Source: a virus. From it: a stretch of DNA of 64,000 nt. The position numbers were made by a program, and so were the translations under genes. Shown here piece after piece: positions 1 through 64,000 of the stretch (position 1 is its first letter; every line of letters begins with the position of its first letter). Where the stretch lies: positions 1 through 64,000 of the IMG/VR virus record IMGVR_UViG_3300037088_000882; one strand, 5' to 3'. The notes under the pieces are model-generated. The model worked only from the letters and a program-made list of their open reading frames with translations. It searched no databases and had not been told where the DNA came from.

Positions 1-1002
1 ATGGTATTTAAGGGCTTTCTTAGCATGCATGCTAATTTTGCGGGTAAGCTTTTTGTATTTAAGACTGTTAATAATAAGGAATACGATTTAATAAAGTATT
101 ATTCTGGATCTTTGGACAGGCCTAATTATGAAAGCATATTTAATTCCTATTATATGGCTTTTAGTGTTTTTATGGTAGGTCAGGAAAATGTCATTATAAA
201 TCGTGATGAGTATATTAAAAAGCTATATCAATTTTTTATTTCTATGCCTGCTGTTTTTTGTAAGGAGATTCTTAAAGAACTCGAATTATTGAAAGTTAAA
301 ATGTACTTAGCTTTAGAGTTTGTTGAAGGATTTTCTTATGCTTTTCAATATCGAAGATTGTGGAAGATTTTAGGCTTAAATTTTTTAAGTGGTATTGCTG
401 GATCTGAGAATCTTGGTTTAAATGTTTTTCAGGAAAATTGGATTTATTTAAATAAAACTCTTGATGAGGAAGAAGCTTATAACCAGCAGTTTTCTTTTGC
501 TGTTTTAATAGCATCGGCCTCCAATGCAAAGGGAGCCAAGCAATTGAGAGCGAAGCATGATGCTAGCTTACAAACCATGGAAGATAAGAGGAAGAAATTA
601 TCGAGAGAAGGTCCAATTAAAAGTACTAATTGGACTGCTATGGGATGGGCAGCTCCTGTGGATACTGCTGAGGAACTTGTGGCTGAACTTGAACGCCAAA
701 TGCACGGTTTGAAAGATCGGCACGATAAATTTATTGATGATTATTTACATCAATTAGAGAAAAATGCTGAAGAGCATAATCGAAAGGCTCAGGAAAAAAT
801 TGAGGAATCTAATAAGAAACATGAAGGCGAAAAACCTTTAAGTGGTGAACAAAGAGTACTTACTCCAAAAGAGATGTCAGAATTAATGTCTCAAAAGAGT
901 AATAATCTTATTATTCTTCCTCCTGAAGATGTAGCAACGCCTGAAGATAAAGAGCGTTATTTATCAAAAGTTGGTGGAAAAGTTTTAACCGGTAGGAAAT
1001 AA
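1..1002 (+). CDS. Phage protein upstream of the tape measure gene (possible tail assembly chaperone); may be 5'-truncated
   Basis: 333-aa ORF starting at the window edge, charged helical C-terminal half; function inferred from position only. Confidence 0.45.
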   Translation: MVFKGFLSMHANFAGKLFVFKTVNNKEYDLIKYYSGSLDRPNYESIFNSYYMAFSVFMVGQENVIINRDEYIKKLYQFFISMPAVFCKEILKELELLKVKMYLALEFVEGFSYAFQYRRLWKILGLNFLSGIAGSENLGLNVFQENWIYLNKTLDEEEAYNQQFSFAVLIASASNAKGAKQLRAKHDASLQTMEDKRKKLSREGPIKSTNWTAMGWAAPVDTAEELVAELERQMHGLKDRHDKFIDDYLHQLEKNAEEHNRKAQEKIEESNKKHEGEKPLSGEQRVLTPKEMSELMSQKSNNLIILPPEDVATPEDKERYLSKVGGKVLTGRK

Positions 1003-1004
1003 AT

Positions 1005-4000
1005 ATGGCTGATCCGACCCCTGCAAATATGAAAGCAATGGAAGAAGCGCTAAAAAAAGTACAGCGCCAACTGGAAAATGTTGAGAAAGCCACTAAAAAG
1101 ACAACGCAAAATATTAATAAGAATTTCCAAAATGCTGCAGGTGGTACTGAATATTTTGGAAAAAGATTAGAATATGCTGAAGAGACTATAGACGATATAG
1201 CCAAGAATATGAAGAAAATCCATCTGGAAAAAGGATTGCCAGTAGGGAAAGTTATTATAGTAAACAAGCAGATGGCTGTTCTTCAAAAAAGAATTGAACA
1301 TATTAAAAATTTGAAGGGGCCTTTTAATGCTGCTTCTTTAGATAAACAGAAAAAAAGAATTGCTACGATAACGAAAGAAGCTGTTTCTCTAAATAAAAAT
1401 GTTTCTGGTGGTGTAAAAGTATCAACTCAGCGATTTGCTGATATGGCCGAGGGTGCTGGATCTTTTAAAGATTTATTTCATTCTTTAAAAGGTTCTCCTA
1501 AGGATATGCTAAAAACAGCAGAAGGGGCTGGAGAAGTTGCAGATAAATTAAAAAGTATGGGAGGAATGGCTAAAGGTTTAGGTAGTGCTCTTGGAGGAGT
1601 TTCTAAAATCTTTGGAGGTCCAGCGGGTATAGCTATGGCTGCGGGGAAAGCCTTATTTGATATAACTGTACAAGCAGATACCTTTGTTAAAAATGCTAAT
1701 AAAGGGTTTGCTAGTATTCGTGGACCTGATATTATGACGAGTGATGTTGAAGGGCAATTTAAGGAATTTAATGACCAGATTTATAACGCTTCTGCTAATA
1801 TTAGGGATGGCTTAAATGCAGATGCCATAAGAGGTTTTATGGAAGCCTTGAGTCAATCTGGTTATAATATAACTAGGTTACAAGGGGGCCTTACCACTTA
1901 TAGAACCGCTGTGGATGTAGCAGCAAAAGCCAGTAAAAGTTTAGGGGTTGATATAGTTCAGGTTGGTGCTTATATGGGCACTTTACTGAATGATTTTAGA
2001 GAGGATTTAGCAGAAGTCGATAAATCTTTTGTTCAAGTTGCTTTTGACGCTAAAAAATCAGGTATGTCAACTAATAATTTTTGGAATACCGTTCAGAATG
2101 CTACAGCATCTTTAACTCTTTATGGTGTTAAAATTGATTCGGCAGGAAAGTTACTTAAAACTTTCAGTCAAAATCAAATAGGGGGTGTAAAAGATGCCGA
2201 GGCTGCTGCCCAGGATATGTTATCTGTATTTAAATCTACCGATCGTGCTCAAAGTGCTTTAATCATGCAGATGTCTAAGTCTGGAGGGTTCGATCTTGCA
2301 GGGGCCTTTCAAAAAAAGGCTGGAGAACAAGGGACTAAAGCAACTAAAATAAAAGAAGAAATTAAACTTGTTGAAGCTAAGCCCAGAACTGAAGAAAATT
2401 TATCTGCTTTGGATAAATTGCATACTGATCTTGTAAATGCTGAAAAAGATCAAGCTAATTATACAAAAGCAACGATTTTGGCCCAAAAAGGAGATTATGT
2501 TGGATTAGGTACTTATTTTGGGGATTTGGCCAATAATGTATCCGATATAGTTCCAGCCTTGCTTAAAGGTATGATTCCTGGGTTAACTAATATAGGTAAG
2601 ATAGATGAGCATAATTTGGCTGTTTTAGAAAAGACGAGTCAATTAACAGGGTTATCTGTTCCGGCTTTACGAACAATTGTTAAGAATGCTCAATTTGTAA
2701 ATAAGGAATTAAGTGATCTTTCGGATTACATGGGTGATTTTGGTGGTAAATTAATTGATGCCACGGATGAGACAAAAAAAGGTATTGGGGATGCTATAAC
2801 TGAAATGGATAGTGGTAATGAAAAAGGTTTTGAAGATCTTAATAACGCTTTATTACAAGCTGGAATGGATCCAGTCCAGGCTAAGGAAATGGCAAATTTA
2901 GCTAAAAGTAATGAAGTTATTAGGGCTATTCTTAAGAAGACTTTAGTGCAGGATAAAGTTGTTGCTAAAAAAGAATTGGTTAATTTACAAAAGACACTTA
3001 AATCGGATGATGTTAGTAATAAGGCTGCTTTTAATAGCATTGATGACCAAAAGGCCTCTGCTGCAGAAATGTCTAAGAAAAGTGATGATACCTTTAAAAA
3101 GATAACTTCTTTGACTCTTTCAAGCCAAGAGACCATGGATATCATGGGAGATGAGGCTAAATACCGTTTATATAGTACTACTTTATTTAAAGGTATGAAT
3201 AAAGGTATAGGCTTTATAGCTAAATTTTTGACTAAGGCTTTTGGAAGTAAAGTTAAAGGTGTTGATGAGTATATAAGTCCTGAAGAAGAAGAAAAAATGC
3301 AACAGGACGCTTCAGATAAAATTACAAATGAAATAAAAAATGTAAAACCTGATGATGTTACAAAAGCTGTTGATGATCTTAATAAAAAGTTTCCCAAGGA
3401 TGCTAAATTAAGTCCTTCTCTAATGCAGGCTATAGTTGGTCATGAATCTGGTGGAAATGCTATGGCCGTTCCTAAAGATAAAACAGGGAATGTCTTATCT
3501 ACTGCTCGTGGTCCAATGCAAGTTATTAAAGATACTGCACAAAGGGTTGTTAAAGAATCAGGAGACGTTCTGGGAGTTAAGGGAGGTAAAAGTGGAACTT
3601 TACCTACTTATGGATCAGATTATAAAATGACTGCTCCAGGAACAGTCGACCTTACAGATACTAAAACAGGATTAGCTGTTGGAGGTCGAGTACTTCAAAA
3701 AGAGTTAACTAAATATGGTGGAGATCCAAAGAAAGCTATTGCCGCTTATTTTCAAGGTGACACAGTTGTAGATAATGCAATAAAGGCAGATAGTAAAGAT
3801 TGGATGAGTCATTTAGTTAATGATAAGGGTGAAAATGTATCTTCTCAAGTTGCTGCTTACATAAATGATGTTAATAAGCGTATTATGGATTCAGCCATAG
3901 GATCTACTCCTACGGCTACTCCTACAAAAGCTACCATGGGAATGCCTGAAAGGGTGACCTCTCCTGGTATTGTTCAGCTACATTCTGGAGAATCTATTTT

Positions 4001-4202
4001 TCCTAGTGCTGGTAATTCTAGAATGCGGACAACACCTCTTTTAAATGGAGGTGCTATGAATAGTGCTTTAGGCGGAGCTGTAGGTGGTGGAGGGAAAACC
4101 ATTAATATAAACGTTTCGGCTACAGAAAAAGATCTGGCCCAAAGAATAGCTAATGAAGTTAGAGGAGTACTATATAAAGAACAATTGACAGGAATGGCAT
4201 AA
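1005..4202 (+). CDS. Tail tape measure protein with C-terminal lytic transglycosylase (SLT) domain
   Basis: 1065 aa, Ala/Lys/Gly-rich helical body; SLT motifs AIVGHESGG, ARGPMQV and AIAAYFQG at about nt 3400-3780. Confidence 0.85.
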   Translation: MADPTPANMKAMEEALKKVQRQLENVEKATKKTTQNINKNFQNAAGGTEYFGKRLEYAEETIDDIAKNMKKIHLEKGLPVGKVIIVNKQMAVLQKRIEHIKNLKGPFNAASLDKQKKRIATITKEAVSLNKNVSGGVKVSTQRFADMAEGAGSFKDLFHSLKGSPKDMLKTAEGAGEVADKLKSMGGMAKGLGSALGGVSKIFGGPAGIAMAAGKALFDITVQADTFVKNANKGFASIRGPDIMTSDVEGQFKEFNDQIYNASANIRDGLNADAIRGFMEALSQSGYNITRLQGGLTTYRTAVDVAAKASKSLGVDIVQVGAYMGTLLNDFREDLAEVDKSFVQVAFDAKKSGMSTNNFWNTVQNATASLTLYGVKIDSAGKLLKTFSQNQIGGVKDAEAAAQDMLSVFKSTDRAQSALIMQMSKSGGFDLAGAFQKKAGEQGTKATKIKEEIKLVEAKPRTEENLSALDKLHTDLVNAEKDQANYTKATILAQKGDYVGLGTYFGDLANNVSDIVPALLKGMIPGLTNIGKIDEHNLAVLEKTSQLTGLSVPALRTIVKNAQFVNKELSDLSDYMGDFGGKLIDATDETKKGIGDAITEMDSGNEKGFEDLNNALLQAGMDPVQAKEMANLAKSNEVIRAILKKTLVQDKVVAKKELVNLQKTLKSDDVSNKAAFNSIDDQKASAAEMSKKSDDTFKKITSLTLSSQETMDIMGDEAKYRLYSTTLFKGMNKGIGFIAKFLTKAFGSKVKGVDEYISPEEEEKMQQDASDKITNEIKNVKPDDVTKAVDDLNKKFPKDAKLSPSLMQAIVGHESGGNAMAVPKDKTGNVLSTARGPMQVIKDTAQRVVKESGDVLGVKGGKSGTLPTYGSDYKMTAPGTVDLTDTKTGLAVGGRVLQKELTKYGGDPKKAIAAYFQGDTVVDNAIKADSKDWMSHLVNDKGENVSSQVAAYINDVNKRIMDSAIGSTPTATPTKATMGMPERVTSPGIVQLHSGESIFPSAGNSRMRTTPLLNGGAMNSALGGAVGGGGKTININVSATEKDLAQRIANEVRGVLYKEQLTGMA

Positions 4203-4206
4203 TAAC

Positions 4207-4962
4207 ATGGGTAATCAAATACAGTCAGTAGGACTCGAAAATTATCTAAATTCTGCAGCATCTGATCAAAATTATATACAGAATATTCAGAGTTATTTAT
4301 ATAATTCCCAGGCCGTGACCTCGGCCCCTGATAAAGTTAAATTTATTATTCAGACAGTAGATGGAAATGGCCGTCCTTTTAAATATGTGGTTAATGGCTA
4401 TAATATTGTTGGAATTAAACTGACTATTAACCCTTCATCGGTAAGTGTTAATTTGGCAAAAATGATAAATAGAACCCAGACCATGTCGAGTTGGGTAGAG
4501 GATCATTGGGGAGAAGAGCTTGATACAATTACTTTTCAAGGAAGCAGTGCAGGATTTATTTGGGAAGGTCCGACGCCTTACATTAAAACTCCTCAGGGAG
4601 TGACTCAAACTGCCCAAGAAGTCCGTACAATATTTAACCAATATAACGATATTGCAGATCTTGGAAGTACTGAACCTCATGGAGTTGGTGATAATAGTGG
4701 ATTGACCGTAAAGAGACGTCGAGATACAGTATCTTATAATGAGTTTAGGCAATTGATGCAGTTGATGAATGCTAATGGGGCTTCTTTCGATACTCGAGGC
4801 TTAGTTTCGGATAGGTTATTTATTCAATTAAGTTATGATTATGCTAGTTATCTGGGGTATTTTGAAAGCTTTGACTTAACAGAGAGTGCTGATACTCCTT
4901 TTAGATTTATTTACACGATCACTTTTAAGGCTGAAAAAACAGTTTATTCTTTTTTGAGTTAA
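4207..4962 (+). CDS. Virion structural protein (tail tube initiator/baseplate hub-like)
   Basis: Follows the TMP; motifs LTINPSS..WGEELDTITFQG..YLGYFESF..PFRFIYTITF; paralogous to the next ORF. Confidence 0.55.
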   Translation: MGNQIQSVGLENYLNSAASDQNYIQNIQSYLYNSQAVTSAPDKVKFIIQTVDGNGRPFKYVVNGYNIVGIKLTINPSSVSVNLAKMINRTQTMSSWVEDHWGEELDTITFQGSSAGFIWEGPTPYIKTPQGVTQTAQEVRTIFNQYNDIADLGSTEPHGVGDNSGLTVKRRRDTVSYNEFRQLMQLMNANGASFDTRGLVSDRLFIQLSYDYASYLGYFESFDLTESADTPFRFIYTITFKAEKTVYSFLS

Positions 4963-4966
4963 AATT

Positions 4967-5776
4967 ATGAGCCAAATAAGACCCGATCCGGCTAATGCTC
5001 GTGACCAAATCAGACGTGATATGGATATCTTTTTAGCAGGTATCCAGACTTCAGATTATTCTCAATTGTATGGTCTTTCAGGATCAGATTTGCTTGTGGA
5101 GGCGGGAGCTCCGATTACGGAATCTCTGCCTGCTCCAGATCCTAATCTTACAGGGGCTCTTTCTGCTGCGTTACCTATGACTTTATCAACCTGTGATAGT
5201 AATGGTAATCGAATACAGATAACTTTATTAATTAATCCTTCGAGTATGAACCATAATAAAACATCATCGGTATATGCTAATTATACGAGAAGTGGTTTTG
5301 TGACACAGTTATGGGGCCCTAATCAAGATTTAATAACATCTAATGGTACTACTGCAGCATTTATGGTAGAAGGAACTGGATTAACAACTATAAGTCGACG
5401 TCGATCCTTTGCCTATAAGAATTTTCTGGCTTTTTTGTACGCTTATAGAAACAATGGTTATAATCTCGTTGATCCTACAGCACTTAAAGCGTCTTTAACT
5501 CGAGTGATAGGTGTTATTCATGGCGTTGAGTTAAGTTACGACAATCAAATTTTTTTGGGTCATTTCAATAACTTTACGATCGATGAAGTCGCAGAAAAAC
5601 CTTTTCTTTTTGATTATAATTTTGAATTTGTTGTAAGTTCATTGTCTAATGATTATAATGAAATTAGAGGGCATTTTTCTAAGATCCCGACTTATGGTGA
5701 GGAGACTAATCCAGTCAGATTAATATCTGATTTAAATGTTCTATTAAATACGTCTACAACTAAGAATATAGGTTAA
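4967..5776 (+). CDS. Virion structural protein (paralog of 4207-4962)
   Basis: Shares LLINPSS..WG..FLGHFNNF..PFLFDYNFEF and RRRS motifs with the upstream ORF. Confidence 0.55.
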   Translation: MSQIRPDPANARDQIRRDMDIFLAGIQTSDYSQLYGLSGSDLLVEAGAPITESLPAPDPNLTGALSAALPMTLSTCDSNGNRIQITLLINPSSMNHNKTSSVYANYTRSGFVTQLWGPNQDLITSNGTTAAFMVEGTGLTTISRRRSFAYKNFLAFLYAYRNNGYNLVDPTALKASLTRVIGVIHGVELSYDNQIFLGHFNNFTIDEVAEKPFLFDYNFEFVVSSLSNDYNEIRGHFSKIPTYGEETNPVRLISDLNVLLNTSTTKNIG

Positions 5777-5778
5777 GT

Positions 5779-8037
5779 ATGGCAAATGATCTTAATGGGA
5801 TATTTACTTTAAAAGAATTTTATAATCGTGGTGTAACAAAACTTGCTCCCGATGTCTTGGTTTATATAGGAGGAAGTCTTACAACAACAGTTATAGCTCC
5901 AGTTTCAAGTAATAATGGGAATCTTTCTTTTAATGACGGTATAACAACAGTATCCGTTCAAAATAATGTTGATCCTCCAGGAAGCTCTTCTGCAAATATA
6001 GAAATTGTTACTCCAATATATGGGCCAAATTCTAAATATTGGGCTTTGTTTCCAGGGCCTGATCCAAATGATCCTAATAGTAATCCTGTGCGAGCTCCTT
6101 TATTTTCTCCTATGATGGAAGTGAAAATTTATTTCAAAGGGAGATATTTAGTTAACGGTCAGCCTAAATATTATCCAAGTTTCTGGGGATTTATTGTTAA
6201 TGTAGATGAAAGTTATAGTGGAGGAGTTTATAAAATTGGATTAGTTTGTGCTGATATGCTTCATTGGTTACATTACAGTACTTTGAACGTACATCCTGAT
6301 GTGGCAACCAATCAGGTTGCTGGAGGAAATCTTGACTTGAGTGTATGGGGTACTACTTTCAATACAAGTAACCCTTATCAGATTATTTATTCTCTGATAG
6401 TGTTAATGGGGTGGGATAGTTTTGTAGTTCCTTCATGGGTTGCTCAGAAAACCGCTCCAGATAGTATATGGCCAGTAAATCCTTTTGATCAAGCTCCTGG
6501 AATAATGAATTATTGGAAACAGCGTTTTGCAACAATGGGCAATTTATTGAAATTGTATGGAATTAACGGTAAACAAGTTGATAAAAATGGGATACAGACA
6601 AGGCAACCAGAAGTTAACGTGATGAATACAGGTGGCGATTCTTATGTTGGCCAAGGAGTCGCTCCTAAAGACTCTAATCAGTATACTATTGATGGAGGTT
6701 TTTTGAGGGAGTTTAGCGTTTTTGGTGACCTTGGGCAAATGGGTCAGTTTGAAAATTCTGAGTATATGACTAAACTCGATATTGCTACTAACGTGAAGAC
6801 CCGAAGTGACTTTGAGTTTTTTCAGGATGTGAATGGTAATTTTGTTTTTAAACCTCCTTTTTATAATATGAATGTTAAGGGCTTATTACCCTATACCCTG
6901 TTGCCTAGTGACATTATTAGTTATTCCGTTAATCAGGATACCGAGGGAATTGTAACATCAATGACAGTGCTAACACCCATGGATCCTTTATTTAAGTATT
7001 TGACTTTTGGTCAGGGTGTGGGGTTTTTCATGGATGTAAACCTTACTAAAAGATTTGGTGTCCGTCATGTAGAACATAGGATGGAATATATAAAAGACGG
7101 TAATATGGCCAAGGCATTTGCTGTCGGTCAAATGACCTTAATCAATGCAAAGACCCTTACAGGAACCGTAACTATTCCAGGACGACCTGAAATGAGACTT
7201 GGGTATCCAGTTTATATCGAGCATCGAGATAGTTTCCATTATGTGAAAGCCATTAATCACAGTTTTGATTATGGGGGTTCTTTTGTTACAACCTTATCTT
7301 TAGAGACTGAACGTAAAAAAGTTTACAATCTGGATAATTTGTTTAATAGTCCTGCACAAAAAGGATCTCCCTATATTGATACTGTTTTTAGACTAGATAA
7401 ATCAGCTCCGACTCCAACTGATTCAAATTCTATTGTTCAGTCAAATCCTAAAGATGTTTTAAGAGAATCCTTATTACGGTCTGAAAATAGAATTGTTTCT
7501 TCAGATCCAGGTGGGTATGTTATAAGCTCAAGAGCCACGGATCAGGAATTATCAACGACTACAACAACAATACCTTATACAGATGGCGATGGCTATCAAT
7601 TAATAGGTGGTTTTCCATACGGAAGAAATCTTGATCCTGTTCTTATTTCAAGTGAGACTGTCGGGCCTCCCATTTTTAAAGATGTTTATCTTACAACCAT
7701 GGCAAGGCCTTTGTATCAAAGTGAGTCAGATGCTATGGGAACTCTTTTCTTTGATAATCAAGAAGGGGCTGTCCCTGCTTATTTAAATACGGGATCAGAA
7801 ACTCCGAGAATTTTAGGAACAATTGATGTTATAGATCCTACTGCAGTATCTAATTTGGAGACAATATTTACGCCAGCACAAGCTGCTATAAGTAATAATG
7901 ATCGATTAGCGGATACTGTTTCTACAGGAGTTAATAATACTATGGTTAATATGAAAGATGGAGTACAAAATGTTCCATTTAGTGGTGAAAATAGAATTAC
8001 ATCTGATTTAGGGTACTCGTTTAATTTTGGTAAATAA
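5779..8037 (+). CDS. Baseplate hub protein (gp27/gpD-like)
   Basis: Lies between the tube-like genes and the spike; EFFQDVNGNFVFKPPFY and GTVTIPGRPEMRLGYPVY..YVKAINHSF are typical of hub C-termini. Confidence 0.65.
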   Translation: MANDLNGIFTLKEFYNRGVTKLAPDVLVYIGGSLTTTVIAPVSSNNGNLSFNDGITTVSVQNNVDPPGSSSANIEIVTPIYGPNSKYWALFPGPDPNDPNSNPVRAPLFSPMMEVKIYFKGRYLVNGQPKYYPSFWGFIVNVDESYSGGVYKIGLVCADMLHWLHYSTLNVHPDVATNQVAGGNLDLSVWGTTFNTSNPYQIIYSLIVLMGWDSFVVPSWVAQKTAPDSIWPVNPFDQAPGIMNYWKQRFATMGNLLKLYGINGKQVDKNGIQTRQPEVNVMNTGGDSYVGQGVAPKDSNQYTIDGGFLREFSVFGDLGQMGQFENSEYMTKLDIATNVKTRSDFEFFQDVNGNFVFKPPFYNMNVKGLLPYTLLPSDIISYSVNQDTEGIVTSMTVLTPMDPLFKYLTFGQGVGFFMDVNLTKRFGVRHVEHRMEYIKDGNMAKAFAVGQMTLINAKTLTGTVTIPGRPEMRLGYPVYIEHRDSFHYVKAINHSFDYGGSFVTTLSLETERKKVYNLDNLFNSPAQKGSPYIDTVFRLDKSAPTPTDSNSIVQSNPKDVLRESLLRSENRIVSSDPGGYVISSRATDQELSTTTTTIPYTDGDGYQLIGGFPYGRNLDPVLISSETVGPPIFKDVYLTTMARPLYQSESDAMGTLFFDNQEGAVPAYLNTGSETPRILGTIDVIDPTAVSNLETIFTPAQAAISNNDRLADTVSTGVNNTMVNMKDGVQNVPFSGENRITSDLGYSFNFGK

Positions 8038-8051
8038 GATAAGGTAAATAA

Positions 8052-9998
8052 ATGGGAACTCCAACAAGACAATACAGACAGGGTGAAAAACCCCATTCCG
8101 TATTTAGTAATTTTAATGGGCCTAATAAGTTCAACCAATACTTTTATATACGTGCTGGTGTCATAGAAGAAGTCGATATAGATAAATATCAAATGACCAT
8201 ACGCTGGTATGGTAGTGATGGGGCTAGAAGTAGAGTTCCGATAAGTTTCCCTTACATGGGCCCTGCTGGATGTATTGCAACACTCCCCGAAAAAGGGGCC
8301 ATGGGTATTTTTGGTTTTTATGACGAGGGTGATGGAAAAGGATCACCTTTATGCCTTTCTTATCTTGCTGCAGGTCTTGCTTCGGCCTTAAATTTTAACA
8401 CAGTAAAAATCTTACCAGATTCTTTATCTACAAGTGATATAAATGAAGTCGATTTTAAGTTTAGAAAATTAACTCCAGGTGATATCTCCATTACATCTCC
8501 TGCGGGTGGAATGGTTTTTTTAAACAATACTGTGGAGATTCACGATAATAGTCAGGACTCCATAATAATTCGAGATGATGACCAGGCTATTATTTCTACC
8601 TCTGTGACAAATTTTACTTTTGCTGATGGTGTTTCTATAAGTTCGGGACCTGCTTTAAGAAACAGTTTAGTTCTATATGATAGCCAGGGAAACAAACTTC
8701 CAAACAATGGAAGTGCCGTCCCTCAACCAAGTGGGAAAGACAATATCTATATCGTCCCTCAAGGACAGGATATTACTTACGACACTCAATTTTATACTGA
8801 GTATCGGGTTGATGTCTCGGACATGGCTAATGGGATTCTGGACAATAATGATGTAAATGGCTCAGCAAATCTTTCGGATCATGATCCTGTCGTTCGAATG
8901 GCCCTTGGTAATTACATTGGTCCTGATATTCGTGACCCCCAATTATATGGAAATGTCCTTAAAGCAAAAGTATTTCTTTCTGATAAAGATCAAAAAGGGA
9001 ATTTTACTTTAGGTAAAGCCCTTGATGATAATAACATGGATGAGCCTGGAAAGATAGGACTTGCTTATTCATTGCACTTCCCGAAGTCCGGGGCCTTTGT
9101 AGGGGTTGATAAAGAAGGGCATTACATTTTAAATCTTCCTGCTTCTGCAGCTAATCAGTTAGGTGCAGGGCGATCGATGTCTATTCTTGCTCAAGGTAAT
9201 TTAAAGGAGATATGGGGATCTACGGCCCTTGATAACAATTCTTGGGATCTAACTACTCGAGGTGGAGTTCGATGGAATTTAGGGGCTCATAATCTTAACG
9301 AGGCTGGACAGAGTTATAGCATTCAAGCAACTAACGGGATAAGCATTACAGTAAACAGTGCTGATAATAACGGTTTTGCTAAGACAGAGCTTTATAAGGC
9401 TAATATTTCTCAGGTAGTTTCTGGTGATAAGCAGCAGACCTGTGTTAATTACACATCGACGATTAATGGGTTGAAAGTTGAAAATATTACTGGCTCTTCT
9501 ACTGAATCTGTTCAAAGCGATAAAAGTATAAATGTTTTGGGAGTGATGTCAGAAACTGTGGTTAAAGAGATGCAAGGTAAGTTTGGTGTCAGAAAGACTA
9601 CGATTACAACAGGTAATGATGAGCTAACGGTTATTAGAGGCGATATTACCGAGACAATAACTACTTTTGGAAAAAGATCGACTCTTGTTACTGCAGGAAG
9701 TATCGAAGAAAATCTTTTGACTGGTACATATAAGACCTTTGTTGGAGGCGGAAGTTACGAAATTAGTGTTGGTACTGGAACAATAAAAATATCTACGGCT
9801 GTTGGAGCAATCACAATGTCCGGGACCAATGTTGCGATTACAGGTAATGTCGCTGTTCAGATTAATGCGCCTATTGTCCAGGTTGGAAATGGCGCCGCAA
9901 TAGGAGGTGTTGTATCGGGATTCCCGGGAATCTTCTCGCATTTTGATTATACAACAGGAGTTCCATTAAAAGGTTCGATGAAGGTGAGTGTTGGCTAA
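8052..9998 (+). CDS. Baseplate central spike (gp5/gpV-like: OB fold plus beta-helix)
   Basis: N-terminal GVIEEVDIDKYQMTIRW..LPEKGA OB-fold-like segment; C-terminal Thr/Val/Gly-rich beta-strand repeats. Confidence 0.65.
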   Translation: MGTPTRQYRQGEKPHSVFSNFNGPNKFNQYFYIRAGVIEEVDIDKYQMTIRWYGSDGARSRVPISFPYMGPAGCIATLPEKGAMGIFGFYDEGDGKGSPLCLSYLAAGLASALNFNTVKILPDSLSTSDINEVDFKFRKLTPGDISITSPAGGMVFLNNTVEIHDNSQDSIIIRDDDQAIISTSVTNFTFADGVSISSGPALRNSLVLYDSQGNKLPNNGSAVPQPSGKDNIYIVPQGQDITYDTQFYTEYRVDVSDMANGILDNNDVNGSANLSDHDPVVRMALGNYIGPDIRDPQLYGNVLKAKVFLSDKDQKGNFTLGKALDDNNMDEPGKIGLAYSLHFPKSGAFVGVDKEGHYILNLPASAANQLGAGRSMSILAQGNLKEIWGSTALDNNSWDLTTRGGVRWNLGAHNLNEAGQSYSIQATNGISITVNSADNNGFAKTELYKANISQVVSGDKQQTCVNYTSTINGLKVENITGSSTESVQSDKSINVLGVMSETVVKEMQGKFGVRKTTITTGNDELTVIRGDITETITTFGKRSTLVTAGSIEENLLTGTYKTFVGGGSYEISVGTGTIKISTAVGAITMSGTNVAITGNVAVQINAPIVQVGNGAAIGGVVSGFPGIFSHFDYTTGVPLKGSMKVSVG

Positions 9999-10609
9999 TG
10001 CCTTTAATACCTGCACAGATGCAATCTTTGATACAGCTTAAGGCTGCATCTCAGTTAATGGCTGGGAGTAAGTTACCTGATATAATCTCGGCTGTGTCCA
10101 TGGCAACGTGTCAGTATTTAATGGCTGTTTCTGTTGTGAATAGCACAAATATAGTTGTGGGTCCAGGAGCTGGAACTCAGACTGGGACGGTAACAGGATT
10201 ATTTCCACAAGCAATGTCGGCTCTTATGTTTTTCAGAGCGTCGTCTCAAGGGCTTGTGGGAAGAGATTTGCCTAAATTATTTGATGCTGTTTCTTTTGGA
10301 GTCACGACATCTGTTATGACCTCCGTATTGGTTCAAGGAACCGTGATTGGAGGAGGGCCAGGCACTGGAACAGGTAAGATCTTAGGGTTGGTTCCAACGG
10401 GCTTGGAAGCGTTTATTTTGGCTCAGGAAATCTTTAGATTAATTTCGGGATCTAAAATAAGAGAGATTGTATCTTCAATGGCTTTTGGGATATGTAACCA
10501 TATTACGACTACGGGTATAGTCATATTGACTGATATAGGGGCTTTTACACCGCCCCCTGTTGGTCCTGTGCCAATACCCGCAGCACCAGGAATAGGAAGA
10601 TTAGTTTAA
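9998..10609 (+). CDS. Structural protein with three internal ~62-aa repeats (possible spike-tip protein)
   Basis: Repeats of the form L.P....I.......G.....I..A.S.G, linked by GPGxGT; coupled to the spike gene by a TAATG overlap. Confidence 0.5.
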   Translation: MPLIPAQMQSLIQLKAASQLMAGSKLPDIISAVSMATCQYLMAVSVVNSTNIVVGPGAGTQTGTVTGLFPQAMSALMFFRASSQGLVGRDLPKLFDAVSFGVTTSVMTSVLVQGTVIGGGPGTGTGKILGLVPTGLEAFILAQEIFRLISGSKIREIVSSMAFGICNHITTTGIVILTDIGAFTPPPVGPVPIPAAPGIGRLV

Positions 10610-10611
10610 TC

Positions 10612-13600
10612 ATGACGACTCCTTTAAACACCATACTATCGTATCAGTCATTGGATCTAACTCCTTTTGAGATTCGGGGAGTTAAATCTGGGATGAATAA
10701 CGCTTATTCCACAGGCCCTGTTTATGATGGAGGTGTCTATAATCCTCCTAACAGTACCGTACTTGGAAGTGATGGCTCTTTTAGTCCTCTGGATAGTACT
10801 GTTAGGAATTTTACAGGATTTAGTGCGTCATCTCTTCAAGTTGCAGATAAAGTCATTGCAAATGACACTACTTTTACGGTAACTGGAATATTGAGTTCGA
10901 ATAGTTTTGGTTTGAATGCAATACCTACTTTTGAAGGTATTTATCAAATCATCCTTAATTTAGGTTCGAGGGATTACATTGTTGAACCAGATTCTTTAAA
11001 GAATACTTTAACTGGCCTTGCATCTTTTACAAGTGGCAGTAAGGTAGTAGATGGTACATCAACATTATGGTCATCTCAACTTGCTCCTGGAGACTTTATA
11101 AAGGCTGATTATTATCAACAATATTATAAGATTGACCATACAGTAAGTAATACGTCTTTAGTTCTTACCTCTCCCTTTGCAGGAGATACTTCGAGTACCT
11201 CTTATACTGCAAAAAGGTGGGCTATTGGTCGAACTGATATTCAGTATTCGAATAATGATGTTACGCTCGACACTAAATCAGGACGTTGGAAATATGATGC
11301 TACAACGGGAAGTGAAATCTCAACCTCTTTAAGTTTGAGCCCTCTGGCTGATGGCATTGATTTAGCCTTTACTAAGACTATCGTTCAAAATGCTCCTGAT
11401 CTTATGGACATTGCAGTTGTAACCAATAAGGTTTTTTCACAAAAGACCCAATACGATACTTTTCAATACTCACTTCCTGTCGTACCTTATCCTGAAGAAT
11501 CTTTTTCGTTGAAGATCAATGATATTCCTCAAGTTAGGAATCAGGATTATGCCTTAAATTATACTCAGAATCCTATTTACTCTCCACCGCCTCCACCTAG
11601 TCAGCGTTTTGTTGCCAATTTAATGTTTTTAAAAGAATTAGATGCAACACCTAGCACGTCCGTGACCGAGACGGGAAATTTTTATATCATTGATGCTCAA
11701 GGAAAACCAGTTAATGAGATATTGCCAGGTTCGGAGCATATAAATATTGGTGGTTTCGATCAGGTTGTCTACAGGGATTATATTCTTGAACCAAATGCAG
11801 GTGCTATTGATGCCATAGAATCTGTTATAGGGGAACCCATTGTTAAGTATGTAGCGACAGATTACAGTGATAAAATCAATCATGGTTTTAGCGTAACCCT
11901 TAATGGGAATCCTCAAAAGGTATCTTATCCAGCAGAATCTACAGATGATATTTTATTTCAATTTGATTTTGGTAGATTAAAGCCAGCTGCTCAAGATCAT
12001 CCCGGGATCGGAGATGTCTACGAAGTTAATTACATGGTTGAGGCGACTACTCAAACTCAAGTTATAAAAGTCACTACTGGGACTAGTTCATTACAGACTG
12101 CTCTATTTCCTATAGAACAAGGTTCAATATTTCTACAAAAAAATCAAATATATCTCAATGAGGATGTTGATTTTGCAGTCAGTTATCTTACTGGATGGGT
12201 TTATTTTGTTAATCCCTTAGTTCCTGGGGACTTAATCGATATTACCTATACTCCTTTATCTAAGCAAGTTAACGACTTAACATACTCAGATGGGACATCT
12301 TACTGTACTGTTTTAGATTCTCGATTACAAGTAAACGGTACGAGTTTTCAGTTTGGTATGTTAAATACTCGCATAGATGCTTCTTCTATTAATGTTTTAC
12401 GTGTTTTTAATGAGAGTCGAGAAGCTGAATATTCTTTGGCTGGTATAAAGGTTGCTTCTGGAGGAATTATTCAGCTAAGCCCTGATACTTTGAATGTTTC
12501 TATTGGAATAAGTCCAACTGATGTGGTCCTAGCTGATTATATTTTTCCAAATGAAACTACTGAATATGCTCCTATTTTTCAGAATTTATTACAGATTAAA
12601 CAAGGAACATCCTTTTTTTACTTTGAGGGTATCGATTTAACTTCAGAAATAATACCGGGTACCGTGGTCAGTGCAAAGATGCCTGATGGGGCCACTCAAT
12701 TTTTCTTTTTGGTAAATAATGTTTCTTATGATCTTGTGGGAACAAAAGTTTCTCTCGCGTCTCCTATTCCAGCAGATTTAACTAACCCAAAAGTTTTTGT
12801 TGCTGATGACTCGGTTAATTTTTATAGTGTGGGATATGCAGCAAATCCTATAATTTCTGGTTCAACAAATATCTCCTTTGTAAACGCGAATATAGTTAAT
12901 TTATTTAGAAGTAAGACACTTATAGAAATTGGAGGGGCCCTTTATCAGGCTTTATCTGCCTCTTATGATCCTGTCTCAAAAACTACAATTGTTTCATTAA
13001 CTTCTGAAGTAACAACTGATTATACTAATGTTGGAATTCTTTCAAGTATCCAATACAGTGATAGCCCTGTTTATCTTGCTGGGGATACAGAAATAATTCC
13101 TTCGATGCCTATAATAACATTAGTTAAACAACCTGTGTTTACAATGACTATGACTAATGCCAGTGATCGCATTTTACAGGTAACCTCTGATTCCTCAGGA
13201 CTCACTGTAGATGGTACAGCATATCCTTATAGTTCAAACACATACATTTCTGATATGTCCGCATCAATATCCTCAGCAAACATTGCCGGTTTGGTTTTAA
13301 ATACTTATGTACCTGGATGGCAGTCTAATAAAATTATTTCTGGACAAAATCTTTCAGTTTATACCGATTCAAATACTTTGTTAAATGCTTCTGATGCTTT
13401 ACGTTATCGTTATGATGGTATTGGGAGTTTTATTGACACGACTTCTTTTACGATTAGTAATGCAGGTACAATTTTATTAACTAACCCTTTAAGTATGCTC
13501 GATCGATATGAACTTGATTATATGGGAAGAAAATATCTTTATGATAATCAGGTGAAATATTCTTTGAGGTATTTTGTAACCTTACCTGCTAAGTCAAAGG

Positions 13601-16512
13601 TAACAGCTTCTTTTCAATATAATAATTTGGATCAATTCTATATTCAGGTTCTTGATCAAAGGCAGTTTTTTGAGCAAGTCACTATCCCGAGAATGACTAA
13701 TGAGGCTATTCAACTAAATGGGAATGTAGGTCAAGGTGGGCAGGTCTCGGGTGATTCGGGAGGTCAGCCTTCTGATGGAGGCATTGCGGGGGATGAGTAT
13801 AGAAGAAAAGATGCTGAAATAGAATGTCGAGTATTCAAGAACATTTACGACTTTTTTGAACATCGTCTTGAAGCTTTTGGTAATGAGATGGATGCTGCAA
13901 CGGGACTTAGGATCTTTAATAATGATGGTTATTTCTCAGATTCTGAACAACTTGCAGCTTTTAAATCAGTTAACAGGATATTTCCTTTTCCTGATTATAC
14001 GAATATGGAACCAGTAAAGGTTAATCCTTTAACTGGGTATTTTTTTGATACCAAAGCCTTTTTCACATACAATAGTACGGGTGTTCATAGTGTTGGTGGA
14101 AAGACTCGTTGGAAAAGTCAGTTAAATTCAGGCGATTTTATCGGACGTTACGATTCTACTCAAGTTTACTCTATTGCTACAGTTGTCTCGGATTCTTCAT
14201 TAGTTTTATCAACTCCTTTTCAACAGCCTACCACAACTCGGCGCCGTGGGGATAAGTACACTGCTTCAGCTGCATTTCCCCTTTACGATGATGATGGATA
14301 TCTTGGACCTAAGCTTATAGGATCTGAGAGTGAAGATTTTAGCTTATCTGATGGGGATGTTTTTGATATTTATATGAGCCTTAATCATCCTGATTTTGCT
14401 CATCATCAATATGTTTTTAACGATCCTCCTTATCCGTCTTCTTTATTTTTACCAGGAGTGGATGAACTTAGTGCAAATTCGGTTGCACAGATTTTATCAA
14501 ATAATATTCCAGGTCTTATTGTTACTGCTGAAACAGTCTTGGATGATACTCAGACATTTGGTTATCGTACAGGATTAGTTTTAAGAACAAAAGACAGGAC
14601 AAATAATATTTATACTGGGAACGGCCAAGCGGTCGAAAAGCTTGGTTTTGGGTTTAATACGTATGCTTATGGAAACTGGGATAGGACAGATCATTTTCCT
14701 GAGACTGTTGCTGATTCTTCCGAAATTAGAGGCTTAAGAAGTGAAATTGCTAATGATATAGGTCCTTTACTTTCAGTCCCTAATAAAATTCATCGAGTAG
14801 ATTCTACAAATATAGTCTTTGTAAATGACTTACTAGGAAATCTGATTCCATCAAATTCTCGAATTATTTCACAAGTTGAGATTCCTCGGTTATTTGTTGA
14901 AATAGCATCTGAGCAACAAATTTTACAAGAGCATTTAGCCTCTTATGTTAATACACAGCAAGCGCTAATAAAAGCTATTGACGCAGATACAAGTGCTTAT
15001 GCTTATTTTGCTTATGATACGAATATAATTTCGACTTATGAAGGTAAAGAGGCTCCATGGGCTTGGGCTCTTGATTTTTCTGAACAAAGTCAGATAATCC
15101 ATGGGGTTGATAGTACAGGGATAGGTGTCCCAATAGTTGGTCCTGGAGACACGACTATTGCTAGTCAAAATTCTTTCATTCTTTACCATCCAGGTTTAAA
15201 TGATCTTCGAATTTTAAATTCTGGTAATCTTGCCAATCCTTATTATCCTGTTGTGGTTTATGAAAATAATGGACAAGTTGTTGATGGTACCTGGACAAAT
15301 ATGGATCCAACAGTATCCTCTGAGTATAGTTTGCCTAATGCAGCTATTTTTACTGTGAGCTCTGCTGCTTTAATGACTATTGCTCCTGATCCCCTTTTCA
15401 CGACTCCTAATGTGAATGCAACTGCTACCTCGTTAGGTTTTAATTGGACATCTTCGGTTTTTAGTGATTGGTCATTTATGTATGTTAATTATCCAAATCT
15501 ATCGGATATGGTTAATGTTGTTAATAATAGTCCTGGATTTTTTGTAACGCCTGGAATTTATAGTTTGAATTACGATTATACAGACTTAAGTAATTCAGGA
15601 ACTGTTCCACAGATTATATATACTGGCCCTAATTCTCCAGCTTTTAGTTTTTATTATAACAGAGCTGATACAACCGCTTATTATGATATTGATACGACTG
15701 CAATTGTGATAACTAAGTATCAGGATGTTAATTTTGTTTCTAGAGATGAGTTTCTTTATACCTCTTATCCAACTCTAGGCCAGTTAGAAACAGGCCTAAG
15801 AGGAGTCTCGGACACTTCTGTGGAGACCATGTTCGATCCATCTTATTCTTATGGGAGTCTAGCTTCGGATAGCGGTACAGTTAGCAGAACCTCTCCTGGA
15901 ACTTATACTTTATTCCCAGCAGCAGTGCCATTATTTACTGTTGATTTTGATATGCAAAATGCTAGTTATGCGACAAATCCTACTTCTTTAATTTTAAGCT
16001 GGTTTACTAATAGTGTTTTTCAGTCTAATGCCTTTGATTATGGCACTGAAACCATATATGATCTTAAAGCAAGTATAAATAATAGTATGGCTTCATTAAT
16101 GGCTTATGGCCCTTCTTTATATGATGCTGATTTTGCCGCTTCTTTTAATAATGCAACAGGGTTTATTTTTCCATCTGCAAATTTTTCTCGAGGTCTTAGA
16201 GATTGTACCGTTGCTTATCAAACTATCTCGGATAGAATTTTAAATAATCGAGACTCCTCTGATACTGTACGAATAGGTTATCTTACAGATAGAACTGATT
16301 ATTTAGGCTTAAGTAGAGAAAATCAAATAAAAAATGATGTTGTTACTGAGCAAATCTTAAGGAATTCAGATGGCGGGCCAAGCGATTTATACGTATGGGC
16401 TAATAATAGATTTAATAGGAGGCAAGGGTGTTACTCGAGACTCAATCAGATTCAACAACAAATAGCATCAAATCAGTCGGCTCTGAATATAAACAAGAGC
16501 CTGACACAGTAG
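10612..16512 (+). CDS. Very large virion structural protein (baseplate/tail-associated)
   Basis: 1966-aa Ser/Thr/beta-rich ORF in the baseplate operon; repeated W.SQL..GDFI....Q.Y.I..VVS..SLVL..PF module. Confidence 0.6.
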   Translation: MTTPLNTILSYQSLDLTPFEIRGVKSGMNNAYSTGPVYDGGVYNPPNSTVLGSDGSFSPLDSTVRNFTGFSASSLQVADKVIANDTTFTVTGILSSNSFGLNAIPTFEGIYQIILNLGSRDYIVEPDSLKNTLTGLASFTSGSKVVDGTSTLWSSQLAPGDFIKADYYQQYYKIDHTVSNTSLVLTSPFAGDTSSTSYTAKRWAIGRTDIQYSNNDVTLDTKSGRWKYDATTGSEISTSLSLSPLADGIDLAFTKTIVQNAPDLMDIAVVTNKVFSQKTQYDTFQYSLPVVPYPEESFSLKINDIPQVRNQDYALNYTQNPIYSPPPPPSQRFVANLMFLKELDATPSTSVTETGNFYIIDAQGKPVNEILPGSEHINIGGFDQVVYRDYILEPNAGAIDAIESVIGEPIVKYVATDYSDKINHGFSVTLNGNPQKVSYPAESTDDILFQFDFGRLKPAAQDHPGIGDVYEVNYMVEATTQTQVIKVTTGTSSLQTALFPIEQGSIFLQKNQIYLNEDVDFAVSYLTGWVYFVNPLVPGDLIDITYTPLSKQVNDLTYSDGTSYCTVLDSRLQVNGTSFQFGMLNTRIDASSINVLRVFNESREAEYSLAGIKVASGGIIQLSPDTLNVSIGISPTDVVLADYIFPNETTEYAPIFQNLLQIKQGTSFFYFEGIDLTSEIIPGTVVSAKMPDGATQFFFLVNNVSYDLVGTKVSLASPIPADLTNPKVFVADDSVNFYSVGYAANPIISGSTNISFVNANIVNLFRSKTLIEIGGALYQALSASYDPVSKTTIVSLTSEVTTDYTNVGILSSIQYSDSPVYLAGDTEIIPSMPIITLVKQPVFTMTMTNASDRILQVTSDSSGLTVDGTAYPYSSNTYISDMSASISSANIAGLVLNTYVPGWQSNKIISGQNLSVYTDSNTLLNASDALRYRYDGIGSFIDTTSFTISNAGTILLTNPLSMLDRYELDYMGRKYLYDNQVKYSLRYFVTLPAKSKVTASFQYNNLDQFYIQVLDQRQFFEQVTIPRMTNEAIQLNGNVGQGGQVSGDSGGQPSDGGIAGDEYRRKDAEIECRVFKNIYDFFEHRLEAFGNEMDAATGLRIFNNDGYFSDSEQLAAFKSVNRIFPFPDYTNMEPVKVNPLTGYFFDTKAFFTYNSTGVHSVGGKTRWKSQLNSGDFIGRYDSTQVYSIATVVSDSSLVLSTPFQQPTTTRRRGDKYTASAAFPLYDDDGYLGPKLIGSESEDFSLSDGDVFDIYMSLNHPDFAHHQYVFNDPPYPSSLFLPGVDELSANSVAQILSNNIPGLIVTAETVLDDTQTFGYRTGLVLRTKDRTNNIYTGNGQAVEKLGFGFNTYAYGNWDRTDHFPETVADSSEIRGLRSEIANDIGPLLSVPNKIHRVDSTNIVFVNDLLGNLIPSNSRIISQVEIPRLFVEIASEQQILQEHLASYVNTQQALIKAIDADTSAYAYFAYDTNIISTYEGKEAPWAWALDFSEQSQIIHGVDSTGIGVPIVGPGDTTIASQNSFILYHPGLNDLRILNSGNLANPYYPVVVYENNGQVVDGTWTNMDPTVSSEYSLPNAAIFTVSSAALMTIAPDPLFTTPNVNATATSLGFNWTSSVFSDWSFMYVNYPNLSDMVNVVNNSPGFFVTPGIYSLNYDYTDLSNSGTVPQIIYTGPNSPAFSFYYNRADTTAYYDIDTTAIVITKYQDVNFVSRDEFLYTSYPTLGQLETGLRGVSDTSVETMFDPSYSYGSLASDSGTVSRTSPGTYTLFPAAVPLFTVDFDMQNASYATNPTSLILSWFTNSVFQSNAFDYGTETIYDLKASINNSMASLMAYGPSLYDADFAASFNNATGFIFPSANFSRGLRDCTVAYQTISDRILNNRDSSDTVRIGYLTDRTDYLGLSRENQIKNDVVTEQILRNSDGGPSDLYVWANNRFNRRQGCYSRLNQIQQQIASNQSALNINKSLTQ

Positions 16513-16655
16513 AGGAAGTCCTTTATTGGAAAAAAGCCAGTAAAGAAAGCCCTATTGCCCAGACCTTGGAAGAAATGACGGGATTACTTGGGCATGTTAT
16601 TACTGTGTATAGTAAAGATATGGAAAAACAATTAAATAAATTAAAGAGATTTTAA
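16428..16655 (+). CDS. Small hypothetical protein (start uncertain)
   Basis: Fills the gap between two structural genes; the TTG start overlaps the upstream gene and is doubtful. Confidence 0.3.
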   Translation: MLLETQSDSTTNSIKSVGSEYKQEPDTVEEVLYWKKASKESPIAQTLEEMTGLLGHVITVYSKDMEKQLNKLKRF

Positions 16656-16656
16656 T

Positions 16657-18435
16657 ATGCCTACATCAAGTATGGATTTTCAAGGTAAGATAACGACGTA
16701 TCCTTATGTAGCTCCTTCATCAACTGTGACACAAGGAACTTCATCAGGTTCATCGGGTTCTTCCTCCTCGTCCTCTGTAAGTAGTAATACCATATCTGGA
16801 CTAGAATCTTTTATTGCTCAAGCAGAAAAAGCTATTACTTTAATTCCAACCAGTGTGGGGTCAACGGGAACTCCTGGGGCTTTTTCTGTAGGTAATGATA
16901 GTTGGGCTACCGCCTCGATTGCAGATTTGACTTTTATAAAGACCATGACAAATAATTTGAATCAAGCTTTAAAAGGTTTGAATGCCTTAGTTTCTGTATT
17001 GACTAAAGTTCTTAGAATTGTTCAACTGTTTATCAGTGGGTTTAATTCTTTTTCTAAATTAATATTGGCCGCAATAAACTACACTCAGACTCAATTAAAT
17101 AAATACGCTAATGATGCCTTAAAATTTGGGCTTTATGTAAATATTGTAGCTCCACCTGCTTTTTATTCAAAGAATCCTAATGATACCAATACAGTCATGA
17201 AGTCTCGGGGAGGGTTTGATGGATTTATTTCGAGATTACAGGGATCTTTAAATGACACTTCAGATAAGAATCGGCCAACATTTAACGATACTTCTTTAGT
17301 AGGGGGCTGGGTTATACTTCTTGATGCAGAATCGACAGATAAAATATTTACTGGATTACAGCAGTTAACCTCGATGTTTGATTTCATGCATTTGTTTGGA
17401 CTGAATTTAGCTCCTCCTGCTCCAAAAAATCTTCAAGGGAAATGTGGCCTTTTCCAAAAGCCTGGTGATACTACTAAGAATTTTGGAATTCAAGTTCAAT
17501 GGGATCAAAATTATATGTCTTCTGCTTTCCTGCTTTCTAGGAGTCAGAGTCCTGGAGGAGTTCTAAAAACAGTTCCTTATGTTCCTACTTGTTTAATGGA
17601 TAATAAAGAAACAGGCGAGCAAGGCTTAATTACCGTAGCAAAGGATTTAATTGCTGATCTTTTTGCAGGGGTTCCTTATACGCCTCCTACAAAAGATGAA
17701 ATCGTTTATGAAGACCCATCCTTTCCTGCCGTTTTGATTTCGAATCCAGGATTCTCTACAACGGTGAGTTATATAGACACAAACATTCCAGATGGTGTTC
17801 CTTGCCTTTATTACGTGGCCCAGGCTTGTGGTGAGGGTGGCCTTATTAAAGGCCCGTACTCAACTGAATTATGCGTCCCTATAAAGAAATGTAATGATGC
17901 TTTCAATGTGGCGGATATAATAGCTCAGCCCAATGCTCGATTCGAATTTATCTCTGTTGGAGGAATGGGGCAATTAGGGAAATGGTCTTCAATTCAAATG
18001 ACCGCAATGATTCCATGGTTTGTTGAAATAATAGGTGAATTGAATAAGCTTATCAATGCTGTAAAAGGAATGATTAAGAGTGCTTCCGATTCTTTTCTGG
18101 ATTTTCTTAATCAGATTGCAGCAAAAGTGCAATTATTTATAAATATTATAAATACTATTGCATACATTATAGATGCTTTTAAGACTTTTATTTTGGGTGA
18201 GTCCATAAGTTTTCTGGAACTTCCTCCCGTTATTGGAGGGATGTCTAATTTTGTTCAAAGAATAAAAAATGCTAAACCTCCAGTAGTTAATGGGCAACAA
18301 CAAAATTTTAGTGGCCCAGACGGTATTTCTATTGGAGTTGTTTTTACTTATGGTGCTGGAGGAGCAGATGTGGCTCTAGCACAAACAATAGCAAAGAGTT
18401 TGAGTTTCATTACATCTCTTTTTGTGTCAAAGTAG
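16657..18435 (+). CDS. Virion structural protein
   Basis: 592-aa ORF in the operon; amphipathic helical segments flank an FN3-like region (APPAPKNLQ..VQW..YYV). Confidence 0.5.
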   Translation: MPTSSMDFQGKITTYPYVAPSSTVTQGTSSGSSGSSSSSSVSSNTISGLESFIAQAEKAITLIPTSVGSTGTPGAFSVGNDSWATASIADLTFIKTMTNNLNQALKGLNALVSVLTKVLRIVQLFISGFNSFSKLILAAINYTQTQLNKYANDALKFGLYVNIVAPPAFYSKNPNDTNTVMKSRGGFDGFISRLQGSLNDTSDKNRPTFNDTSLVGGWVILLDAESTDKIFTGLQQLTSMFDFMHLFGLNLAPPAPKNLQGKCGLFQKPGDTTKNFGIQVQWDQNYMSSAFLLSRSQSPGGVLKTVPYVPTCLMDNKETGEQGLITVAKDLIADLFAGVPYTPPTKDEIVYEDPSFPAVLISNPGFSTTVSYIDTNIPDGVPCLYYVAQACGEGGLIKGPYSTELCVPIKKCNDAFNVADIIAQPNARFEFISVGGMGQLGKWSSIQMTAMIPWFVEIIGELNKLINAVKGMIKSASDSFLDFLNQIAAKVQLFINIINTIAYIIDAFKTFILGESISFLELPPVIGGMSNFVQRIKNAKPPVVNGQQQNFSGPDGISIGVVFTYGAGGADVALAQTIAKSLSFITSLFVSK

Positions 18436-18441
18436 GTTATT

Positions 18442-20085
18442 ATGGCAGAATCTGCACAAGTTTTACAAACAACAACGTCAGATCTTAATAGAGTTGCTCA
18501 ATTTATTGCGGGTAATACCGTTTCTAATATGCGTCTTGAACAGACTCGTATTAATAAAAGGATTTTGATTAATCAGGATCGTTTATTGAGGCTTAGAAGT
18601 AATGAAAATTTAATTAAGGCTAGAATATATAATAATGTCGATCAGGCTGAAATACAGTCTAATTTAGCTGCTGGTGCAAATACTCAAGTTGATCCTTCCC
18701 AGGCAATGAGGGTCCCTTCCATAGCTCCTACCCCGGATCGGGGCATTGCTACGGCAAAATTTAAAGCTTATACGTCGATGTACGGTATTGCTCAGCTTGA
18801 TGCTGAAATTAATAGGGTCAATAATGATGTCATGACCGTGCAGGCTCAGATTAGAAGTGATCAAAAAGCTTTAATTCAAATACAAGCAGCTATTGATACC
18901 GCGATACAGAATAAGCCGAAGAGCTTTTTAGACTCTGCTCTTGGTAGGGTAGTTCTTCCTTCAGCAGAAGATCTCCAGAAGGATAAACTTGCAAAGTCTC
19001 GTATTTATAACCTTGTTTTTTTACAGCAGTTAAGTACTCTTTATTTAAATTATACCACATCTGCTACTTTAACTAAGATTGAGGGAACATCTGAGACTCA
19101 AACGGCTCTTCAACTTCAGCGTGGATTTCCTGATGAAGTAAAACTTCCTGAGACATTAATAAGCATTAGATCCAAGTTCTGGGCTCATGGTCAGCAATTC
19201 CAGGATAATACGGGATCTGATACGGATATTAATTTTGTGAGAGGTTCTGATGCTTTAAATTTTGATGATCCTGGCAGTGACCAGAATATAGTTGTTTTAG
19301 ATAAATGGGTATCTATTTTAAGAAATGTTGGGAAAAACACTAAAATAACCACAGATGTGGCTCAATTTATTAAAGATAATGTAGTTATCACTAATAATAC
19401 TACTGTATCTGAAGGCATTGAAAGAAAACCAGATCCAACATTATCTACAAGTAATTCTATGAACATAAGGACTCAAAGTTACCCTGCTACGGCGGTGGCT
19501 TTAGGGCCTTTGTATATTGGTTCATTTGAGATTCCTTCTATTACAGAATCTGTTAGGAAATGGTGGAAAACTAAACAAACCCAATACACTCCTTTGCCTG
19601 CATGCCCGAATGTTGTTATTACGCCTGCTACCAATACTGATTTAAAAACCAGAAATGCTGAGGCAGCAAATCAAGCCCTTATAAATGCTGGACAAAGTGC
19701 TTTTGAAGATGCCCTTGTTTCTGCTCACATTTTACAGTTACAAACGCATGTGAAAAATACTCTGCCTAGTGATGCCCCAGACTGGGTCATACAATTTAAC
19801 ACTCTTTTTAACACTAATTATGTTGGACAGATAGCTTATCCTTTAATTACCGAAAACACTACCACTTATTTCCCTCAATATCAGGCCACCATTACGAGAG
19901 TCACAGCTACTCAGGCTAATATTAATCAGGCCTATGTCACTTCTCAAAATATTGCTAATTCACAAAGAAGTCCACAAACAAACACATATATAAGTGTTAT
20001 GACTTCTGGAAAAACGCCTTATGTAATTAATAATTCTGGTTCTTTGGTAATATATGAGTTCTGGACCGAAGTTAAAACGACTTAA
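18442..20085 (+). CDS. Hypothetical virion protein
   Basis: 547-aa ORF, co-oriented and tightly packed in the structural operon; coiled-coil-like N-terminus. Confidence 0.5.
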   Translation: MAESAQVLQTTTSDLNRVAQFIAGNTVSNMRLEQTRINKRILINQDRLLRLRSNENLIKARIYNNVDQAEIQSNLAAGANTQVDPSQAMRVPSIAPTPDRGIATAKFKAYTSMYGIAQLDAEINRVNNDVMTVQAQIRSDQKALIQIQAAIDTAIQNKPKSFLDSALGRVVLPSAEDLQKDKLAKSRIYNLVFLQQLSTLYLNYTTSATLTKIEGTSETQTALQLQRGFPDEVKLPETLISIRSKFWAHGQQFQDNTGSDTDINFVRGSDALNFDDPGSDQNIVVLDKWVSILRNVGKNTKITTDVAQFIKDNVVITNNTTVSEGIERKPDPTLSTSNSMNIRTQSYPATAVALGPLYIGSFEIPSITESVRKWWKTKQTQYTPLPACPNVVITPATNTDLKTRNAEAANQALINAGQSAFEDALVSAHILQLQTHVKNTLPSDAPDWVIQFNTLFNTNYVGQIAYPLITENTTTYFPQYQATITRVTATQANINQAYVTSQNIANSQRSPQTNTYISVMTSGKTPYVINNSGSLVIYEFWTEVKTT

Positions 20086-20113
20086 TAATGTTCTAATAAG
20101 AGAATCATGAATT

Positions 20114-20836
20114 ATGTCTTTCGATTTAAATTTATCCACTGTATGCGACCATAGAATCGATAAAGAATCTGTGTCATTAGAATCTGACCAGAGGTCTATT
20201 CGATCCTTGCAACCTATTGCGTCATCTAATGTAGCTGTTTTTGCATCCAGTACCCAATTATCGAAGGGTCTTTATAGTTTAGTCTTTGATTCGACAGAAA
20301 ATATTCCAATAAACCAGACTCGAAAGGTTTATTTGGCCTATAAATGGAGATCACCTGAAGATTTTTTTCAATTAAGTTACAACACTCTTAGCAATTATTG
20401 CCCAAAATGTGTGGGATTAAATCAGGTAGATGACGTGAGTTATGATGCTAATGGCGATTTTTACACACTTAGGAATGAGCCATTATTGCTTCAAAATCTC
20501 GAAAAATTCACGGTCACGGAATTACAAAGCAATCCTTTTCAATTATTTGTAGGTACTAATCTGGTAAAATTACTTGGTCAAAGAATCTCAGATACAAGTT
20601 ATATGTCGACGAAAATAACTCAAGAAATAAATACGGCTTTGCAAGCCTTGAAAAGCTTACAGGATCAACAACGTTTTACGAAAAGGCCTGTTACAAGTGG
20701 AGAGCTTTTGGATAAAGTAGTCAGTATAAAAGTTAATTTCGATCAAGCTGATCCAAGTATTTTACGAGCTTTTGTTGTTGCTCAGGCTAAGTCAGGGAAA
20801 AGTGTGAATTTCACTCAATTTTTAAAGATTGCTTAA
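20114..20836 (+). CDS. Baseplate wedge protein (gp25-like C-terminal domain)
   Basis: Directly precedes the baseplate J-like gene; C-terminal GTNLVKLLG..EINTALQAL..VVSIKV..DPSILRAFV is gp25-like. Confidence 0.55.
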   Translation: MSFDLNLSTVCDHRIDKESVSLESDQRSIRSLQPIASSNVAVFASSTQLSKGLYSLVFDSTENIPINQTRKVYLAYKWRSPEDFFQLSYNTLSNYCPKCVGLNQVDDVSYDANGDFYTLRNEPLLLQNLEKFTVTELQSNPFQLFVGTNLVKLLGQRISDTSYMSTKITQEINTALQALKSLQDQQRFTKRPVTSGELLDKVVSIKVNFDQADPSILRAFVVAQAKSGKSVNFTQFLKIA

Positions 20837-20852
20837 AAAGGATGAAGCTGTA

Positions 20853-23800
20853 ATGTCAATCATTGCTCCAATTATATTACTTCCTACTCCGAATAATTAT
20901 ACCACTGATATAAGCACTCAAACTTTATCTGGAACAACCGATCCTAATTCGGTTGGTATACAAGTAAATGGCTCGACTTTTGGAGTGTCATATACTCCTG
21001 GAGAGACCATATGGGCATGGGCTGGAACTTTATCTTTAGGTGTTAATGTCCTAAATATTGTTGCCATTGAAAAAACAACGAATAGTTTGAGCCCAGCAAC
21101 TACCATACAAATTACTCTAGTACAGAGTGGCTCGTTTGTAACAGTCTCCCCTCCTACTGGAATCCAGTTAAAACAATTTAAAAGCCAAATTCAAGTATTA
21201 AATGTTAAAAATCCCGAGGCCCAGACCCTGGGTTATAACTTTTATGTTAGCACACAAAGTGGTGGGATAAATAATACTTATGCAAAAATGAATTCAGTAC
21301 TTGTTACTGAATACTCTTTTTATGATGACCAAACTAAGTTATTGAGTAATGCTGTGGATACGGTTGGAAACATTAGAGTTACGACGACAACAGAAGAAGT
21401 CGATCGCATTTATTATTACTCTTACACATTTGATCAAACTACCTATATAAATTTGGTGAATGCTGGTTCGCTTCCTGCGGTAACCTTTTCACAAGATACC
21501 CCATTCTTCTTTGTGGTAACTGCAGTTATCTATGACCCAGTCCTGGGCCAGGTCTCGGAAAGTGCTTTTTCTGCAGAATTACAGGGATCTCCTATTACAA
21601 TTACCACAGGGCTTCAGGATCTGCCTGCTCGTACTCAGAATGATATAATCCTTACTTTTAGCCAAGAATTACTTACATCGAATGCAGGAATTGATACAAA
21701 GCCTGGTACGGTACTTCGGGATATGATGGATCCTATTTCGGAAGAAATGGCTCGAGTCTACGTAATCCAGGATTTCTTGTCTAACGCTTTAGGTGTGAGT
21801 ACCTTATTAGATTTTGATGATCCTAACCATACTGGATCCAGTGCTCCTGTTAGCTCTACCTTGAATAAACAGGCACTGAAAATGGCCTTGAATTTATCTA
21901 ATGATGGAGATGTCCAAAAGCTTATTGATAGTCAGTTCGATAAATTGGCTTCAAATGTTAATACAATTCGATTAGGTGCTACGCCTGCGGTCGGAACAGT
22001 AACCTTTTATCTACAAACAGCTCCTGTAAGAAATATGACCGTGAATCAGGGAGCTATTATTTCATCACTTGGTAATTTGGACCAGGGAATACCTTCTCAA
22101 AATTACACTGTTTTAGAGACTAAAACTTTAGATTACACGAATAAGGCTCAATTTTTTAATACCATAAGCAATCGTTATGAGTTGATTGTGAATGTTCAGG
22201 CTTCAACTCCTGGATCTGCCGGTAATACTGACTCTTATACGATTACTTCTATTTCATCTGGGGCTGATTCAGATTTCCAAGTAGAAAATCCGACTCCTAT
22301 AAGTTTTGGCCAGGATGTGGAAACCAATTACGAGCTTTCAACTCGAATCGAATTGGCTCTTTTTGCCGATACAGGTACAGCGGGCGGTTATGCAAAAACT
22401 GCTATCTCTGTTCCAAGTGTTCGTAATGTCCAGGTCATAGATGCTGGTGATCCCTTAATGATTCGAGATTATGATCCGATTAGGAATATCCATGTTGGTG
22501 GAAAAGTTGATCTCTATATCCAAGGGCGAGCGGTTAAGCAGGTATCCGATCAAATTGCTTTTTCTTTTGAAAGTGTAGGTGGACAAGGAACTCAGACGGG
22601 AGAATTATTTAATGTGGTAAATGCTCCTGCTTTTCAGTTCAAGTCTGAGAATCCCCGGGTCGGGCCTCATACCCCTATATTTGATGTTAGCAAAGTTCAT
22701 AATGCTACAAAAGGTAAAGATTACGATCTAACTAATTATCAGATCATAGATAACGGGGATACCATAGATCTTGATGAGACACTTGCAACGAACATTTCTA
22801 TTGGATTGGCATCTACTGATGTTGTTCGAGTTGACTATAAATTTAGAAGTTCAGATACTTTCATACTACAGCATCAGCCTGTACTCGGTATAAGTTCGGT
22901 TGTAGGGCAGATTTCAGGCCCTCTGACCTCGGATAACTGGGATTTGGTACAACTCCAGGACCCCTTAGATGAAGGTGGTTCTACAATAGCCCAGGACTCT
23001 ATTAGAATTAAATTTGCTAATAATCTCCCTCTGACACAGTTTCAGACAATTACGGATGAGTCTCATGTCCTGATCCTGGATCAGAATGAATCTTTGAATT
23101 TTATAGGGGCAGATCCGGAGTCCATTGTAATTAAGAACACGACTCGTACAATAACGTATGTCCAAAACACGGACTATAGGGTCATCCCAGGGACAGATAC
23201 TGTAGCCACGGCAGTTTTACTTATAGAGTCTGGTTCGATTCAAAATGGCCAGGAAGTTTTAATAAGCTATATCGCCATTGAAAATTTCATTATTACCTAC
23301 ACAACTAATAGCCTATTGGAAACCGTCCAGTTAAAAGTAAACACTATGAAGCATGCTTGTGCTGACGCCATTGTGAAACAGGATATCCAAAATGGTGTCG
23401 ACATGACCTTTACTGTGGTATCTAAAATATCAGCTACTGATGTTACAACAACTTCTCAGGTAATCAATCTTTTAGATTCTCAGATACGGACTGCTTTGAG
23501 TAATCTTGTTAACCAGCTTGGCGTGGGAGGTTCCCTAACTCAAAGTGCTGTTATTAAGGCTGTTCAGTCGATAAGTGATGTAAATTACATGATATTACCT
23601 ATGTCTCGTATGGTTAAGTCGGATAACTCCTTTATAGCTCGAGATCAGGTAGGTAAAACACAGTTTCAGATTTTTAATGAAGACGTAGTAAAATCTTATA
23701 TTACTGTGGTACCTGTGTTAACCTACAGCACAATTGCAGGCGGTGGTTCGGAAAACGCCTTTAGAGGGGTATTTGAGAACAGTTTACCTCTTGTCCTTCA

Positions 23801-24020
23801 GTCTGATCCTTTAGATGTCTCTGGAGGCTATGGCCGTGCTTATATTCAAGCCGATGGTAAGCTGGTCGTAAGTACCAAGGATGGTCAATTACCTGATACT
23901 AAGAATTATGAAGTTGCATATTTTGTGTTTGGTGAAAAGGGATCCAAAGATATTAATGCAGAATCAATTGAGAGTTTAATATTAGGGAATGTGGATATCC
24001 ATATTGTTACCCCTAGTTAA
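20853..24020 (+). CDS. Baseplate J-like (gp6-like) wedge protein
   Basis: Motifs DTKPGTVLRD, ATPAVGTVTF, GSAGN, GQDVETNYELSTRI and GGKVDLYIQG; ATG at 20853 preferred over TTG at 20829. Confidence 0.8.
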   Translation: MSIIAPIILLPTPNNYTTDISTQTLSGTTDPNSVGIQVNGSTFGVSYTPGETIWAWAGTLSLGVNVLNIVAIEKTTNSLSPATTIQITLVQSGSFVTVSPPTGIQLKQFKSQIQVLNVKNPEAQTLGYNFYVSTQSGGINNTYAKMNSVLVTEYSFYDDQTKLLSNAVDTVGNIRVTTTTEEVDRIYYYSYTFDQTTYINLVNAGSLPAVTFSQDTPFFFVVTAVIYDPVLGQVSESAFSAELQGSPITITTGLQDLPARTQNDIILTFSQELLTSNAGIDTKPGTVLRDMMDPISEEMARVYVIQDFLSNALGVSTLLDFDDPNHTGSSAPVSSTLNKQALKMALNLSNDGDVQKLIDSQFDKLASNVNTIRLGATPAVGTVTFYLQTAPVRNMTVNQGAIISSLGNLDQGIPSQNYTVLETKTLDYTNKAQFFNTISNRYELIVNVQASTPGSAGNTDSYTITSISSGADSDFQVENPTPISFGQDVETNYELSTRIELALFADTGTAGGYAKTAISVPSVRNVQVIDAGDPLMIRDYDPIRNIHVGGKVDLYIQGRAVKQVSDQIAFSFESVGGQGTQTGELFNVVNAPAFQFKSENPRVGPHTPIFDVSKVHNATKGKDYDLTNYQIIDNGDTIDLDETLATNISIGLASTDVVRVDYKFRSSDTFILQHQPVLGISSVVGQISGPLTSDNWDLVQLQDPLDEGGSTIAQDSIRIKFANNLPLTQFQTITDESHVLILDQNESLNFIGADPESIVIKNTTRTITYVQNTDYRVIPGTDTVATAVLLIESGSIQNGQEVLISYIAIENFIITYTTNSLLETVQLKVNTMKHACADAIVKQDIQNGVDMTFTVVSKISATDVTTTSQVINLLDSQIRTALSNLVNQLGVGGSLTQSAVIKAVQSISDVNYMILPMSRMVKSDNSFIARDQVGKTQFQIFNEDVVKSYITVVPVLTYSTIAGGGSENAFRGVFENSLPLVLQSDPLDVSGGYGRAYIQADGKLVVSTKDGQLPDTKNYEVAYFVFGEKGSKDINAESIESLILGNVDIHIVTPS

Positions 24021-24034
24021 GAAAGAGATATAAA

Positions 24035-27000
24035 ATGGCTGACAATTACGGAACAGGCGTTTCTTTTGTAGATCAAGTAACAGGGTATAATTATGATACG
24101 GTAGTTTTCCAAAAAGGAAAACCTCCGCTTGATACTGAATTAAATGCCGTCCAGCAGATTCGAAATCTTCTGGACCAGCGGGAGCATTCTACATTGCCTT
24201 CAGGATGGCTTACCCTAAAGCCTTTTTATACTAGTTCCTTATTATCAAATAGCTTTTACACGCAAGATCCTTCGGCGCCTACTCCTGAATATGCCTTGGT
24301 AAATGGTGACGTTCTACATATCACAAATACTGCAACAACAATTTCGAATACCAATTTAGTCGAACTTGGAGCACCTCCTCCAACAGGGAATCAGGTAAAT
24401 GGCATTTTCTTGGAAGTGTGGAGGGCATTATTATCTCCTGTAACAAGTACGAATCGTCCTGTACCTGAGACTATTATAAGTGCCTTAAAAGATATCAGTG
24501 TTATAGATAAGAATACGGCTTGGGCGGTTGGAGAAAATGGCCTTATATTAGCCACTCCTGATGCGGGCCAGACTTGGGCAATTCAGTTAATTGATTCAAA
24601 GAATACTTTAAATGGAGTTTTCTTTGTAACATCGACAATTGGATGGCTTGTAGGAACCAATGGTTGTATAGCTCGAACAACTTCGGGCGGGCAACGCTGG
24701 AATGTTTTAGCCACGGGATTTAATCAAGATCTTAATAGTATCTACGCCGCTTCTCAGCTGAATGCCTGGGCGGTTGGTAATTCAGGAGTGATTCTGAATA
24801 CTTCTAATGCAGTAACCTGGCTGGCTCAGACAAGTGGTGTGAGTGTTGATTTGAACTCAGTTTATTTTTCGACTTTAAATCCTCTTATTGGTTGGGTAGT
24901 TGGAAAAAATGGAACCATTTTAAGAACAACTGATGGTGGAGCAAACTGGATTAAAGTGGCCAGTGGTACTACAATTGATTTGAATTCAGTTTTTTTCTAT
25001 AATTTGAATGAAGGGTTTGCTGTAGGAAATGCTGGTACGATACTTAAGTCTACTGATGGTGGACGAACTTGGATCGGATTATCCTCTGGAGTTACGGTAG
25101 ATTTAACCGATGTGGCCATGACCCCGAGTCTTGATCAACAAGTTGTTGGTGAAGAAGTAACTTCTCAATTTACTGGGTCTAATAAAAATTTCGTTACGAT
25201 GAATGCCCCTATTACAGTGGGTGACGGTAAAGGGACAATAACAAATGTTCCTGCTGATGTTATAGTTACTGTCAATGGTGTTCAGGTTGGTGTTGATGTA
25301 GTTGTTGGAGCTACAGGCCAAATTGTTTTGGCCTTGCCTCCTCGAGCTTGTGATACGGTAAAAGTGACTTATTATTATAGAATCACCAATAATGTTTTTC
25401 GTGGGAACGCTTACGTGTCGGGAAAAACTGGAACTGTTTTATACTCAGGAGATGTTGGAGCTACTTGGGTTCCTCAATCTTCGGGAGTGTTTTATGATTT
25501 AAATGCTGTTGCTTTTGCTGATTTAAAAGATGGGTGGCTTGTAGGTCTTTCATCTATAATACGTCATACCATGGACTCGGGAACGACTTGGTTACCTCAA
25601 TCAAGTAATATTCCGTACCGACAAATACAGAGAGTGTTTCTTGAAGGTAATATTCTGGTTGGGGGTGGGTCAGGTTATCTTCCTGATGATTCTATACATC
25701 CTGATGTGAATATAGAAACTACTGAGCGTGTTCAAATTCAATATGCTATTCGTACTGTGAATAACGTAGATCCACTTAATTTCCCTGATTCAGGGCTTGG
25801 ATCTCAAGTAGTCTTATCTATTGGGCCAAACGCATCAGGAACGTTTGCTTATGAGAATATGGGCTCTATTAATGGGGATTATGGCCTATGGAGAGCCAAG
25901 TGTGCAAACACTGTTGATGGGTACTGTTATGCTATTCCAATGTTTTTCGTAAATAGACGTAATGCTTCTGATTATAATCCTTCAAGTAATTCAAATGGCA
26001 CGACAAATTATACCACTGATGCAATACGACTAGATCTTCTTAGTGCTAGTAATGTTGTTGATTCGGATATTTTAGATGTTAGAAGAATGATCCAGGTTCC
26101 TGCTGTTGCAGAATTGTTGGATGCATCCTTTGAGCAGCTTATGGACGGTCGATTAAAAACAAGGATGGCTCTTGATACGGTTGGTGGAGATAAATTCGGA
26201 ACTGAGATTTTTCAACTGGATAGAGTAGGACCTGGAAGTTTTGGGTCTTTAATTCCTAATGCCTTATTTAAGGATGCCGTGGATGGAAATATCTCTTCTC
26301 AAGTATCCCTGAGCCCTGTGACTTACCCTATTTTAGTTCCTGCTTCAAGACCTGTTCCTCCTACTCAGACTTTTACAGATAGTAGTGGTGTGTTCCATCC
26401 TAATTCCATGTATTATTCAGCAGTCTATCAAGATACTACTCGACCTATTCCAGGATTTTTTGAAGGGTTTGGCACTAAGCAGTTAACGTTTACCTTTGAT
26501 AGCTCTGCCAATACTCAGGCCGAGGATCCGGGCTTATCTGGTCTAAATTACTTTATCAATACCACTCAGGTGAATGTAAGTTCTCTTGCTTTAACTCATG
26601 TTCCAAGTAAACCTGGTCTAGTGAAAAACACTCGTACAGGAAGTATTGATTTTTATTATCAAGGAGTCTTTGATTCTGAGACTTCTGGTCGAGTTATTGA
26701 ACAGTGGCCTTCGGATGCTGGTGCAGGATATATTAATTATGCTGTTGTTTATCCAGGTAGTGACGTGGCTACGCCTGAGACCAAGACCATGGCCTCTACT
26801 GTTGAGTTACATTATTTTATAAAGACTGATAGCAGTAATGTGCTCGGTACAGATACATTAGTTTTATCTTCTATTCTTGCTCCTCCCGATGCATCAACAG
26901 CATATAATATTTTATCTGTTTCTAAGTTAAATAACGTGACTGCAGGATACTCTTATAAGATTAAGGATATTGTTTTTCCTACGATTACAACAATTAATTT

Positions 27001-28075
27001 GCAGACTGCTCCAGGATTCCCTTTTATAACGGGAACAGTTTTTGAAGTGGTTGGTCAATGTCTTTCTTCAGTCATAAATGGCTATAAAAATAGGAATGGA
27101 GCTTCAGTTAATTTCACTCAGAGTGAGAAAAAAATTGGAACTTTCTGTTCTTCCGTGCTTCTTACTGATACTAATAGGGATATACATAATACGATCACCC
27201 TTACTCTACCAAACAATGATACAATTATAGGGGTTTCTTCAACTGATTCGACTGGGGCTGTAGGTTCGATTTTACCCTTTTGTTGGGCTGCGCCTGTTGC
27301 AGGTAGTTCTTATGGGAGTATTCACCCAATTAAAATCTTAAGTGATTTTACAAATAATTCTATTGTTTTTAATATAATAGATAATGCTTCAATAACGACC
27401 TCTCCTACTTCTGTTACTGTACAGGTTTTGACAAGACAGAATAATTTGCCCTATAGTGTGGAAAATTCTACTGATAGTTTGCAAATTGGCTATAGTTATA
27501 TACCATATCAGTCTATTTCGGAATTACCTACGACCTTGACTGCTCAGATTGCTCTTAAGCCTACAGTGGTTAACGTTTCCACTTTAGGTACTGGAGGAAG
27601 CGTTTTTACACGGGAACCTTATCAACAACCTTTAATTAATATTCCTGTGAATGATCCTTTGATTCCAGATGATAATAGTTTTTATAACATTGAGCCGTTA
27701 CGTTTTGCTAACTTTTCGATTGATGGGGGATTTGCTCAGTTACCTGCATATGTTCCAGGTAATCTAAATGGATCTTTAGTTTTATCTGAGCCTACAAAGG
27801 ATAATCAATCACGGTATTATTATGGAATAAGTTCAAGAGAGTTTAATTTCCGAACTGAGGGTTTACTGACTCCTGCGGCACGTAAGGTTTTTGCAGGACT
27901 TCTTGGTCGAGTTCTTACTTCTTCCGATAATAAGTTACTTCGAGGAGAGTATGTTTTGATAATAGTGTCGAAGAATGAATCTTTGAGTTTAGAAAATTCG
28001 GCAGGTTTCACGGCCAATGCTAATAGTGTAATAGCAATTTACAGATTACCTAATCGACCAATTGTAAGGATTTAA
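24035..28075 (+). CDS. Tail fibre/baseplate receptor-binding-like protein with BNR/YCF48-type beta-propeller repeats
   Basis: N-terminal VVFQKGKPPLDTELN; about 7 repeats of LNSV.F....GW.VG..G.IL.T.DGG..W. Confidence 0.75.
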   Translation: MADNYGTGVSFVDQVTGYNYDTVVFQKGKPPLDTELNAVQQIRNLLDQREHSTLPSGWLTLKPFYTSSLLSNSFYTQDPSAPTPEYALVNGDVLHITNTATTISNTNLVELGAPPPTGNQVNGIFLEVWRALLSPVTSTNRPVPETIISALKDISVIDKNTAWAVGENGLILATPDAGQTWAIQLIDSKNTLNGVFFVTSTIGWLVGTNGCIARTTSGGQRWNVLATGFNQDLNSIYAASQLNAWAVGNSGVILNTSNAVTWLAQTSGVSVDLNSVYFSTLNPLIGWVVGKNGTILRTTDGGANWIKVASGTTIDLNSVFFYNLNEGFAVGNAGTILKSTDGGRTWIGLSSGVTVDLTDVAMTPSLDQQVVGEEVTSQFTGSNKNFVTMNAPITVGDGKGTITNVPADVIVTVNGVQVGVDVVVGATGQIVLALPPRACDTVKVTYYYRITNNVFRGNAYVSGKTGTVLYSGDVGATWVPQSSGVFYDLNAVAFADLKDGWLVGLSSIIRHTMDSGTTWLPQSSNIPYRQIQRVFLEGNILVGGGSGYLPDDSIHPDVNIETTERVQIQYAIRTVNNVDPLNFPDSGLGSQVVLSIGPNASGTFAYENMGSINGDYGLWRAKCANTVDGYCYAIPMFFVNRRNASDYNPSSNSNGTTNYTTDAIRLDLLSASNVVDSDILDVRRMIQVPAVAELLDASFEQLMDGRLKTRMALDTVGGDKFGTEIFQLDRVGPGSFGSLIPNALFKDAVDGNISSQVSLSPVTYPILVPASRPVPPTQTFTDSSGVFHPNSMYYSAVYQDTTRPIPGFFEGFGTKQLTFTFDSSANTQAEDPGLSGLNYFINTTQVNVSSLALTHVPSKPGLVKNTRTGSIDFYYQGVFDSETSGRVIEQWPSDAGAGYINYAVVYPGSDVATPETKTMASTVELHYFIKTDSSNVLGTDTLVLSSILAPPDASTAYNILSVSKLNNVTAGYSYKIKDIVFPTITTINLQTAPGFPFITGTVFEVVGQCLSSVINGYKNRNGASVNFTQSEKKIGTFCSSVLLTDTNRDIHNTITLTLPNNDTIIGVSSTDSTGAVGSILPFCWAAPVAGSSYGSIHPIKILSDFTNNSIVFNIIDNASITTSPTSVTVQVLTRQNNLPYSVENSTDSLQIGYSYIPYQSISELPTTLTAQIALKPTVVNVSTLGTGGSVFTREPYQQPLINIPVNDPLIPDDNSFYNIEPLRFANFSIDGGFAQLPAYVPGNLNGSLVLSEPTKDNQSRYYYGISSREFNFRTEGLLTPAARKVFAGLLGRVLTSSDNKLLRGEYVLIIVSKNESLSLENSAGFTANANSVIAIYRLPNRPIVRI

Positions 28076-28076
28076 T

Positions 28077-28439
28077 ATGCTGACTACAACAAAATCGACG
28101 AATTTCGGTATAGAAATTCAGGATTCAACGGTTTCCATTCTTCCAGGGACCGCGAGGATTGGAAATAGACTCTACCCTTTTACTGGGACTCGAACGACCT
28201 ACACTCAAATGTTGAGTTTTGGTCCTACAGATGTAAATAAATACCAGAATATTCTTCTTTATTTAAACGATCCAACTGGAGTGCCTAATTTAGCCAGTGC
28301 CGTATCGTTGCCTGTATCAAGTCCTACTGATTTGAATATTCCTGAAATGCCTGATTCATCTGGATTTCCTATAAGTTTATTCACTCTTTTATCTCCAGAT
28401 GGAACAAATGCGACACTCGTCTCATATACGGCTATTTAA
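28077..28439 (+). CDS. Hypothetical virion protein (last gene of the structural operon)
   Basis: 120-aa ORF abutting the tail-fibre gene. Confidence 0.5.
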   Translation: MLTTTKSTNFGIEIQDSTVSILPGTARIGNRLYPFTGTRTTYTQMLSFGPTDVNKYQNILLYLNDPTGVPNLASAVSLPVSSPTDLNIPEMPDSSGFPISLFTLLSPDGTNATLVSYTAI

Positions 28440-28616
28440 TTACCATAAGGGCTTTTGGTAGCCATTTTTTGAGTAATTCCCGTTTACACTTCCTTTGCTT
28501 TTATCCCGTTCCGAAAGGGGCCTTGTTTCAGGGCTCCCGCATCCGGGACAAAGATCTGCACCCGTCTTATCTCTGAATGTTTTTCCACAGTCAATGCAAA
28601 CTTTCTCACTGGACAT
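28440..28616 (-). CDS. Small zinc-ribbon protein (58 aa; not in ORF track)
   Basis: MSSEKVCIDCGKTFRDKTGADLCPGCGSPET..., CxxC-x12-CxxC, AAGGAG RBS upstream. Confidence 0.65.
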   Translation of the reverse strand: MSSEKVCIDCGKTFRDKTGADLCPGCGSPETRPLSERDKSKGSVNGNYSKNGYQKPLW

Positions 28617-28628
28617 AAATGCTCCTTT

Positions 28629-28745
28629 TTAATGTTTTAAGGCTATTGCTTTAGACACTATAACTGAAGCTACGAGAAGGAAGATCACTATAAGGACGAT
28701 TGCTTCCATTATAGTGACCCCTTTTTTGTTTTTGAGTTTAATCAT
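28629..28745 (-). CDS. 38-aa type IV prepilin-like peptide (not in ORF track)
   Basis: MIKLKNKKG|VTIMEAIVLIVIFLLVASVIVSKAIALKH: basic leader, Gly at -1, Glu at +5, hydrophobic helix; packed between neighbouring ORFs. Confidence 0.55.
   Translation of the reverse strand: MIKLKNKKGVTIMEAIVLIVIFLLVASVIVSKAIALKH
28685..28733 (+). terminator. Possible intrinsic terminator for the + strand structural operon
   Basis: Inverted repeat TCACTATAA/TTATAGTGA followed by CCCCTTTTTTGTTTTT near the convergence of the + and - gene blocks. Confidence 0.35.
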
Positions 28746-28753
28746 AGTCAATT

Positions 28754-30280
28754 TTATTTAATAAATATTTTTGATCTGTATGTGTTATTTATGTTTGATA
28801 TTTGAATTAGACATTCTCCCGAGCAAGGGATTTTAATATTAGAATTATTTAATAAGGTTTGATAAATAAGTCGCCCTTGCAAATTCAGAACTGTTAAATG
28901 GTAAACATCTTTGTCGAAAGATGTAAGATGAAAGATTGTTTGGCCATTTATTTTTATTGCTTTTTCAGCGTAAATTTTATTCCCCGTGTTTATGGCTACA
29001 GGAGGAGGACTAGTGAAATGAAAAGAAATTGTATCTGGTACTGAGCCTCCCAAGTATACACATATTAGACCTGATCCAGTATCTATAGGTGAGAAAGTCC
29101 ATACACTATCATTAGCTGGAATTTTACTTGTCCTAACACCATTGGTGATGGACCAATCGGCTTTTAAACAAACCCATTGATTATTATCTATACGTCTGCC
29201 TTGGACTTGTAGTGACGTACTTTGGCCGGTGAGTAAATTTAGATTTTTTATAACCTGGCTATTTCCAGTGGTAATTCTGAGTGAGTCATAAAAAGATAAT
29301 ACTATAAAAGCTTTTGCCGTTTTAGTCATTTTTCCTAATGAGTCAGTTACCGTTAGAGTGACTGAATCAATACCAAAAGCTGAAGGATTCCATGCATAAG
29401 ATAAGGCTGTTCGACTCAACTGTACAGAAGTAGAATTTCCGATTTTTATGTATTGATATTGAATCCCTGCTGGTACTGTAGAAGTCCATGTTATTTGTTG
29501 CGGTGTTCCGATATATGCGATTAATGATGTGTTCGTTATAGATACGGTAGGAAGAGGGGCAGATATATTAAAAGAATCAGATGCAACATTATTAAAAGTG
29601 TCGGCATTCCAAGCACATATTTTGAAATTAACCCGGCCTATGTCAGTAGAGGTTGGAGTCCAGGAATAAGTGGATGATGTAGGACTAAGAGTGTCGAGTC
29701 TTGTAAAAGGTCTACCACTATGGCTTATCCATATAGATTGGGCTGTCACGGCAACGGTATCTTTTGTGATCCACTGGAATATAATTGGAGTTTTAATATA
29801 AGAATTTGGAGGAGTGGTTATTGAGATTGATGGAGGTTTTTCTAGTGCTCCTGATCCCATCATTGATAATGGCCAATGTTTACATATGTAAACTAAACTA
29901 TCTACGAGGCTGTCCTTGAGATCTAGTAACCAATATGCTTTATTATGAATTGTAATTACACCTGTCCAATAATCTCCTGCAGTAATTGTATGAGTAAGAG
30001 TTTTAGCTGATGATACGCCATTAGCCACAAAAGTTTTTATAGTATCATAAAAAATACTATCTGGACCGTATGGGTTGAGAGGCTTGTCATTAACGTCACA
30101 TACTTTACCCCGAAATGATACATAAAAATTCGTTTTTGAGGAGGTCCCGTACTGGACTATTGAATTTGATGCGTTAAAGATGTTTCCTGAAATTTTAAAA
30201 GTGAAACCTAATGCAGCTGAAGTAGAAAAGGACAGAAGAAACGTTAAGGTGATGGTGAGAATTAATTTATTCACAGGCAT
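28754..30280 (-). CDS. Secreted Ig-like repeat protein with T9SS-type C-terminal sorting-like domain
   Basis: Signal peptide; two PxxSIT..ITW..W.P Ig-like modules; C-terminus LTVLNLQGRLIY..LIQI..KIFIK; true start may be GTG at 30274 given RBS spacing. Confidence 0.6.
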   Translation of the reverse strand: MPVNKLILTITLTFLLSFSTSAALGFTFKISGNIFNASNSIVQYGTSSKTNFYVSFRGKVCDVNDKPLNPYGPDSIFYDTIKTFVANGVSSAKTLTHTITAGDYWTGVITIHNKAYWLLDLKDSLVDSLVYICKHWPLSMMGSGALEKPPSISITTPPNSYIKTPIIFQWITKDTVAVTAQSIWISHSGRPFTRLDTLSPTSSTYSWTPTSTDIGRVNFKICAWNADTFNNVASDSFNISAPLPTVSITNTSLIAYIGTPQQITWTSTVPAGIQYQYIKIGNSTSVQLSRTALSYAWNPSAFGIDSVTLTVTDSLGKMTKTAKAFIVLSFYDSLRITTGNSQVIKNLNLLTGQSTSLQVQGRRIDNNQWVCLKADWSITNGVRTSKIPANDSVWTFSPIDTGSGLICVYLGGSVPDTISFHFTSPPPVAINTGNKIYAEKAIKINGQTIFHLTSFDKDVYHLTVLNLQGRLIYQTLLNNSNIKIPCSGECLIQISNINNTYRSKIFIK

Positions 30281-30326
30281 CTCCTTTCTTTTTGGGTTTG
30301 AGTGCCTATGACTATATTATACATGT
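30271..30326 (-). repeat. Promoter/RBS cassette copy 1 (paralog of 31881-31932)
   Basis: acatgTATAAT..TCATAGGCA..AAACC..AAAAAGAAAGGA..GCCTGTGAA is shared by both copies. Confidence 0.7.
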
Positions 30327-30365
30327 TTTTTTAAGAAAAGATTAGTATGTCGGAAAAATAGATTA

Positions 30366-30530
30366 TTATTTTTCTAAATCTAACTTGATTATTTTAACCG
30401 TATACCCTGTACGTTTGTAAGGTTCTGACATTTTCTCGGCATGCTTCAAGGTCGAGATCTCTCGAGTGATAAGTTTCCATCGATCTGCTACTTTATAACA
30501 GGCAATATAATTATCTGGCTCTTTACTCAT
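30366..30530 (-). CDS. Small hypothetical protein (54 aa; not in ORF track)
   Basis: MSKEPDNYIACYKVADRWKLITRE...; starts 4 nt after the upstream stop codon. Confidence 0.5.
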   Translation of the reverse strand: MSKEPDNYIACYKVADRWKLITREISTLKHAEKMSEPYKRTGYTVKIIKLDLEK

Positions 30531-30534
30531 ATAT

Positions 30535-31338
30535 TTAATATCCAAGTACAGGATGACTCTTAAGGTTCTTTATAAGTTCATGGCATACTTCAAAGGGCAT
30601 TTGCGGGGCCCCTTCCGTGATTATGTGGCCTGGACTGAGCTCGGGTGGCTCTTCTTCCCAGGCCTGGTCTCTTAGACCTGGACTTAGAATGACGGCTGGC
30701 ATATAAGTGAAAGCCCAACCTTCTCTAGGGTAGTCCATTTCTGGAGTCAGGTATGTTTTCGCTATAAACAGATTATTAGTTATTTTCTCTACTACCAGAA
30801 CCCCATAAATTAAATCCAAATATATGAATTTATCGGTTTCACAAAAATAAAAGGAATTCATGGTTAGTATTCTAAGGTAATCAGCAGGATTGGGGTTTGT
30901 AAATAAAGTTTTTTGAAAAGATATTCTAAGATATCGAAAATTCTCCTCGTTGTATCTTTCTTTGAATTGTTCGAAACAATGAGCTGTGTAGAAGAGATGG
31001 TCCAGGTAAGTCCCTGGCATACTGCCGTAAAGCCTTCCAAACTCAGTTTTATATGTAACTTCGAAATTAGTGTATGCACGTAATTTACGATCGAAATTAT
31101 AGAGGTTTACCCATTCTCCGTAATAAGTGTGGAGCTCAGTAAGGATGTATTCCATTAATCTTTTTCTTGCATTATCCGATATTTTGCTGACATCTTTATT
31201 TTTGAATTCTTTGAGGAAGGCTTTTTCTAAGCAAATATTAAGCATGGCTCTAGGGTATCGTTCCAAGGCCACGGTCTTGAAATGTTTGTTGAGATCAGCA
31301 ATGACCTCTTCGGGATTTCCATAAGGTTTGAAAGCCAT
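30535..31338 (-). CDS. Hypothetical protein
   Basis: 267-aa ORF in a tightly packed - strand run. Confidence 0.6.
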   Translation of the reverse strand: MAFKPYGNPEEVIADLNKHFKTVALERYPRAMLNICLEKAFLKEFKNKDVSKISDNARKRLMEYILTELHTYYGEWVNLYNFDRKLRAYTNFEVTYKTEFGRLYGSMPGTYLDHLFYTAHCFEQFKERYNEENFRYLRISFQKTLFTNPNPADYLRILTMNSFYFCETDKFIYLDLIYGVLVVEKITNNLFIAKTYLTPEMDYPREGWAFTYMPAVILSPGLRDQAWEEEPPELSPGHIITEGAPQMPFEVCHELIKNLKSHPVLGY

Positions 31339-31341
31339 TAA

Positions 31342-31884
31342 TTAAAACCCAAGGTTTGCTTTTGATTCTCTGCGTTTGTTAATTGAATCATATTTCATAG
31401 AATTTCTAAATACAAAAGTAATTGGAGTTTTTTCATTGTAATAACTTGTAAGTACAAAGGTTCTTGTTTTAAATTCCCAGGTTATTTCTTGTTTTATGCC
31501 ATTTTCTTTAGTTTCTTCTTTTTTGTTTTCGAAACTGGTTTCAGATCCTAATCTTTCAACAAGTCTGTTATATAAAGTTTGAAGGCCTCCAATTTCGTGG
31601 CATTCTTCTTCATTATAAAAAATACCGATTGAATATAAAGTATCATCAAGAAAAGAGCATGCGGCGGCTGCGGCAGTTTTCATTACAGCAAGATACTGAT
31701 AGACACCTATTTCATGCTCGATATCTTTGGCAGGGAATTCTTCAGCATCTGGGTGAGCTTTTTTGAAATGCCCTAGAGTCATTCCTATTTTTAAATCCTC
31801 AAATTTAAAATCTTCTGATTTTTGGGAATAGCTTAAGCTGAATAAGAAGAGAGACGTTAAGATTAGACGTGGGATTGTTTTCAC
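31342..31884 (-). CDS. Hypothetical secreted protein
   Basis: N-terminal signal peptide (MKTIPRLILTSLFLFSLSYSQ); GTG start with AAAGGA RBS. Confidence 0.6.
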   Translation of the reverse strand: MKTIPRLILTSLFLFSLSYSQKSEDFKFEDLKIGMTLGHFKKAHPDAEEFPAKDIEHEIGVYQYLAVMKTAAAAACSFLDDTLYSIGIFYNEEECHEIGGLQTLYNRLVERLGSETSFENKKEETKENGIKQEITWEFKTRTFVLTSYYNEKTPITFVFRNSMKYDSINKRRESKANLGF

Positions 31885-31932
31885 AGGCTTCCTTTCTTTT
31901 TGGTTTAGAATGCCTATGAATATTATACATGT
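31881..31932 (-). repeat. Promoter/RBS cassette copy 2
   Basis: Near-identical to 30271-30326, including TATAAT and AAAGGA..GCCTGTG. Confidence 0.7.
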
Positions 31933-31964
31933 ATTTTGAGAGAGGTATAGAGGATTTTTTTAGA

Positions 31965-32051
31965 TGGTACCGGAAGAGTGACTTGAACACTCACGGGATT
32001 GCTCCCAATAGATCTTGAATCTATCGCGTCTCCCAATTTCGCCATTCCGGC
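31965..32051 (-). tRNA. tRNA-Leu(CAA)
   Basis: GCCGGAA..ATAGA-TT CAA GA-TCTAT, long variable arm, TTCAAGT T-loop, encoded ACCA. Confidence 0.92.
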
Positions 32052-32056
32052 TTAAG

Positions 32057-32272
32057 TGGTCAGGACAGGTTTACGCCCTACGATTTATGCCACACGCTTT
32101 TTCATTTTACTGTACAGTGTGGATCTATTAATATGAAGCATTTCAGCGATTTTTAAAGTGGGATTGGAGGAATTCGAATCCTCATTGTGTTGATTTTAAG
32201 TCAACTGCCTCTACCAGTTGGGCTACAATCCCTCAATATAAATCACATGTCTACCAATTTCAACACCTGAAT
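32057..32272 (-). pseudogene. Split/degenerate tRNA-like shell enclosing tRNA-Leu(TAA)
   Basis: 5' half TCAGG-TGTTGAAATTGGTAGACA (D-arm) at 32272-32240; 3' half GTAGG-GCGTAAA-CCTGT-CCTGA-CCA at about 32088-32057; GATTTAT/ATAAATC closes the insert. Confidence 0.45.
32159..32232 (-). tRNA. tRNA-Leu(TAA), short variable loop
   Basis: GGGATTG..GTTGA-CT TAA AA-TCAAC..GAGGA-TTCGAAT-TCCTC-CAATCCC-A; no full CCA. Confidence 0.9.
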
Positions 32273-32280
32273 AGTAAAAA

Positions 32281-32363
32281 TGGAAGGGGCAAGATTTGAA
32301 CTTGCGAACTCCGAAGAGACGGGATTTACAGTCCCGGGCCTTTAACCACTCGACCACCCTTCC
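32281..32363 (-). tRNA. tRNA-Tyr(GTA)
   Basis: GGAAGGG..CGGGA-CT GTA AA-TCCCG, variable arm, GCAAG-TTCAAAT-CTTGC; CCA not encoded. Confidence 0.92.
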
Positions 32364-32370
32364 GTAAATT

Positions 32371-32456
32371 TGCGGATAAGAAGATTTGAACTTCTAAAAG
32401 GATTACTCCTCGCTGGTCTCTGAAACCAGTGTGTTTACCAATTCCACCATATCCGC
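32371..32456 (-). tRNA. tRNA-Leu(CAG)
   Basis: GCGGATA..CTGGT-TT CAG AG-ACCAG, long variable arm; CCA not encoded. Confidence 0.9.
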
Positions 32457-32464
32457 GTAATATA

Positions 32465-32621
32465 TAGATTGCGTTCAAGTTACTAAAGCATTTACCCCTT
32501 TCGGGATACTTGTCGATTCTCAAGATCGATGCCTTACCAATTTGGCTATATTTCCATTCGGAAACACTCGGAGTCGAACCGAGATTAGTAATGTAGGCTT
32601 TAATTGTAAAAACGCAATCTA
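32465..32621 (-). ncRNA. Circularly permuted tRNA-mimic RNA 1 (YrlA/Y RNA-like) with a TGA anticodon-like loop
   Basis: 11-bp terminal stem TAGATTGCGTT/AACGCAATCTA; order is T-arm, closed acceptor hairpin (TGTTTCC-GAAT-GGAAATA), D-arm, then TCGAT-CTTGAGA-ATCGA. Confidence 0.75.
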
Positions 32622-32624
32622 ATC

Positions 32625-32711
32625 TGGTGCGGTCGGTCTGATTTGAACAGGCATAGGATTGCTCCCACATGCACCTCAAGCATGCGTGGCTACCAATTAC
32701 ACCACGACCGC
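32625..32711 (-). tRNA. tRNA-Leu(GAG)
   Basis: GCGGTCG..CATGC-TT GAG GT-GCATG, long variable arm, encoded ACCA; one T-stem mismatch. Confidence 0.9.
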
Positions 32712-32719
32712 ATAATTTA

Positions 32720-32864
32720 TAAAGCCATATCCGAGTTATCAATGCTATCTTGATAGATTCTATTCTATTGCCTTTACCATTTGGCTATTCCCCCATAATT
32801 GGGGGAACGTGGAATCGAACCACGAATTTTTAATGTAAGCATCAACGGTAAAGATATGGCTTTA
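32720..32864 (-). ncRNA. Circularly permuted tRNA-mimic RNA 2 (YrlA/Y RNA-like)
   Basis: 12-bp terminal stem TAAAGCCATATC/GATATGGCTTTA; CGTGG-TTCGATT-CCACG, TTCCCCC-AATTAT-GGGGGAA, GCC-AAATGGTAAA-GGC, ATAGA/TCTAT. Confidence 0.75.
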
Positions 32865-32877
32865 ATTTCAAAGAACT

Positions 32878-32966
32878 TGGTGCGAATGTAGAGATTCGAA
32901 CTCTAAAGAGCTGTTAAGCTTCCAGATTCTAAGTCTGGCCCCTGCTACCAATTCGGGTACATTCGC
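32878..32966 (-). tRNA. tRNA-Leu(TAG)
   Basis: GCGAATG..CCAGA-CT TAG AA-TCTGG, long variable arm, TAGAG-TTCGAAT-CTCTA, ACCA. Confidence 0.92.
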
Positions 32967-32975
32967 ATATATTTA

Positions 32976-33046
32976 AGACGGTGCCCAGGATCGAACTGGG
33001 GCTGTCGGTTTTGCGGACCGATGCCTTACCTCTTGGCTACACCGTC
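32976..33046 (-). tRNA. tRNA-Cys(GCA)
   Basis: GACGGTG..TCGGT-CC GCA AA-ACCGA..CCCAG-TTCGATC-CTGGG-CACCGTC-T; U73 discriminator, atypical C33, no CCA. Confidence 0.85.
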
Positions 33047-33195
33047 GGATAAAAGAATTTATCTAATTCAAAGACCTCGTTTAAACATATTTCATTGATT
33101 TTCTCATTTGTGAAATCAGGTTCTTGGCCTTCTTCTATGCACGAGAATTTAAATGGTACATTATCTCGTAATTCATGCCCTATTTTAATTTTCAT
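33037..33195 (-). CDS. Small acidic hypothetical protein (52 aa) ending inside tRNA-Cys
   Basis: GAGGGG RBS; MKIKIGHELRDNVPFKFSCIEEGQ...; TAG stop is at tRNA-Cys positions 8-10. Confidence 0.35.
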   Translation of the reverse strand: MKIKIGHELRDNVPFKFSCIEEGQEPDFTNEKINEICLNEVFELDKFFYPTV

Positions 33196-33211
33196 TTAAT
33201 CCCCTCAGTAT

Positions 33212-33259
33212 AAAACAAAAAACCCTGCTTGATCTTTAGAACCAAGCAGGGTTTTGTTT
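33212..33259 (-). terminator. Attenuator terminator A
   Basis: AAAACCCTGCTTG / CAAGCAGGGTTTT stem followed by a T-tract (TTTTTTGTTTT). Confidence 0.85.
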
Positions 33260-33279
33260 ATTTCTTTTTTAACTTTAGA

Positions 33280-33366
33280 TCAAGACAAAATCCTACCCGG
33301 TCCCTTTAGATAGCTAAGGTAATATGATAGACACAAAGGTAAGGATTGAATAGTCTTATTGCTCAT
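33280..33366 (-). CDS. Leader peptide A (28 aa, Leu/Tyr/Cys/Ser-rich) of a putative tRNA-operon attenuator
   Basis: MSNKTIQSLPLCLSYYLSYLKGPGRILS*; ATG is 8 nt after the -10 box; the 3' end can pair with the terminator 5' arm. Confidence 0.75.
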   Translation of the reverse strand: MSNKTIQSLPLCLSYYLSYLKGPGRILS

Positions 33367-33374
33367 GATAACTA

Positions 33375-33403
33375 AATATAACACAGAAAAAATAAAAAGT
33401 CAA
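33375..33403 (-). promoter_or_regulatory. sigma70-type promoter of tRNA operon A
   Basis: TTGACT-17 nt-TATATT with extended -10 TGn. Confidence 0.75.
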
Positions 33404-33411
33404 TTACTTTT

Positions 33412-35484
33412 TTAAGGTTCTACTGCTGTAAAGTCATTTTCAGGAACAGTGCTTTTATTTTTAGATCCGTATTTCCCAAGACGTGGCGAAATAAGAGAGT
33501 CTTCGGAAATAAACCCCATAAGAGCTGAAGTTAAAGCTTGCTCACTAAGATATTCTTTTATTACCTGATCTTTATTCAAAACTTTAAAAAGTTTCATAAC
33601 ATGAGATACTTTGCATAATGCCACTTGTCGATAGGCACTAAGAACATCTTTTTTGATAGCATTAGAGTACATAACATTATGTTGTTTTTGATGAAATTCT
33701 GCAGTTTCTTGTATGATTGGGGATTCTTCATTAAAAAATACTGCGGATCCCATATGTCCGTCTTCAAAACGGTGTTCATCTTTATAGAAGCATATATTTA
33801 CTTCATGTTGCATATCATTTTTTCCTACAGGGACAATTATTGGCATATCTTTTTTAATTTTTATTTCTATACTAGGAGTAGAATCTCCTGTGCTTTTTGC
33901 CTTTTTAACTCGAATACGTCGCCAAATTTGTTGAGAACCATCTATTGCTACGCCAGTTTTTTTCTCACCTGTATCGCTACCTTTACCCTCACTACTCCCT
34001 TTACTTACGCCATTTAAAAAGCTCTCCCCCTCTTGGCTAGAGTCGATGAGACCGGTACTTTTTTGGTTTACAGGAACTTCTTCGTCAGTAGGGTCTTTTT
34101 TTATTTTTGATTTATTGGAATAATCTATGACATGGATACTATCGGCAAACCTATTACCGTATTTATCTAAAATTCTTTTTAGAAGAGCTTCATTGCCAGC
34201 AATTAGATCATCGCTGTCTCTGTCTTTATGTAATTCTTTGATTGTGTTAACTATTTCTTCTGGCATGTTTTTTATAAACAGGAGTCCCCAATATTCCATA
34301 GGAAGTTCAATACTTTTTTTCCCGTTTCCAGTAAAGAATAAATTTGATCGGCTTTGATCAGGGAAGACGCCCCAATCTGTCTCTTGTGTGTGAATCTGGG
34401 GTTCTATAATAATAGTTAATCGATTTTGAATTTCTTTGTCAATTATTCCGAAATTTCTAAAATTTGATATATGAGAATTAAAATTATATAGCTCTCCTTT
34501 ATACATAACAGCAATGAAACCACTTTCTAGAGCATAGCCGTGACATACAGGACGGGCACCTTCCCAAAGGTACCAGCTAATTTTAAGTTTGCCATCTTCG
34601 AGATAGAAGGTATCTGCTGTTTTAAGTTTACCTATTTTTGGGGCAATAACTTTAGCTTCTGTTATGTAATACTTAGCTCCATGGCATATCCTGGTATTTC
34701 CCCTGGTAGTATTATATTTTTGTAATTTTTCATTGAATTCTTTTTCGCATCGCGGCCATTCATCTCGATTAGCTTTTCCATAATTAAATTCTTTAACACT
34801 AACTTGAATATTGTCCAGATTAAAAAAACGTGTATTAATATAACGTGTCAAATTTGAGGTATACCCTTTTTCCGATTGCATGTATGTGTCAGTTTTTGAG
34901 TCGTTCCCCATAAGAATGATGCAGGTTCCATGATCTCTAACCCATTTTGGAGCAACTAAAGACCAATCAATTTCATCCTCTTCCCATTCTACTGACATAG
35001 GGTCGATAACGGTTGCTATCTCATCGTTAAATTCCCAACTGGAAATGCTATAGGCTTTTTCCTCTATGTCATAATACATTCGTATCATTGATCCAATACC
35101 GTTTTGGTAAGATATGTATACAACACCAGCCCCATTCCATGGCAGAAGAGATATTCTACATCCAATACCAAAATTTGTGTGAATGACTCTATCATTTTCA
35201 TTCATTTCCTGCATGACTGCTTTACCGCTGGATTGTATGTTTGTAAAATATTTTTTAAGTTGTTCTGCGGACATGCCATCCCCATCGTCGCAAATCATAT
35301 GACGGTAAACACCCTCTTTAGTAACCGATTGCCATTCAACTCCAAACTCTACTTTTTTAGCATGGGCTTCAATGGCATTCATTAAGACTTCACGGGCCCA
35401 TTGATAAGGTTGGCAAAAACGGTATGTTCTGAGAATAAAATCTGTGGCATTTTCCATGCCAATGGGGAAGCTTTTGGAAGACAT
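33412..35484 (-). CDS. GHKL-family (HATPase_c / Hsp90/MORC-like) ATPase
   Basis: Bergerat motifs REVLMNAIEA, DDGDGMS and NFGIGCRIS; AAAGGA RBS. Confidence 0.75.
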   Translation of the reverse strand: MSSKSFPIGMENATDFILRTYRFCQPYQWAREVLMNAIEAHAKKVEFGVEWQSVTKEGVYRHMICDDGDGMSAEQLKKYFTNIQSSGKAVMQEMNENDRVIHTNFGIGCRISLLPWNGAGVVYISYQNGIGSMIRMYYDIEEKAYSISSWEFNDEIATVIDPMSVEWEEDEIDWSLVAPKWVRDHGTCIILMGNDSKTDTYMQSEKGYTSNLTRYINTRFFNLDNIQVSVKEFNYGKANRDEWPRCEKEFNEKLQKYNTTRGNTRICHGAKYYITEAKVIAPKIGKLKTADTFYLEDGKLKISWYLWEGARPVCHGYALESGFIAVMYKGELYNFNSHISNFRNFGIIDKEIQNRLTIIIEPQIHTQETDWGVFPDQSRSNLFFTGNGKKSIELPMEYWGLLFIKNMPEEIVNTIKELHKDRDSDDLIAGNEALLKRILDKYGNRFADSIHVIDYSNKSKIKKDPTDEEVPVNQKSTGLIDSSQEGESFLNGVSKGSSEGKGSDTGEKKTGVAIDGSQQIWRRIRVKKAKSTGDSTPSIEIKIKKDMPIIVPVGKNDMQHEVNICFYKDEHRFEDGHMGSAVFFNEESPIIQETAEFHQKQHNVMYSNAIKKDVLSAYRQVALCKVSHVMKLFKVLNKDQVIKEYLSEQALTSALMGFISEDSLISPRLGKYGSKNKSTVPENDFTAVEP

Positions 35485-35588
35485 AAAAATTATCCTTTCA
35501 CTAGTAGTACTAGGGATTGGTTAAAGTAAAAAATAAACTAAGATAAAACTTGAGTTTAAAACACAAGGTTTATCCATAACATTAAAAT

Positions 35589-36416
35589 TTATGGGAATAT
35601 GACCATTTCGTTTGAAACAGGTATAGATCGATCCTCTTTTTTACTTTTATTACTACTTTTCGCTGAATATATAATGTCAATTCCTTGTAAATTATTTCCG
35701 TTGAATAGCGATTCAGTCGCAGATAGTCTATCTATGGACAAGCACCAAGCTTTTTTAGTATTTAAAAAGTCTCTTAAACGTTCAAGATCTTTTAGGCCAA
35801 AGTCACAATTATACCATTTTTTTCCGTATTTAATATAAGGAGGGTCTGCGTAGATGAAATCGAATGGCACATTGTTTAGGAAAGTTTCGAAATCCTCACA
35901 AGAAACGGAAAGGATTTTATCTTTTAACAACATTCTTGTCCGTTCGATTTTTCTTATGATATTTGGAGGATTCCAGTATACGTCAACATTCCAGGCACTT
36001 TTTTGATCCCACCCTCCGATTGGCAAAGACTCTGTAATAAAGCCGTTGTATGAGGTTTTATTAAGGAAGATTACTTTAAATGTTTTTTCTAAGTTTGTTG
36101 TTGGTTCACTGTGAAAAATATTTTTGTAGGTTTCTAAATTAACAACTTGAGTTGTAATTGCTTTATAAAGGGCTTCAAATTCAGAGTTTTTTGAGGCTTT
36201 AAAAAATTTCCAAAATGACCCTACATCTTTATTAGCGTCATTAAGATGGAATTTCCATAAAGGAAAATCCTTTGCCATGTTAATTAATGACCCGCCTCCT
36301 CCGACAAAAGGTTCAGCTACTGTCCATTCTGATGTGCGGGCTTCAGGATATGTGTTTTTTATCATTAAGTCTATTTTTTTCATTAGCCTTAATTTACCGC
36401 CGGGGTATCTTAGCAT
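35589..36416 (-). CDS. dam: DNA adenine methyltransferase (Dam/D12 class)
   Basis: LRYPGGK, EPFVGGGG, FLNKTSYNG and YADPPY motifs. Confidence 0.88.
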   Translation of the reverse strand: MLRYPGGKLRLMKKIDLMIKNTYPEARTSEWTVAEPFVGGGGSLINMAKDFPLWKFHLNDANKDVGSFWKFFKASKNSEFEALYKAITTQVVNLETYKNIFHSEPTTNLEKTFKVIFLNKTSYNGFITESLPIGGWDQKSAWNVDVYWNPPNIIRKIERTRMLLKDKILSVSCEDFETFLNNVPFDFIYADPPYIKYGKKWYNCDFGLKDLERLRDFLNTKKAWCLSIDRLSATESLFNGNNLQGIDIIYSAKSSNKSKKEDRSIPVSNEMVIFP

Positions 36417-36541
36417 TTATTATCCAATTCGGGTTGTGGAGTGAAAATAACGCTTTATATATAATACTCGAATTATATATAAATATAAAAATAAATCGTT
36501 TAGAATCTACGAAAGGTAGGTAATATCAGGATGGGGAGTTT

Positions 36542-36859
36542 TCAGATTTTTATTTCTATAGGTTTTAAGATCATTGATTCGTCTTCTCCTGCATATACTA
36601 CAGGGATTTCTGGGTACAGCTTTTTTAATTTATTTGCAAGTTCTATTCCCCAGGTATTAAGTTTTTTTGCTTTGCCTTTTTTGAATGTTGAATAATCTGA
36701 TTCGAAGCAAGTATCGTAATATCTTATCCAAGATTCAAATTCGTTGATTAATTCTTGAGGCAGTTTTAACTCTTCGTAATCAATCATGCCACCAAGATTC
36801 TCCCATATACCAGAACTTGAGAAGTCTGGCATTACTTTTAGCTTTGTTATCTCATTCAT
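36542..36859 (-). CDS. Hypothetical protein
   Basis: 105 aa, AAAGGA RBS, follows tRNA-Ala. Confidence 0.6.
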   Translation of the reverse strand: MNEITKLKVMPDFSSSGIWENLGGMIDYEELKLPQELINEFESWIRYYDTCFESDYSTFKKGKAKKLNTWGIELANKLKKLYPEIPVVYAGEDESMILKPIEIKI

Positions 36860-37241
36860 GATTTTCCTTTAAATAAGTGGAGCTACGGGGATTTGAACCC
36901 CGAACTTTCAGCTTGCAAAGCTGACACTCTTCCAATTGAGTTATAGCCCCATTATTTTCTATCTGAATTTCAGATTTCCAGTCTTTTTGTTTCTTTTCCT
37001 GCATTGTTAAACTTCCACCACTTTCCCAGGCAGTACGCCTTGGGTTTCCACACATATCACAGCTACATAGTTTTGTAGTATTTCTAAGTATGTAAGAGAA
37101 ATACCTCAATGTTTTTTCTGTAGGCTTTGAAGAACATAACAATCCTTGAGCACGTTTCTTCCCCTTATTGGCCCCAATAAGGAAACGTTCTCTACGATCT
37201 TTTGGATGAGACATAATGTACCCTTTTCTAGCGTCACTCAC
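36852..37241 (-). CDS. Small basic Cys-motif protein (CSCxxCGNPR) whose reading frame runs through tRNA-Ala
   Basis: Start is GTG 37241 or ATG 37214; Lys/Arg-rich; no stop codon before the tRNA. Confidence 0.6.
   Translation of the reverse strand: MSDARKGYIMSHPKDRRERFLIGANKGKKRAQGLLCSSKPTEKTLRYFSYILRNTTKLCSCDMCGNPRRTAWESGGSLTMQEKKQKDWKSEIQIENNGAITQLEECQLCKLKVRGSNPRSSTYLKENHE
36878..36950 (-). tRNA. tRNA-Ala(TGC)
   Basis: GGGGCTA/TAGCTCC with G3:U70; TCAGC-TT TGC AA-GCTGA; no full CCA. Confidence 0.93.
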
Positions 37242-37276
37242 TGACGCATGATAGTGGATATCATTATGTGCTCCTT
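37212..37276 (-). promoter_or_regulatory. uORF (MISTIMRQ*, 37264-37238) within a hairpin that sequesters the downstream start
   Basis: AAAGGAG RBS; CATAATGATATCC pairs with GGGTACATTATG; inner GCGTCA-GTGAG-TGACGC has the TGA stop in its loop. Confidence 0.5.
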
Positions 37277-37287
37277 TCTTTAAAATA

Positions 37288-37360
37288 AGCCGATGAGAGG
37301 GCTCAAACCTCCAACTTGCTGATTACAAATCAGCTACTCTATCAATTGAGTTACACCGGC
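37288..37360 (-). tRNA. tRNA-Thr(TGT)
   Basis: GCCGGTG/CATCGGC; GCTGA-TT TGT AA-TCAGC; A19/U56 replaces G19/C56; no CCA. Confidence 0.88.
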
Positions 37361-38661
37361 GTATGAACATATACGTTTTTAATATACTCCAAAGCATCTT
37401 CTTGATTCAAGATCGTCCCCTCGAGTTGTTGGTCCTCGATATCGGTTAAGATAATACCGAACTCTGGGCCTTGTTTAAAGCCCATATTAAGCAAATCCTT
37501 ACCAGTCACGATTCTTGGAGGACGAATTTCTTCTGGCTCATAAGTCTTGAGCTTTTCGATAACGAAATCATAGTTCTCAAGATTCCTATGCGATGATAAA
37601 CAATCTACCCGATGAAGAGCTAAATGATCTTCAATATTAGGTAGAGCCAGAAATCTTTTCAGTCGAGAAACTCTCATTTTCTTCACATGCATAAATTTCA
37701 TGTGGTTTTCGACTAAGTCTGAAATTCGAGTTACGAAATCATTTGAAAATTTCAACCTTTTCAAAATTCCCCAAGCAATATACTTACCCTTGATATCGTG
37801 GCCACTAAACCTTATACGGTCCTCGAAGGTTTGAGTAGGTGGCTTACCCACATCATGCAATAAGGTTGCCATTCTCACCTCAATAGAAGCCTCAGTAGGA
37901 AGATTTTCAAGAGCTTTTATCGTATGCTCGAGAACATCTCCTTCGGGGTGGTATTGAGGTGGTTGCTCACAACCCTTCATGGCCCGGACCTCGGGCAGGA
38001 TATGATCGATTAATCCAGTATCAAAAAGAAGGTTTACTGCCTTCCTGTAATTACCTGCCATAAGAATCTTAGTAAGTTCATCTGCAACTCTCTCGGCCGA
38101 GACCTGGGTTATTTCAAAGGCATGCCTTTGAACTGCCTCTATGGTGCCTGGATCGATTTTGAAATCAAACCTGGCAGAAAAACGTACAACTCTCATCATA
38201 CGTAATTTATCCTCAGCAATACGGTCATCAGGATTACCTATAAGCTTTATGATACCCTTATGAAGATCTTCAATACCTCCAACAGAATCGTAAATCTTAT
38301 CTTCAATTGGGTCATAGAACATCCCATTGATGGTAAGGTCCCTACGTTGAGCATCCTCTTCCATGGTGCAAAAAGAAACGCTATCGGGCCGTCGACCATC
38401 CGAGTACACTCCATCAGTCCTATAAGTAGCTACTTCGACTTCCTGGCCTTCATGGACGACTACAATGACTCCGAAAGCTTTGCCAACTGCAAGAGTCTTA
38501 TCGAATAATTGCTCGACCATTTCGGGACGTGCGTTAGTGGCTATGTCGATATCAGTTGAAGTCCTTTGTAAGAGCATGTCTCGGACATAGCCTCCAGCAA
38601 AGAGAGCTTCATAGCCATGGTCTCGTAATTTTTTAACTACATATAATGCTTGTTGTAACAT
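37351..38661 (-). CDS. cca: CCA-adding tRNA nucleotidyltransferase with HD domain
   Basis: AGGYVRD, DIDIAT, EDAQRRDLTINGM, EDKLRMMRVVRF, YHPEGDVLEHT and LLHDVGK motifs. Confidence 0.95.
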   Translation of the reverse strand: MLQQALYVVKKLRDHGYEALFAGGYVRDMLLQRTSTDIDIATNARPEMVEQLFDKTLAVGKAFGVIVVVHEGQEVEVATYRTDGVYSDGRRPDSVSFCTMEEDAQRRDLTINGMFYDPIEDKIYDSVGGIEDLHKGIIKLIGNPDDRIAEDKLRMMRVVRFSARFDFKIDPGTIEAVQRHAFEITQVSAERVADELTKILMAGNYRKAVNLLFDTGLIDHILPEVRAMKGCEQPPQYHPEGDVLEHTIKALENLPTEASIEVRMATLLHDVGKPPTQTFEDRIRFSGHDIKGKYIAWGILKRLKFSNDFVTRISDLVENHMKFMHVKKMRVSRLKRFLALPNIEDHLALHRVDCLSSHRNLENYDFVIEKLKTYEPEEIRPPRIVTGKDLLNMGFKQGPEFGIILTDIEDQQLEGTILNQEDALEYIKNVYVHTPV

Positions 38662-38662
38662 A

Positions 38663-38974
38663 TTATCCTATTTTGATATTTTCTTCTTCAATTTTAACCC
38701 CTTGTTTTTCAAGGGATTTGAGATCTCTTTCCAGTTCCTTTATATCTTGTTTTTTATGCTCCAAAACATATATGATAAATCTTTTTATAGCTATGGCATC
38801 TTCATCTGAAACTTGAACAGTTGAATAGCTTGAAAATTGTATCTCTGATTTTGTTGGATCATCTTTTTTATAGCACAGTATTCGTGTGTTTGCACTACCG
38901 CCTGTGAAAGAATATTCAATGCCTTCTGAAAAAAAAGATCCAGTACAGACATGCATAATATTAACATTTTTCAT
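38663..38974 (-). CDS. Hypothetical protein
   Basis: 103-aa ORF between tRNA-His and cca. Confidence 0.55.
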   Translation of the reverse strand: MKNVNIMHVCTGSFFSEGIEYSFTGGSANTRILCYKKDDPTKSEIQFSSYSTVQVSDEDAIAIKRFIIYVLEHKKQDIKELERDLKSLEKQGVKIEEENIKIG

Positions 38975-38993
38975 ATTTTATCCTATTTAAATT

Positions 38994-39071
38994 TGGGGTG
39001 GAAGACGGGGCTTGAACCCGCAACCACTGGCTTCACAGGCCAGGGCTCTAGCCAATTGAGCTACCTCCACC
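38994..39071 (-). tRNA. tRNA-His(GTG) with encoded G-1
   Basis: G-GTGGAGG..CTGGC-CT GTG AA-GCCAG..CTTCCAC-C-CCA. Confidence 0.93.
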
Positions 39072-39077
39072 ATAAAA

Positions 39078-39767
39078 TCAGTCTTCTCTTACTTGAACAA
39101 ATTTTTCGATGTATTCTCGATCTTTAGTGAAAATCGGAATGTTTAAATCTACATCCCCATTAACAACACAAAAACCACGTTTCCGCACAACTGGATATTT
39201 ATCGAAATTTATTCCTTTTTTCTGGAATAGTAACTCTTGTATTTCCTTACAAGAGACTTTATTTAATTCCTTGTGTGAAAAGTTTTCTCGCCCTGCCATC
39301 TGGATTGAGTTCCTGGTGGCATCCACTTGTCTCCATATGAAATAGTTTACTACCTCATCCTGAGGAATTGAAAAAACTCTACTATCAAAACAGACGTTGC
39401 TTCCATAGAGTCGAGAAAAGACTGCACTGGCCAAGGAAGCTGATATTGAAATCATTTTTCGTGCATCGTATCCGAACCAGGCATCTGTCGAGATCTTTTT
39501 ATAATCTGTTAAAAGAAAGCTTATTTCGTCGGATTGGCAGTAACAAAAACCGCACCCTTGAATGTCAGCTAATACCGTATTAGCAGTTGCGATCATTTGC
39601 TCGGTAAACTCCATGGACCATCCTTTTCCGAATCTTTTTCTGGTGATGGTGTGGAAGGCCCGGCCATCGATCCTGAGTATTACCGGAATCCGTCTTGGTA
39701 AAGTCCAAGCTGAGACTGATTCATAACGCTTCATGCGATCGCCTAGGTCTAACCTATCACTACTCAT
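39078..39767 (-). CDS. tRNA(His) guanylyltransferase / Thg1-like 3'-5' polymerase
   Basis: RMKRYE, RIDGRAFH, QSDEISFL, FDSRVF and YFIWRQVDATRNSI motifs; adjacent to tRNA-His. Confidence 0.93.
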   Translation of the reverse strand: MSSDRLDLGDRMKRYESVSAWTLPRRIPVILRIDGRAFHTITRKRFGKGWSMEFTEQMIATANTVLADIQGCGFCYCQSDEISFLLTDYKKISTDAWFGYDARKMISISASLASAVFSRLYGSNVCFDSRVFSIPQDEVVNYFIWRQVDATRNSIQMAGRENFSHKELNKVSCKEIQELLFQKKGINFDKYPVVRKRGFCVVNGDVDLNIPIFTKDREYIEKFVQVRED

Positions 39768-40014
39768 TTTTATTCCGATCTGTTATATAAGATTTAAGTC
39801 TTTTAATTATCCCATTTCCTGTTTCTATACCGTAGAAATCATTCACACAGTTATGGATTCTTTCTACGATTCGATCTGATTTTGATCCTTGTTTTACTGC
39901 GTTTTCGTAATAATCAATCCAGTCTACAAGCATGTTGTTTTTTTGCAGTACTTCTAACACAAATTCAAGAGGTAGCCCTATAGATGATACTACAAAATGG
40001 ATTCCTCTAACCAC
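39760..40014 (-). CDS. Small protein resembling the AlaRS helical 'YDTYGFPLDLT..VD' segment
   Basis: FVVSSIGLPLEFVLEVLQKNNMLVDWIDY; start uncertain; similarity judged by eye. Confidence 0.4.
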   Translation of the reverse strand: MVRGIHFVVSSIGLPLEFVLEVLQKNNMLVDWIDYYENAVKQGSKSDRIVERIHNCVNDFYGIETGNGIIKRLKSYITDRNKNE

Positions 40015-40096
40015 TATTTTTTTATCGGTCGAGTATCCTGAGAACTGTGATACGTTGCGTTTAGCATGAAGCTATTACCCTTCTATTATACATAAA

Positions 40097-40182
40097 TGGC
40101 GGAGGCGAGACGAGTCGAACGTCCAAGGCCTTTCGGCCGGCGGTTTTCAAGACCGCTGAATTACCAGTTATCCTACGCCTCC
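40097..40182 (-). tRNA. tRNA-Ser(TGA)
   Basis: GGAGGCG..GCGGT-CT TGA AA-ACCGC, variable arm GGCC-GAAA-GGCC, G73-CCA. Confidence 0.92.
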
Positions 40183-40192
40183 ATATATCTCA

Positions 40193-40265
40193 AGCCCACA
40201 TCCTGGATCGAACAGGAGACCTCATCCTTACCAAGGATGTGCTCTACCAACTGAGCTATGTGGGC
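40193..40265 (-). tRNA. tRNA-Thr(GGT)
   Basis: GCCCACA/TGTGGGC; CATCC-TT GGT AA-GGATG; no CCA. Confidence 0.93.
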
Positions 40266-40268
40266 ATA

Positions 40269-40709
40269 TTACCTTAACCCGTAAAGGTACAGCAATCCTG
40301 CCCATCCACTTGGAAGGCATTCTGGTGCTGTTTCTAATTTCTTTCCGTATTTCACAGCCATTTCTAAAAAATACTTAGCATGAAAGAATGCCTCTAACAT
40401 TGGCCGAGTGTGTTTGAGCCATTCCTTATTATGTTTTGAATCAAATACTTTACCAGTTCCTTCCTGGTATATTTGATCGAAGTCATCATTAAACATAACT
40501 CCTACAGGAGCTAAACTTTTTAAAGTTTCTATTATCTTTTGAGTGCTTCCCTGTATGCCGTATACTTTAAAAGAGGAATGGTAGAAACGGTAAACGTAAT
40601 CCTCATAACACCAATGGTCATTAATATCTTCCAGGAGCTTTTCAAGCTCGGGGAGTCTTGCCTTGATATTTACCAAGAGGTCTTTACTAAGATCTTGTCT
40701 CTCACTCAT
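40269..40709 (-). CDS. Hypothetical protein (146 aa; start corrected to ATG 40709)
   Basis: AAGGGAG RBS before MSERQDLSK; the track's longer N-terminus crosses the terminator and tRNA-Trp. Confidence 0.7.
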   Translation of the reverse strand: MSERQDLSKDLLVNIKARLPELEKLLEDINDHWCYEDYVYRFYHSSFKVYGIQGSTQKIIETLKSLAPVGVMFNDDFDQIYQEGTGKVFDSKHNKEWLKHTRPMLEAFFHAKYFLEMAVKYGKKLETAPECLPSGWAGLLYLYGLR

Positions 40710-40729
40710 AAGAACTCCCTTTTTAAAGA

Positions 40730-40791
40730 TGGCAGGAGTGGATCGAACCCCCATCGTCGGTTTTGGAGACCGGGTGCTTAGCGACACTCCT
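40730..40791 (-). pseudogene. Truncated tRNA-Trp(CCA), 62 nt
   Basis: Intact acceptor AGGAGTG/CACTCCT-G-CCA and CGGT-CT CCA AA-ACCG; D-loop and the 3' strand of the T-stem are deleted. Confidence 0.75.
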
Positions 40792-40793
40792 AT

Positions 40794-40835
40794 AAAACAA
40801 AAAACCCCGCCGAATCTTTCGATCGAGCAGGGTTT
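40794..40835 (-). terminator. Attenuator terminator B
   Basis: AAACCCTGCTCGATC-GAAA-GATTCGGCGGGGTTT followed by a T-tract; homologous to terminator A. Confidence 0.85.
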
Positions 40836-40864
40836 GATTTGAAACACTTTATTTTTACTTAACC

Positions 40865-40963
40865 TTACTCGATCTCCAATATAGTATGCCAATGTGCCCA
40901 TGATGTCGATGTGGTGGCCATTGCATTATTAGAGGATGATGTAGTAAGATTAATTGTTTTCAT
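40865..40963 (-). CDS. Leader peptide B (32 aa, Thr/Ser/Ala/Trp/His-rich) of a putative tRNA-operon attenuator
   Basis: MKTINLTTSSSNNAMATTSTSWAHWHTILEIE*; ATG is 7 nt after TATAAT; the stop region pairs with the terminator 5' arm. Confidence 0.8.
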   Translation of the reverse strand: MKTINLTTSSSNNAMATTSTSWAHWHTILEIE

Positions 40964-40970
40964 GGTTATA

Positions 40971-40999
40971 ATTATACTATATATTTCGGTTCGTGTCAA
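40971..40999 (-). promoter_or_regulatory. Consensus sigma70 promoter of tRNA operon B
   Basis: TTGACA-17 nt-TATAAT. Confidence 0.88.
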
Positions 41000-41009
41000 T
41001 ATTTTTAAT

Positions 41010-41468
41010 TTATTTCATATTTCTGCTTTTGAACTCTTCTATTATTTGTAAATGATCAAAAGCCATTTTTTCAGGTAATTCTGATATACGGAACCATTTA
41101 GCCTCTTTAGCGTCATCTCTAGCCTCTACTGCATCAATAAGTTTCTTGCTGTATGGGATGAGGGCATAATAGACAACAGACACTACTCGGCCTCTCGGGT
41201 CTCGGCCTGGGTCTCCAAAAGTTTTAAATTGTTTTAGAGGGATATTTTTTAAATCCTTGGTAGACAGAGATGTTTCTTCTTTTAATTCTCTGTAGGCGGC
41301 TTCTTCAAGGGTTTCTCCTGAGTCCAAATAGCCTCCAGGTATTGCCCACATATCTTTAAATGGGTTATTCACACGTTTTATGAGTAATATGTTTACCCAT
41401 TTTCTTATTGGGGTCATGATCACAATATCAACTGTTACGTTTTGTTTTTCGTATTTTCTTTTATTCAT
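41010..41468 (-). CDS. NUDIX hydrolase (ADP-ribose pyrophosphatase/NrtR-like Nudix domain)
   Basis: Nudix box GGYLDSGETLEEAAYRELKEETSL; FGDPGRDPRGRVVSVVY and AFDH motifs. Confidence 0.9.
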   Translation of the reverse strand: MNKRKYEKQNVTVDIVIMTPIRKWVNILLIKRVNNPFKDMWAIPGGYLDSGETLEEAAYRELKEETSLSTKDLKNIPLKQFKTFGDPGRDPRGRVVSVVYYALIPYSKKLIDAVEARDDAKEAKWFRISELPEKMAFDHLQIIEEFKSRNMK

Positions 41469-41488
41469 ATATTACCTTTGTTAAGAGA

Positions 41489-41558
41489 GGAAGTCCGAGA
41501 GACTGGAGGAAAAACTCGGACTTCCAAGAGCACCAGCATTTGACGCTGCTGTAGCTCC
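41489..41558 (-). other. Intergenic double hairpin (possible small RNA or regulatory element)
   Basis: Perfect 11-bp stem GGAAGTCCGAG/CTCGGACTTCC with loop TTTTTCCTCCAGTCT, preceded by a GAGC..CAGCA/TGCTG..GCTC hairpin. Confidence 0.45.
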
Positions 41559-41582
41559 ATAATTTATTATACTGTATTGCTA

Positions 41583-41741
41583 CTATCGATCTGAAATACG
41601 CTCTCTGGTTGAAAATCTATATTCACATTCAACACATTTTCTACGCCTTCGGATATATGTGGCATAATCACGGGAATCTATTACTATGGTTTTGCCTTTA
41701 CATTTTGGGCAAACAAGGTTTTTACGGTTGAGGTTTAACAT
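41583..41741 (-). CDS. Stand-alone NrdR-type zinc-ribbon protein (52 aa; not in ORF track)
   Basis: CPKCKGKTIVIDSRDYATYIRRRRKCVECEYRFSTRE matches the NrdR N-terminal CP.C..DSR..IRRRR.C..C..RF.T.E pattern; no ATP-cone. Confidence 0.75.
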   Translation of the reverse strand: MLNLNRKNLVCPKCKGKTIVIDSRDYATYIRRRRKCVECEYRFSTRERISDR

Positions 41742-41871
41742 CTGGTATCCTATCTTCGATCGTTACTATTGCGTGACATTGAGGACACGTAAGTTTTTTA
41801 GGGTTAAAAAGAATAGGTTCTAATTTTTCTTCTTCTGAAAGGGCTCCACAAAAACCGCATTTGTATTTCAT
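41722..41871 (-). CDS. Small zinc-ribbon protein (49 aa; not in ORF track)
   Basis: MKYKCGFCG...LTCPQCHA; abuts the upstream ORF. Confidence 0.55.
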   Translation of the reverse strand: MKYKCGFCGALSEEEKLEPILFNPKKLTCPQCHAIVTIEDRIPDVKPQP

Positions 41872-41872
41872 G

Positions 41873-42148
41873 TCACTTATTCCCTATCTCATTATTGGCG
41901 TCTAAAGACATAAGTGTGTTAGATGAAGCATCCTGTGACGTTCTTATTTCTTCACAATATCCTGAGCATTCCGTTACTACCCAATAAAGGCCGTCTTGCT
42001 TTTTTTCCTTAGTGAATTTATTACATACAGAGAAAGGGTCCCCAGCAATGAGAACACATGAAGCACACCTAGTTTCTCTACGTACTTCTCCTACGTGTCG
42101 AGCTGCGAGGCGAAAAGATGAATCGACTGGAATAAAGATGTAGTTCAC
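41873..42148 (-). CDS. Hypothetical protein
   Basis: 91-aa ORF in operon. Confidence 0.5.
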   Translation of the reverse strand: MNYIFIPVDSSFRLAARHVGEVRRETRCASCVLIAGDPFSVCNKFTKEKKQDGLYWVVTECSGYCEEIRTSQDASSNTLMSLDANNEIGNK

Positions 42149-42153
42149 GGTTT

Positions 42154-42729
42154 TTATTCATATTGCTGGACGGTTTGATCTAAATGCTCGATCGGTATAT
42201 TTGCTTTCTTTAACATATCAATTGATTCTTGTGCTTTTTGGTAAAGTTTTTTTGCAATGATTTTAGAAACTCCTATGCTTATAAGCATCATGGTGCAGGT
42301 TCTGCATGGGGTCATTGATACGTATACCATGGAACCATCTAAAGAGATTCCTCGACGAGCTGCTTGTAATATAGCATTTTGCTCTGCATGAATAGTTCGA
42401 ATACAGTGTTGTGATGGTGGCATCTCATATCGACTTTTAGCTGAGTTGTATGTGTGTGTATCTTTTCTTACTTGCATAATTATTTCTGCATCGTTGAATG
42501 CAGGCCACCCATTAACTCCAATCGTTTCATCTACAAATCTAATATGTTCTTCCATTTCATGCCCATATTTATCACAATGATCAAATCCTGGTGGGCTTCC
42601 AGCATATCCTGTGGTAAGTATTTGGTTATTCTTTACAAAGACGCATCCAGGTTTACCTCGATCGCAGGTAGACCTTTGAGATATTGAATCGACGACACTC
42701 ATGAAATATTCAGTCCAAGTAGGTCTCAT
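42154..42729 (-). CDS. dCMP deaminase (ComEB-like)
   Basis: RPTWTEYFM, RSTC, HAEQNA and PCRTC zinc-deaminase motifs; insertion between the HC motifs. Confidence 0.9.
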   Translation of the reverse strand: MRPTWTEYFMSVVDSISQRSTCDRGKPGCVFVKNNQILTTGYAGSPPGFDHCDKYGHEMEEHIRFVDETIGVNGWPAFNDAEIIMQVRKDTHTYNSAKSRYEMPPSQHCIRTIHAEQNAILQAARRGISLDGSMVYVSMTPCRTCTMMLISIGVSKIIAKKLYQKAQESIDMLKKANIPIEHLDQTVQQYE

Positions 42730-44081
42730 TTTTTAAATCCTAAACTTTTTGGTTCTTTGAAATGATTTTCGCATAATTTCTTATGGTCCTTAATAGCTGT
42801 TAAAATGGTATATGTCTCTTCATTTGTTATATTGTTACGTTTAAACTTCATTTTAGCCAGTTTTACGAACTCCGCTACAAAAGCCATACTCGAACCCTCT
42901 AATTCTTTAGCAAGGTCTCTAAGGGCTTCTTCTGATGTTATGTGGCTTGTGTAATCTATGCTGATATTGTAATACTTCAATAATTTATATATGTTATCCG
43001 GTGTAGGCTTTTCAACCTTATAGATTTTATCGAAGCGACCTGGTCGCCCTATTAATGCTTCATGTAAAATATCTGGAAAATTGGTGGTAGCAAAAAGAAT
43101 AATATCATCGAATTGGTCTACTCCGTCCATCCCTTTGAGAAGGCTGTGTAGTGAAATGCTTCCATAGTCCTTATCCATTTCACCGCTTTGAAAGGCCACA
43201 AATTTATCTATATCTTCCAAGACACATACACGAGGTTTTACTTCTTCTGGATAGAGTAAATAATCTATGCTGCTTTCATGTATATTATCAAAATTCAAAG
43301 TGCCATCCCGTTCAATTGCTCTTCTTATATCAAAATGCTCGAGTCCGTAATACTCACAAACTTTACGAATAAGAAGAGTTTTGCCATTGCCTGGGCTACC
43401 TGCAAGCATGTATCCACGACGCCATGCTAATTTAAGATCGTTTTTATAAAGATCTCGACTGATTAAAAAGTTATCGATATCTTCTCGAATATTCTTTAGT
43501 ATTTCATCTGGCAGAAAGATTGAATTAAAAGCATCCTTATCGCAGTTTTGTTCGGTAAGTTTTATTGCTCTGAGTTTTTTTGAGAATCTTTTAATAAAAG
43601 AGGTGATAGTGCTTTCATTCCACTCTTTATTTTTAGGGTCAAAGACAATCCATATATTGTTTGTGCTGCTAGATACGTAGGATTCATCGTAACTTAAGTA
43701 GTAAACTCCAGGCTCGATCTCGGCAAAACCGTTAGGGCATCGTAAGTCTAACCCGAGATTATTCCCATAAATATTTACATATGAAAAAGCAATTCCACCA
43801 TATGAGGATATTTTTGGGCCTATGTATGTTTCTAATCTCTTTGTATCAAAAGGATTATTCATCAATAAGCTATTCTCAGATAGACCGTATTTATTTAAGA
43901 TTAAGGCTATGCGGTTGAAATAGACTAAATCTGTGAGTGGGTCGTAAAGGGGTAGAATTTTTGGAATGTTTTTGATTTTTAAACCTAATTTAGGTTTTAC
44001 ATTACGTTGAGGCTTCCACCCTAGTCCTATTCCTGGTGGTGTGGCAACAGCTTGAGTTGTTTTACAGTATTGAGGATTCAT
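42726..44081 (-). CDS. AAA+ ATPase
   Basis: Walker A GSPGNGKT, Walker B VLEDID, SRH ATTN..RPGRFD. Confidence 0.9.
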   Translation of the reverse strand: MNPQYCKTTQAVATPPGIGLGWKPQRNVKPKLGLKIKNIPKILPLYDPLTDLVYFNRIALILNKYGLSENSLLMNNPFDTKRLETYIGPKISSYGGIAFSYVNIYGNNLGLDLRCPNGFAEIEPGVYYLSYDESYVSSSTNNIWIVFDPKNKEWNESTITSFIKRFSKKLRAIKLTEQNCDKDAFNSIFLPDEILKNIREDIDNFLISRDLYKNDLKLAWRRGYMLAGSPGNGKTLLIRKVCEYYGLEHFDIRRAIERDGTLNFDNIHESSIDYLLYPEEVKPRVCVLEDIDKFVAFQSGEMDKDYGSISLHSLLKGMDGVDQFDDIILFATTNFPDILHEALIGRPGRFDKIYKVEKPTPDNIYKLLKYYNISIDYTSHITSEEALRDLAKELEGSSMAFVAEFVKLAKMKFKRNNITNEETYTILTAIKDHKKLCENHFKEPKSLGFKK

Positions 44082-45766
44082 GACATTTTTACCTTATAAA
44101 GTTTAGTTCCATCCGCAAAGTATACTTCCACGCCATTATGGTATAACCTTGTTGATGAATTGATTGGTGAATTTTTTATTTCCTTTTTATGGTCCTTATC
44201 TCTAAATAATACTGTTTTATCATCGTCGGCTAAAATATTTAATCCATTTTCTAGTGAGATAAAATTAACTGCCCCAGGACCCGTCATGGGTTCTATCCAA
44301 ACTGAATATTTTGAGAAATTTTCATTAAAGATCAATATGTACTGCCAAAAATTTCCACCTTTTTCTACAATAAGAACAGAGGTGTGTCCTTCATGTTTTG
44401 CATCTATTATTCGAAACCCATTTAACTCGCTTACCAGAATATTGACGCAATGTCCCGGACTGTAGGGTACAGCAAGATGGCATTTCATGAAATCGTCTTG
44501 AGTTATTATGCCAGGGAAGATCTTATAGGAAGGGCATAGGTTGCTTACGGGCTTAGTTTGATGTAGGAGTCTACCTAATCGTTCAAAAGAGTTCTCTACG
44601 AGTTCTCCGTTGTTTATAGAATAGATTAAACCATTCGCACCAAACATTGCTTCAGCTGACATGACACTTACAGGTTTTTTAGATAAATCATAGAAGCATA
44701 TTTGCCCATCTAATCCTGGATGACCTATAATTGGGTCTTCTCCATAAATAGATAACATTTCAAGATTGTTTCGGCCAGTTTTAGTGAAATTAAATACTTG
44801 TTTATCCTCTTTATAAACCCCTGAATTTGTTATGGCATAACGGGTTTTATCGAAGAAGTAAATTTTTTGTATTGTTGATGAGAATTCTTTTACCAGTTCC
44901 ACTATAAAGCCTCCTTGACTGGAGACTGACTTTCCTTGAGAAATTGCAATAGAAACCAAATCAGCATAAGGAGGAATTGATCTTTCTCCTTTACTGAAAA
45001 CAGCCTTGTACCAATCAAGATGTTTTTTAGGAATTACTGAGAAATCCTGGCAGGACTTGGGTAAAGTTACGTCTTTATCGAAAACTGAGATTCCCTTATC
45101 CATTCTTTTACCCCATTCAGCAGGAGCAAAATTAGGATGAAAACCTTTATAAGGGTGTATGCCAACATACATCTGGAAGGTAACTACTGCAAAACTAAAC
45201 CAGTCAGTAAGTTCAGTGAACACCCCTTGAGGAGCCTGTCGGTCTCGTACGGATTCCATCAAGGCCATGGCCGGGAATGACGGAGTTTTCCAAGAATCCA
45301 CATCGATACAATAAACAATTTTCATGTCACTGCTTATTAGAAAATTCATTTCATTATAATCGACTATAAGAAATTTGTTTTTATGAACAAATTCTAATGT
45401 TTTTTGCATGCCCGAGATCATTTCAATTATATCTTTGGGGCTAATGTTTTTTTCATCTCTGAAGTTTTTAGTAAAAATTTTACACAGAAATTCTGTGCTG
45501 TCGACATAGGGCATGGTAAACCCTATAGGCATCATATCTTTTGGATCATATAAGGGCTCGATGGGGGCGAGAATATTGTCTCTATTAAGGGTCCCGAGTT
45601 CCTGGATCTTGGCCACAGGGATCATTTGTTTAGGGTCGTGGTATATTTTATAAGCTATTGAATCCTTACAATAAACAACGCCTTGGCCTCCCGCAGCTTT
45701 ATAATCTTTATCGGTAAGGGTTATAATTCCACTTTTCTTTTTTACTTTGGTTACTTTTGAATTCAT
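44078..45766 (-). CDS. Protein kinase-like protein (TerY-P-triad type) with beta-rich C-terminus
   Basis: GGQGVVY, AYKIY, DYNEMNFL, IDVDSW and TDWFSFAV..HPYKG motifs. Confidence 0.75.
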   Translation of the reverse strand: MNSKVTKVKKKSGIITLTDKDYKAAGGQGVVYCKDSIAYKIYHDPKQMIPVAKIQELGTLNRDNILAPIEPLYDPKDMMPIGFTMPYVDSTEFLCKIFTKNFRDEKNISPKDIIEMISGMQKTLEFVHKNKFLIVDYNEMNFLISSDMKIVYCIDVDSWKTPSFPAMALMESVRDRQAPQGVFTELTDWFSFAVVTFQMYVGIHPYKGFHPNFAPAEWGKRMDKGISVFDKDVTLPKSCQDFSVIPKKHLDWYKAVFSKGERSIPPYADLVSIAISQGKSVSSQGGFIVELVKEFSSTIQKIYFFDKTRYAITNSGVYKEDKQVFNFTKTGRNNLEMLSIYGEDPIIGHPGLDGQICFYDLSKKPVSVMSAEAMFGANGLIYSINNGELVENSFERLGRLLHQTKPVSNLCPSYKIFPGIITQDDFMKCHLAVPYSPGHCVNILVSELNGFRIIDAKHEGHTSVLIVEKGGNFWQYILIFNENFSKYSVWIEPMTGPGAVNFISLENGLNILADDDKTVLFRDKDHKKEIKNSPINSSTRLYHNGVEVYFADGTKLYKVKMS

Positions 45767-45988
45767 TTAATCCCATCCATAGGAACGAATTTCTTGAGCT
45801 ATGCTTCTTAGGCTGTCTTCAGTCTTTTCTCTTTGATGCCCAAATACTTCGTAACCACTGTCGATTAATGGTGTAGGGTCTAAAAAAGCGTCGGCTATAC
45901 CTTCTAATATGTTAGCTGGAGTCATACCTACACTGATCCATGTTTGTACGGTTTTACGAATTAAGAGTTTTTCTTCTGTTAAAGTCAT
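45767..45988 (-). CDS. Hypothetical protein
   Basis: 73 aa, abuts neighbouring ORFs. Confidence 0.5.
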   Translation of the reverse strand: MTLTEEKLLIRKTVQTWISVGMTPANILEGIADAFLDPTPLIDSGYEVFGHQREKTEDSLRSIAQEIRSYGWD

Positions 45989-45991
45989 ATG

Positions 45992-46435
45992 TTATCCGTA
46001 ATAGGCAGATAGGAGCCATTTAGGTTTTTCATCCGTATTAAGATGAGTTTTACAAAATTCTGTGAAAGCTTTTAGATTCTCTTCTTTTACCTCTAAATGA
46101 TAAGGAATTTCAAGAGCAGCATCCCATTCTGTGCTTAATTTTGTTTTGAGAACTGATAAAATTGGGCTTGGTTCATCTCCGTAACCTTGATAGATTAATT
46201 CTACTGGAAGTGGGTGGGCTTTCTTGAACCCGTTTTTATGGTTATAGTATTCATCACATTTTTCATCTTGTATCCCATTTAGAAAATTCCCCTTTTCGTC
46301 AAATACTCTAAAAGGAGGAATATAGCCACAAACAGCGTTAAACCACCAATCCTCAATATCATCCGACCAAGGATATTCTGTTTCATTATCTAATACGATA
46401 CCAAAACAAATTGTTGCCCGTGCATCTGAGCCCAT
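45992..46435 (-). CDS. Hypothetical protein
   Basis: 147 aa, AGGAGG RBS. Confidence 0.6.
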   Translation of the reverse strand: MGSDARATICFGIVLDNETEYPWSDDIEDWWFNAVCGYIPPFRVFDEKGNFLNGIQDEKCDEYYNHKNGFKKAHPLPVELIYQGYGDEPSPILSVLKTKLSTEWDAALEIPYHLEVKEENLKAFTEFCKTHLNTDEKPKWLLSAYYG

Positions 46436-46443
46436 GATTCCTC

Positions 46444-46542
46444 CTAAATATTATATAGAATGCATAGTGTGATAAAAGCCATAGTAAATAAACCTGCTAT
46501 GGCCGAGATTAAATGCTTTTCTAAAAACTTTTTATATGGCAT
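46444..46542 (-). CDS. 32-aa membrane peptide (not in ORF track)
   Basis: MPYKKFLEKHLISAIAGLFTMAFITLCILYNI; TGATG coupling to the upstream gene. Confidence 0.45.
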   Translation of the reverse strand: MPYKKFLEKHLISAIAGLFTMAFITLCILYNI

Positions 46543-47096
46543 CAATCCCCGCCTCCTCCGCCACCACCAGCATCTCCTGAAGCGTCACCTGAGGGGCTTT
46601 CTGTGGCCGTTTCAGGTGCTGGAGAGGGGGCTTCATGATCTACTTCGGGAGCAGGTGATGGTAATGCATGGTCAACCTCTGTGACAGGTGTTGGGGTAGA
46701 TGGTGTTGTAGCTTGTCCAACTTCTGTAATAGGCTCTGAGGCCACAGGAGCACTATGGTCGACTTCTATCTCAGGGGATCCATTAGGGTTATTAGTGACA
46801 TCAACCTCTTGTTCTAACCCTTTTACTTCTTCAATTTTTTCTATTTGGTTATTATTTTGAACAGGGGATTGAGTTGATCGAGACCATATTACGGCATTGT
46901 AATTATTGCTTATTGGAGTTCTCGATGTTGTGTAATAATAATCGTTATTTGAATTACAGATGATGTAATAATATAACCAGGAATCATCTGATTGTTGGGC
47001 CCGATAAACCTTTACTTGTTCTTTTGCTGCTTGATGAACTGGTTTTGATTCACAAGCAATTAGTAACATAAAAGCAATGAGAATAAAGTTTTTCAT
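46542..47096 (-). CDS. Lipoprotein with Pro/Glu/Gly-rich disordered tail
   Basis: Lipobox LLIAC; repeated EVDH.AP; C-terminal poly-Gly. Confidence 0.65.
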   Translation of the reverse strand: MKNFILIAFMLLIACESKPVHQAAKEQVKVYRAQQSDDSWLYYYIICNSNNDYYYTTSRTPISNNYNAVIWSRSTQSPVQNNNQIEKIEEVKGLEQEVDVTNNPNGSPEIEVDHSAPVASEPITEVGQATTPSTPTPVTEVDHALPSPAPEVDHEAPSPAPETATESPSGDASGDAGGGGGGGD

Positions 47097-47599
47097 GCTA
47101 CCTTCCTTTCTTCGAAGATTTTGGATTTTTGATGCATATATTCAACAAGGGATAAGGCTATGGTACTTAGTAAAAAAATAACGTGTATAGAGCATTTTAC
47201 TATGACTTCTCGGTCAGATGTAGCATTAGAATCAATGAAGACTTTCAGTAAATGTATGGATGACACACCGATGAGGGACATCCCAATTTTAACTTTTAAA
47301 TAACCACTGCTGATATGTTCGGAATTATCGGTCATTTTTTCAACAAAGGCATGATAACTACCTGTGATAATGATTCTGACCAGGTTGGCTATCATAACAA
47401 TATCGACCAGAGAGAGGACGGCCATCATCATTAAATTTTCATCCATATGATGAAAATCTTTGCCTAATAAATAAACACTTTCGACGAATTTAACTGCATA
47501 AAATACTTGACAGATAATCAGGCCTAAGTAAAACGGGACTAATAGCCATTTACTGCTTTTGATTATTGCTTGAATACCCTTACTCATTATTATCCTCAC
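47093..47599 (-). CDS. UPF0114/YqhA-family membrane protein
   Basis: SKWLLVPFYLGL, LSLVDIVMIANL, GSYHAFV and LKVKIGMSLIGVSSIHLLKVF motifs. Confidence 0.8.
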   Translation of the reverse strand: MRIIMSKGIQAIIKSSKWLLVPFYLGLIICQVFYAVKFVESVYLLGKDFHHMDENLMMMAVLSLVDIVMIANLVRIIITGSYHAFVEKMTDNSEHISSGYLKVKIGMSLIGVSSIHLLKVFIDSNATSDREVIVKCSIHVIFLLSTIALSLVEYMHQKSKIFEERKVA

Positions 47600-48098
47600 T
47601 TTTTATGACTTTTGTAATAGAGTTCCTTCTCACAATTGCTATAAGATCGTAATCAGTAAACCTCTCTAATTCTTTATGTACAAGTTCGAGAACCTGGTCA
47701 TGGGTCTCGGCCACTACGAACTGGGTTGTAGTTGTTAAAGCTATTGAACTTACAATAGATACTCCATCTGAATCACTCCCGATTTTAGGTTTTGCCTGTT
47801 CTTTTATTGATCCTTTACTTAAATCTGGGTGCTCGTAGACAATCTCGTAAGAATACATTATACTACCTTTCTTTGTCTTTTTTATCGAGTATATTGGATT
47901 TCCTCTAATAAGTGAAATTAGTAGGGAAAATTGATGACTCTTTATTTCTTTTCTGGCATAACTTAAAACCAGCTCCTGGGAATCTGCCGCGATATATTCC
48001 GTTATTTTTTTATAATAAAGGGCATTTTTTGAAACCTGTTCAGCAACAGTTCCTTTGCTTAGATCGGGGCATTCATAAGTTAATTCGTAAAGGGTCAT
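47580..48098 (-). CDS. Hypothetical protein with internal tandem duplication
   Basis: YELTYECPDLSKGTVAEQ and YEIVYEHPDLSKGSIKEQ; the second copy has its own AAAGG RBS and ATG. Confidence 0.6.
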   Translation of the reverse strand: MTLYELTYECPDLSKGTVAEQVSKNALYYKKITEYIAADSQELVLSYARKEIKSHQFSLLISLIRGNPIYSIKKTKKGSIMYSYEIVYEHPDLSKGSIKEQAKPKIGSDSDGVSIVSSIALTTTTQFVVAETHDQVLELVHKELERFTDYDLIAIVRRNSITKVIKSEDNNE

Positions 48099-48994
48099 TT
48101 TTTATAAAGCCCATTTGTAATTATGTAATTAAATAATTCCTCGGGAATAAGCTTTAATATTTGCTCTTTAATTCCATTATCAGCAAGGTACTCATGCTCA
48201 GAGGACTCGAAAAGGTTACGTACTTTAGTCGAGGACATTTCTGCTAAAGGTTTATCTGGAAGCAGGTAAATGTGTGGTTGTTTTAAAAACCAATTAACTT
48301 TAGCAACATCAAAAGAAATCCCGGCTCTCGGGATGACAATAAAACGAATCATTCGTTCAAGGTATTCATAATTATACCAGGAATCAAAAGTTAAGGCGTT
48401 ATCTAGGCCTATTGCCATTGAAAATTCGTATTGGTCTCCAGCAAGGTTTTTAGATATGGATTTAACAAGGTGATAGGTTTCTCCTTGAAATTGGTTATCA
48501 ATTTCATAAGAAGAGACCCTTATTCGGGCATCTTGTTTTACGAGAATTTTGAGCATTTCAAGGCGCTGTTTTGCGGAAGCAAGTTTCTTATTATCCATGT
48601 GGGCTGCACAGGGCATTAACCATACCTCATCGAAGTTTCGGCTGAAAGAGAGAATAGCTTGAGCTGCTTGAAGATGCCCGTAGTGAGGAGGATTGAAAGC
48701 TCCACCTAATATGGCAACTTTAGTTTTTCGTCCCAAGGTTTTATATTGTAATTGACGTCTGTTTATTTTAACTAAAGTGTTATCAATAAGCTCTTTAGGG
48801 GACCATTCGTTCTCATTACAGAGTTGAAGAACCGAGCATAACAAATCACCAGTCTCTTCTTTAAGATTGGGGACATCGATATATCTGCTTAACTCGATTG
48901 TTTCTCGAAGAATGTCATCAATTCTTTCTTTAAGAGGAGTTCGGCCAAAGTTGTTAACGAAAACTTCATTGATCTTTTTTATCGATTCTTCCAT
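48095..48994 (-). CDS. nadD: MazG-like domain fused to nicotinate-nucleotide adenylyltransferase (NadD)
   Basis: N-terminal LKEETGDLL (MazG-like); C-terminal GGAFNPPHYGH, IGLDNALTFDSWYN and MSSTKVR. Confidence 0.8.
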   Translation of the reverse strand: MEESIKKINEVFVNNFGRTPLKERIDDILRETIELSRYIDVPNLKEETGDLLCSVLQLCNENEWSPKELIDNTLVKINRRQLQYKTLGRKTKVAILGGAFNPPHYGHLQAAQAILSFSRNFDEVWLMPCAAHMDNKKLASAKQRLEMLKILVKQDARIRVSSYEIDNQFQGETYHLVKSISKNLAGDQYEFSMAIGLDNALTFDSWYNYEYLERMIRFIVIPRAGISFDVAKVNWFLKQPHIYLLPDKPLAEMSSTKVRNLFESSEHEYLADNGIKEQILKLIPEELFNYIITNGLYKK

Positions 48995-49000
48995 TTTTCC

Positions 49001-49399
49001 TCATTCCGTTATTTTTTTCAAGTCCTCCGCACGTTTATCTACGGTCGCTTTCTTATTATACATATTTATCGTAATGAAATCTTTGTTGGATACCAGATCC
49101 CATAACCCGCATGTTTTAAGATTGTTTATAATTGAGAATAAGAAAGTTTTATTTCGAACCCATCTACGTTCAGGTTTATTAAAATCATAATAAGAGATTT
49201 TACTTAGGAATTTTACATCAGGAGGTTGCATTTCGATAGTGTTTGTGCTATCAAAATAGAAAAGTTTTAGAGATAACTCTTTATCTTTGAACCATTTAAT
49301 AATTTCGATAATAGGGTAGTTCATGACGACACAGCTTTTTTGACCTTTGTACAAACCTCTTAAAGTAAATACTGAATCGATTATAGCTGTAGGGAACAT
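49001..49399 (-). CDS. Hypothetical protein
   Basis: 132-aa ORF in operon. Confidence 0.5.
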   Translation of the reverse strand: MFPTAIIDSVFTLRGLYKGQKSCVVMNYPIIEIIKWFKDKELSLKLFYFDSTNTIEMQPPDVKFLSKISYYDFNKPERRWVRNKTFLFSIINNLKTCGLWDLVSNKDFITINMYNKKATVDKRAEDLKKITE

Positions 49400-49401
49400 A
49401 A

Positions 49402-50172
49402 TTACCTTACCTCTCGTATTTCAATTACAGACGGATTGGTACATTCGACAAATTCAAGATTTGCTCGGCCTAGTGTGTTTAGGTTATTAACGAAGCACTT
49501 TAAAAGACTTTTTGATTCTTCGGAATGGCTGTCTGCGGGAAATTGAAAAAGGGTGACATACAATTTAAATTTTACAGATCTTTCCGCTTTTAATTTGGAG
49601 AAGAAGTTCTTTAAACTGGGATCAAGGCTCATTACGTATTCTTTGAATTTTAAATGCTTTATCCGTTGTACAAATTCTATTCGTTCTGATTTTGTCATGT
49701 CCTCCCAATTAACTGGAAGCATTTTAGAGAAATCGCTTTTAGTTTCTTTTTTAACGGACTCTTTTATTTCTATTTCACTTGCGATTACGGGCTCAATAAC
49801 AGGAAAACTAAAATCGGAAAGAATTTGAGCCCCTTTCTTTAAATCTTTCTTGGGTTGTTCGGGATCTTGCTGAGTGATGGGTTTTGTTTTTGCTATTTCT
49901 TTAACTGAAGCATCCCAGAACTCTTTTGTTACAAAAAACCGTTCCTTACAAAATTTGTAATATCCGTGTTCTTTTTCATTTACGTAATAGGAACAGCATT
50001 CTCTTTTAAGTGCCTTTGCTGGCTCTTTATTTAATGTTAACATACCGCATTCAAAATCTTTTTGAGCCATGTCTGGATATTTAGCACAAAACCCTTTATA
50101 AAGGGTATCTAAAGGGACTCCAACAATTTTAAAGCTTTTACAAAAGTTTATTAGGTTATTTTTTTGTTTCAT
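49402..50172 (-). CDS. Hypothetical protein
   Basis: 256-aa Lys-rich ORF, ATGA-coupled to the upstream gene. Confidence 0.55.
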   Translation of the reverse strand: MKQKNNLINFCKSFKIVGVPLDTLYKGFCAKYPDMAQKDFECGMLTLNKEPAKALKRECCSYYVNEKEHGYYKFCKERFFVTKEFWDASVKEIAKTKPITQQDPEQPKKDLKKGAQILSDFSFPVIEPVIASEIEIKESVKKETKSDFSKMLPVNWEDMTKSERIEFVQRIKHLKFKEYVMSLDPSLKNFFSKLKAERSVKFKLYVTLFQFPADSHSEESKSLLKCFVNNLNTLGRANLEFVECTNPSVIEIREVR

Positions 50173-50723
50173 CTGAATCCCCTTGTGAAATGAGGGAGCC
50201 TCACCTCGTGTAATTTATACAGATTTTTATTTATTAAAGAAAAAAGTTCGAAATAATAATGGGCTTGAGAGCCTTCATGAGTCTTACTTAGTTTTGTCAA
50301 GCATTTGCAAAAACGATGTCTGATCTTAACTTGACTCATCGCATGTTCTTTTTTAAACTTAAAAATAACGTTAATTCTTCGAGCTGTTTCAGATTGGCAT
50401 GTTGTGGTCAACATTGACTTTAAGATCTCTATTTCAAGAGGATTGAATATTTTAGAAAGATCGTTTTCAAGATTTTCTGTGTTAAAAGAATTTATTTCTT
50501 TCATGAATAAGAATCTGGTTCTTATTCTTTTCATTCGACTTGAGATAGCTCCTTGAGTCACTCCGAGTAGTCTAGCTATTTCTCTTTGGTCTATTTTCTT
50601 GATAACATGATAAACAAATAAGTCTTGTTCTGATTTCGGCAGCTTATGAAAAAACTCAGGATTTTCTTCAAATGTTTGACGGAGAAAATTAATACGGCCC
50701 TTTACGGTTATTGTATCGTTCAT
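50169..50723 (-). CDS. sigma70 region-4-like HTH protein (two HTH-like modules)
   Basis: KLPKSEQDLF..DQREIARLLGVTQGAISSRMKR; second module CQSETARRI..SQVKIRHRF. Confidence 0.65.
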   Translation of the reverse strand: MNDTITVKGRINFLRQTFEENPEFFHKLPKSEQDLFVYHVIKKIDQREIARLLGVTQGAISSRMKRIRTRFLFMKEINSFNTENLENDLSKIFNPLEIEILKSMLTTTCQSETARRINVIFKFKKEHAMSQVKIRHRFCKCLTKLSKTHEGSQAHYYFELFSLINKNLYKLHEVRLPHFTRGFR

Positions 50724-50739
50724 AGATTATGATACTGTT

Positions 50740-51165
50740 TTATTTCCCTTCATAAAAGAAATATTTTTCACAGAGTGGGCAACGAATTTTTTCTCCCACA
50801 GGAGGTGTTTCAGATCTATGTGCAAATCCGTCATCCCCTATTACAAGAGCCCAGCAATCACCAATTTCCTCACCTTGAGCATCAAATTTTCCGGAAAGTT
50901 TAAAACCGGCATTTATTTTTTTCATTTCTCGAATTATTAGATTTATAGCTTCGACCATACCGTAGTTTTTTTCTGACCCATCCCATTTGATTCCTGAGTA
51001 ATCTTCAGTTAATTCAAGATCAATGTGAACATAATCATCGTTGATTTTCCATTCGGGGTGGTCTCGTGTGTCTTCCCCTAGAAATTCATTAATTGCTTTT
51101 AATTCATTTATGTTTAACTCATTACCAAATTTAAGAACTCCAGAAAATTGAGTTGTATACCCCAT
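50740..51165 (-). CDS. Hypothetical phage protein with C-terminal CxxC
   Basis: MGYTTQFSGVL..IKWDGSEK..LSGKFDAQGEE..RCPLC; AAAGG RBS. Confidence 0.6.
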   Translation of the reverse strand: MGYTTQFSGVLKFGNELNINELKAINEFLGEDTRDHPEWKINDDYVHIDLELTEDYSGIKWDGSEKNYGMVEAINLIIREMKKINAGFKLSGKFDAQGEEIGDCWALVIGDDGFAHRSETPPVGEKIRCPLCEKYFFYEGK

Positions 51166-51190
51166 TGTTAGACCTTTCTTTAAATAATTA

Positions 51191-51302
51191 GAGCATCTTT
51201 ACACGCCAATGCAAAATGCCGAGTGTGTCAGCTACACCTGTGACCCGGCCTCCGTATCGTGTAGAGAACTTTTCTATCACATCTACTAATGTAAAGATGC
51301 CC
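51191..51302 (-). ncRNA. Unclassified ~112-nt structured RNA (three-way junction)
   Basis: 13-bp closing stem GGGCATCTTTACA/TGTAAAGATGCTC and two internal hairpins; G:U pairs favour the - strand. Confidence 0.55.
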
Positions 51303-52112
51303 TTAAATTGATATTGCAGCGATTCCTATATCATCACTATGAGACCAGTTTTTTCCTAATAAGCTTTTTTTAAGAAATCCCATTGTTCTTTTTACAAAGA
51401 CTCCCTGGGTATTTGGGAAATCCATAACTTCTAACATCATTTGCTGGTCGAAGACTGGGTCCTTGTTATGGTTTAGGTAATGATCGAGTCCATCAGTTGT
51501 GACCGCTATTATGTCACCAGGGCCAGGATTTACCACGGTACAAAAAGGATGGTCGAATGGGTTATCTGTTATGAAAGGCTCGTCTTTACCTAGTTCTCCT
51601 TCAGTCCTACGAACTGTATTATCTGGACCGAGTTTTTTTATGTAATCGTCTCGAGATGTAATCAAATAGAAAGGAGCATTTGTTTGGGGGTATTCAATTT
51701 TTATGTATTCAATGCAGTCTTTATCTCTCTTTTTATGTAATATGTACCCATCTCCCCATCCAAATAAATAGGTAAGATTGTCGTGAACGGATACTATCAT
51801 TAAGAGAGTAGCTTGTAAGGAGTTTATGCTTATAGGGTATAATTTTCTGATTTCATCGGCACGTTTTATAATACTATTCCCTAATAGAGGTGCTAAGGTA
51901 TTTATTTTTACTTCAAAAAACAGATCATGAAAAGATTGTAGAACATATCGAGATACATGGCAAAGAATTTGAGATCCAATTTCTGAATTCTCGGCAGAGG
52001 AGCAACCATCGGATATGATTGCATAATGTAGGTTTTTATAAGTTCCAGATAAAGCGTAGTCTTGGCAAACTTGGTGAGTGGTACCTATTTCAAAATATGA
52101 GTCGGTATTCAT
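51303..52112 (-). CDS. PP2C-family phosphatase (TerY-P-triad type)
   Basis: GTTHQVCQDY, ISDGCSS, ATLL, GDG, TTDGL and HSDDIG motifs. Confidence 0.85.
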   Translation of the reverse strand: MNTDSYFEIGTTHQVCQDYALSGTYKNLHYAIISDGCSSAENSEIGSQILCHVSRYVLQSFHDLFFEVKINTLAPLLGNSIIKRADEIRKLYPISINSLQATLLMIVSVHDNLTYLFGWGDGYILHKKRDKDCIEYIKIEYPQTNAPFYLITSRDDYIKKLGPDNTVRRTEGELGKDEPFITDNPFDHPFCTVVNPGPGDIIAVTTDGLDHYLNHNKDPVFDQQMMLEVMDFPNTQGVFVKRTMGFLKKSLLGKNWSHSDDIGIAAISI

Positions 52113-52483
52113 TTTGGCCTCTTTAAAAAGAGAAAAGGAGTTGTAAAGTAATCTCCATAAATTTCTGTGTCATCTATATGGAGGTCAATTTTTTGTGCTT
52201 TACAGTAGTCGGCTTTTGTTTTATTCCATAATTTTTTACTTAACCAAGGTTCTCCATTTTTATCGTATCGAACGGGAGTTCCTTTTCTTTTGTGGTAAGA
52301 AGTAATAGAAAAGACTTTATTGAAGCTTATTCCTAAAGCCTTTAACTTTTTTCGAAAAGCAGGTGAATCTTCTTCTCCTGTAATAATGTGTACTTTATGC
52401 CCTGCCTCGACAAGCGTGTTTGTTAATACTCGGAAGACTTCATAGGCATCCAAGATTCCATGGAAATCGAAACCAAAGTTCAT
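52109..52483 (-). CDS. HAD-superfamily-like small protein
   Basis: FGFDFHGILD, HIITG and K..C.....LHIDD motifs. Confidence 0.6.
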   Translation of the reverse strand: MNFGFDFHGILDAYEVFRVLTNTLVEAGHKVHIITGEEDSPAFRKKLKALGISFNKVFSITSYHKRKGTPVRYDKNGEPWLSKKLWNKTKADYCKAQKIDLHIDDTEIYGDYFTTPFLFLKRPK

Positions 52484-52638
52484 TTTTTACCCTTTATCCT
52501 TGCTTTGTATTCTTTAATTTCTTCTTCTGTTGGATCCCAATCTAATAGTCCAAGAGAGTCATCAATTTCCCATTGTTCCCTTGCAGATCGATCATTGTAA
52601 TTTGAGGGCCTTTGTAATGCACGGTCAACGCTACTCAT
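52480..52638 (-). CDS. Small hypothetical protein (52 aa; not in ORF track)
   Basis: MSSVDRALQRPSNYNDRSAREQWEIDDSLGLLDWDP...; ATGA-coupled to the next gene. Confidence 0.55.
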   Translation of the reverse strand: MSSVDRALQRPSNYNDRSAREQWEIDDSLGLLDWDPTEEEIKEYKARIKGKK

Positions 52639-52645
52639 ATTATTC

Positions 52646-53419
52646 CTATCTGGTTAAAATAAGAGGCCTTATAAGGTTTGTCTTATTGTTAATGTGTATT
52701 TTGATATGCGTTTTAGTTAATTCAGTTGCTGGAATTTTTCTTCCAAGAATATCAAATAATTCTCCGTTTGTTGTACAAGATTTAATTGATTGCACAGGGC
52801 TATTTATTGTTGATGTGATCCCATAAAAATCTGTTGTTCCGTCTGTTTGCAAGTACCAGTGAAGGACGACAGCTTGTGTGTAGTTTCGACAATCAGCATA
52901 TGCAGGGGGCATCATAGGGTCACAGCTTGTCCCTATAACAGTGGTCATAGATACTAAGACGTATTTTTTCTGACTTGTCTGTGCTATAAGAGGAGAAGTC
53001 CAATTGATCTTCCAACAGCTTCCTGGGAAATAACAAGAATTGTTTGTATCTATTAGTAGCCACGGGCTTTTACAATACCTTGTGGTATCTATTTTTAAAA
53101 AACTGTTTGTATCTTTAAGATCTAAACTTTTTAAAGAAATAATTTCACTTAATTTTAATTTTGAAGTGTAAAAAGGTTTTACAGAATTTATTATCTCACA
53201 GGGACAATAATACATACAGGTTCCACAATCATGAGAAAAAAACATAAGATCAGCAGAATCTATAGAAGTTGAACAATGTGCAGTTATTTTTGGTGAGAAA
53301 ACCTTTGCCGATGTGAAATTGATTGCTGTATTCATTTGAAGAGTGCCAACTCCAGAAATGATTTTTGCATTAGATAAGGTAAAAAGAACGAATAGACCTA
53401 AAAGCATTGAACGTAACAT
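52646..53419 (-). CDS. Secreted Cys-rich protein with T9SS-type C-terminal-like motif
   Basis: Signal peptide; C-terminal ELFDILGRKI; AAGGAG RBS. Confidence 0.6.
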   Translation of the reverse strand: MLRSMLLGLFVLFTLSNAKIISGVGTLQMNTAINFTSAKVFSPKITAHCSTSIDSADLMFFSHDCGTCMYYCPCEIINSVKPFYTSKLKLSEIISLKSLDLKDTNSFLKIDTTRYCKSPWLLIDTNNSCYFPGSCWKINWTSPLIAQTSQKKYVLVSMTTVIGTSCDPMMPPAYADCRNYTQAVVLHWYLQTDGTTDFYGITSTINSPVQSIKSCTTNGELFDILGRKIPATELTKTHIKIHINNKTNLIRPLILTR

Positions 53420-53461
53420 ACTAATACTCCTTTGATTATGTGAAAGATATATAGGAATATA

Positions 53462-54439
53462 TTATCTTACAGATAACCCGTAAATACTTAAAGGACTATA
53501 TTGGTCCTCTTGGTAATTTTTTTGCTCTTGTTTCTCGTCTTCTTCATGTTGTTTTTTACACTCGTTAAACAGTTTTGTAAGCAGGGCAATATCCTTAGTA
53601 GTGACAGACTTTTTTATTGCCGTAATCAAATCTTTAAAAATACGGTCGTAATGAAACCGTCTTCCAGCAAGAATGAGCATCGTTTCTGCTCGATCTATTA
53701 TGGAGAGTTTCCCCTTTTTTTCAATTCGGTGCAATTTAATGTCAAGTTCTGCAAGAGCTTTTAAATCACCGTCTCTTGGCTGTATTATACGGCTTAAATT
53801 ATGGTGAATAGCATTTTTATCCATGAAAACTGTTAATGGGTCCCATTTATCCTTCTGGTAAGGATATAATGGATCATAGAGTTTTTTGGTGATGTTACTC
53901 AAGATGTAGGCCCGAGCATACACATCTTCATCTTTAAATAAGTTGAAACAATCACCTTGAATGTCACTGATTACCTTTGAAAGTCTTGATAGACTTTTGA
54001 GTAATGGGTCCTCATATCTACGTAGATGGTAAACAGCTTGTTCGCTATAGGCGTAGATCTCGTATATTTGTTTGTAAGGGCCTCTAACTTGACCAAGGAG
54101 TCCGGTAATATCAAGGAAGCCGTCAAAGGCATCAAAATCAACTTTTTCTGGCTCTAAAGAGTCCTCTTTCATAAGGCCATGGCAATGGTGGTTTATTGCG
54201 ATTCCCCAAGAAGATACAGTGCCCCAAGTGACTGGGTTTGAGGCACTAGATCCTATAATCCAATGAGCTGCATTATGGTTTTGACCGAGAAAGGCATCCC
54301 ATAAATCACCAACGAAGGAGACTAAGGTCTCTGGGTATCCATAGTCCTCAGAATGGTCTTTTAGCTGATTTCCTAAACAAACCATCTGATTTATATCGTA
54401 AAATAATCCGCTAAGTCTTTCTTCGTTTGATAAGCCCAT
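53462..54439 (-). CDS. Hypothetical protein
   Basis: 325 aa, AAGGAG RBS. Confidence 0.6.
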   Translation of the reverse strand: MGLSNEERLSGLFYDINQMVCLGNQLKDHSEDYGYPETLVSFVGDLWDAFLGQNHNAAHWIIGSSASNPVTWGTVSSWGIAINHHCHGLMKEDSLEPEKVDFDAFDGFLDITGLLGQVRGPYKQIYEIYAYSEQAVYHLRRYEDPLLKSLSRLSKVISDIQGDCFNLFKDEDVYARAYILSNITKKLYDPLYPYQKDKWDPLTVFMDKNAIHHNLSRIIQPRDGDLKALAELDIKLHRIEKKGKLSIIDRAETMLILAGRRFHYDRIFKDLITAIKKSVTTKDIALLTKLFNECKKQHEEDEKQEQKNYQEDQYSPLSIYGLSVR

Positions 54440-54447
54440 TTTTCTCC

Positions 54448-55221
54448 TTAAAACTTGAAACTTACAGGTTGAGATGCTCCGCCCGTACCAAGAGCTTGGC
54501 TCTGGCTGGAAACACTTTGACTTACAAATTGAGCCAATTTGGCCAATTTTCCTGCAGTTGCATCTCCTATAGAGATGTACTCATCGAGTCCGGCATTGAT
54601 ACGAAAGTTTTCAAGATAGCTTTTCATACTTGTATTAGCGTCATTGACACCAATTAGTATTGTACGAAGAGATTCTACGATACCTTCTGACCGTACCCTG
54701 GCTATGGCATCCTTAATTTCTCCTGGGTTTTGAACTTTTTGCGAGGCATTTTCTTCCCCATCGGTTAAAATGAAAAGAATAGCATTGCACAGGAATTTTT
54801 GTTTGTACAGCTTTTTTCCGTAATCATACAGAGCATCAACTGCTTCCATTGACCCATCATTAAGGGGAGTTCCACCATTGGGAGATAGGGCCCCTTTAAA
54901 TTGAGCTGGGTCAAGAGTGCTTAAAAGAGAAAAGCCATGGAGTTCTTCAATACAAGGCTGGTTACCGTATTTTGAATTGAAAGTCGTTGTACGGTACAAA
55001 AGATTCTCCGCTCGAGGAGACTTCTTACAAGCATCAACACTAACAGCAAGCATGTCTTCCAAGGCTGCTTTAAAGGCCGCAACGGAACCAGATTGATCCG
55101 TGGCCATCTGAACAATTGTATATTCCGAGGCTCCGAGTTTATCGATACTGACATTGGTGTATTGAAATCCGTGTACGGTTTTATTTACGTCGTCCACGGA
55201 GAGTCCTGCTAATTTAGGCAT
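54448..55221 (-). CDS. vWA-domain protein (TerY-like)
   Basis: MIDAS-like DQSGSV, GGTPLND and ILTDGEENAS motifs. Confidence 0.85.
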   Translation of the reverse strand: MPKLAGLSVDDVNKTVHGFQYTNVSIDKLGASEYTIVQMATDQSGSVAAFKAALEDMLAVSVDACKKSPRAENLLYRTTTFNSKYGNQPCIEELHGFSLLSTLDPAQFKGALSPNGGTPLNDGSMEAVDALYDYGKKLYKQKFLCNAILFILTDGEENASQKVQNPGEIKDAIARVRSEGIVESLRTILIGVNDANTSMKSYLENFRINAGLDEYISIGDATAGKLAKLAQFVSQSVSSQSQALGTGGASQPVSFKF

Positions 55222-55297
55222 GTTTTCTCCTTATAGTTTCATATTTAAAATTTTTTTCACATTGATCGCACCACATATGGTCCATCATTATTCTCGA

Positions 55298-56089
55298 TTA
55301 CTTAAAAAAAGTGTCTGTCCGAGATACTCTCATTCCTTTGGCTATCATTTCGGTTACGAAATCAGTACCCAATTTCTCGAAACCAGTTACACTGGACGAG
55401 GCATCTTCAAGAAGAACGAATTTCTTGATCTGATCTTCCGAAAATTCAGCAGCCACGTCCCGAACAGTATTGGCCACACAATGGGATAAGGCTTCACCAG
55501 AAATGAGAATGTCATCATACCCTTTAAGAGTGCTGATAAATCGTGTGTTTAATCCAGTAGTGATATCGTCCGATCGTGGGACATCCCCCTTAACAGCTGA
55601 ATAGTGCTCTGTAAATGGATTCGATCCTTTGGTTAAACGGGGAGCCATAGCACTATATTGAATTTCCCATTCCGTTACAGCTTTGTAGAGTACGGGAACA
55701 AGGGTCTGGCCGATAGACCCTATAATGCAATGAGGTGGCCATATGCACAGTGCATAGCGTTTATTGGCTGCGAGAGTAGTTACGTATTCTAAAGCCCAAT
55801 CTTTCCAACTTGGGTTTTTAGGGCGCCATTTGCTCGTAGTTACATCATCTACTGAAATAATTGTGAAAGGGGTAGGTTCTTTACCTGTGGCATCCTGCCA
55901 GAACAAAGGATGAGATATATGCATTCTATAATGACTGTCAAGAGTAAGTTGAATTTCGTCGATATCTCTGCCGTATTTGGTGATCATTTTTGCAATACGC
56001 TCCATATCCTTAGTTGCCCCGGTAACTGGCAGAGCTCCACCTTCGGCAAAATCGACTTGGCCATCAATCGTTAAAAGACATACGGTCAT
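55298..56089 (-). CDS. Isochorismatase-family cysteine hydrolase (nicotinamidase/PncA-like)
   Basis: IDGQVDF, TLDSH, WPPHC, KGSNPFTEHYS and GEALSHCV motifs. Confidence 0.85.
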   Translation of the reverse strand: MTVCLLTIDGQVDFAEGGALPVTGATKDMERIAKMITKYGRDIDEIQLTLDSHYRMHISHPLFWQDATGKEPTPFTIISVDDVTTSKWRPKNPSWKDWALEYVTTLAANKRYALCIWPPHCIIGSIGQTLVPVLYKAVTEWEIQYSAMAPRLTKGSNPFTEHYSAVKGDVPRSDDITTGLNTRFISTLKGYDDILISGEALSHCVANTVRDVAAEFSEDQIKKFVLLEDASSSVTGFEKLGTDFVTEMIAKGMRVSRTDTFFK

Positions 56090-56108
56090 AAAACCTCCTG
56101 AAAGAATG

Positions 56109-56504
56109 TTATTTGGATTTGATTTTTTTATTGGTAATATTTAAAGAGCAGTTTTTAGAAAGTTCTGGAATAACTTTTATAAATCCCCAAGCTTTATCTG
56201 GATGCAGTGTTTTAAAATCCTGCTCATCCCAATAATAGTCATCAGAGACATAAAAAGGCCCAGTTTCATGTTGAGCTCCATAAAGGACACGGTATTTTAG
56301 ATGCTCAGGTTTGTAAACTCTGTATGAACCATCGCTAATGTCTAAGAAATGAAGATGGCCATCCATGTCGATAAGGAGACATTCAGGATCTCGGTATGGT
56401 CCATAAAGAACTCTTAATGGTTCTTTCTTTCCTTTTACAGAAATAACCCACATACCAGGATATATTTCTTGATCTTCATCTATAACTTTTAATTTTTTAT
56501 CCAT
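56109..56504 (-). CDS. Hypothetical protein (first gene of the - strand block)
   Basis: 131 aa, AAGGAG RBS, upstream TATAAT. Confidence 0.55.
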   Translation of the reverse strand: MDKKLKVIDEDQEIYPGMWVISVKGKKEPLRVLYGPYRDPECLLIDMDGHLHFLDISDGSYRVYKPEHLKYRVLYGAQHETGPFYVSDDYYWDEQDFKTLHPDKAWGFIKVIPELSKNCSLNITNKKIKSK

Positions 56505-56568
56505 ATGGCTCCTTTTATACCTTAGCCTATTATACTAATTTTCTGCCATTAGTTATACTTATTTCATA

Positions 56569-56582
56569 ATAATCATTTAATT
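56569..56582 (+). promoter_or_regulatory. Candidate late-promoter motif ATAATcwtyTAAT
   Basis: Similar motifs occur in the gaps before structural genes at 20085-20098 and 60198-60211. Confidence 0.35.
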
Positions 56583-56630
56583 TTGGTTTGATAATGGATT
56601 CCCTTACTTAAAAACTCACAGAAATAAAAC

Positions 56631-59600
56631 ATGGCTATCTATACACCAAATCCTGAACAACTCGGCCGACGTCGTTTCCCGGATAATAAAGCCTTTAGAA
56701 AGCAACTTTCTAACCTGGCTGACAATGTCCTGGGGCAAATGCAAGGCCTTCTTGCCAGTAATTACCCCAGTGATCCTAATACTAACCTGGCTGTGTTTTA
56801 TAAAGTTCTTTCTCGAGAAGCTGCCCGACTCCAGCTCGGGATAAATGCTATAAATGACGATAAACAGTACACACTGACCCGCCCTCAATTCTTGCAACAG
56901 GTCTTAGGGGAACGTCTTGGCCTGGGGTCTCGGATAGCTCCAACGAATTATGATGACCAATCTTATAGAAATTATCTTCTCTCAATTAAGAATGCCTACT
57001 TGGTAGGCAGCTTAAAAGATAATATCGAGGCCCTGGCCTCGGAATTTACAGGTCAAACTGTTAATATTCGGGAACTTTACCTTGAAGCTCGAGATCCTCA
57101 TTCTTCTTTGGATGTTGCTACTTCAGCTAATATGATGGTGGTCAATGTTTTAATTGATACCCTAAGGGCTGGAACTGATTTAGCTACTTTATCACAAGAT
57201 TTAAACTTTTTTGTTGGTTTAGTTCGTCCTGCTCACGTTTTATACGATACGAGATTCATATGGACTGAACAAATCGATGTGAATAAGGTTCACGATATAC
57301 TATTTGGAGATACTGGCGGTGGCTGTGTTCCTATTTATAATTATGATTATTTTACTGAACCCACTATTAAAGCTCTATTGGTATTCGAACTTCCTGGTCC
57401 TGTAGGGGCTTTAGGTTCAATTGAAGCTATCCATCATGATGATTATGTGTTCTATCTCAATAATTCAACAAGAGTTATATACGAACCAGGATATTCCAGG
57501 GCATTTGATGAAACGGGCCACGAAATCCCTTTTAACGACCTGGAGATCGGTAAATATGTCCGAATTACTTATCAAGAGATTCCTGGAAGCTTTAATTTCT
57601 GGTATCCTCCTACAGGTTTAATAACAACTTGGGCTTCTCAGTTTTATAAGAGTGTTTTTCAACGCCCTTTATTTCAAGAAACTGTGAAGAAGGTAATGGA
57701 CCGCAATGGACGCTTCCCTCTTCAAATAAAAACAACACCCACTACTGTATGCGATCGGTGGGTTCAGGATGCCTTACAGCCTTATTATGAAGATTTAAGA
57801 GGGAATTGTAACGTTGGTCGAGTTCAGCCTGCCTTTAATAAATTTATCTTACAAGCTCGAATGGGTTTTCCGAGATTAGATTGGCCTTATGATTCAAGTA
57901 CTGTTCATGATAAAGCCCTGTTAGGTAATGATTATATCTCTTTTATGCAGTACAGCCCTCTAACGGATGGATCCAGTCATGCTGCGGGTATAAATGACGT
58001 TTCAGTCAAATTTGATGGTACTTCTTTAAATAATGCTGTTACTTTAGTAGATGCTAGTACTGGCCGTGTAGAGCTTAATCAGACCCTGGCTTTCTGGGAT
58101 GGTACTTTTAGTCGATACCCGATGCCTGGGGATGTCTTTGATTTTAATTATCATTATTTAAGTGATAGTACGAATTTTGATGCCTCAACTTCCAAGGTTT
58201 ATGGAATAACTTACTGGCAACTCCCCTATGCTCCTCTTATTAAAGATTCTAGTGGGACCCTTGCTGATACAAGTAGTGTTGATTTATACGTTGATGGAAC
58301 TCATATTCCTGGGGCCCTTATATCTCTTGACCCGCTTCTTGGTCATGCAATTATTCAGTCGACACCAAGTTTTTGGAATTCTACATTAGGAAGAATTCCA
58401 GTTATAGGCGATACTTTTGAATTTGATTCCACATGGGGAGATCGATTTCAATACCCGGCCTTGTTTGATGATCTTGCAAGGCCAATGGATTATTGGATAG
58501 GGAATCCTTATGTAATAGTTTTAGATGGTACAGGTACGGGGAATATTGTTGATTCGAGTAGTGCTGCCACACATCCAGATCCTGTTCTGATTGGTTATCG
58601 ATTTAGAACTGATTTACTGCATCATGCTTCGGTTCTTAATTCGCCTGACACACTATTGCTTAATCAGTATCAAAAGCCAGCAACTCGTGCTTCCATAGTG
58701 AATCAGGAAGCGGTACTGAATCATTCCAATTATTTCTTCAGTCCTGAGTTCTTATACGATCAAAATCCTGTTACGAAGCCTTTAGGGGATGATTATCTCG
58801 ATAATGGTTTGGATCCTGTTTTAAAACTTAGGGAAGGTACTCCGACTTTTCAGCAGACCTTTTCTTATCAGCCTGGTCTTATTTATCAGAAGAAGTTGCA
58901 GGACATAAGGAAAAATCATCGTTTATTGATGTATGCTGATTTATTGCAGAAAGAATTTAGAGATGATGGTGAGAGCTTACCTCTAAGCAGTATTTGTGAA
59001 GATATTCTTACTTTTAAGACTCGTTTAGGTGAGGATGATTATAACGGTCCTTACGAATGTCAGCCATGGATTCTTTTTGACACTGTAGATGTTTCAACTC
59101 AGCCTGTTCAGATACCAGGTGATTATAAGGGAGTTCCTAATTTAAGAGTTGCTGATAAGCTTTTACGCCAAAATTTTATCCTTCGAGAAGTTGAACCTTC
59201 TGGGACGGCCACAGTATCTTATGAAGTAACTAATTCAGATGAGGTGGATCCTCCTACATCTTTTACTTTACCTTCGACTCTTGAAATTTTTTATAATGAT
59301 GATTACATCGATTTTCCATCCTTACCTGTTGTAGATCTCGATGATAATCTGGCAGGTATTGATGATATAACTTGTGTGGCTTATTTAGAAGATAATCCTA
59401 GTGTTGCAGTGCCTGTAACTATAACGTCAATAAATCCGACGGCTGGGATTGTTACAGTTGAATATCCAACAGCTACTACATACAGCGAGATTCATACGGT
59501 TACTGCAGAAGAATCTGCCGCAAATCAAATAAGGCTTTCAGGGTTTATTTATTCTGATGCTATTGCTGTGAGTATTGTACGTGGTGTATCTCAATATTTG

Positions 59601-60191
59601 GATGATGATTTTAGAATATCTGGACGCAGGTTATTTTGGTATTTTGGAAATCTTCAGAATCGAGTTCTTCCTGGGGATGAATTAAGGATATCTTATACCT
59701 ATAACCCCTTTGCAGGGGCAAAACTTGTTTTCACATACCATATCCAAAATGATGTTTCTGTTCCAGTAATAATTCGAGATTGGTCTCGAATTATGGATGA
59801 TAAATATGTTTTTGCTGGATTATGCCATGATGTCGAGGCAGTTAAAATAGGCCTGAATATGACCGAGTACTTGCCAGGTCTTGATGATGATAGCGACAGT
59901 ATAACAATACCATTTTTCAATACAAATACTCTTGAAATTGAAAAGCACGAATTTACGGGCCCTGTTTTCGAGACCTATGAGGCCATTGAGGATGAAATTG
60001 GAGCACCAGGTAATTTTTACAACTCACTTGTTCGGATCAAGAGATTTAGTGGAGATACTCCATTAAACTACTCTTCAACGTACAGTTTTATTAATGATAA
60101 ATTAGTTCGTTTCAGGAAAAAAACTTTTAGGGAACTAATGCCAGATCGAACATTTAAAACTACGAAAATTGTTGAAATGCTTCCAGTTTAG
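56631..60191 (+). CDS. Baseplate wedge/tail protein (gpI/gp7-like N-terminus)
   Basis: YRNYLLSIKNAYLVGSLKDNIE..LVRPAHVLY motif; repeated V.VDGT....A....D...G module. Confidence 0.6.
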   Translation: MAIYTPNPEQLGRRRFPDNKAFRKQLSNLADNVLGQMQGLLASNYPSDPNTNLAVFYKVLSREAARLQLGINAINDDKQYTLTRPQFLQQVLGERLGLGSRIAPTNYDDQSYRNYLLSIKNAYLVGSLKDNIEALASEFTGQTVNIRELYLEARDPHSSLDVATSANMMVVNVLIDTLRAGTDLATLSQDLNFFVGLVRPAHVLYDTRFIWTEQIDVNKVHDILFGDTGGGCVPIYNYDYFTEPTIKALLVFELPGPVGALGSIEAIHHDDYVFYLNNSTRVIYEPGYSRAFDETGHEIPFNDLEIGKYVRITYQEIPGSFNFWYPPTGLITTWASQFYKSVFQRPLFQETVKKVMDRNGRFPLQIKTTPTTVCDRWVQDALQPYYEDLRGNCNVGRVQPAFNKFILQARMGFPRLDWPYDSSTVHDKALLGNDYISFMQYSPLTDGSSHAAGINDVSVKFDGTSLNNAVTLVDASTGRVELNQTLAFWDGTFSRYPMPGDVFDFNYHYLSDSTNFDASTSKVYGITYWQLPYAPLIKDSSGTLADTSSVDLYVDGTHIPGALISLDPLLGHAIIQSTPSFWNSTLGRIPVIGDTFEFDSTWGDRFQYPALFDDLARPMDYWIGNPYVIVLDGTGTGNIVDSSSAATHPDPVLIGYRFRTDLLHHASVLNSPDTLLLNQYQKPATRASIVNQEAVLNHSNYFFSPEFLYDQNPVTKPLGDDYLDNGLDPVLKLREGTPTFQQTFSYQPGLIYQKKLQDIRKNHRLLMYADLLQKEFRDDGESLPLSSICEDILTFKTRLGEDDYNGPYECQPWILFDTVDVSTQPVQIPGDYKGVPNLRVADKLLRQNFILREVEPSGTATVSYEVTNSDEVDPPTSFTLPSTLEIFYNDDYIDFPSLPVVDLDDNLAGIDDITCVAYLEDNPSVAVPVTITSINPTAGIVTVEYPTATTYSEIHTVTAEESAANQIRLSGFIYSDAIAVSIVRGVSQYLDDDFRISGRRLFWYFGNLQNRVLPGDELRISYTYNPFAGAKLVFTYHIQNDVSVPVIIRDWSRIMDDKYVFAGLCHDVEAVKIGLNMTEYLPGLDDDSDSITIPFFNTNTLEIEKHEFTGPVFETYEAIEDEIGAPGNFYNSLVRIKRFSGDTPLNYSSTYSFINDKLVRFRKKTFRELMPDRTFKTTKIVEMLPV

Positions 60192-60254
60192 TAGGTGATA
60201 ATCTTTTAATACGTCGTGCCTTTTACTGAATGTACCCCTAAAGGAGATTTTAAA

Positions 60255-60842
60255 ATGATTTTTTTAGAGAAGTTGCATAAGGCATTTGAGCACACCTTTG
60301 GTGGATTTCTTCTAAGACAGGAAGAAAACACCAGAACCCTTCGTGGGGAATATCGCATAATATTAAGAGATGCCTCAACTGGTAAGATTCTTGAAGAGAG
60401 ACGAAACCACAATCTTATCGTTAATTCAGCTTCGATATTAATCGCTCGTCTTTTAAAAGACAGTAGTGAACCTTTAGGTGGAATAACTTATTTAGCAGTA
60501 GGCACAGGAGCTTCTGGATGGAATTTACAGAATCCTCCTCAACCTGTCCCTACCCAGACGCAGCTCTTTAACGAGATAGCACGTAAAGCTTTTACGACAC
60601 AGGATGTGACCTTTATTGACCCTACAACAGGTGACCCTACTGTGATTCCTACGAACGTTGTAGATTATACATGTACGTTTGCAGAAACGGAAGCTGTGGG
60701 GCCTATTGTAGAAATGGGAATGTTCGGTGGAGACGCTACAGATCTCGCTGATAGCGGGTCCATGGTCAATGACCGGAATTTTCCTGTCATTAATAAAACC
60801 AATTCAATGACGCTCACAATAATATTCAGGATTACAGCCTAA
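60255..60842 (+). CDS. Baseplate/tail-fibre attachment structural protein
   Basis: HNLIVNSAS, YLAVGTG, QLFNEIARK, EAVGPIVEMGMFGG and FPVINK motifs; AAGGAG RBS supports ATG 60255. Confidence 0.65.
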   Translation: MIFLEKLHKAFEHTFGGFLLRQEENTRTLRGEYRIILRDASTGKILEERRNHNLIVNSASILIARLLKDSSEPLGGITYLAVGTGASGWNLQNPPQPVPTQTQLFNEIARKAFTTQDVTFIDPTTGDPTVIPTNVVDYTCTFAETEAVGPIVEMGMFGGDATDLADSGSMVNDRNFPVINKTNSMTLTIIFRITA

Positions 60843-61771
60843 TGATACAAGATCTGGGTGTATGTAAAGGACCTGGAAAGGCCCTTTGCGAAATAAGAAT
60901 TGGTCGGGATAAAATCAGGCTTGCTAAAGTCGGTCGATTCTTGTATGCTCTTTTAAATAATCGAGCAATTTTAGCCGCAGAATCTAAAAAAGACTTTATT
61001 TCAAAGAGTCTTCCTGTCCTGGCCTTGGCCATAAAAGACATGGCTAAGAAGGCCCAGATGGATACCATTAGATGGAACCCGATTAAACAGACAACGGATA
61101 TGGTAGATGAAGCAATAAATTGCATTAAAGACAATATTACTCCGGTTCAAGTATTTATGTTAGAACAGAAGCCAGATGAAATTGAAGATAACCATGAGAT
61201 CGAAGCAAGTGAACGCCTTAGTTTAGTCCAGAGGCTTGAAAATTATAGGAAAGATATGGATGACTTTGGGACAAACCTTGCTGGAATTAGGCAGACTTCT
61301 GGAGTTTTATTAAAGACAAGTCTTACTCCTAAGATGTGGGGGAGTAAGGAAGTGATGAAAGTTATCAATGAGATGCATTCGGAAAAAGAGGATATAGATA
61401 GTGGATTTGAGCTTGTAGAGGCTTGTATGGAGCATTCAAATGGGCATATTGATTTAATTCGAGCTTCTTTAAATAAAAAGACTGCTTCTAATAATTTAAT
61501 GCCTTTTGTAGGAAAAGTTATTGAGAGTTTCTCAACAACAAAATCCTTTATGTCTAAACTTGCTCAATCACTTCAAAGTCTTCATACAATCGATCGAGTA
61601 TTTAAGGCTCATACGGGTTATCCAGCTACTTGGTTTTTTGACCCAACAACATATATGGATTTTAATTTTGAGTATGGAAATTTGATAAGTAATTTGATAA
61701 AAACTGCATCAATTGAGTCCGAGATTGTTGAGCCCTTACTACTATGGAAAATCAAAACGGGAGCATGTTAA
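60842..61771 (+). CDS. Hypothetical protein
   Basis: 309 aa, coupled to structural genes on both sides. Confidence 0.55.
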   Translation: MIQDLGVCKGPGKALCEIRIGRDKIRLAKVGRFLYALLNNRAILAAESKKDFISKSLPVLALAIKDMAKKAQMDTIRWNPIKQTTDMVDEAINCIKDNITPVQVFMLEQKPDEIEDNHEIEASERLSLVQRLENYRKDMDDFGTNLAGIRQTSGVLLKTSLTPKMWGSKEVMKVINEMHSEKEDIDSGFELVEACMEHSNGHIDLIRASLNKKTASNNLMPFVGKVIESFSTTKSFMSKLAQSLQSLHTIDRVFKAHTGYPATWFFDPTTYMDFNFEYGNLISNLIKTASIESEIVEPLLLWKIKTGAC

Positions 61772-64000
61772 ATGTCTGATTATTTAGGCCTGAACCAAAC
61801 CAGAGTATTAGATTCATCCAATCGTAGTTTTGAAGCAGTTGTTTATCAGAGGAAAAAACCGCCTCTATCCTGTGAAGTTAATTTCATGGGAAATCTCGAA
61901 TCTGCTCATCTGCGGGATGTTGCTGAATTGGTGGGCCCAAGTGGTTGGGTCTCGGTTGGAAATATTAAAGACAATGTCTCAGAGATCTCTGCTCGTTGTG
62001 GTGATGTTATAACTTCTCCTACTTACGGTGCTAATACTTTTAAACTCATGGCTACAGATAAAGGCCTCGTAACAGGGGAATTGGTTGCCTGGGTTAATGG
62101 AATGAAAGTTGTTGTTCAGGGTACAAATTCCCCTGACGAAAATAACGTAATCACATTACCTGCTCCTCCTTCTTTAAGTAATCGAGTTGATTTTGTGTTT
62201 CTGGAAGTATGGAGAAAATTGGTAACTCCTTCTGATGTTATTTATACCCATGGTAATGTCCTTTACGGTAGTGCAAACTATTTGAATGATCTTATTGATC
62301 CTGCTGCAAGTGTCGAAACAACTTTAAGAATTCAAGTTCAATATAGAATCAGAGTAGCTTCGGTAGATATCGATTCTTATCCTGAAGGCTTTGATCCTAA
62401 TCAAGTGTATGCTCAAGGTCCTCTGGCAAATCCTTTGACTTGTACAGGTGCTGCTTTTGTTCAGATGCCAGATGATCCAGGATTATGGAGAGCAGGACTT
62501 GGGGATTCAGCTGCACAACAAAGTTTGCAAACAGTTGATGGGTATACTTATGGTATTCCAATGTTTGCTATTTGCCGTAGGAATACTAGTCAGTTTAATC
62601 CTAATACACATACAAATGGTGCTGGATATGATCTGACTCATTATTTGAATGGCTGGACTTCCGATCGTCCCGATAATCTTTTCAGTGACTGGGTAGTTAC
62701 TGATGATATCATGGATATGAGACATACGATTAAAGCTGATAATTTAAGAGATAAATGTAATGAAGCTTTTCAAAAACTGATCAGTGGCAAACTCCGTGGA
62801 AAGATGCAAAAAAACACTTTAGGGGAAGATCGTTTTGAAAATGTTGCAGTGCAAATTGATGGCATAAGTTCAGCTGATCCTGGATGGTTTAATCGTATTA
62901 CGGTAGGAGATGGCATTCGAAGAACATTTTCAAATGCTGCTCTTACTCAAGAGCATGCTCTTATAGAAGTTCCTGCCTCAGGAACTTGGAATTCTTTAAG
63001 TACTATAGGTCTTGCAGCTGTATTTAATTACCCTATTGGAACTACTATTTATAATGTGGCTTCTGTATGGGCCCAGGTAGATCCTGTAACTCTCATACCT
63101 CTTACTTTAGGGGTTGATTATAATGTTACCTATAACGGATCAACGGCTGTAATCGATTTTAATCTTGGAAGTTCCTTTATTTTTGGTACCTCTTATACGC
63201 TCACAGTGGATTATACTATTCAATATCCTGCTGTGACCAATATAAGCGGTTATCCAAAAGATAGTGGTTTATATTACTTGCCTTATAAGTTTCTCGAATC
63301 TCGTATGGGAAGTGATTCTACCGTTGCTTTCCCGTTATCTGTAGGTTCAAGTGTAAATCTCCATGGTATATCTCCTGTGATTTCTTCTGATGGGACTTTT
63401 TCCAGTTCTGTTTTTAATAAAGGGGCTAATTCAACAGAGCCTTACGATTTTGGCATTCAAATGACGTATAGTTTATTAGGAAGTCCTTCAAATACTATCG
63501 TTATTCCTCGCAATATATGGGGTTATGAGATCTTAGGTGTTGTAAGTATCTACATTCCTAGTACACTTTCTTATCGACCTATTGTTACGGTAGCCAGAAA
63601 TGCTACTTCTTACAATATTGTTTATAGCGGTACGGTAGCTACAAGTAATCAAACAATTCAATTAGTCCTATATGTAGGTGCTTCGAATTTAAATCCAAGT
63701 GTCCCAAGTAAGTTTTTTCAGACAAATAAACAAGGTAAAGCAATAGTTGATACATTCCAGATGAAGGAATTAGTTCCAACTCAGGCAGCTACTGGACAAA
63801 CGACCTTTTATGTGGATGCTCATACCAGTGTTATTCAGGGTATTGCAAGCATAAGGAATCAGAGTGGGTATGGTATTGCTTATATTGACGGTACGATGAC
63901 AACAACCCTTACTAATAACGCCTTTTTACCTACAGATAATACATGTTCGAGAGCCACTATAACTTTTTCAGTTCCTCCTCCTAACGGATCTCTTATTGAG
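61772..64000 (+). CDS. Tail fibre/baseplate protein, 3'-truncated (not in ORF track); paralog of 24035-28075
   Basis: MSDYLGLNQTRVLD..VVYQRKKPPLSCEVN..FLEVWR..ETTLRIQVQYRIR..GLWRA..TVDGYTYGIPMFAICRRN; appears open to the window end. Confidence 0.8.
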   Translation, partial: MSDYLGLNQTRVLDSSNRSFEAVVYQRKKPPLSCEVNFMGNLESAHLRDVAELVGPSGWVSVGNIKDNVSEISARCGDVITSPTYGANTFKLMATDKGLVTGELVAWVNGMKVVVQGTNSPDENNVITLPAPPSLSNRVDFVFLEVWRKLVTPSDVIYTHGNVLYGSANYLNDLIDPAASVETTLRIQVQYRIRVASVDIDSYPEGFDPNQVYAQGPLANPLTCTGAAFVQMPDDPGLWRAGLGDSAAQQSLQTVDGYTYGIPMFAICRRNTSQFNPNTHTNGAGYDLTHYLNGWTSDRPDNLFSDWVVTDDIMDMRHTIKADNLRDKCNEAFQKLISGKLRGKMQKNTLGEDRFENVAVQIDGISSADPGWFNRITVGDGIRRTFSNAALTQEHALIEVPASGTWNSLSTIGLAAVFNYPIGTTIYNVASVWAQVDPVTLIPLTLGVDYNVTYNGSTAVIDFNLGSSFIFGTSYTLTVDYTIQYPAVTNISGYPKDSGLYYLPYKFLESRMGSDSTVAFPLSVGSSVNLHGISPVISSDGTFSSSVFNKGANSTEPYDFGIQMTYSLLGSPSNTIVIPRNIWGYEILGVVSIYIPSTLSYRPIVTVARNATSYNIVYSGTVATSNQTIQLVLYVGASNLNPSVPSKFFQTNKQGKAIVDTFQMKELVPTQAATGQTTFYVDAHTSVIQGIASIRNQSGYGIAYIDGTMTTTLTNNAFLPTDNTCSRATITFSVPPPNGSLIE

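Follow-up and report, generated by a model that had tools for sequence, protein, structure and literature searches.

Putative leader-peptide attenuators upstream of codon-matched tRNA operons in a viral contig

Introduction

What decides when a viral block of tRNA genes is transcribed? The question is raised by a 64,000-nucleotide stretch of DNA from a large, uncultured phage (positions 1 to 64,000 of IMG/VR record IMGVR_UViG_3300037088_000882; hereafter the window), in which two tRNA blocks on the minus strand are each preceded by a promoter, a short open reading frame (ORF) and an intrinsic terminator. A preliminary description, made from the letters alone, proposed that these units are attenuators whose leader peptides read the codons served by the tRNAs downstream. 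The analysis reported here covers the window, the 92-kb contig to which it belongs and related loci. It makes it likely that the units are ribosome-mediated transcription attenuators, each gating a tRNA operon with codon-specific feedback on tRNA supply.

Architecture of the units

Four units are present in the contig, A and B inside the window and C and D beyond it (Table 1). Units A and B were found where they had been described, with the same order of promoter, short ORF, terminator and tRNA genes. The leader ORFs comprise 25-32 codons, and the terminator stems, at -14 to -23 kcal/mol, are followed by T tracts, with the first tRNA 7-165 nt further on. In B and C no more than about 10 nt separate the T tract from this tRNA, and no promoter lies between them. 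The terminator motif quoted in the preliminary description as common to A and B has exactly two copies in the window, and likewise in the contig, against a chance expectation of 0. Of roughly ten terminator-like hairpins in the whole contig, the five with the best antiterminator partners include those of all four units. The fifth hairpin (4623-4587) is weaker, and its antiterminator partner score is also -17.8.

The promoter of unit B is the sole 12/12 match to the sigma-70 consensus across the contig. The ATG follows the end of the -10 box by 8 nt in A, 7 nt in B and 6 nt in D, a spacing consistent with leaderless mRNAs, given the start sites and translation predicted from the sequence. Unit C and units E-J of related contigs (see below) carry an AAGGA-like, Shine-Dalgarno-like site 6-11 nt 5' of the ATG.

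Table 1. Positions of the features of the four units (window numbering unless marked as contig)
Feature	Positions	Strand	Remarks
Unit A promoter	33375..33403	-	10/12 sigma-70 consensus positions, 17-nt spacer, TG extension
Leader ORF A	33280..33366	-	ATG at 33366, 28 codons + stop
Segment 2 of A, antiterminator 5' strand	33284..33303	-	last 7 leader codons
Segment 3 of A, terminator 5' arm	33240..33258	-	common to antiterminator and terminator
Intrinsic terminator A	33213..33253	-	14-16 bp stem (33253-33221) and T tract reaching 33213, -20.6 kcal/mol
52-codon ORF	33037..33195	-	between terminator A and tRNA-Cys, Shine-Dalgarno-like site
tRNA cluster A	31965..33046	-	Cys, Leu(UAG), Leu(GAG), Leu(CAG), Tyr, Leu(UAA), Leu(CAA)
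Unit B promoter	40971..40999	-	12/12 sigma-70 consensus, 17-nt spacer
Leader ORF B	40865..40963	-	ATG at 40963, 32 codons + stop
Segment 2 of B, antiterminator 5' strand	40860..40875	-	final codons, stop and 5 nt beyond
Segment 3 of B, terminator 5' arm	40821..40835	-	
Intrinsic terminator B	40795..40834	-	stem 40834-40803, -17.8 kcal/mol, homologous to terminator A
Atypical tRNA-Trp(CCA)-like element	40728..40795	-	adjoins terminator B
146-aa ORF in operon B	40269..40709	-	no family assigned
tRNA-Thr(GGU) and tRNA-Ser(UGA)	40097..40265	-	
Thg1-like tRNA-His guanylyltransferase	39078..39767	-	PF04446, E 2e-22
tRNA-His(GUG)	38994..39070	-	
CCA-adding enzyme	37351..38661	-	PF01743, E 2e-37
tRNA-Thr(UGU)	37288..37360	-	
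tRNA-Ala(UGC)	36877..36950	-	final tRNA in block B
Unit C	contig 88487-88262	-	outside the window
Unit D	contig 89404-89584	+	outside the window

In block B, the two Thr, Ser, His and Ala tRNAs that had been noted were all confirmed, as Thr(GGU), Thr(UGU), Ser(UGA), His and Ala(UGC), and the Thg1-like and CCA-adding enzyme genes are interleaved with them. The supposed Trp tRNA did not stand as a canonical gene: its acceptor helix is 7 bp long, the CCA end is encoded and the anticodon loop carries CCA, but the D region is short and a regular T stem is lacking. ARAGORN called the element at a relaxed threshold only, and Rfam gave no call. The CCA-adding enzyme combines a nucleotidyltransferase head, an RNA-binding domain and an HD domain; among the units, tRNA maturation or repair enzymes are confined to B. 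In unit A, a Pfam search assigned no family to the 52-codon ORF. Gaps of about 167 nt in cluster A hold two tRNA-like inserts, and an additional promoter-like site lies within the cluster at 32263-32235.

Codon content of the leaders

The composition of leaders A, B and C agrees in each case with the leader's own tRNA block, as had been claimed for A and B. In codons 9-20 of leader A, Leu (four different codons), Tyr and Cys predominate, and 10 of its 27 codons are cognate to cluster A (binomial P = 2e-3), alongside four Ser codons that no tRNA of the block serves. Thr, Ser (TCN only), Ala, Trp and His predominate in codons 7-27 of leader B, in which 16 of 31 codons are cognate (P = 5e-7), and leader C reaches 15 of 28 (P = 1e-4). 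The cognate count of B or C is not equalled by any window of 31 or 28 codons in the long ORFs of the contig. Leader D is not enriched despite the full architecture of its unit, with 1 of 24 codons cognate to the visible Glu tRNAs, or 3 of 24 when a tRNA(UAU)-like gene is included.

Relatives hold seven more leader families (E, F and G in contigs G001 and G002, H and I in L089, J in L093 and K in L050). Overall, cognate codons are over-represented in leaders A, B, C, E, H, I, J and K (P from 2e-3 to 4e-10). Leaders F and G are weak across the full ORF (P about 0.02-0.1), their signal being a short run directly before segment 2, the 5' strand of the antiterminator. Leader E1 is rich in Asn codons, and the matching block of G001 lacks an Asn tRNA. 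Leaders I and J each lie 5' of a Pro and Gln tRNA block, and the core of leader I is Pro/Gln; block J, at a possibly homologous locus, also has two Arg tRNAs, and leader J adds five Arg codons, exactly the AGG and CGY codons that these read. Units B and G occupy the same position upstream of Thg1; their tRNA sets differ and their leaders differ correspondingly.

The match is specific to the reading frame, as cognate codons make up 49% in the ORF frame and 22% and 17% in the other two, and it extends to the choice among synonymous codons: of 117, 85 are cognate, where the expectation is 49.3. When cluster labels were permuted among seven units, the true pairing of leaders and clusters was the best of 5040, and a test on 11 independent units gave no random pairing, out of 200,000, that scored as high; the own cluster ranked first for 8 of the 11 leaders. 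These comparisons with shuffled pairs bear out the covariation between leader composition and tRNA content that had been set as a test of the proposal. Orthologous leaders also appear to evolve like translated ORFs: the control region diverges quickly, frame (through indels of 3 and 9 nt) and composition are kept, and single-nucleotide indels occur only outside the ORFs.

Could short ORFs and hairpins of AT-rich intergenic DNA simply mimic attenuators? Promoter-like sites in the region are no commoner than in shuffles (37 versus 40.7 expected, for a sigma-70-type consensus that may not be that of the host), and both unit D and a candidate at locus L067 carry the hairpins with no codon match. 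Such an artefact is nevertheless extremely improbable, being rejected by the permutation, frame and shuffle controls, by a terminator motif not expected by chance and by the frame kept in orthologues.

The architecture is not universal among tRNA-bearing phage loci. No unit combining pairing and codon match was found in the next-closest relatives G003 and G005, in the 40-kb tRNA region of the cultured phage XacN1 (forward strand), or in 19 of 21 other tRNA-bearing loci.

Alternative RNA pairings

Segment 2 can pair with segment 3, the 5' arm of the terminator, in all ten leader copies tested (A-D, E1/E2, F1/F2 and G1/G2), with duplexes of -18 to -24 kcal/mol that at most 3 of 1000 shuffles and at most 5 of 1000 random genome windows equal. 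For A (-21.5 kcal/mol) and B (-18.1 kcal/mol), none of 1000 shuffles was as strong. In each of the ten copies, segment 2 lies within -21 to +17 nt of the stop codon. Nascent RNA computed without segment 4 folds as the 2:3 antiterminator, and in the full-length folds of A and B (z-scores -3.3 and -4.7) the terminator is accompanied by a 1:2 hairpin. On folding alone, the minimum-energy structures pair the early ORF with segment 2 in A and B, and C has an internal hairpin.

At equilibrium, simulation of a ribosome footprint on A-D shows no switch. Formation of the terminator stays near 90% in A, B and D, except at a few codons early in A (63-68%), and drops to 33-79% at early codons of C. Any switching would need to be kinetic, the mode of classical attenuators.

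The strength of the terminators, their formation at most simulated ribosome positions and the promoter-like site inside cluster A are also what might be expected if promoter, ORF and terminator made up an independent small peptide or RNA gene that always terminates, the tRNAs being transcribed from other promoters. This explanation is very unlikely, as it accounts neither for the in-frame use of codons read by the adjacent tRNAs nor for the complementarity between stop region and terminator arm in 10 of 10 copies. The drift of peptide sequence under constant composition speaks against it too, as does the close spacing of T tract and first tRNA in B and C.

Proposed mechanism

The attenuator mechanism put forward in the preliminary description is backed by the covariation, the frame test, the antiterminator complementarity and the frame-preserving indels. 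In this mechanism, host RNA polymerase would initiate at the strong sigma-70-type promoter, and the first ribosome would read the leader from a leaderless start in A, B and D or from a Shine-Dalgarno site in C. With fast decoding, the ribosome at the stop codon would cover segment 2, the 3:4 terminator hairpin would form and transcription would end 5' of the tRNA genes. If the ribosome were slow on the control codons, which are those read by the block's own tRNAs, segment 2 would be left free to pair with segment 3, no terminator would form and polymerase would continue into the tRNA genes and, in unit B, the Thg1-like and CCA-adding enzyme genes. Once made, these tRNAs would lift the stall, so that each block would be a separate negative-feedback loop for its own codon set. 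The phage would thus probably make a given tRNA block only when the codons of that block are read slowly.

The same attenuators might instead sense amino-acid supply or translation status, that is, charged-tRNA levels lowered by starvation or host shut-off, with the tRNA blocks forming a stress or late programme. Classical attenuators such as trpL and hisL sense charging, not tRNA amount; the mixed leader D, with no match to its cluster, is as a general sensor would predict; and in nascent RNA of A, B and D free of ribosomes, segment 2 folds into the antiterminator, so that loss of translation could also open these units. Sensing of amino acids would, however, require neither a match at the level of synonymous codons nor leaders that fit their own block and not the others, and extra tRNA would be no help under amino-acid starvation. 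We therefore regard this reading as improbable and favour feedback on tRNA supply.

More tentatively, and with rather more doubt than confidence, the units may jointly form a codon-resolved surveillance and rescue network, in which blocks would be induced separately on loss of host tRNAs (for example through anticodon nucleases or infection-triggered tRNA degradation) and unit B would add the end-repair enzymes (Thg1-like and CCA-adding). If this were true, the units would be a sensor-coupled counter-defence and not a plain supply regulator. The same circuit would also serve supply-and-demand control of decoding capacity.

Comparison with known systems

A literature search returned no description of tRNA genes controlled by leader-peptide attenuation. 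Clusters of cultured phages such as T4, T5 and XacN1 likewise mix tRNA genes with small ORFs and processing enzymes such as Thg1; to our knowledge, their expression follows a temporal programme and leader-peptide control has not been reported for them or for other cultured phages.

T-box riboswitches resemble the phage units in that a specific tRNA state conditions termination 5' of translation genes through a choice between antiterminator and terminator. They bind uncharged tRNA via a specifier codon and the T-box loop, independently of translation, whereas the phage units have an in-frame ORF with start signals. Neither the Rfam T-box model nor the Trp, His, Thr, Leu and Phe leader families matched at E up to 1 in window positions 30000-43000 and contig positions 86500-92412; the lone match of the leader scan, PyrR over unit A, scored 29.6 bits against a cut-off of 54, which is chance level.

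The E. coli pheST attenuator, with its pheM leader, also places a translation component under leader-peptide control, with feedback on the decoding of one amino acid. Its product is an aminoacyl-tRNA synthetase with a single amino-acid input, whereas that of the phage units is the tRNA itself, up to 5-14 tRNAs per unit.

The multivalent attenuators of enterobacteria (thr, reading Thr and Ile; ilvGMEDA and ilvBN, reading Ile, Val and Leu; trpL, hisL, leuL and pheL) share with the phage units a promoter-proximal ORF of control codons, an intrinsic terminator, an antiterminator 5' strand under the ribosome at the stop codon, a possible 1:2 hairpin in the full-length fold and the reading of several amino acids by one leader. 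The phage units differ in controlling tRNA genes, together with maturation enzymes in B, and not biosynthetic enzymes. Their leaders match particular synonymous codons and anticodons, and all but one of the four appear leaderless. They also form a phage-borne set that divides the codon table among its members.

Organisation of the units

Units A and B follow one common design, in which a promoter, a short leader ORF and a terminator precede a tRNA block, and both lie on the - strand between 41000 and 31965 (see table). The preliminary description had given these elements correctly; what needs amending is the Trp tRNA of unit B, which is atypical and is missed by Rfam. In this tRNA-Trp(CCA)-like element the 7-bp acceptor helix is perfect, the CCA end is encoded and the anticodon loop is normal, but the D region is very short and a regular T stem is lacking. 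It escapes standard tRNA finders, and ARAGORN reports it only at a relaxed threshold. Promoters were scored against a 12-position sigma-70-type consensus, which may not be that of the host.

The source contig is 92,412 bp long (completeness approximately 20% by CheckV), the window being its first 64 kb, and the remainder carries two further tRNA groups, each behind the same design (units C and D). Only about 10 terminator-like hairpins occur in the whole contig, and of the five best upstream partners, four belong to units A to D and the fifth to a weaker hairpin. No second copy of the unit D terminator was found in IMG/VR, and no homologue of the ORF downstream of unit D in the relatives retrieved.

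Positions of the four units and of other features on the contig and in one relative
Feature	Position	Strand	Remarks
Promoter A	33403-33375	-	10/12 consensus, 17-nt spacer, TG extension
Leader ORF A	33366-33280	-	28 codons
Terminator A	stem 33253-33221, T tract to 33213	-	3' of leader A
52-codon ORF, unit A		-	between terminator A and the tRNAs
tRNA block A		-	7 tRNAs (Cys, five Leu isoacceptors, Tyr), after the 52-codon ORF
Gaps in tRNA cluster A	32712-32877 and 32457-32624	-	each ~167 nt
Rfam tRNA match in a cluster A gap	32503-32555		weak, 24.8 bits
Promoter-like site in cluster A	32235-32263	-	10/12 consensus, 17-nt spacer; directly 5' of tRNA-Leu(UAA)
GHKL-type protein and D12-class methyltransferase	33412-36416	-	between tRNA blocks B and A; GHKL-type protein 690 aa
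Promoter B	40999-40971	-	12/12 consensus, the sole perfect match in the whole contig
Leader ORF B	40963-40865	-	32 codons
Terminator B	40834-40795	-	homologous to terminator A
tRNA-Trp(CCA)-like element	40728-40795	-	directly after terminator B
tRNA block B		-	Thr(GGU), Ser(UGA), His, Thr(UGU), Ala(UGC), after the tRNA-Trp-like element
Protein genes within block B		-	Thg1-like enzyme, CCA-adding enzyme and small ORFs, interspersed
Unit C	promoter 88487-88459, ORF 88415-88326, terminator stem 88295-88270	-
tRNA block C			Asp, two Met-type tRNAs, Ile(GAU), Phe, Ser(GCU), downstream of unit C
Unit D	promoter 89404-89432, ORF 89439-89516, terminator stem 89547-89576	+
tRNA block D			two Glu tRNAs, then the tRNA(UAU)-like gene, downstream of unit D
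tRNA(UAU)-like gene	89870-89950 (L168:3371-3451)	+	Rfam 37 bits; missed by ARAGORN
Fifth hairpin	4623-4587		weaker
tRNA-like halves in relative G001	L083:12250-12500, approximate	-	~200 nt upstream of tRNA-Ile(UAU)

Several features of the tRNA regions are unusual in themselves. The two gaps in cluster A are mutually homologous and resemble circularly permuted tRNAs, with a T arm, acceptor 3' strand, short loop, acceptor 5' strand and D arm in succession; the Rfam tRNA model gives a weak match in one of them. The promoter-like site inside this cluster may, to judge from its sequence, serve as an internal promoter. The tRNA(UAU)-like gene combines a UAU anticodon loop with a long variable region and hardly any D arm, and the stretch of approximately 90 nt directly 5' of it has a conserved motif in common with the region upstream of tRNA-Ile(UAU) in G001, a related virus contig. 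In that contig the stretch before tRNA-Ile(UAU) begins like the 5' half of a tRNA and ends like a T arm and acceptor 3' strand, with approximately 200 nt between the tRNA-like halves, an arrangement that points to a tRNA gene interrupted by a large insert or an intron. Blocks B and A are separated by genes for a protein with a GHKL-type ATPase domain and for a D12-class adenine DNA methyltransferase.

Correspondence between leader codons and tRNAs

Leader codons were counted as cognate when the tRNAs of the downstream block can read them under standard wobble rules. The match is strongest for leaders B (16/31 codons, background 0.135, binomial P 5e-7) and C (15/28, background 0.203, P 1e-4), whose values are not reached by any window of equal length in the long ORFs of the contig, and it also appears in leader A (10/27, background 0.137, P 2e-3). 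In leader C, 16 successive codons specify Ser (AGY only), Ile (ATY only), Phe, Met and Asp, with one Thr. Leader D has no codon match to its visible tRNAs (1/24, background 0.052, P 0.7); tRNAs that read its Gly, Val, Asn, Lys, Arg and ACG codons may lie past the contig end.

When cluster labels were permuted among seven independent units, the true pairing was the best of 5040, whichever of two rules set the cluster extent and whichever set of orthologues was used. The preliminary description had expected covariation of leader composition with tRNA content across related genomes, and this is borne out: with 11 units, none of 200,000 random leader/cluster permutations reached the true score, although one of these units, that of leader K, came from a small candidate list that also included non-matching candidates in L057 and L067, and the seven-unit tests are independent of it. 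For 8 of the 11 leaders their own cluster ranks first. The agreement extends to single codons and to the reading frame. For amino acids whose synonymous codons are only partly covered by the block, the cognate ones make up 85 of 117 leader codons against 49.3 expected, and the cognate share is 49% in the ORF frame versus 22% and 17% in the other frames. Set beside these tests, the reading of the units as mere chance arrangements is hardly credible.

Leader families in related contigs

The region has no match among cultured phages by megablast, the large proteins of the contig mostly lack a match to phage protein families, and a PHROG scan of ten large neighbouring proteins gave almost none. 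The Thg1-like protein as query retrieved several metagenome contigs and two related virus contigs, G001 (79% identity) and G002 (74% identity), both of which carry further units, with leaders E, F and G. Codons for Asn, Thr, Phe, Ser(AGY) and Cys abound in leader E, whose block comprises Phe, Asn (G002 only), Ser(GCU), Cys, Thr(CGU) and a CUA-anticodon tRNA. Leader F contains a Gly-Tyr-Glu-Gly-Tyr-Asp-Lys run ahead of Lys, His, Leu, Asp, Gly, Glu, Tyr and Ser tRNAs. In leader G, five successive codons for Ala, Thr, Ile, Arg and Met precede exactly Met, Thr(UGU), Ile(GAU), Ala(UGC) and Arg(UCU). Units G and B occupy the same position upstream of Thg1 with different tRNA sets, and their leaders differ correspondingly.

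L089 contributes leaders H and I, L093 leader J, and the unrelated contig L050 leader K. Both I and J, compared by tRNA content, precede a Pro and Gln tRNA block. Leader I has a Pro/Gln core and a block of Pro and Gln tRNAs, while leader J has five added Arg codons, all AGG or CGY, and a block of Pro, Gln, Arg(CCU) and Arg(GCG).

TAG is the stop codon of both leader E and leader G, and the last tRNA of the E block (L084 and L085, in G001 and G002) has the CUA, amber-reading anticodon; read-through of the leader stop by such a tRNA would bring the ribosome into the terminator region.

Evidence for translation of the leaders

A comparison of G001 with G002 shows near-identity in the promoter, first codons, segment 2 (the antiterminator 5' strand near the leader stop codon), spacer and outer terminator stem. 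The run of control codons is strongly diverged but keeps its frame (3- and 9-nt indels) and composition, and single-nucleotide indels occur outside ORFs only. The distance from the -10 box to the ATG is 8 nt in A, 7 nt in B and 6 nt in D, the spacing expected of leaderless mRNAs, and the remaining units have an AAGGA-like site 6-11 nt 5' of the ATG. This frame-keeping divergence and the spacing of start signals are evidence, at the level of sequence, that the leader ORFs are read.

RNA pairings and proposed mechanism

When the terminator 3' arm was left out of the fold, as in a nascent transcript, the 5' arm paired with the stretch of the last leader codons and the stop codon, over 19 bp in A, 13 bp in B and 12 bp in D, and a ribosome footprint placed on the stop codon abolished this antiterminator pairing. 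In full-length folds the early ORF is paired with segment 2 and the terminator is formed (z-scores of -3.3 for A and -4.7 for B). Going by these predicted folds, all three pairings of the classical model would be available. The most stable pairing of the stop-codon region with the terminator 5' arm has -18 to -24 kcal/mol in 10/10 copies (A-D and both copies each of E, F and G), whereas the mean for shuffles is -7 to -11 kcal/mol; no more than 3 of 1000 shuffles and no more than 5 of 1000 random genome windows are as good. Furthermore, the inner-stem differences between the homologous terminators A and B are matched by differences in segment 2. Beside such pairings, it is very unlikely that promoter, ORF and terminator are independent small genes.

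Ribosome-mediated attenuation, giving negative feedback on the tRNA blocks, is the probable function of the units. Where the leader is decoded fast, the ribosome would cover segment 2, and the polymerase would stop at the terminator before making any tRNA. A ribosome slowed on the control codons would leave segment 2 free for the antiterminator, and the polymerase would enter the tRNA block. Each unit would be a negative-feedback loop because its tRNA products read the control codons of its leader. Equilibrium folding with a moving footprint, a method that cannot show a kinetic switch, gave a terminator approximately 90% formed in A, B and D, and 33-79% formed at early codons of C only; since the terminator is mostly formed at equilibrium, any switch must be kinetic, as in classical systems. 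The same attenuators could instead respond to charging or to general translation status, but this is unlikely, and the codon-level match favours tRNA abundance as the signal for attenuation. A response to anticodon nucleases, the purpose put forward in the preliminary description, would be a speculative step beyond this mechanism.

Distribution among phage tRNA loci

The architecture is not general among the tRNA loci scanned. The next relatives, G003 and G005, have no such unit at their tRNA arrays, nor does the 40-kb tRNA region of Xanthomonas phage XacN1 on the forward strand, which was the strand scanned. Bacillus phage G has no annotated tRNAs around Thg1. Among 21 other tRNA-bearing loci, 19 lack a matched unit; L050 alone has one, and L067 has hairpins without a codon match. 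A candidate in L057 from a looser scan was rejected for its weak codon match (P 0.16).

Significance and comparison with known attenuators

The role and control of phage tRNA genes are a long-standing question, currently answered by codon-usage compensation or by escape from tRNA-targeting host defences. If the proposed mechanism holds, the phage monitors how fast each codon is decoded and supplies only those tRNAs that are scarce. As the units are self-contained, approximately 200 nt long and equipped with ordinary sigma-70 signals, their specificity for tRNA shortage is directly testable, and they could act as compact, programmable sensors of tRNA availability.

A full-text literature search brought up no account of tRNA genes under attenuator control, whether in phages or in bacteria, in agreement with the preliminary description, which knew of no attenuator-controlled phage tRNA arrays. 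We likewise know of no earlier case of classical attenuation feeding back on tRNA genes themselves. Rfam leader families, T-box elements and riboswitches gave no match over the units, and a PyrR match over unit A was rejected as chance-level. The closest likeness is to the multivalent attenuators of enterobacterial amino-acid operons, most of whose structural features the phage units share and whose working would be the same. Unlike those attenuators, however, the phage units would control tRNA genes and resolve single codons, have apparently leaderless starts in three of the four cases and occur as a set in one phage.

Follow-up and report, generated by a model that had tools for sequence, protein, structure and literature searches.

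When does a phage that carries its own tRNA genes transcribe them? The presence of tRNA genes in phages, a matter of argument for decades, has been explained mainly by codon compensation, by the replacement of degraded host tRNAs, and by the escape from tRNA-targeting defences (PMC10264068, PMC11464382). The question of their control is raised by a locus at positions 33212–33403 (minus strand), where a promoter, a short open reading frame (ORF), and a terminator precede a block of tRNA genes. The locus lies in a window of 64,000 nucleotides, which is the first 64 kb of the 92,412-bp record IMGVR_UViG_3300037088_000882, in which ARAGORN called 20 tRNA genes; positions are those of the window unless marked as genome positions. 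Four such modules are present in the 92-kb record, one ahead of each tRNA block, and the one at 33212–33403 is referred to as module A. The record is probably a fragment of the genome of a huge uncultured phage, since an identical copy of the 690-aa protein encoded beside module A was found on a 474-kb contig and all sequencing runs containing the phage DNA proved to be peat or lake metagenome DNA contigs, with no RNA run among them. Among GenBank phages, neither a near nor a distant DNA match to the phage was found, nor a protein match for the 690-aa neighbour.

Promoter, leader ORF, and tRNA genes of module A

Upstream of module A lies the gene of the 690-aa protein, a GHKL-type ATPase (33412–35484, minus strand; HATPase_c_3, E 9.5e-09) with approximately 20 homologs, all metagenomic and none named. 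As a route to syntenic relatives this gene was rejected, since its homologs in IMG/VR and metagenomes lack synteny and in no aligned segment exceed 53% identity.

The sigma-70-type promoter of module A (33375–33403, minus strand) consists of a −35 hexamer TTGACT (33403–33398), a 17-nt spacer, a TGT extension (33383–33381), and a −10 hexamer TATATT (33380–33375), and scored 10/12 plus the TG extension in the promoter scan. The leader ORF (33280–33366, minus strand) has 28 codons followed by a TGA stop (33282–33280). Its ATG (33366–33364) is located 8 nt past the −10 hexamer, and the combination of TTGACT-17-TATATT, TGn extension, and ATG at this distance was thus found where the preliminary description, made from the letters of the DNA, had placed it. 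The corresponding distance is 6–7 nt in modules B and D, and these spacings of 6–8 nt point to leaderless mRNAs in all three modules. No Shine-Dalgarno sequence precedes leader A, which would therefore have to be translated as a leaderless mRNA, as its transcript probably is.

Codons 9–20 of leader A (33307–33342, minus strand) read TTA CCT TTG TGT CTA TCA TAT TAC CTT AGC TAT CTA, and their composition is the one reported earlier: five Leu codons of four types (TTA, TTG, CTA, CTT, CTA), three Tyr, one Cys, two Ser, and one Pro. Nine of the twelve, all except CCT, TCA, and AGC, are read by tRNAs encoded downstream. Against a background frequency of 0.137, this count was reached by two of the 426 small ORFs of the genome, leader A among them, so that a single other ORF equals it; the best 8-codon window contains 6/8 matching codons. 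Taken alone, the codon match of module A is only moderately strong; of the three modules whose leaders match their tRNAs (A, B, and C), module A has the weakest statistics. The absence of CTG from the leader, already recognised as a caveat, was correct, and CTC is unsampled as well. From this codon run, we infer that leader A would act as a Leu/Tyr/Cys sensor.

The tRNA block that module A would gate (31965–33046, minus strand) encodes, in order of transcription, Cys-GCA (33046–32976), Leu-TAG (32966–32878), Leu-GAG (32711–32625), Leu-CAG (32456–32371), Tyr-GTA (32363–32281), Leu-TAA (32232–32158), and Leu-CAA (32051–31965), all on the minus strand. The five Leu isoacceptors (TAA, CAA, TAG, GAG, CAG) and the Tyr and Cys tRNAs of the preliminary description were each called by both ARAGORN and Rfam, the latter with 43.6–63.2 bits. 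Just past the terminator and ahead of these genes, a 52-codon ORF with a GAGGGG ribosome-binding site (33037–33195, minus strand) is the first unit met by read-through, and its end overlaps tRNA-Cys by 10 nt. Searches of Pfam and PHROG gave no match for the 52-aa product or for the flanking small proteins. Two gaps between the Leu tRNA genes (32457–32624 and 32712–32877, minus strand; approximately 167 nt each) are paralogous. Both contain a T-loop-like GGTTCGA followed by a D-arm-like AGCCAAAT..AAGGCA, that is, tRNA parts in permuted order, and the only Rfam hit in them was a weak tRNA match at 32503–32555 (24.8 bits).

Putative RNA switch and proposed mechanism

Between the leader stop codon and the 52-codon ORF lies an intrinsic terminator (33212–33255, minus strand), composed of a 5' arm (segment 3, 33255–33240), a loop (33239–33235), a 3' arm (segment 4, 33234–33219), and a U tract (33222–33212). 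Its hairpin comprises 16 pairs with a ΔG of about −22, and it is the strongest terminator in the 31–42 kb region and one of the four strongest of the 92-kb record; the terminators of modules A to D all rank among the strongest in the record. Those of modules A and B have the motif AAACCCTGCT in common, together with a common tail after the stem.

The 5' arm of this terminator has a second potential partner within the leader ORF. Segment 2, the 5' strand of the predicted antiterminator (33286–33305, minus strand), is contained in codons 21–27, ends 3 nt before the stop codon, and pairs with 33255–33238 at a ΔG of −20.7 kcal/mol (RNAduplex). This value was matched by two of 1000 random genome segments and, after dinucleotide shuffling of the upstream region, by none of 1000 sequences; with a wider terminator arm, a ΔG of −21.5 was obtained (p 0.000). 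Counting by hand reproduced the pairing of 19 of 20 positions that had been proposed between the 20-mer and the terminator arm, and five of the pairs were G:U. Segment 1 (33338–33347, minus strand) can in turn pair with part of segment 2 (33297–33289) when the RNA is free of ribosomes. This 1:2 helix, likewise proposed beforehand, was present in both the MFE and the centroid folds, and the 2:3 pairing is the stronger of the two at equilibrium.

The effect of a ribosome on these pairings was calculated by folding each transcript up to the terminator loop with the ribosome footprint masked at each A-site codon. In module A, the terminator 5' arm was sequestered with a probability of 0.92 when the A site was at codon 18 or earlier, of 0.85 at codon 19, 0.64 at codon 20, and approximately 0.4 from codon 21 on. 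The second caveat of the preliminary description, that late stalls would partly mask the antiterminator, was accordingly borne out, masking starting at codons 19–20. In all four modules the arm was sequestered (P 0.8–0.9) with the ribosome at or before a particular codon, namely 19 (A), 27 (B), 22 (C), and 21 (D), and was largely free (P 0.3–0.4) after the ribosome had reached the stop. The cognate runs (codons 9–20 in A, 7–27 in B, and 9–24 in C) end at the edge where a stall no longer favours the antiterminator, as they do in the trp, his, and leu attenuators. Without any ribosome, the 2:3 pairing also wins at equilibrium (P 0.92), and termination of an untranslated leader therefore depends on kinetics.

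A cmscan of positions 30000–42000 at E values up to 1 returned only tRNAs and a sub-threshold PyrR site, with no Rfam leader family (Leu, His, Thr, or Trp) and no T-box. The PyrR-site match (33214–33323) was treated as a chance hit, as its 29.6 bits compare with a gathering score of 54 (E 0.89). In the read cover of four sequencing runs, contigs were identical or cover was lacking, so these runs provided no natural variants for covariation analysis.

Considering these elements together, we judge it likely that module A is a ribosome-mediated (leader-peptide) transcription attenuator gating a phage tRNA operon. This reading, put forward in the preliminary description, gained support from the presence of all structural elements in the right geometry and from their recurrence. 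Leader translation, stalling, the direction of the switch, and its biological trigger are parts of the mechanism that we infer as follows. Host sigma-70 RNA polymerase would initiate a transcript that begins at or beside the leader AUG, and a ribosome would translate the 28-codon leader while the polymerase nears the terminator. If Leu, Tyr, and Cys codons were decoded fast, the ribosome would arrive at codons 21–28 or the stop and cover segment 2, the terminator would form, and transcription would end at about 33212. If matching charged tRNAs were scarce, the ribosome would stall within codons 9–20 and leave segment 2 free to pair with the terminator 5' arm, and the resulting antitermination would allow read-through into the 52-codon ORF and the tRNA genes for Cys, Leu (five), and Tyr. 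The new phage tRNAs would then relieve the stall, so that the circuit would constitute a negative feedback on decoding capacity, with the operon made on demand and shut off afterwards. Candidate triggers are the depletion or cleavage of host tRNAs and a high demand from phage genes. Accordingly worded, the phage probably makes its Leu, Tyr, and Cys tRNAs only when ribosomes read those codons slowly.

Recurrence of the module and alternative readings

The other three modules of the record share the architecture of module A. Module B (40794–40999, minus strand) has a 12/12 promoter (40999–40971), an apparently leaderless ORF of 32 codons (40963–40865), an antiterminator strand across the stop codon (40875–40860), and a terminator (40835–40794), all on the minus strand; its operon encodes tRNAs Thr-GGT, Ser-TGA, His, Thr-TGT, and Ala. 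Module C (genome positions 88487–88260, minus strand) precedes tRNAs Asp, Met, Met, Ile-GAT, Phe, and Ser-GCT, and module D (genome positions 89404–89590, plus strand) precedes two tRNA-Glu and a tRNA with a UAU anticodon. In each of modules A to D the antiterminator strand abuts or overlaps the leader stop, and its duplexes with the terminator 5' arm have ΔG values of −20.7, −18.1, −13.1, and −24.0, with shuffle p values of 0, 0.003, 0.026, and 0, respectively. A strict promoter search of the 92 kb (TTGAC[AT], 16–18 nt, TANNNT) returned eight sites vs. approximately 11 expected by chance. Restricted to TTGAC[AT], a 17-nt spacer, and a TAT-type −10 hexamer, it returned four sites, which are exactly the four module promoters.

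The leaders also correspond to their own operons. The number of codons read by tRNAs of the own operon was 10/27 for leader A, 14–17/31 for leader B, and 15/28 for leader C, with values of 0–9 for other small operons. The range for leader B reflects the counting rule: 14/31 by the wobble rule, 15 if TCT is counted, and 17 with its two Trp codons. Even the two families of Ser codons are divided in this way: leader B uses TCN and is followed by Ser-TGA, whereas the cognate run of leader C uses AGY and is followed by Ser-GCT. Only three of the 24 codons of leader D (one GAA and two ATA) match the visible tRNAs despite the same architecture, and hence either the codon rule is not universal or the operon of module D extends beyond the record.

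Operon B also contains tRNA-maturation enzymes beside their likely substrates (37351–39767, minus strand). A Thg1-like guanylyltransferase gene (39767–39078) ends 8 nt ahead of tRNA-His, and the gene of a CCA-adding enzyme with an HD domain (38661–37351) overlaps the start of tRNA-Thr-TGT. Attenuator B would control both enzymes together with the tRNAs.

The Thg1-like gene was used to retrieve 80 phage loci, and the tRNA regions of four records were examined. Related phages yielded six more modules, counting once the three that each of the sister phages G001 and G002 carries and adding three in the more distant G003. One leader of the sister phages has the consecutive codons GCA/GCG ACA ATT AGA ATG 11–17 nt before a tRNA block encoding Met, Thr-TGT, Ile-GAT, Ala-TGC, and Arg-TCT. 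In another, approximately 18–20 consecutive Thr, Asn, Phe, Ser (AGY), and Cys codons precede Phe, (Asn), Ser-GCT, Cys, and Thr-CGT; the tRNA-Asn is present in G002 and absent in G001, where the leader still has Asn codons. A module that samples approximately ten isotypes precedes a block of 15–17 tRNAs. In these sister phages the antiterminators have ΔG values of −16.3 to −23.2, with p values no higher than 0.008, and are located −17 to +12 nt from the leader stop. In G003, a Gln/Trp/Pro run precedes tRNAs Gln, Pro, Pro, and Trp, TTA and ATY codons precede Leu-TAA and Ile-GAT, and Ser and Arg codons precede one Arg and four Ser tRNAs. The antiterminators of G003 were weak and not significant (p 0.07–0.18) and were consequently left out of the support for an RNA switch. 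Across the ten modules of G000, G001, and G002, the antiterminator strand is found from −21 to +12 nt relative to the stop codon of the leader, which itself precedes the terminator arm by 20–30 nt.

Over ten non-orthologous modules, 115 leader codons are read by tRNAs of the own operon. When leaders and operons were re-paired at random, the mean was 48 (sd 10.6), and 115 was not reached in any of 200,000 permutations; nine of the ten modules are written in the codons of their own operon. Because the modules recur and their leaders co-vary with their own tRNA sets, the attenuator reading stands well above coincidence. No such leaders were present at nine other phage loci with tRNA genes, among them the complete 215-kb G004 with its 32 tRNAs, and the pattern is thus no by-product of adjoining tRNA genes. 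Between the orthologous leaders of G001 and G002, the middle is reshuffled in order and length within the same set of amino acids, while conservation extends over segment 2, the spacer, and the terminator; at one stem position a C-G pair is replaced by T-A, a compensatory change. This conservation of pairing next to reshuffled codons is consistent with selection that acts on the identity of the codons and on pairing in the RNA, and not on the sequence of a peptide.

These comparisons bear on whether the attenuators might be real and still work as a general or temporal switch, which responds to any slowing or loss of translation, as through amino-acid starvation, a global shut-off, or the stage of infection, and uses the codon match as secondary tuning. 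Stalling cannot distinguish an uncharged from a missing tRNA, and the ribosome-free RNA forms the antiterminator at equilibrium, so that loss of translation itself may turn the operon on; in addition, module D has the architecture without a matching leader, and the strict sigma-70 promoters suggest early transcription by the host polymerase. We nevertheless regard such a switch as unlikely, as it needs no codon match, yet all modules but one use the codons of their own operon, down to the TCN/AGY split of Ser, and orthologs keep the same amino-acid set while reshuffling their leaders.

Much less probable is that the promoter and terminator belong, with the small ORF between them, to a small gene of their own whose product is a short hydrophobic peptide or a small RNA, the tRNAs being transcribed from another promoter or by constitutive leak-through. 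The three elements do make a complete unit, a Leu/Tyr-rich peptide could be membrane-active, and internal promoters downstream of terminator A may drive the tRNA block: weak promoter-like sites (9–10/12) occur inside the block, at chance density, none of the internal sites past the terminator being of the strict module-promoter form. Left unexplained, however, would be a peptide composition that tracks the downstream tRNAs in ten modules, a strand at the stop codon that is complementary to the terminator arm, and the position of the tRNAs in several modules 2–17 nt after the U tract (2–3 nt in module C, 11 nt in module G001-1, and 8 nt in module G003-2), which makes those blocks transcribable only by read-through. 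The peptides, moreover, are unconserved between modules and between orthologs.

Equally remote is a plain terminator that merely ends the operon of the 690-aa GHKL-ATPase, with promoter-like site, ORF, and complementarity arising by chance in AT-rich intergenic DNA: the region does contain about as many promoter-like sites as chance would give (35 found vs. 34.3 expected) and the homolog of the 690-aa gene in the relative L011 is directly trailed by a plain terminator, but the combination of a strict promoter with an ATG where the transcript should start, a codon run, and an antiterminator recurs at four places in the 92 kb, each of them ahead of a tRNA block, and again in relatives. Since no terminator was found between the stop of the 690-aa gene (33412) and the leader, and nothing else would end that transcript earlier, terminator A may serve the upstream transcript as well, and a single terminator could fill both roles.

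A comparable arrangement is found in a cultured phage. In Cellulophaga phage phi38:1 (NC_021796), a leader run with codons for Lys, Thr, Ile, Met, Asp, Arg, Gly, and Val lies within gp066, which is annotated as a small gene; the run is followed by a terminator and then by the first tRNA block, with tRNAs Lys, Ile, Gly, Met, Asp, Thr, Val, and Arg. As infection RNA-seq of phi38:1 has been published (PMC5335546), a cultured system is available, and its layout makes the mechanism testable there. The sequence following the terminator stem is alike even in distant phages, with a T run followed by GTTTT or ATTGG (33212–33222 and 40794–40804 in the window, and in G001, G002, G003, and phi38:1), which may reflect common descent or a processing signal.

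Known attenuators and possible roles

Module A resembles the enterobacterial attenuators (trpL, hisL, leuL, pheL, thrL, and ilvL) in its promoter, its short ORF with a run of regulatory codons, and its intrinsic terminator, as well as in the mutually exclusive 1:2, 2:3, and 3:4 pairings of four RNA segments; a ribosome at the stop, which covers segment 2 in those attenuators, would do so in module A as well. Sampling of several amino acids by one leader is known from thrL and ilvL, and the phage leaders do likewise. The enterobacterial attenuators, of which that of pheL has been described (PMC3082878), control biosynthetic enzymes, whereas the phage modules precede tRNA genes and, in module B, tRNA-maturation enzymes. 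The phage modules further differ in their probably leaderless mRNA, the absence of a Shine-Dalgarno sequence, the sampling of up to approximately ten isotypes, an output that would feed back on the very quantity sensed, and the absence of all Rfam leader families from the cmscan at E values up to 1. Closer in its target is the attenuator of the pheST operon of E. coli with its pheM leader, which controls a component of translation matched to the codons sensed. It is cellular, however, and acts on a synthetase and on one amino acid, whereas the phage modules would act on the tRNAs themselves and on several isotypes at once.

T-box riboswitches share with the switch proposed for module A a conditional antitermination that reports the state of specific tRNAs and controls genes of the translation apparatus. 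They bind the uncharged tRNA directly through a specifier codon, with neither ribosome nor ORF, whereas module A has a potentially translatable ORF. The nearest case in the literature is that of Anabaena, where the accessory tRNAs of a long array operon are silent by default and switched on under translational stress (PMC8421152). That array is cellular and shows no codon-matched leader, and the text of the paper mentions no attenuator, leader, or terminator (PMC8421152). Full-text literature searches retrieved no description of attenuators before tRNA genes, in phages or in cells. Codon-matched attenuation of tRNA genes, which would extend a known kind of attenuator, is apparently unpublished.

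If the leaders read the decoding speed of the codons of their own tRNAs, phage tRNAs would be made on demand, and this would argue for a variable shortage rather than a fixed mismatch in codon usage as the reason for carrying them. The tRNAs themselves would then join the classes of gene known to be controlled by textbook attenuation, which would create a direct feedback loop. More tentatively, and with considerable doubt on our side, the modules could provide isoacceptor-resolved surveillance of the host tRNA pool, each leader sampling the anticodon families that its operon replaces. Cleavage or depletion of tRNAs, whether by anticodon nucleases, by PARIS-type effectors, or by the phage degrading host tRNAs, would switch on the matching block only, and the replacement block would be turned off again after decoding had recovered. 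Such surveillance would amount to a sensing, self-limiting counter-defence that is widespread, occurring in peat, marine, and other uncultured phages and in the cultured phage phi38:1.

The leaders may also be of use in annotation, as they would indicate how tRNAs are grouped into transcription units and which odd tRNA-like genes are likely functional. One example is a tRNA-like element directly after terminator B (40725–40791, minus strand), which has a CCA (Trp) anticodon loop and an acceptor stem of 7 bp that is perfectly paired, but is too short for a normal T arm; it follows the leader with two Trp codons. The element was called only by relaxed ARAGORN, both Rfam and default ARAGORN being negative, and for this reason Trp was not counted as cognate in the main statistics. 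Another is the third tRNA of operon D, after the two tRNA-Glu (L026 5871–5951; genome positions 89870–89950, plus strand), whose UAU anticodon would decode AUA. This tRNA has almost no D arm and a 22-nt variable region, was found by Rfam with 37 bits and missed by ARAGORN, and follows the leader with two ATA codons. Finally, a tRNA with a CTA anticodon (an amber suppressor, labelled Pyl by ARAGORN) was found in relatives (L011 7679–7753, L142 14583, L143 4990, and L146 6008). In two cases it stands at the end of a gated tRNA block, and TAG may be recoded in the phages that carry it.

Follow-up and report, generated by a model that had tools for sequence, protein, structure and literature searches.

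The region at 40794-40999 of the DNA described here carries, on the minus strand, a consensus promoter, a short leader ORF, and an intrinsic terminator, and it stands directly ahead of a block of tRNA genes interspersed with genes for tRNA-maturation enzymes. This arrangement, called module B below, belongs to an uncultured phage represented by a single contig of 92,412 bp with a G+C content of 36.9%. The window, i.e., the whole stretch of DNA presented here, is the first 64 kb of that contig. ARAGORN detects 20 tRNA genes in the whole genome, grouped in four clusters, and a Pfam search identifies a Nudix hydrolase, a Thg1-like tRNA-His guanylyltransferase, a CCA-adding enzyme, a Dam-type methylase, and a dCMP deaminase.

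The phage lineage appears very divergent, since the ten largest proteins (up to 1966 amino acids; encoded within window positions 1-30300 on the plus strand and at 44078-45766 on the minus strand) have no match in PHROGs at 1e-5. In Pfam, the same ten proteins return only an SLT lysozyme-like domain (1005-4202) and a weak protein-kinase match (44078-45766). The last ORF of the contig (genome 91975-92412, plus strand) is open at the contig end and lies in frame with the ORF that runs from base 1 (1-1002), so the contig is probably a circular or complete genome cut within a gene.

Module B and the operon behind it

All features of module B and its operon lie on the minus strand. The promoter consists of a -35 hexamer, TTGACA (40994-40999), and a -10 hexamer, TATAAT (40971-40976), separated by a 17-nt spacer, and the ATG of the leader follows 7 nt past the -10 element, at 40963. 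A first-pass annotation made from the sequence had described exactly this geometry and the coordinates bear it out; the promoter is also the sole 12/12 match to the sigma-70 consensus within 12 kb. From the promoter geometry, the transcript is predicted to start about 7 nt past the -10 element, at the ATG or 1 nt before, which would make the mRNA leaderless or nearly so. A Shine-Dalgarno sequence is absent, so any translation of the leader would be leaderless, and efficient leaderless initiation in the host is an assumption.

The leader ORF (40865-40963) comprises 32 codons and a TAA stop codon at 40867-40865. Its codons 16-27 (40883-40918) form a regulatory run that specifies only Ala, Thr, Ser (as TCN), Trp, and His. 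The intrinsic terminator lies 30 nt past the stop codon and is a 14-bp hairpin (40834-40803; -18.1 kcal/mol) made up of a 5' arm (segment 3, 40821-40834), a GAAA loop (40817-40820), and a 3' arm (segment 4, 40803-40816). It is followed by a T-tract (40794-40804) of six T, one G, and four T that runs into a tRNA-like element, and the terminator with its T-tract thus directly adjoins the first tRNA-like gene of the block. Two further segments complete the set. Segment 1 (40943-40953) is the partner of segment 2 in minimum free energy (MFE) folds of the untranslated RNA, and segment 2 (40859-40875) spans the stop codon and has two alternative partners, segment 1 or the terminator 5' arm, the latter pairing being the antiterminator. 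The stretch from the terminator to the tRNAs holds no promoter that scores above 9/12, so the tRNAs of block B should depend on read-through.

The first element behind the terminator (40730-40791) is a degenerate tRNA-Trp(CCA)-like sequence, recognized with a lowered ARAGORN threshold and by alignment to L026, a syntenic metagenomic contig. A tRNA at 40791-40730 is absent from the default ARAGORN output and from Rfam RF00005 matches at E<=1; the lowered threshold calls a tRNA-Trp(CCA) there with a mismatched acceptor or T stem. Relative to the canonical tRNA-Trp of L026, the element keeps the anticodon arm, the T loop, and a 7-bp acceptor helix, which carries a compensatory change, and it has two deletions, one of 8 nt in the D loop and one of 15 nt in the area of the variable region and the T stem. 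Judged from this alignment, it is probably decayed or at least noncanonical, i.e., a pseudogene or a noncanonical tRNA.

The first protein gene of the operon encodes a 146-amino-acid protein (40269-40709) that matches no Pfam family. Its relatives, of which a metagenome scan returned 140, are found very often inside phage tRNA clusters, making it a candidate tRNA-related factor. Behind it follow tRNA-Thr(GGT) (40193-40265) and tRNA-Ser(TGA) (40097-40182), the Thg1-like tRNA-His guanylyltransferase (39078-39767; PF04446, 1.9e-22), and tRNA-His(GTG) (38994-39070). The block continues with a CCA-adding enzyme of the poly(A) polymerase family that has an HD domain (37351-38661; PF01743, 1.9e-37) and tRNA-Thr(TGT) (37288-37360), and it ends with its last tRNA gene, tRNA-Ala(TGC) (36877-36950). 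These five tRNA genes are called by both ARAGORN and Rfam.

Leader codons and tRNA sets

The codons of leader B match the tRNA genes that follow it. Ala, Thr, Ser, Trp, and His account for all 12 of codons 16-27 and for 18 of codons 7-27, both counts being those of the first-pass annotation. That annotation had further pointed to five Ser codons that are all TCN, with no AGY, and to Thr codons suited to both downstream isoacceptors. A codon count reproduces the Ser pattern, and Thr is written as ACA four times, ACT twice, and ACC once ahead of tRNA-Thr(TGT) and tRNA-Thr(GGT). Its claim that cognate tRNA genes for all five amino acids follow the leader holds for Thr, Ser, Ala, and His; the Trp gene is the degenerate element missed by standard detectors. 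Given that degeneracy, the two Trp codons of leader B may be a relic that monitors a decoder the phage no longer supplies. Two TGG codons in a leader of this kind have a chance probability of 0.04.

Set against the codon usage of the long ORFs of the genome, the match is far above expectation. The five downstream tRNAs detected by ARAGORN read 17 of the 31 leader B codons (binomial P = 1.3e-5), and the figure rises to 19/31 when TGG is counted (P = 9e-7). The whole genome contains 426 ATG ORFs of 20-45 codons, counted over six frames, and each leader was ranked within these by the match to its own tRNA set; leader B ranks first, with or without Trp. In the frame of the leader B ORF there are 17-19 matches in 31 codons, compared with 2-9 in the other five frames, which indicates that the signal sits in the codons and not in base composition.

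Module B has sister modules. At the head of each of the four tRNA clusters in the genome stand a promoter, a short ORF, and a terminator. The combination of a promoter, an ATG within 12 nt, a short ORF, and a strong terminator occurs genome-wide only at modules A, B, and D, whose terminators are the most stable in the genome, and module C has a longer 5' region than these three. Module A (33208-33403, minus strand) has a promoter and a near-leaderless 28-codon leader rich in Leu, Tyr, and Cys (ATG at 33366), and its 15-bp terminator is a homologue of the one in B. It precedes genes for tRNA-Cys, five tRNA-Leu isoacceptors, and tRNA-Tyr, and its leader ties for first of the 426 ORFs. Within this part of the window, a subthreshold tRNA-like match (32503-32555, minus strand; 24.8 bits) is flanked by two tRNA-Leu genes.

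The other two modules lie outside the window. Module C (genome 88262-88490, minus strand; L018 about 1763-1990) has its leader at 88415. The tRNAs encoded behind this leader, for Asp, Met, Ile, Phe, and Ser(GCT), read 14 consecutive codons of it, and the leader again ranks first of 426. Ser is written only as AGT or AGC in this run. The Ser codon family therefore tracks the isoacceptor in the two modules, with five TCN and no AGY before tRNA-Ser(TGA) in B and no TCN and four AGY before tRNA-Ser(GCT) in the C run (Fisher P = 0.008).

Module D (genome 89405-89592, plus strand; L018 about 2906-3093; leader at 89439) shows the same RNA geometry as the others despite a codon mismatch. Its leader is rich in Gly, Thr, Ile, Val, Arg, and Lys, and only 3 of 24 codons match its own tRNAs, which are two tRNA-Glu and a tRNA with a TAT anticodon. 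The latter (genome 89870-89950, plus strand; L018 3371-3451) scores 37 bits in Rfam and was missed by ARAGORN. Leader D may be a relic of a larger tRNA cluster, since the homologous module in the metagenomic contig L037 (4394-4590) precedes a 14-tRNA cluster for Cys, Glu, Met, Val, Thr, Ala, Gly, Arg, and Lys that its leader resembles.

The pattern recurs in relatives. A metagenome scan with the 146-amino-acid protein as the query returned 80 loci, 28 of them with tRNAs nearby. L026 is syntenic, with tRNAs for Trp, Thr(GGT), Ser(TGA), His, Thr(TGT), Ala, Ala, and Ser followed by Cys and Leu tRNAs. The contig begins within a B-type leader, one frame of which holds 17 consecutive Ser(TCN), Thr, Trp, Ala, or His codons; a stop codon, an antiterminator strand, and a terminator follow, and the T-tract adjoins the canonical tRNA-Trp. 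Compared with leader B, the order of residues in the peptide is different and the five-residue set is identical, with coding indels of 24 and 3 nt. A-type modules are present in L026, L055, and L037, where the promoter, the position of the ATG, and the pairing strands are conserved and both pairing strands change together.

Leaders of other composition stand ahead of other tRNA sets. In L037, a run of five Ser and two His codons (Ser5-His2) precedes an operon whose only tRNAs are tRNA-Ser(TGA) and tRNA-His, and a Leu/Tyr/Cys leader precedes Leu and Tyr tRNAs. L009 has a Gln/Pro/Leu leader ahead of tRNAs for Pro, Gln, His, Arg, and Leu. In a permutation test with seven module types, the true pairing of leaders to tRNA sets was the best of 5040. 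Searches in other collections gave less. The Nudix protein, a 690-amino-acid ATPase, and the CCA-adding enzyme as queries found no syntenic loci in IMG/VR, and DNA patterns for the junction and for the terminator (the latter with one extra G, which excludes module A) had no match there. A DNA search of an annotated phage collection gave matches at the level of tRNAs only.

The leaders also have similar N termini, with Met followed by A/U-rich Lys, Thr, Asn, and Ile codons (compared at window 40963 and 33366, L026 3035, L055 4723, L037 827 and 1848, and L009 121). This shared stretch may aid leaderless initiation and supply segment 1, or the likeness may come from a shared ancestry of the modules; it could also mean that the peptide has a function of its own.

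Alternative RNA folds and ribosome position

The RNA of module B can adopt mutually exclusive structures around the stop codon. The strand at 40874-40861, which includes the stop codon, pairs at 13 of 14 positions, one of them G:U, with the terminator 5' arm at 40834-40821, and the strand at 40953-40943 pairs with 40869-40859 in an 11-bp 1:2 helix. Both pairings had been proposed in the first-pass annotation, and both were recovered on folding. RNAduplex gives -17.8 kcal/mol for the antiterminator, a value equaled by 1 of 1000 dinucleotide shuffles of the leader, and the complete 11/11 match of the 1:2 helix appears in the MFE and centroid folds alongside the terminator. The leader as a whole has an MFE of -46 with a z score of -4.46. 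A strong pairing partner for the terminator 5' arm lies at or near the stop codon of the leader in each of the four modules, and the fraction of shuffles that do as well is 0.001-0.018.

The effect of a ribosome was modeled by placing its A site on each codon in turn, masking the RNA to 12 nt beyond, and folding the RNA available to that point, with the terminator 3' arm not yet transcribed. For module B, stalls through codon 26 leave the 5' arm in a 2:3 helix of -16.4 kcal/mol; the helix is weaker at codon 27 and lost from codon 28 to the stop codon. The same collapse at the last regulatory codon is found at codon 17-20 in A, codon 22 in C, and codon 21 in D, and in relatives at codon 18 (L026), at codons 17 and 22-23 (L037), and at codon 25-26 (L048). 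Untranslated leader B RNA folds as the 1:2 helix plus the terminator, and when a ribosome occupies the stop codon or its vicinity, segment 2 is covered and the terminator forms in the folding.

Full-length equilibrium folding is more restrictive. For module B, the antiterminator is the MFE structure only for stalls on codons 23-26 (Ala-His-Trp-His) and 4-7, and stalls at codons 8-22 leave a terminator probability of about 0.8. Modules A and D keep the terminator at equilibrium. In module C, most stalls within the run bring the terminator probability below 0.1 and none leaves it above 0.4, and it exceeds 0.9 at the stop codon and in untranslated RNA; C is the cleanest predicted switch of the set. 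The restriction of the antiterminator to a few stall codons suggests that part of the response of B would need co-transcriptional (kinetic) folding. Thus the earlier proposal, in which a ribosome at the stop codon or no ribosome allows termination and a ribosome stalled mid-leader allows read-through, stands for both terminating states and for the 2:3 helix through codon 26, and is narrowed at equilibrium to an antiterminator at codons 23-26 and 4-7. Computation establishes the sequence features and the alternative pairings, along with the statistics and the recurrence of both.

A proposed attenuator and its alternatives

We consider it likely that module B is a ribosome-mediated leader-peptide transcription attenuator heading an operon for phage tRNAs and tRNA maturation. 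Transcription would begin at the consensus sigma-70 promoter, with the RNA 5' end at the AUG of the 32-codon leader. A ribosome that reaches the stop codon would cover segment 2, allowing the 3:4 terminator to form and halting the polymerase a few nucleotides before the first tRNA-like gene. With no ribosome loaded, segment 1 would hold segment 2 and the terminator would form as well. A ribosome delayed on the Thr, Ser(TCN), Ala, His, or Trp codons of 16-27, most effectively on codons 23-26, would permit 2:3 pairing, and this pairing would block the terminator and let the polymerase enter the operon. The output would be tRNA-Thr(GGT), tRNA-Ser(TGA), tRNA-His, tRNA-Thr(TGT), and tRNA-Ala, together with the Thg1-like and CCA-adding enzymes and one further protein. 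Because the output tRNAs read the sensed codons, this would amount to demand-driven negative feedback on decoder supply, in which the tRNAs are probably made only when their codons are read slowly by ribosomes. The transcript start, leader translation, stalling, and conditional termination are the parts of this scheme that we infer.

The alternative that survives best accepts the switch as real and has it sense general translation capacity, or transcription-translation coupling after infection, instead of these particular decoders. Any stall ahead of codon 27 would retain the antiterminator, and module D combines the same promoter, ORF, antiterminator, and terminator geometry with a leader that is mismatched to its own tRNAs. 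A general sensor would not account for the frame-specific codon match of leaders A, B, and C, which is first genome-wide, for the Ser codon family that follows the isoacceptor, or for the leader composition that follows the tRNA set in relatives. Since the D-type leader of L037 resembles its larger cluster, the exception presented by D here may be a relic, and sensing of general capacity is unlikely as the explanation.

It is also improbable, and we place it next in order, that module B is an independent small gene, encoding a 32-amino-acid peptide or an sRNA of about 170 nt that acts in trans, with a leaky terminator that supplies the tRNAs through constitutive read-through. The module is a complete unit of promoter, ORF, and terminator, the N termini of the leaders are similar across modules, and in Sinorhizobium, attenuator RNAs and peptides are known to have trans functions once released (PMC6614838, PMC7298713). 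A fixed peptide function, however, would not make composition follow the neighboring tRNA set, and in the comparison with L026 it is the composition of the peptide and not its sequence that is conserved. The stop codon also always lies in or beside the strand that pairs with the terminator 5' arm, even in modules unrelated in sequence.

A direct RNA sensor that works without translation, in which the leader RNA would bind a tRNA in the manner of a T-box or a phage or host protein, would fit the alternative terminator and antiterminator folds and has a precedent in T-boxes as known tRNA-sensing attenuators, but it is highly improbable given that no Rfam family, T-box included, matches 40794-40999 at E<=1, that the codon signal is confined to one reading frame, and that an ATG stands at the predicted 5' end in most modules.

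The leader-peptide attenuator favored here resembles those of enterobacterial amino-acid operons, especially the multivalent leaders for Thr and Ile (thrL) and for Ile/Leu/Val (ilvL and ivbL), and also trpL, hisL, pheL, and leuL. Both have a short promoter-proximal ORF with a regulatory codon run, and both have four segments that form exclusive 1:2, 2:3, and 3:4 helices, with segment 2 at the stop codon. In both, the regulated genes lie behind an intrinsic terminator, and one leader would sense more than one amino acid. The structural features of classical leader-peptide attenuators, the mechanism of which has been described (PMC1183508, PMC3082878), are thus all found in module B, with translation of the leader being predicted. 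The differences are also clear. The enterobacterial leaders regulate biosynthetic enzymes, whereas module B would regulate phage tRNA genes and maturation enzymes. Unlike these leaders, module B has an apparently leaderless mRNA and would sense five types of residue, with a match to anticodons that extends to the choice of Ser codon family. The Rfam leader families for Trp, His, Thr, Leu, and Phe have no match in 40794-40999 at E<=1, and the sister modules give only subthreshold matches to Phe_leader, His_leader, and PyrR, with E values of about 1.

Functional parallels come from control of the translation apparatus itself. In the pheM attenuator, a leader with Phe codons controls pheST, an aminoacyl-tRNA synthetase operon, giving feedback on the supply of charged tRNA. 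Both pheM and module B would place a decoding component for the sensed codons under leader-peptide control, but the output of pheM is a synthetase for one amino acid in a cell and that of module B is a set of tRNAs in a virus. T-box riboswitches likewise choose between terminator and antiterminator by the state of specific tRNAs and control genes of the translation apparatus. They do so without translation, using a specifier codon and the T-box motif to bind uncharged tRNA directly, unlike module B, where the signal is an in-frame codon run. A T-box (RF00230) was rejected for module B after finding no match in 40794-40999 at E<=1. A Phe-codon leader reportedly precedes pheV, a tRNA-Phe gene of E. 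coli. This was not upheld by the MG1655 sequence, where only a promoter lies upstream, directly before the tRNA, and pheV was set aside as a precedent. Full-text literature searches turned up no account of tRNA genes, whether of phages or of other origin, being controlled by a leader peptide or an attenuator.

The reason that phages have tRNA genes is a decades-old question, in which codon compensation is set against escape from tRNA-targeting defenses (PMC10264068, PMC11555353). Phage tRNAs replace or supplement host decoders during infection, as counter-defense or codon supplement (PMC10264068, PMC11555353, PMC12409363). Term searches for leader-peptide or attenuator control of phage tRNA genes did not bring up these papers; in module B, a dedicated cis-acting sensor appears to gate the tRNAs. 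One tentative reading, which we hold as possible and would not yet call probable, is that the module is one channel of a phage surveillance of the host decoding pool. Slow reading of its own codons, e.g., after the action of host anticodon nucleases or other tRNA-depleting defenses, would be the sole trigger of each tRNA block, which would then provide replacement tRNAs along with the Thg1-like and CCA-adding enzymes for repair and maturation. If this is true, the tRNA clusters would form an inducible, self-limiting counter-defense and not a constitutive codon supplement.

A sensor of exactly the served codons would mean that phages regulate tRNA supply by demand, and the leader would then be a compact reporter of decoder shortage for chosen codons. 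Attenuation by leader peptides would be extended to noncoding RNA outputs, to viruses, and to leaderless mRNAs, and the modules would offer natural "checklist" leaders that discriminate isoacceptor families, as with Ser TCN and AGY.

There is also a warning for annotation, in that short ORFs with strong terminators ahead of tRNA clusters may be regulatory. A 210-amino-acid ORF (40269-40901, minus strand) opens within the leader and continues across the terminator and the tRNA-like element to the end of the 146-amino-acid gene. It was rejected as a gene because its homologues begin at the 146-amino-acid form, which has its own ribosome-binding site, and the 210-codon frame is liable to be miscalled by gene callers.
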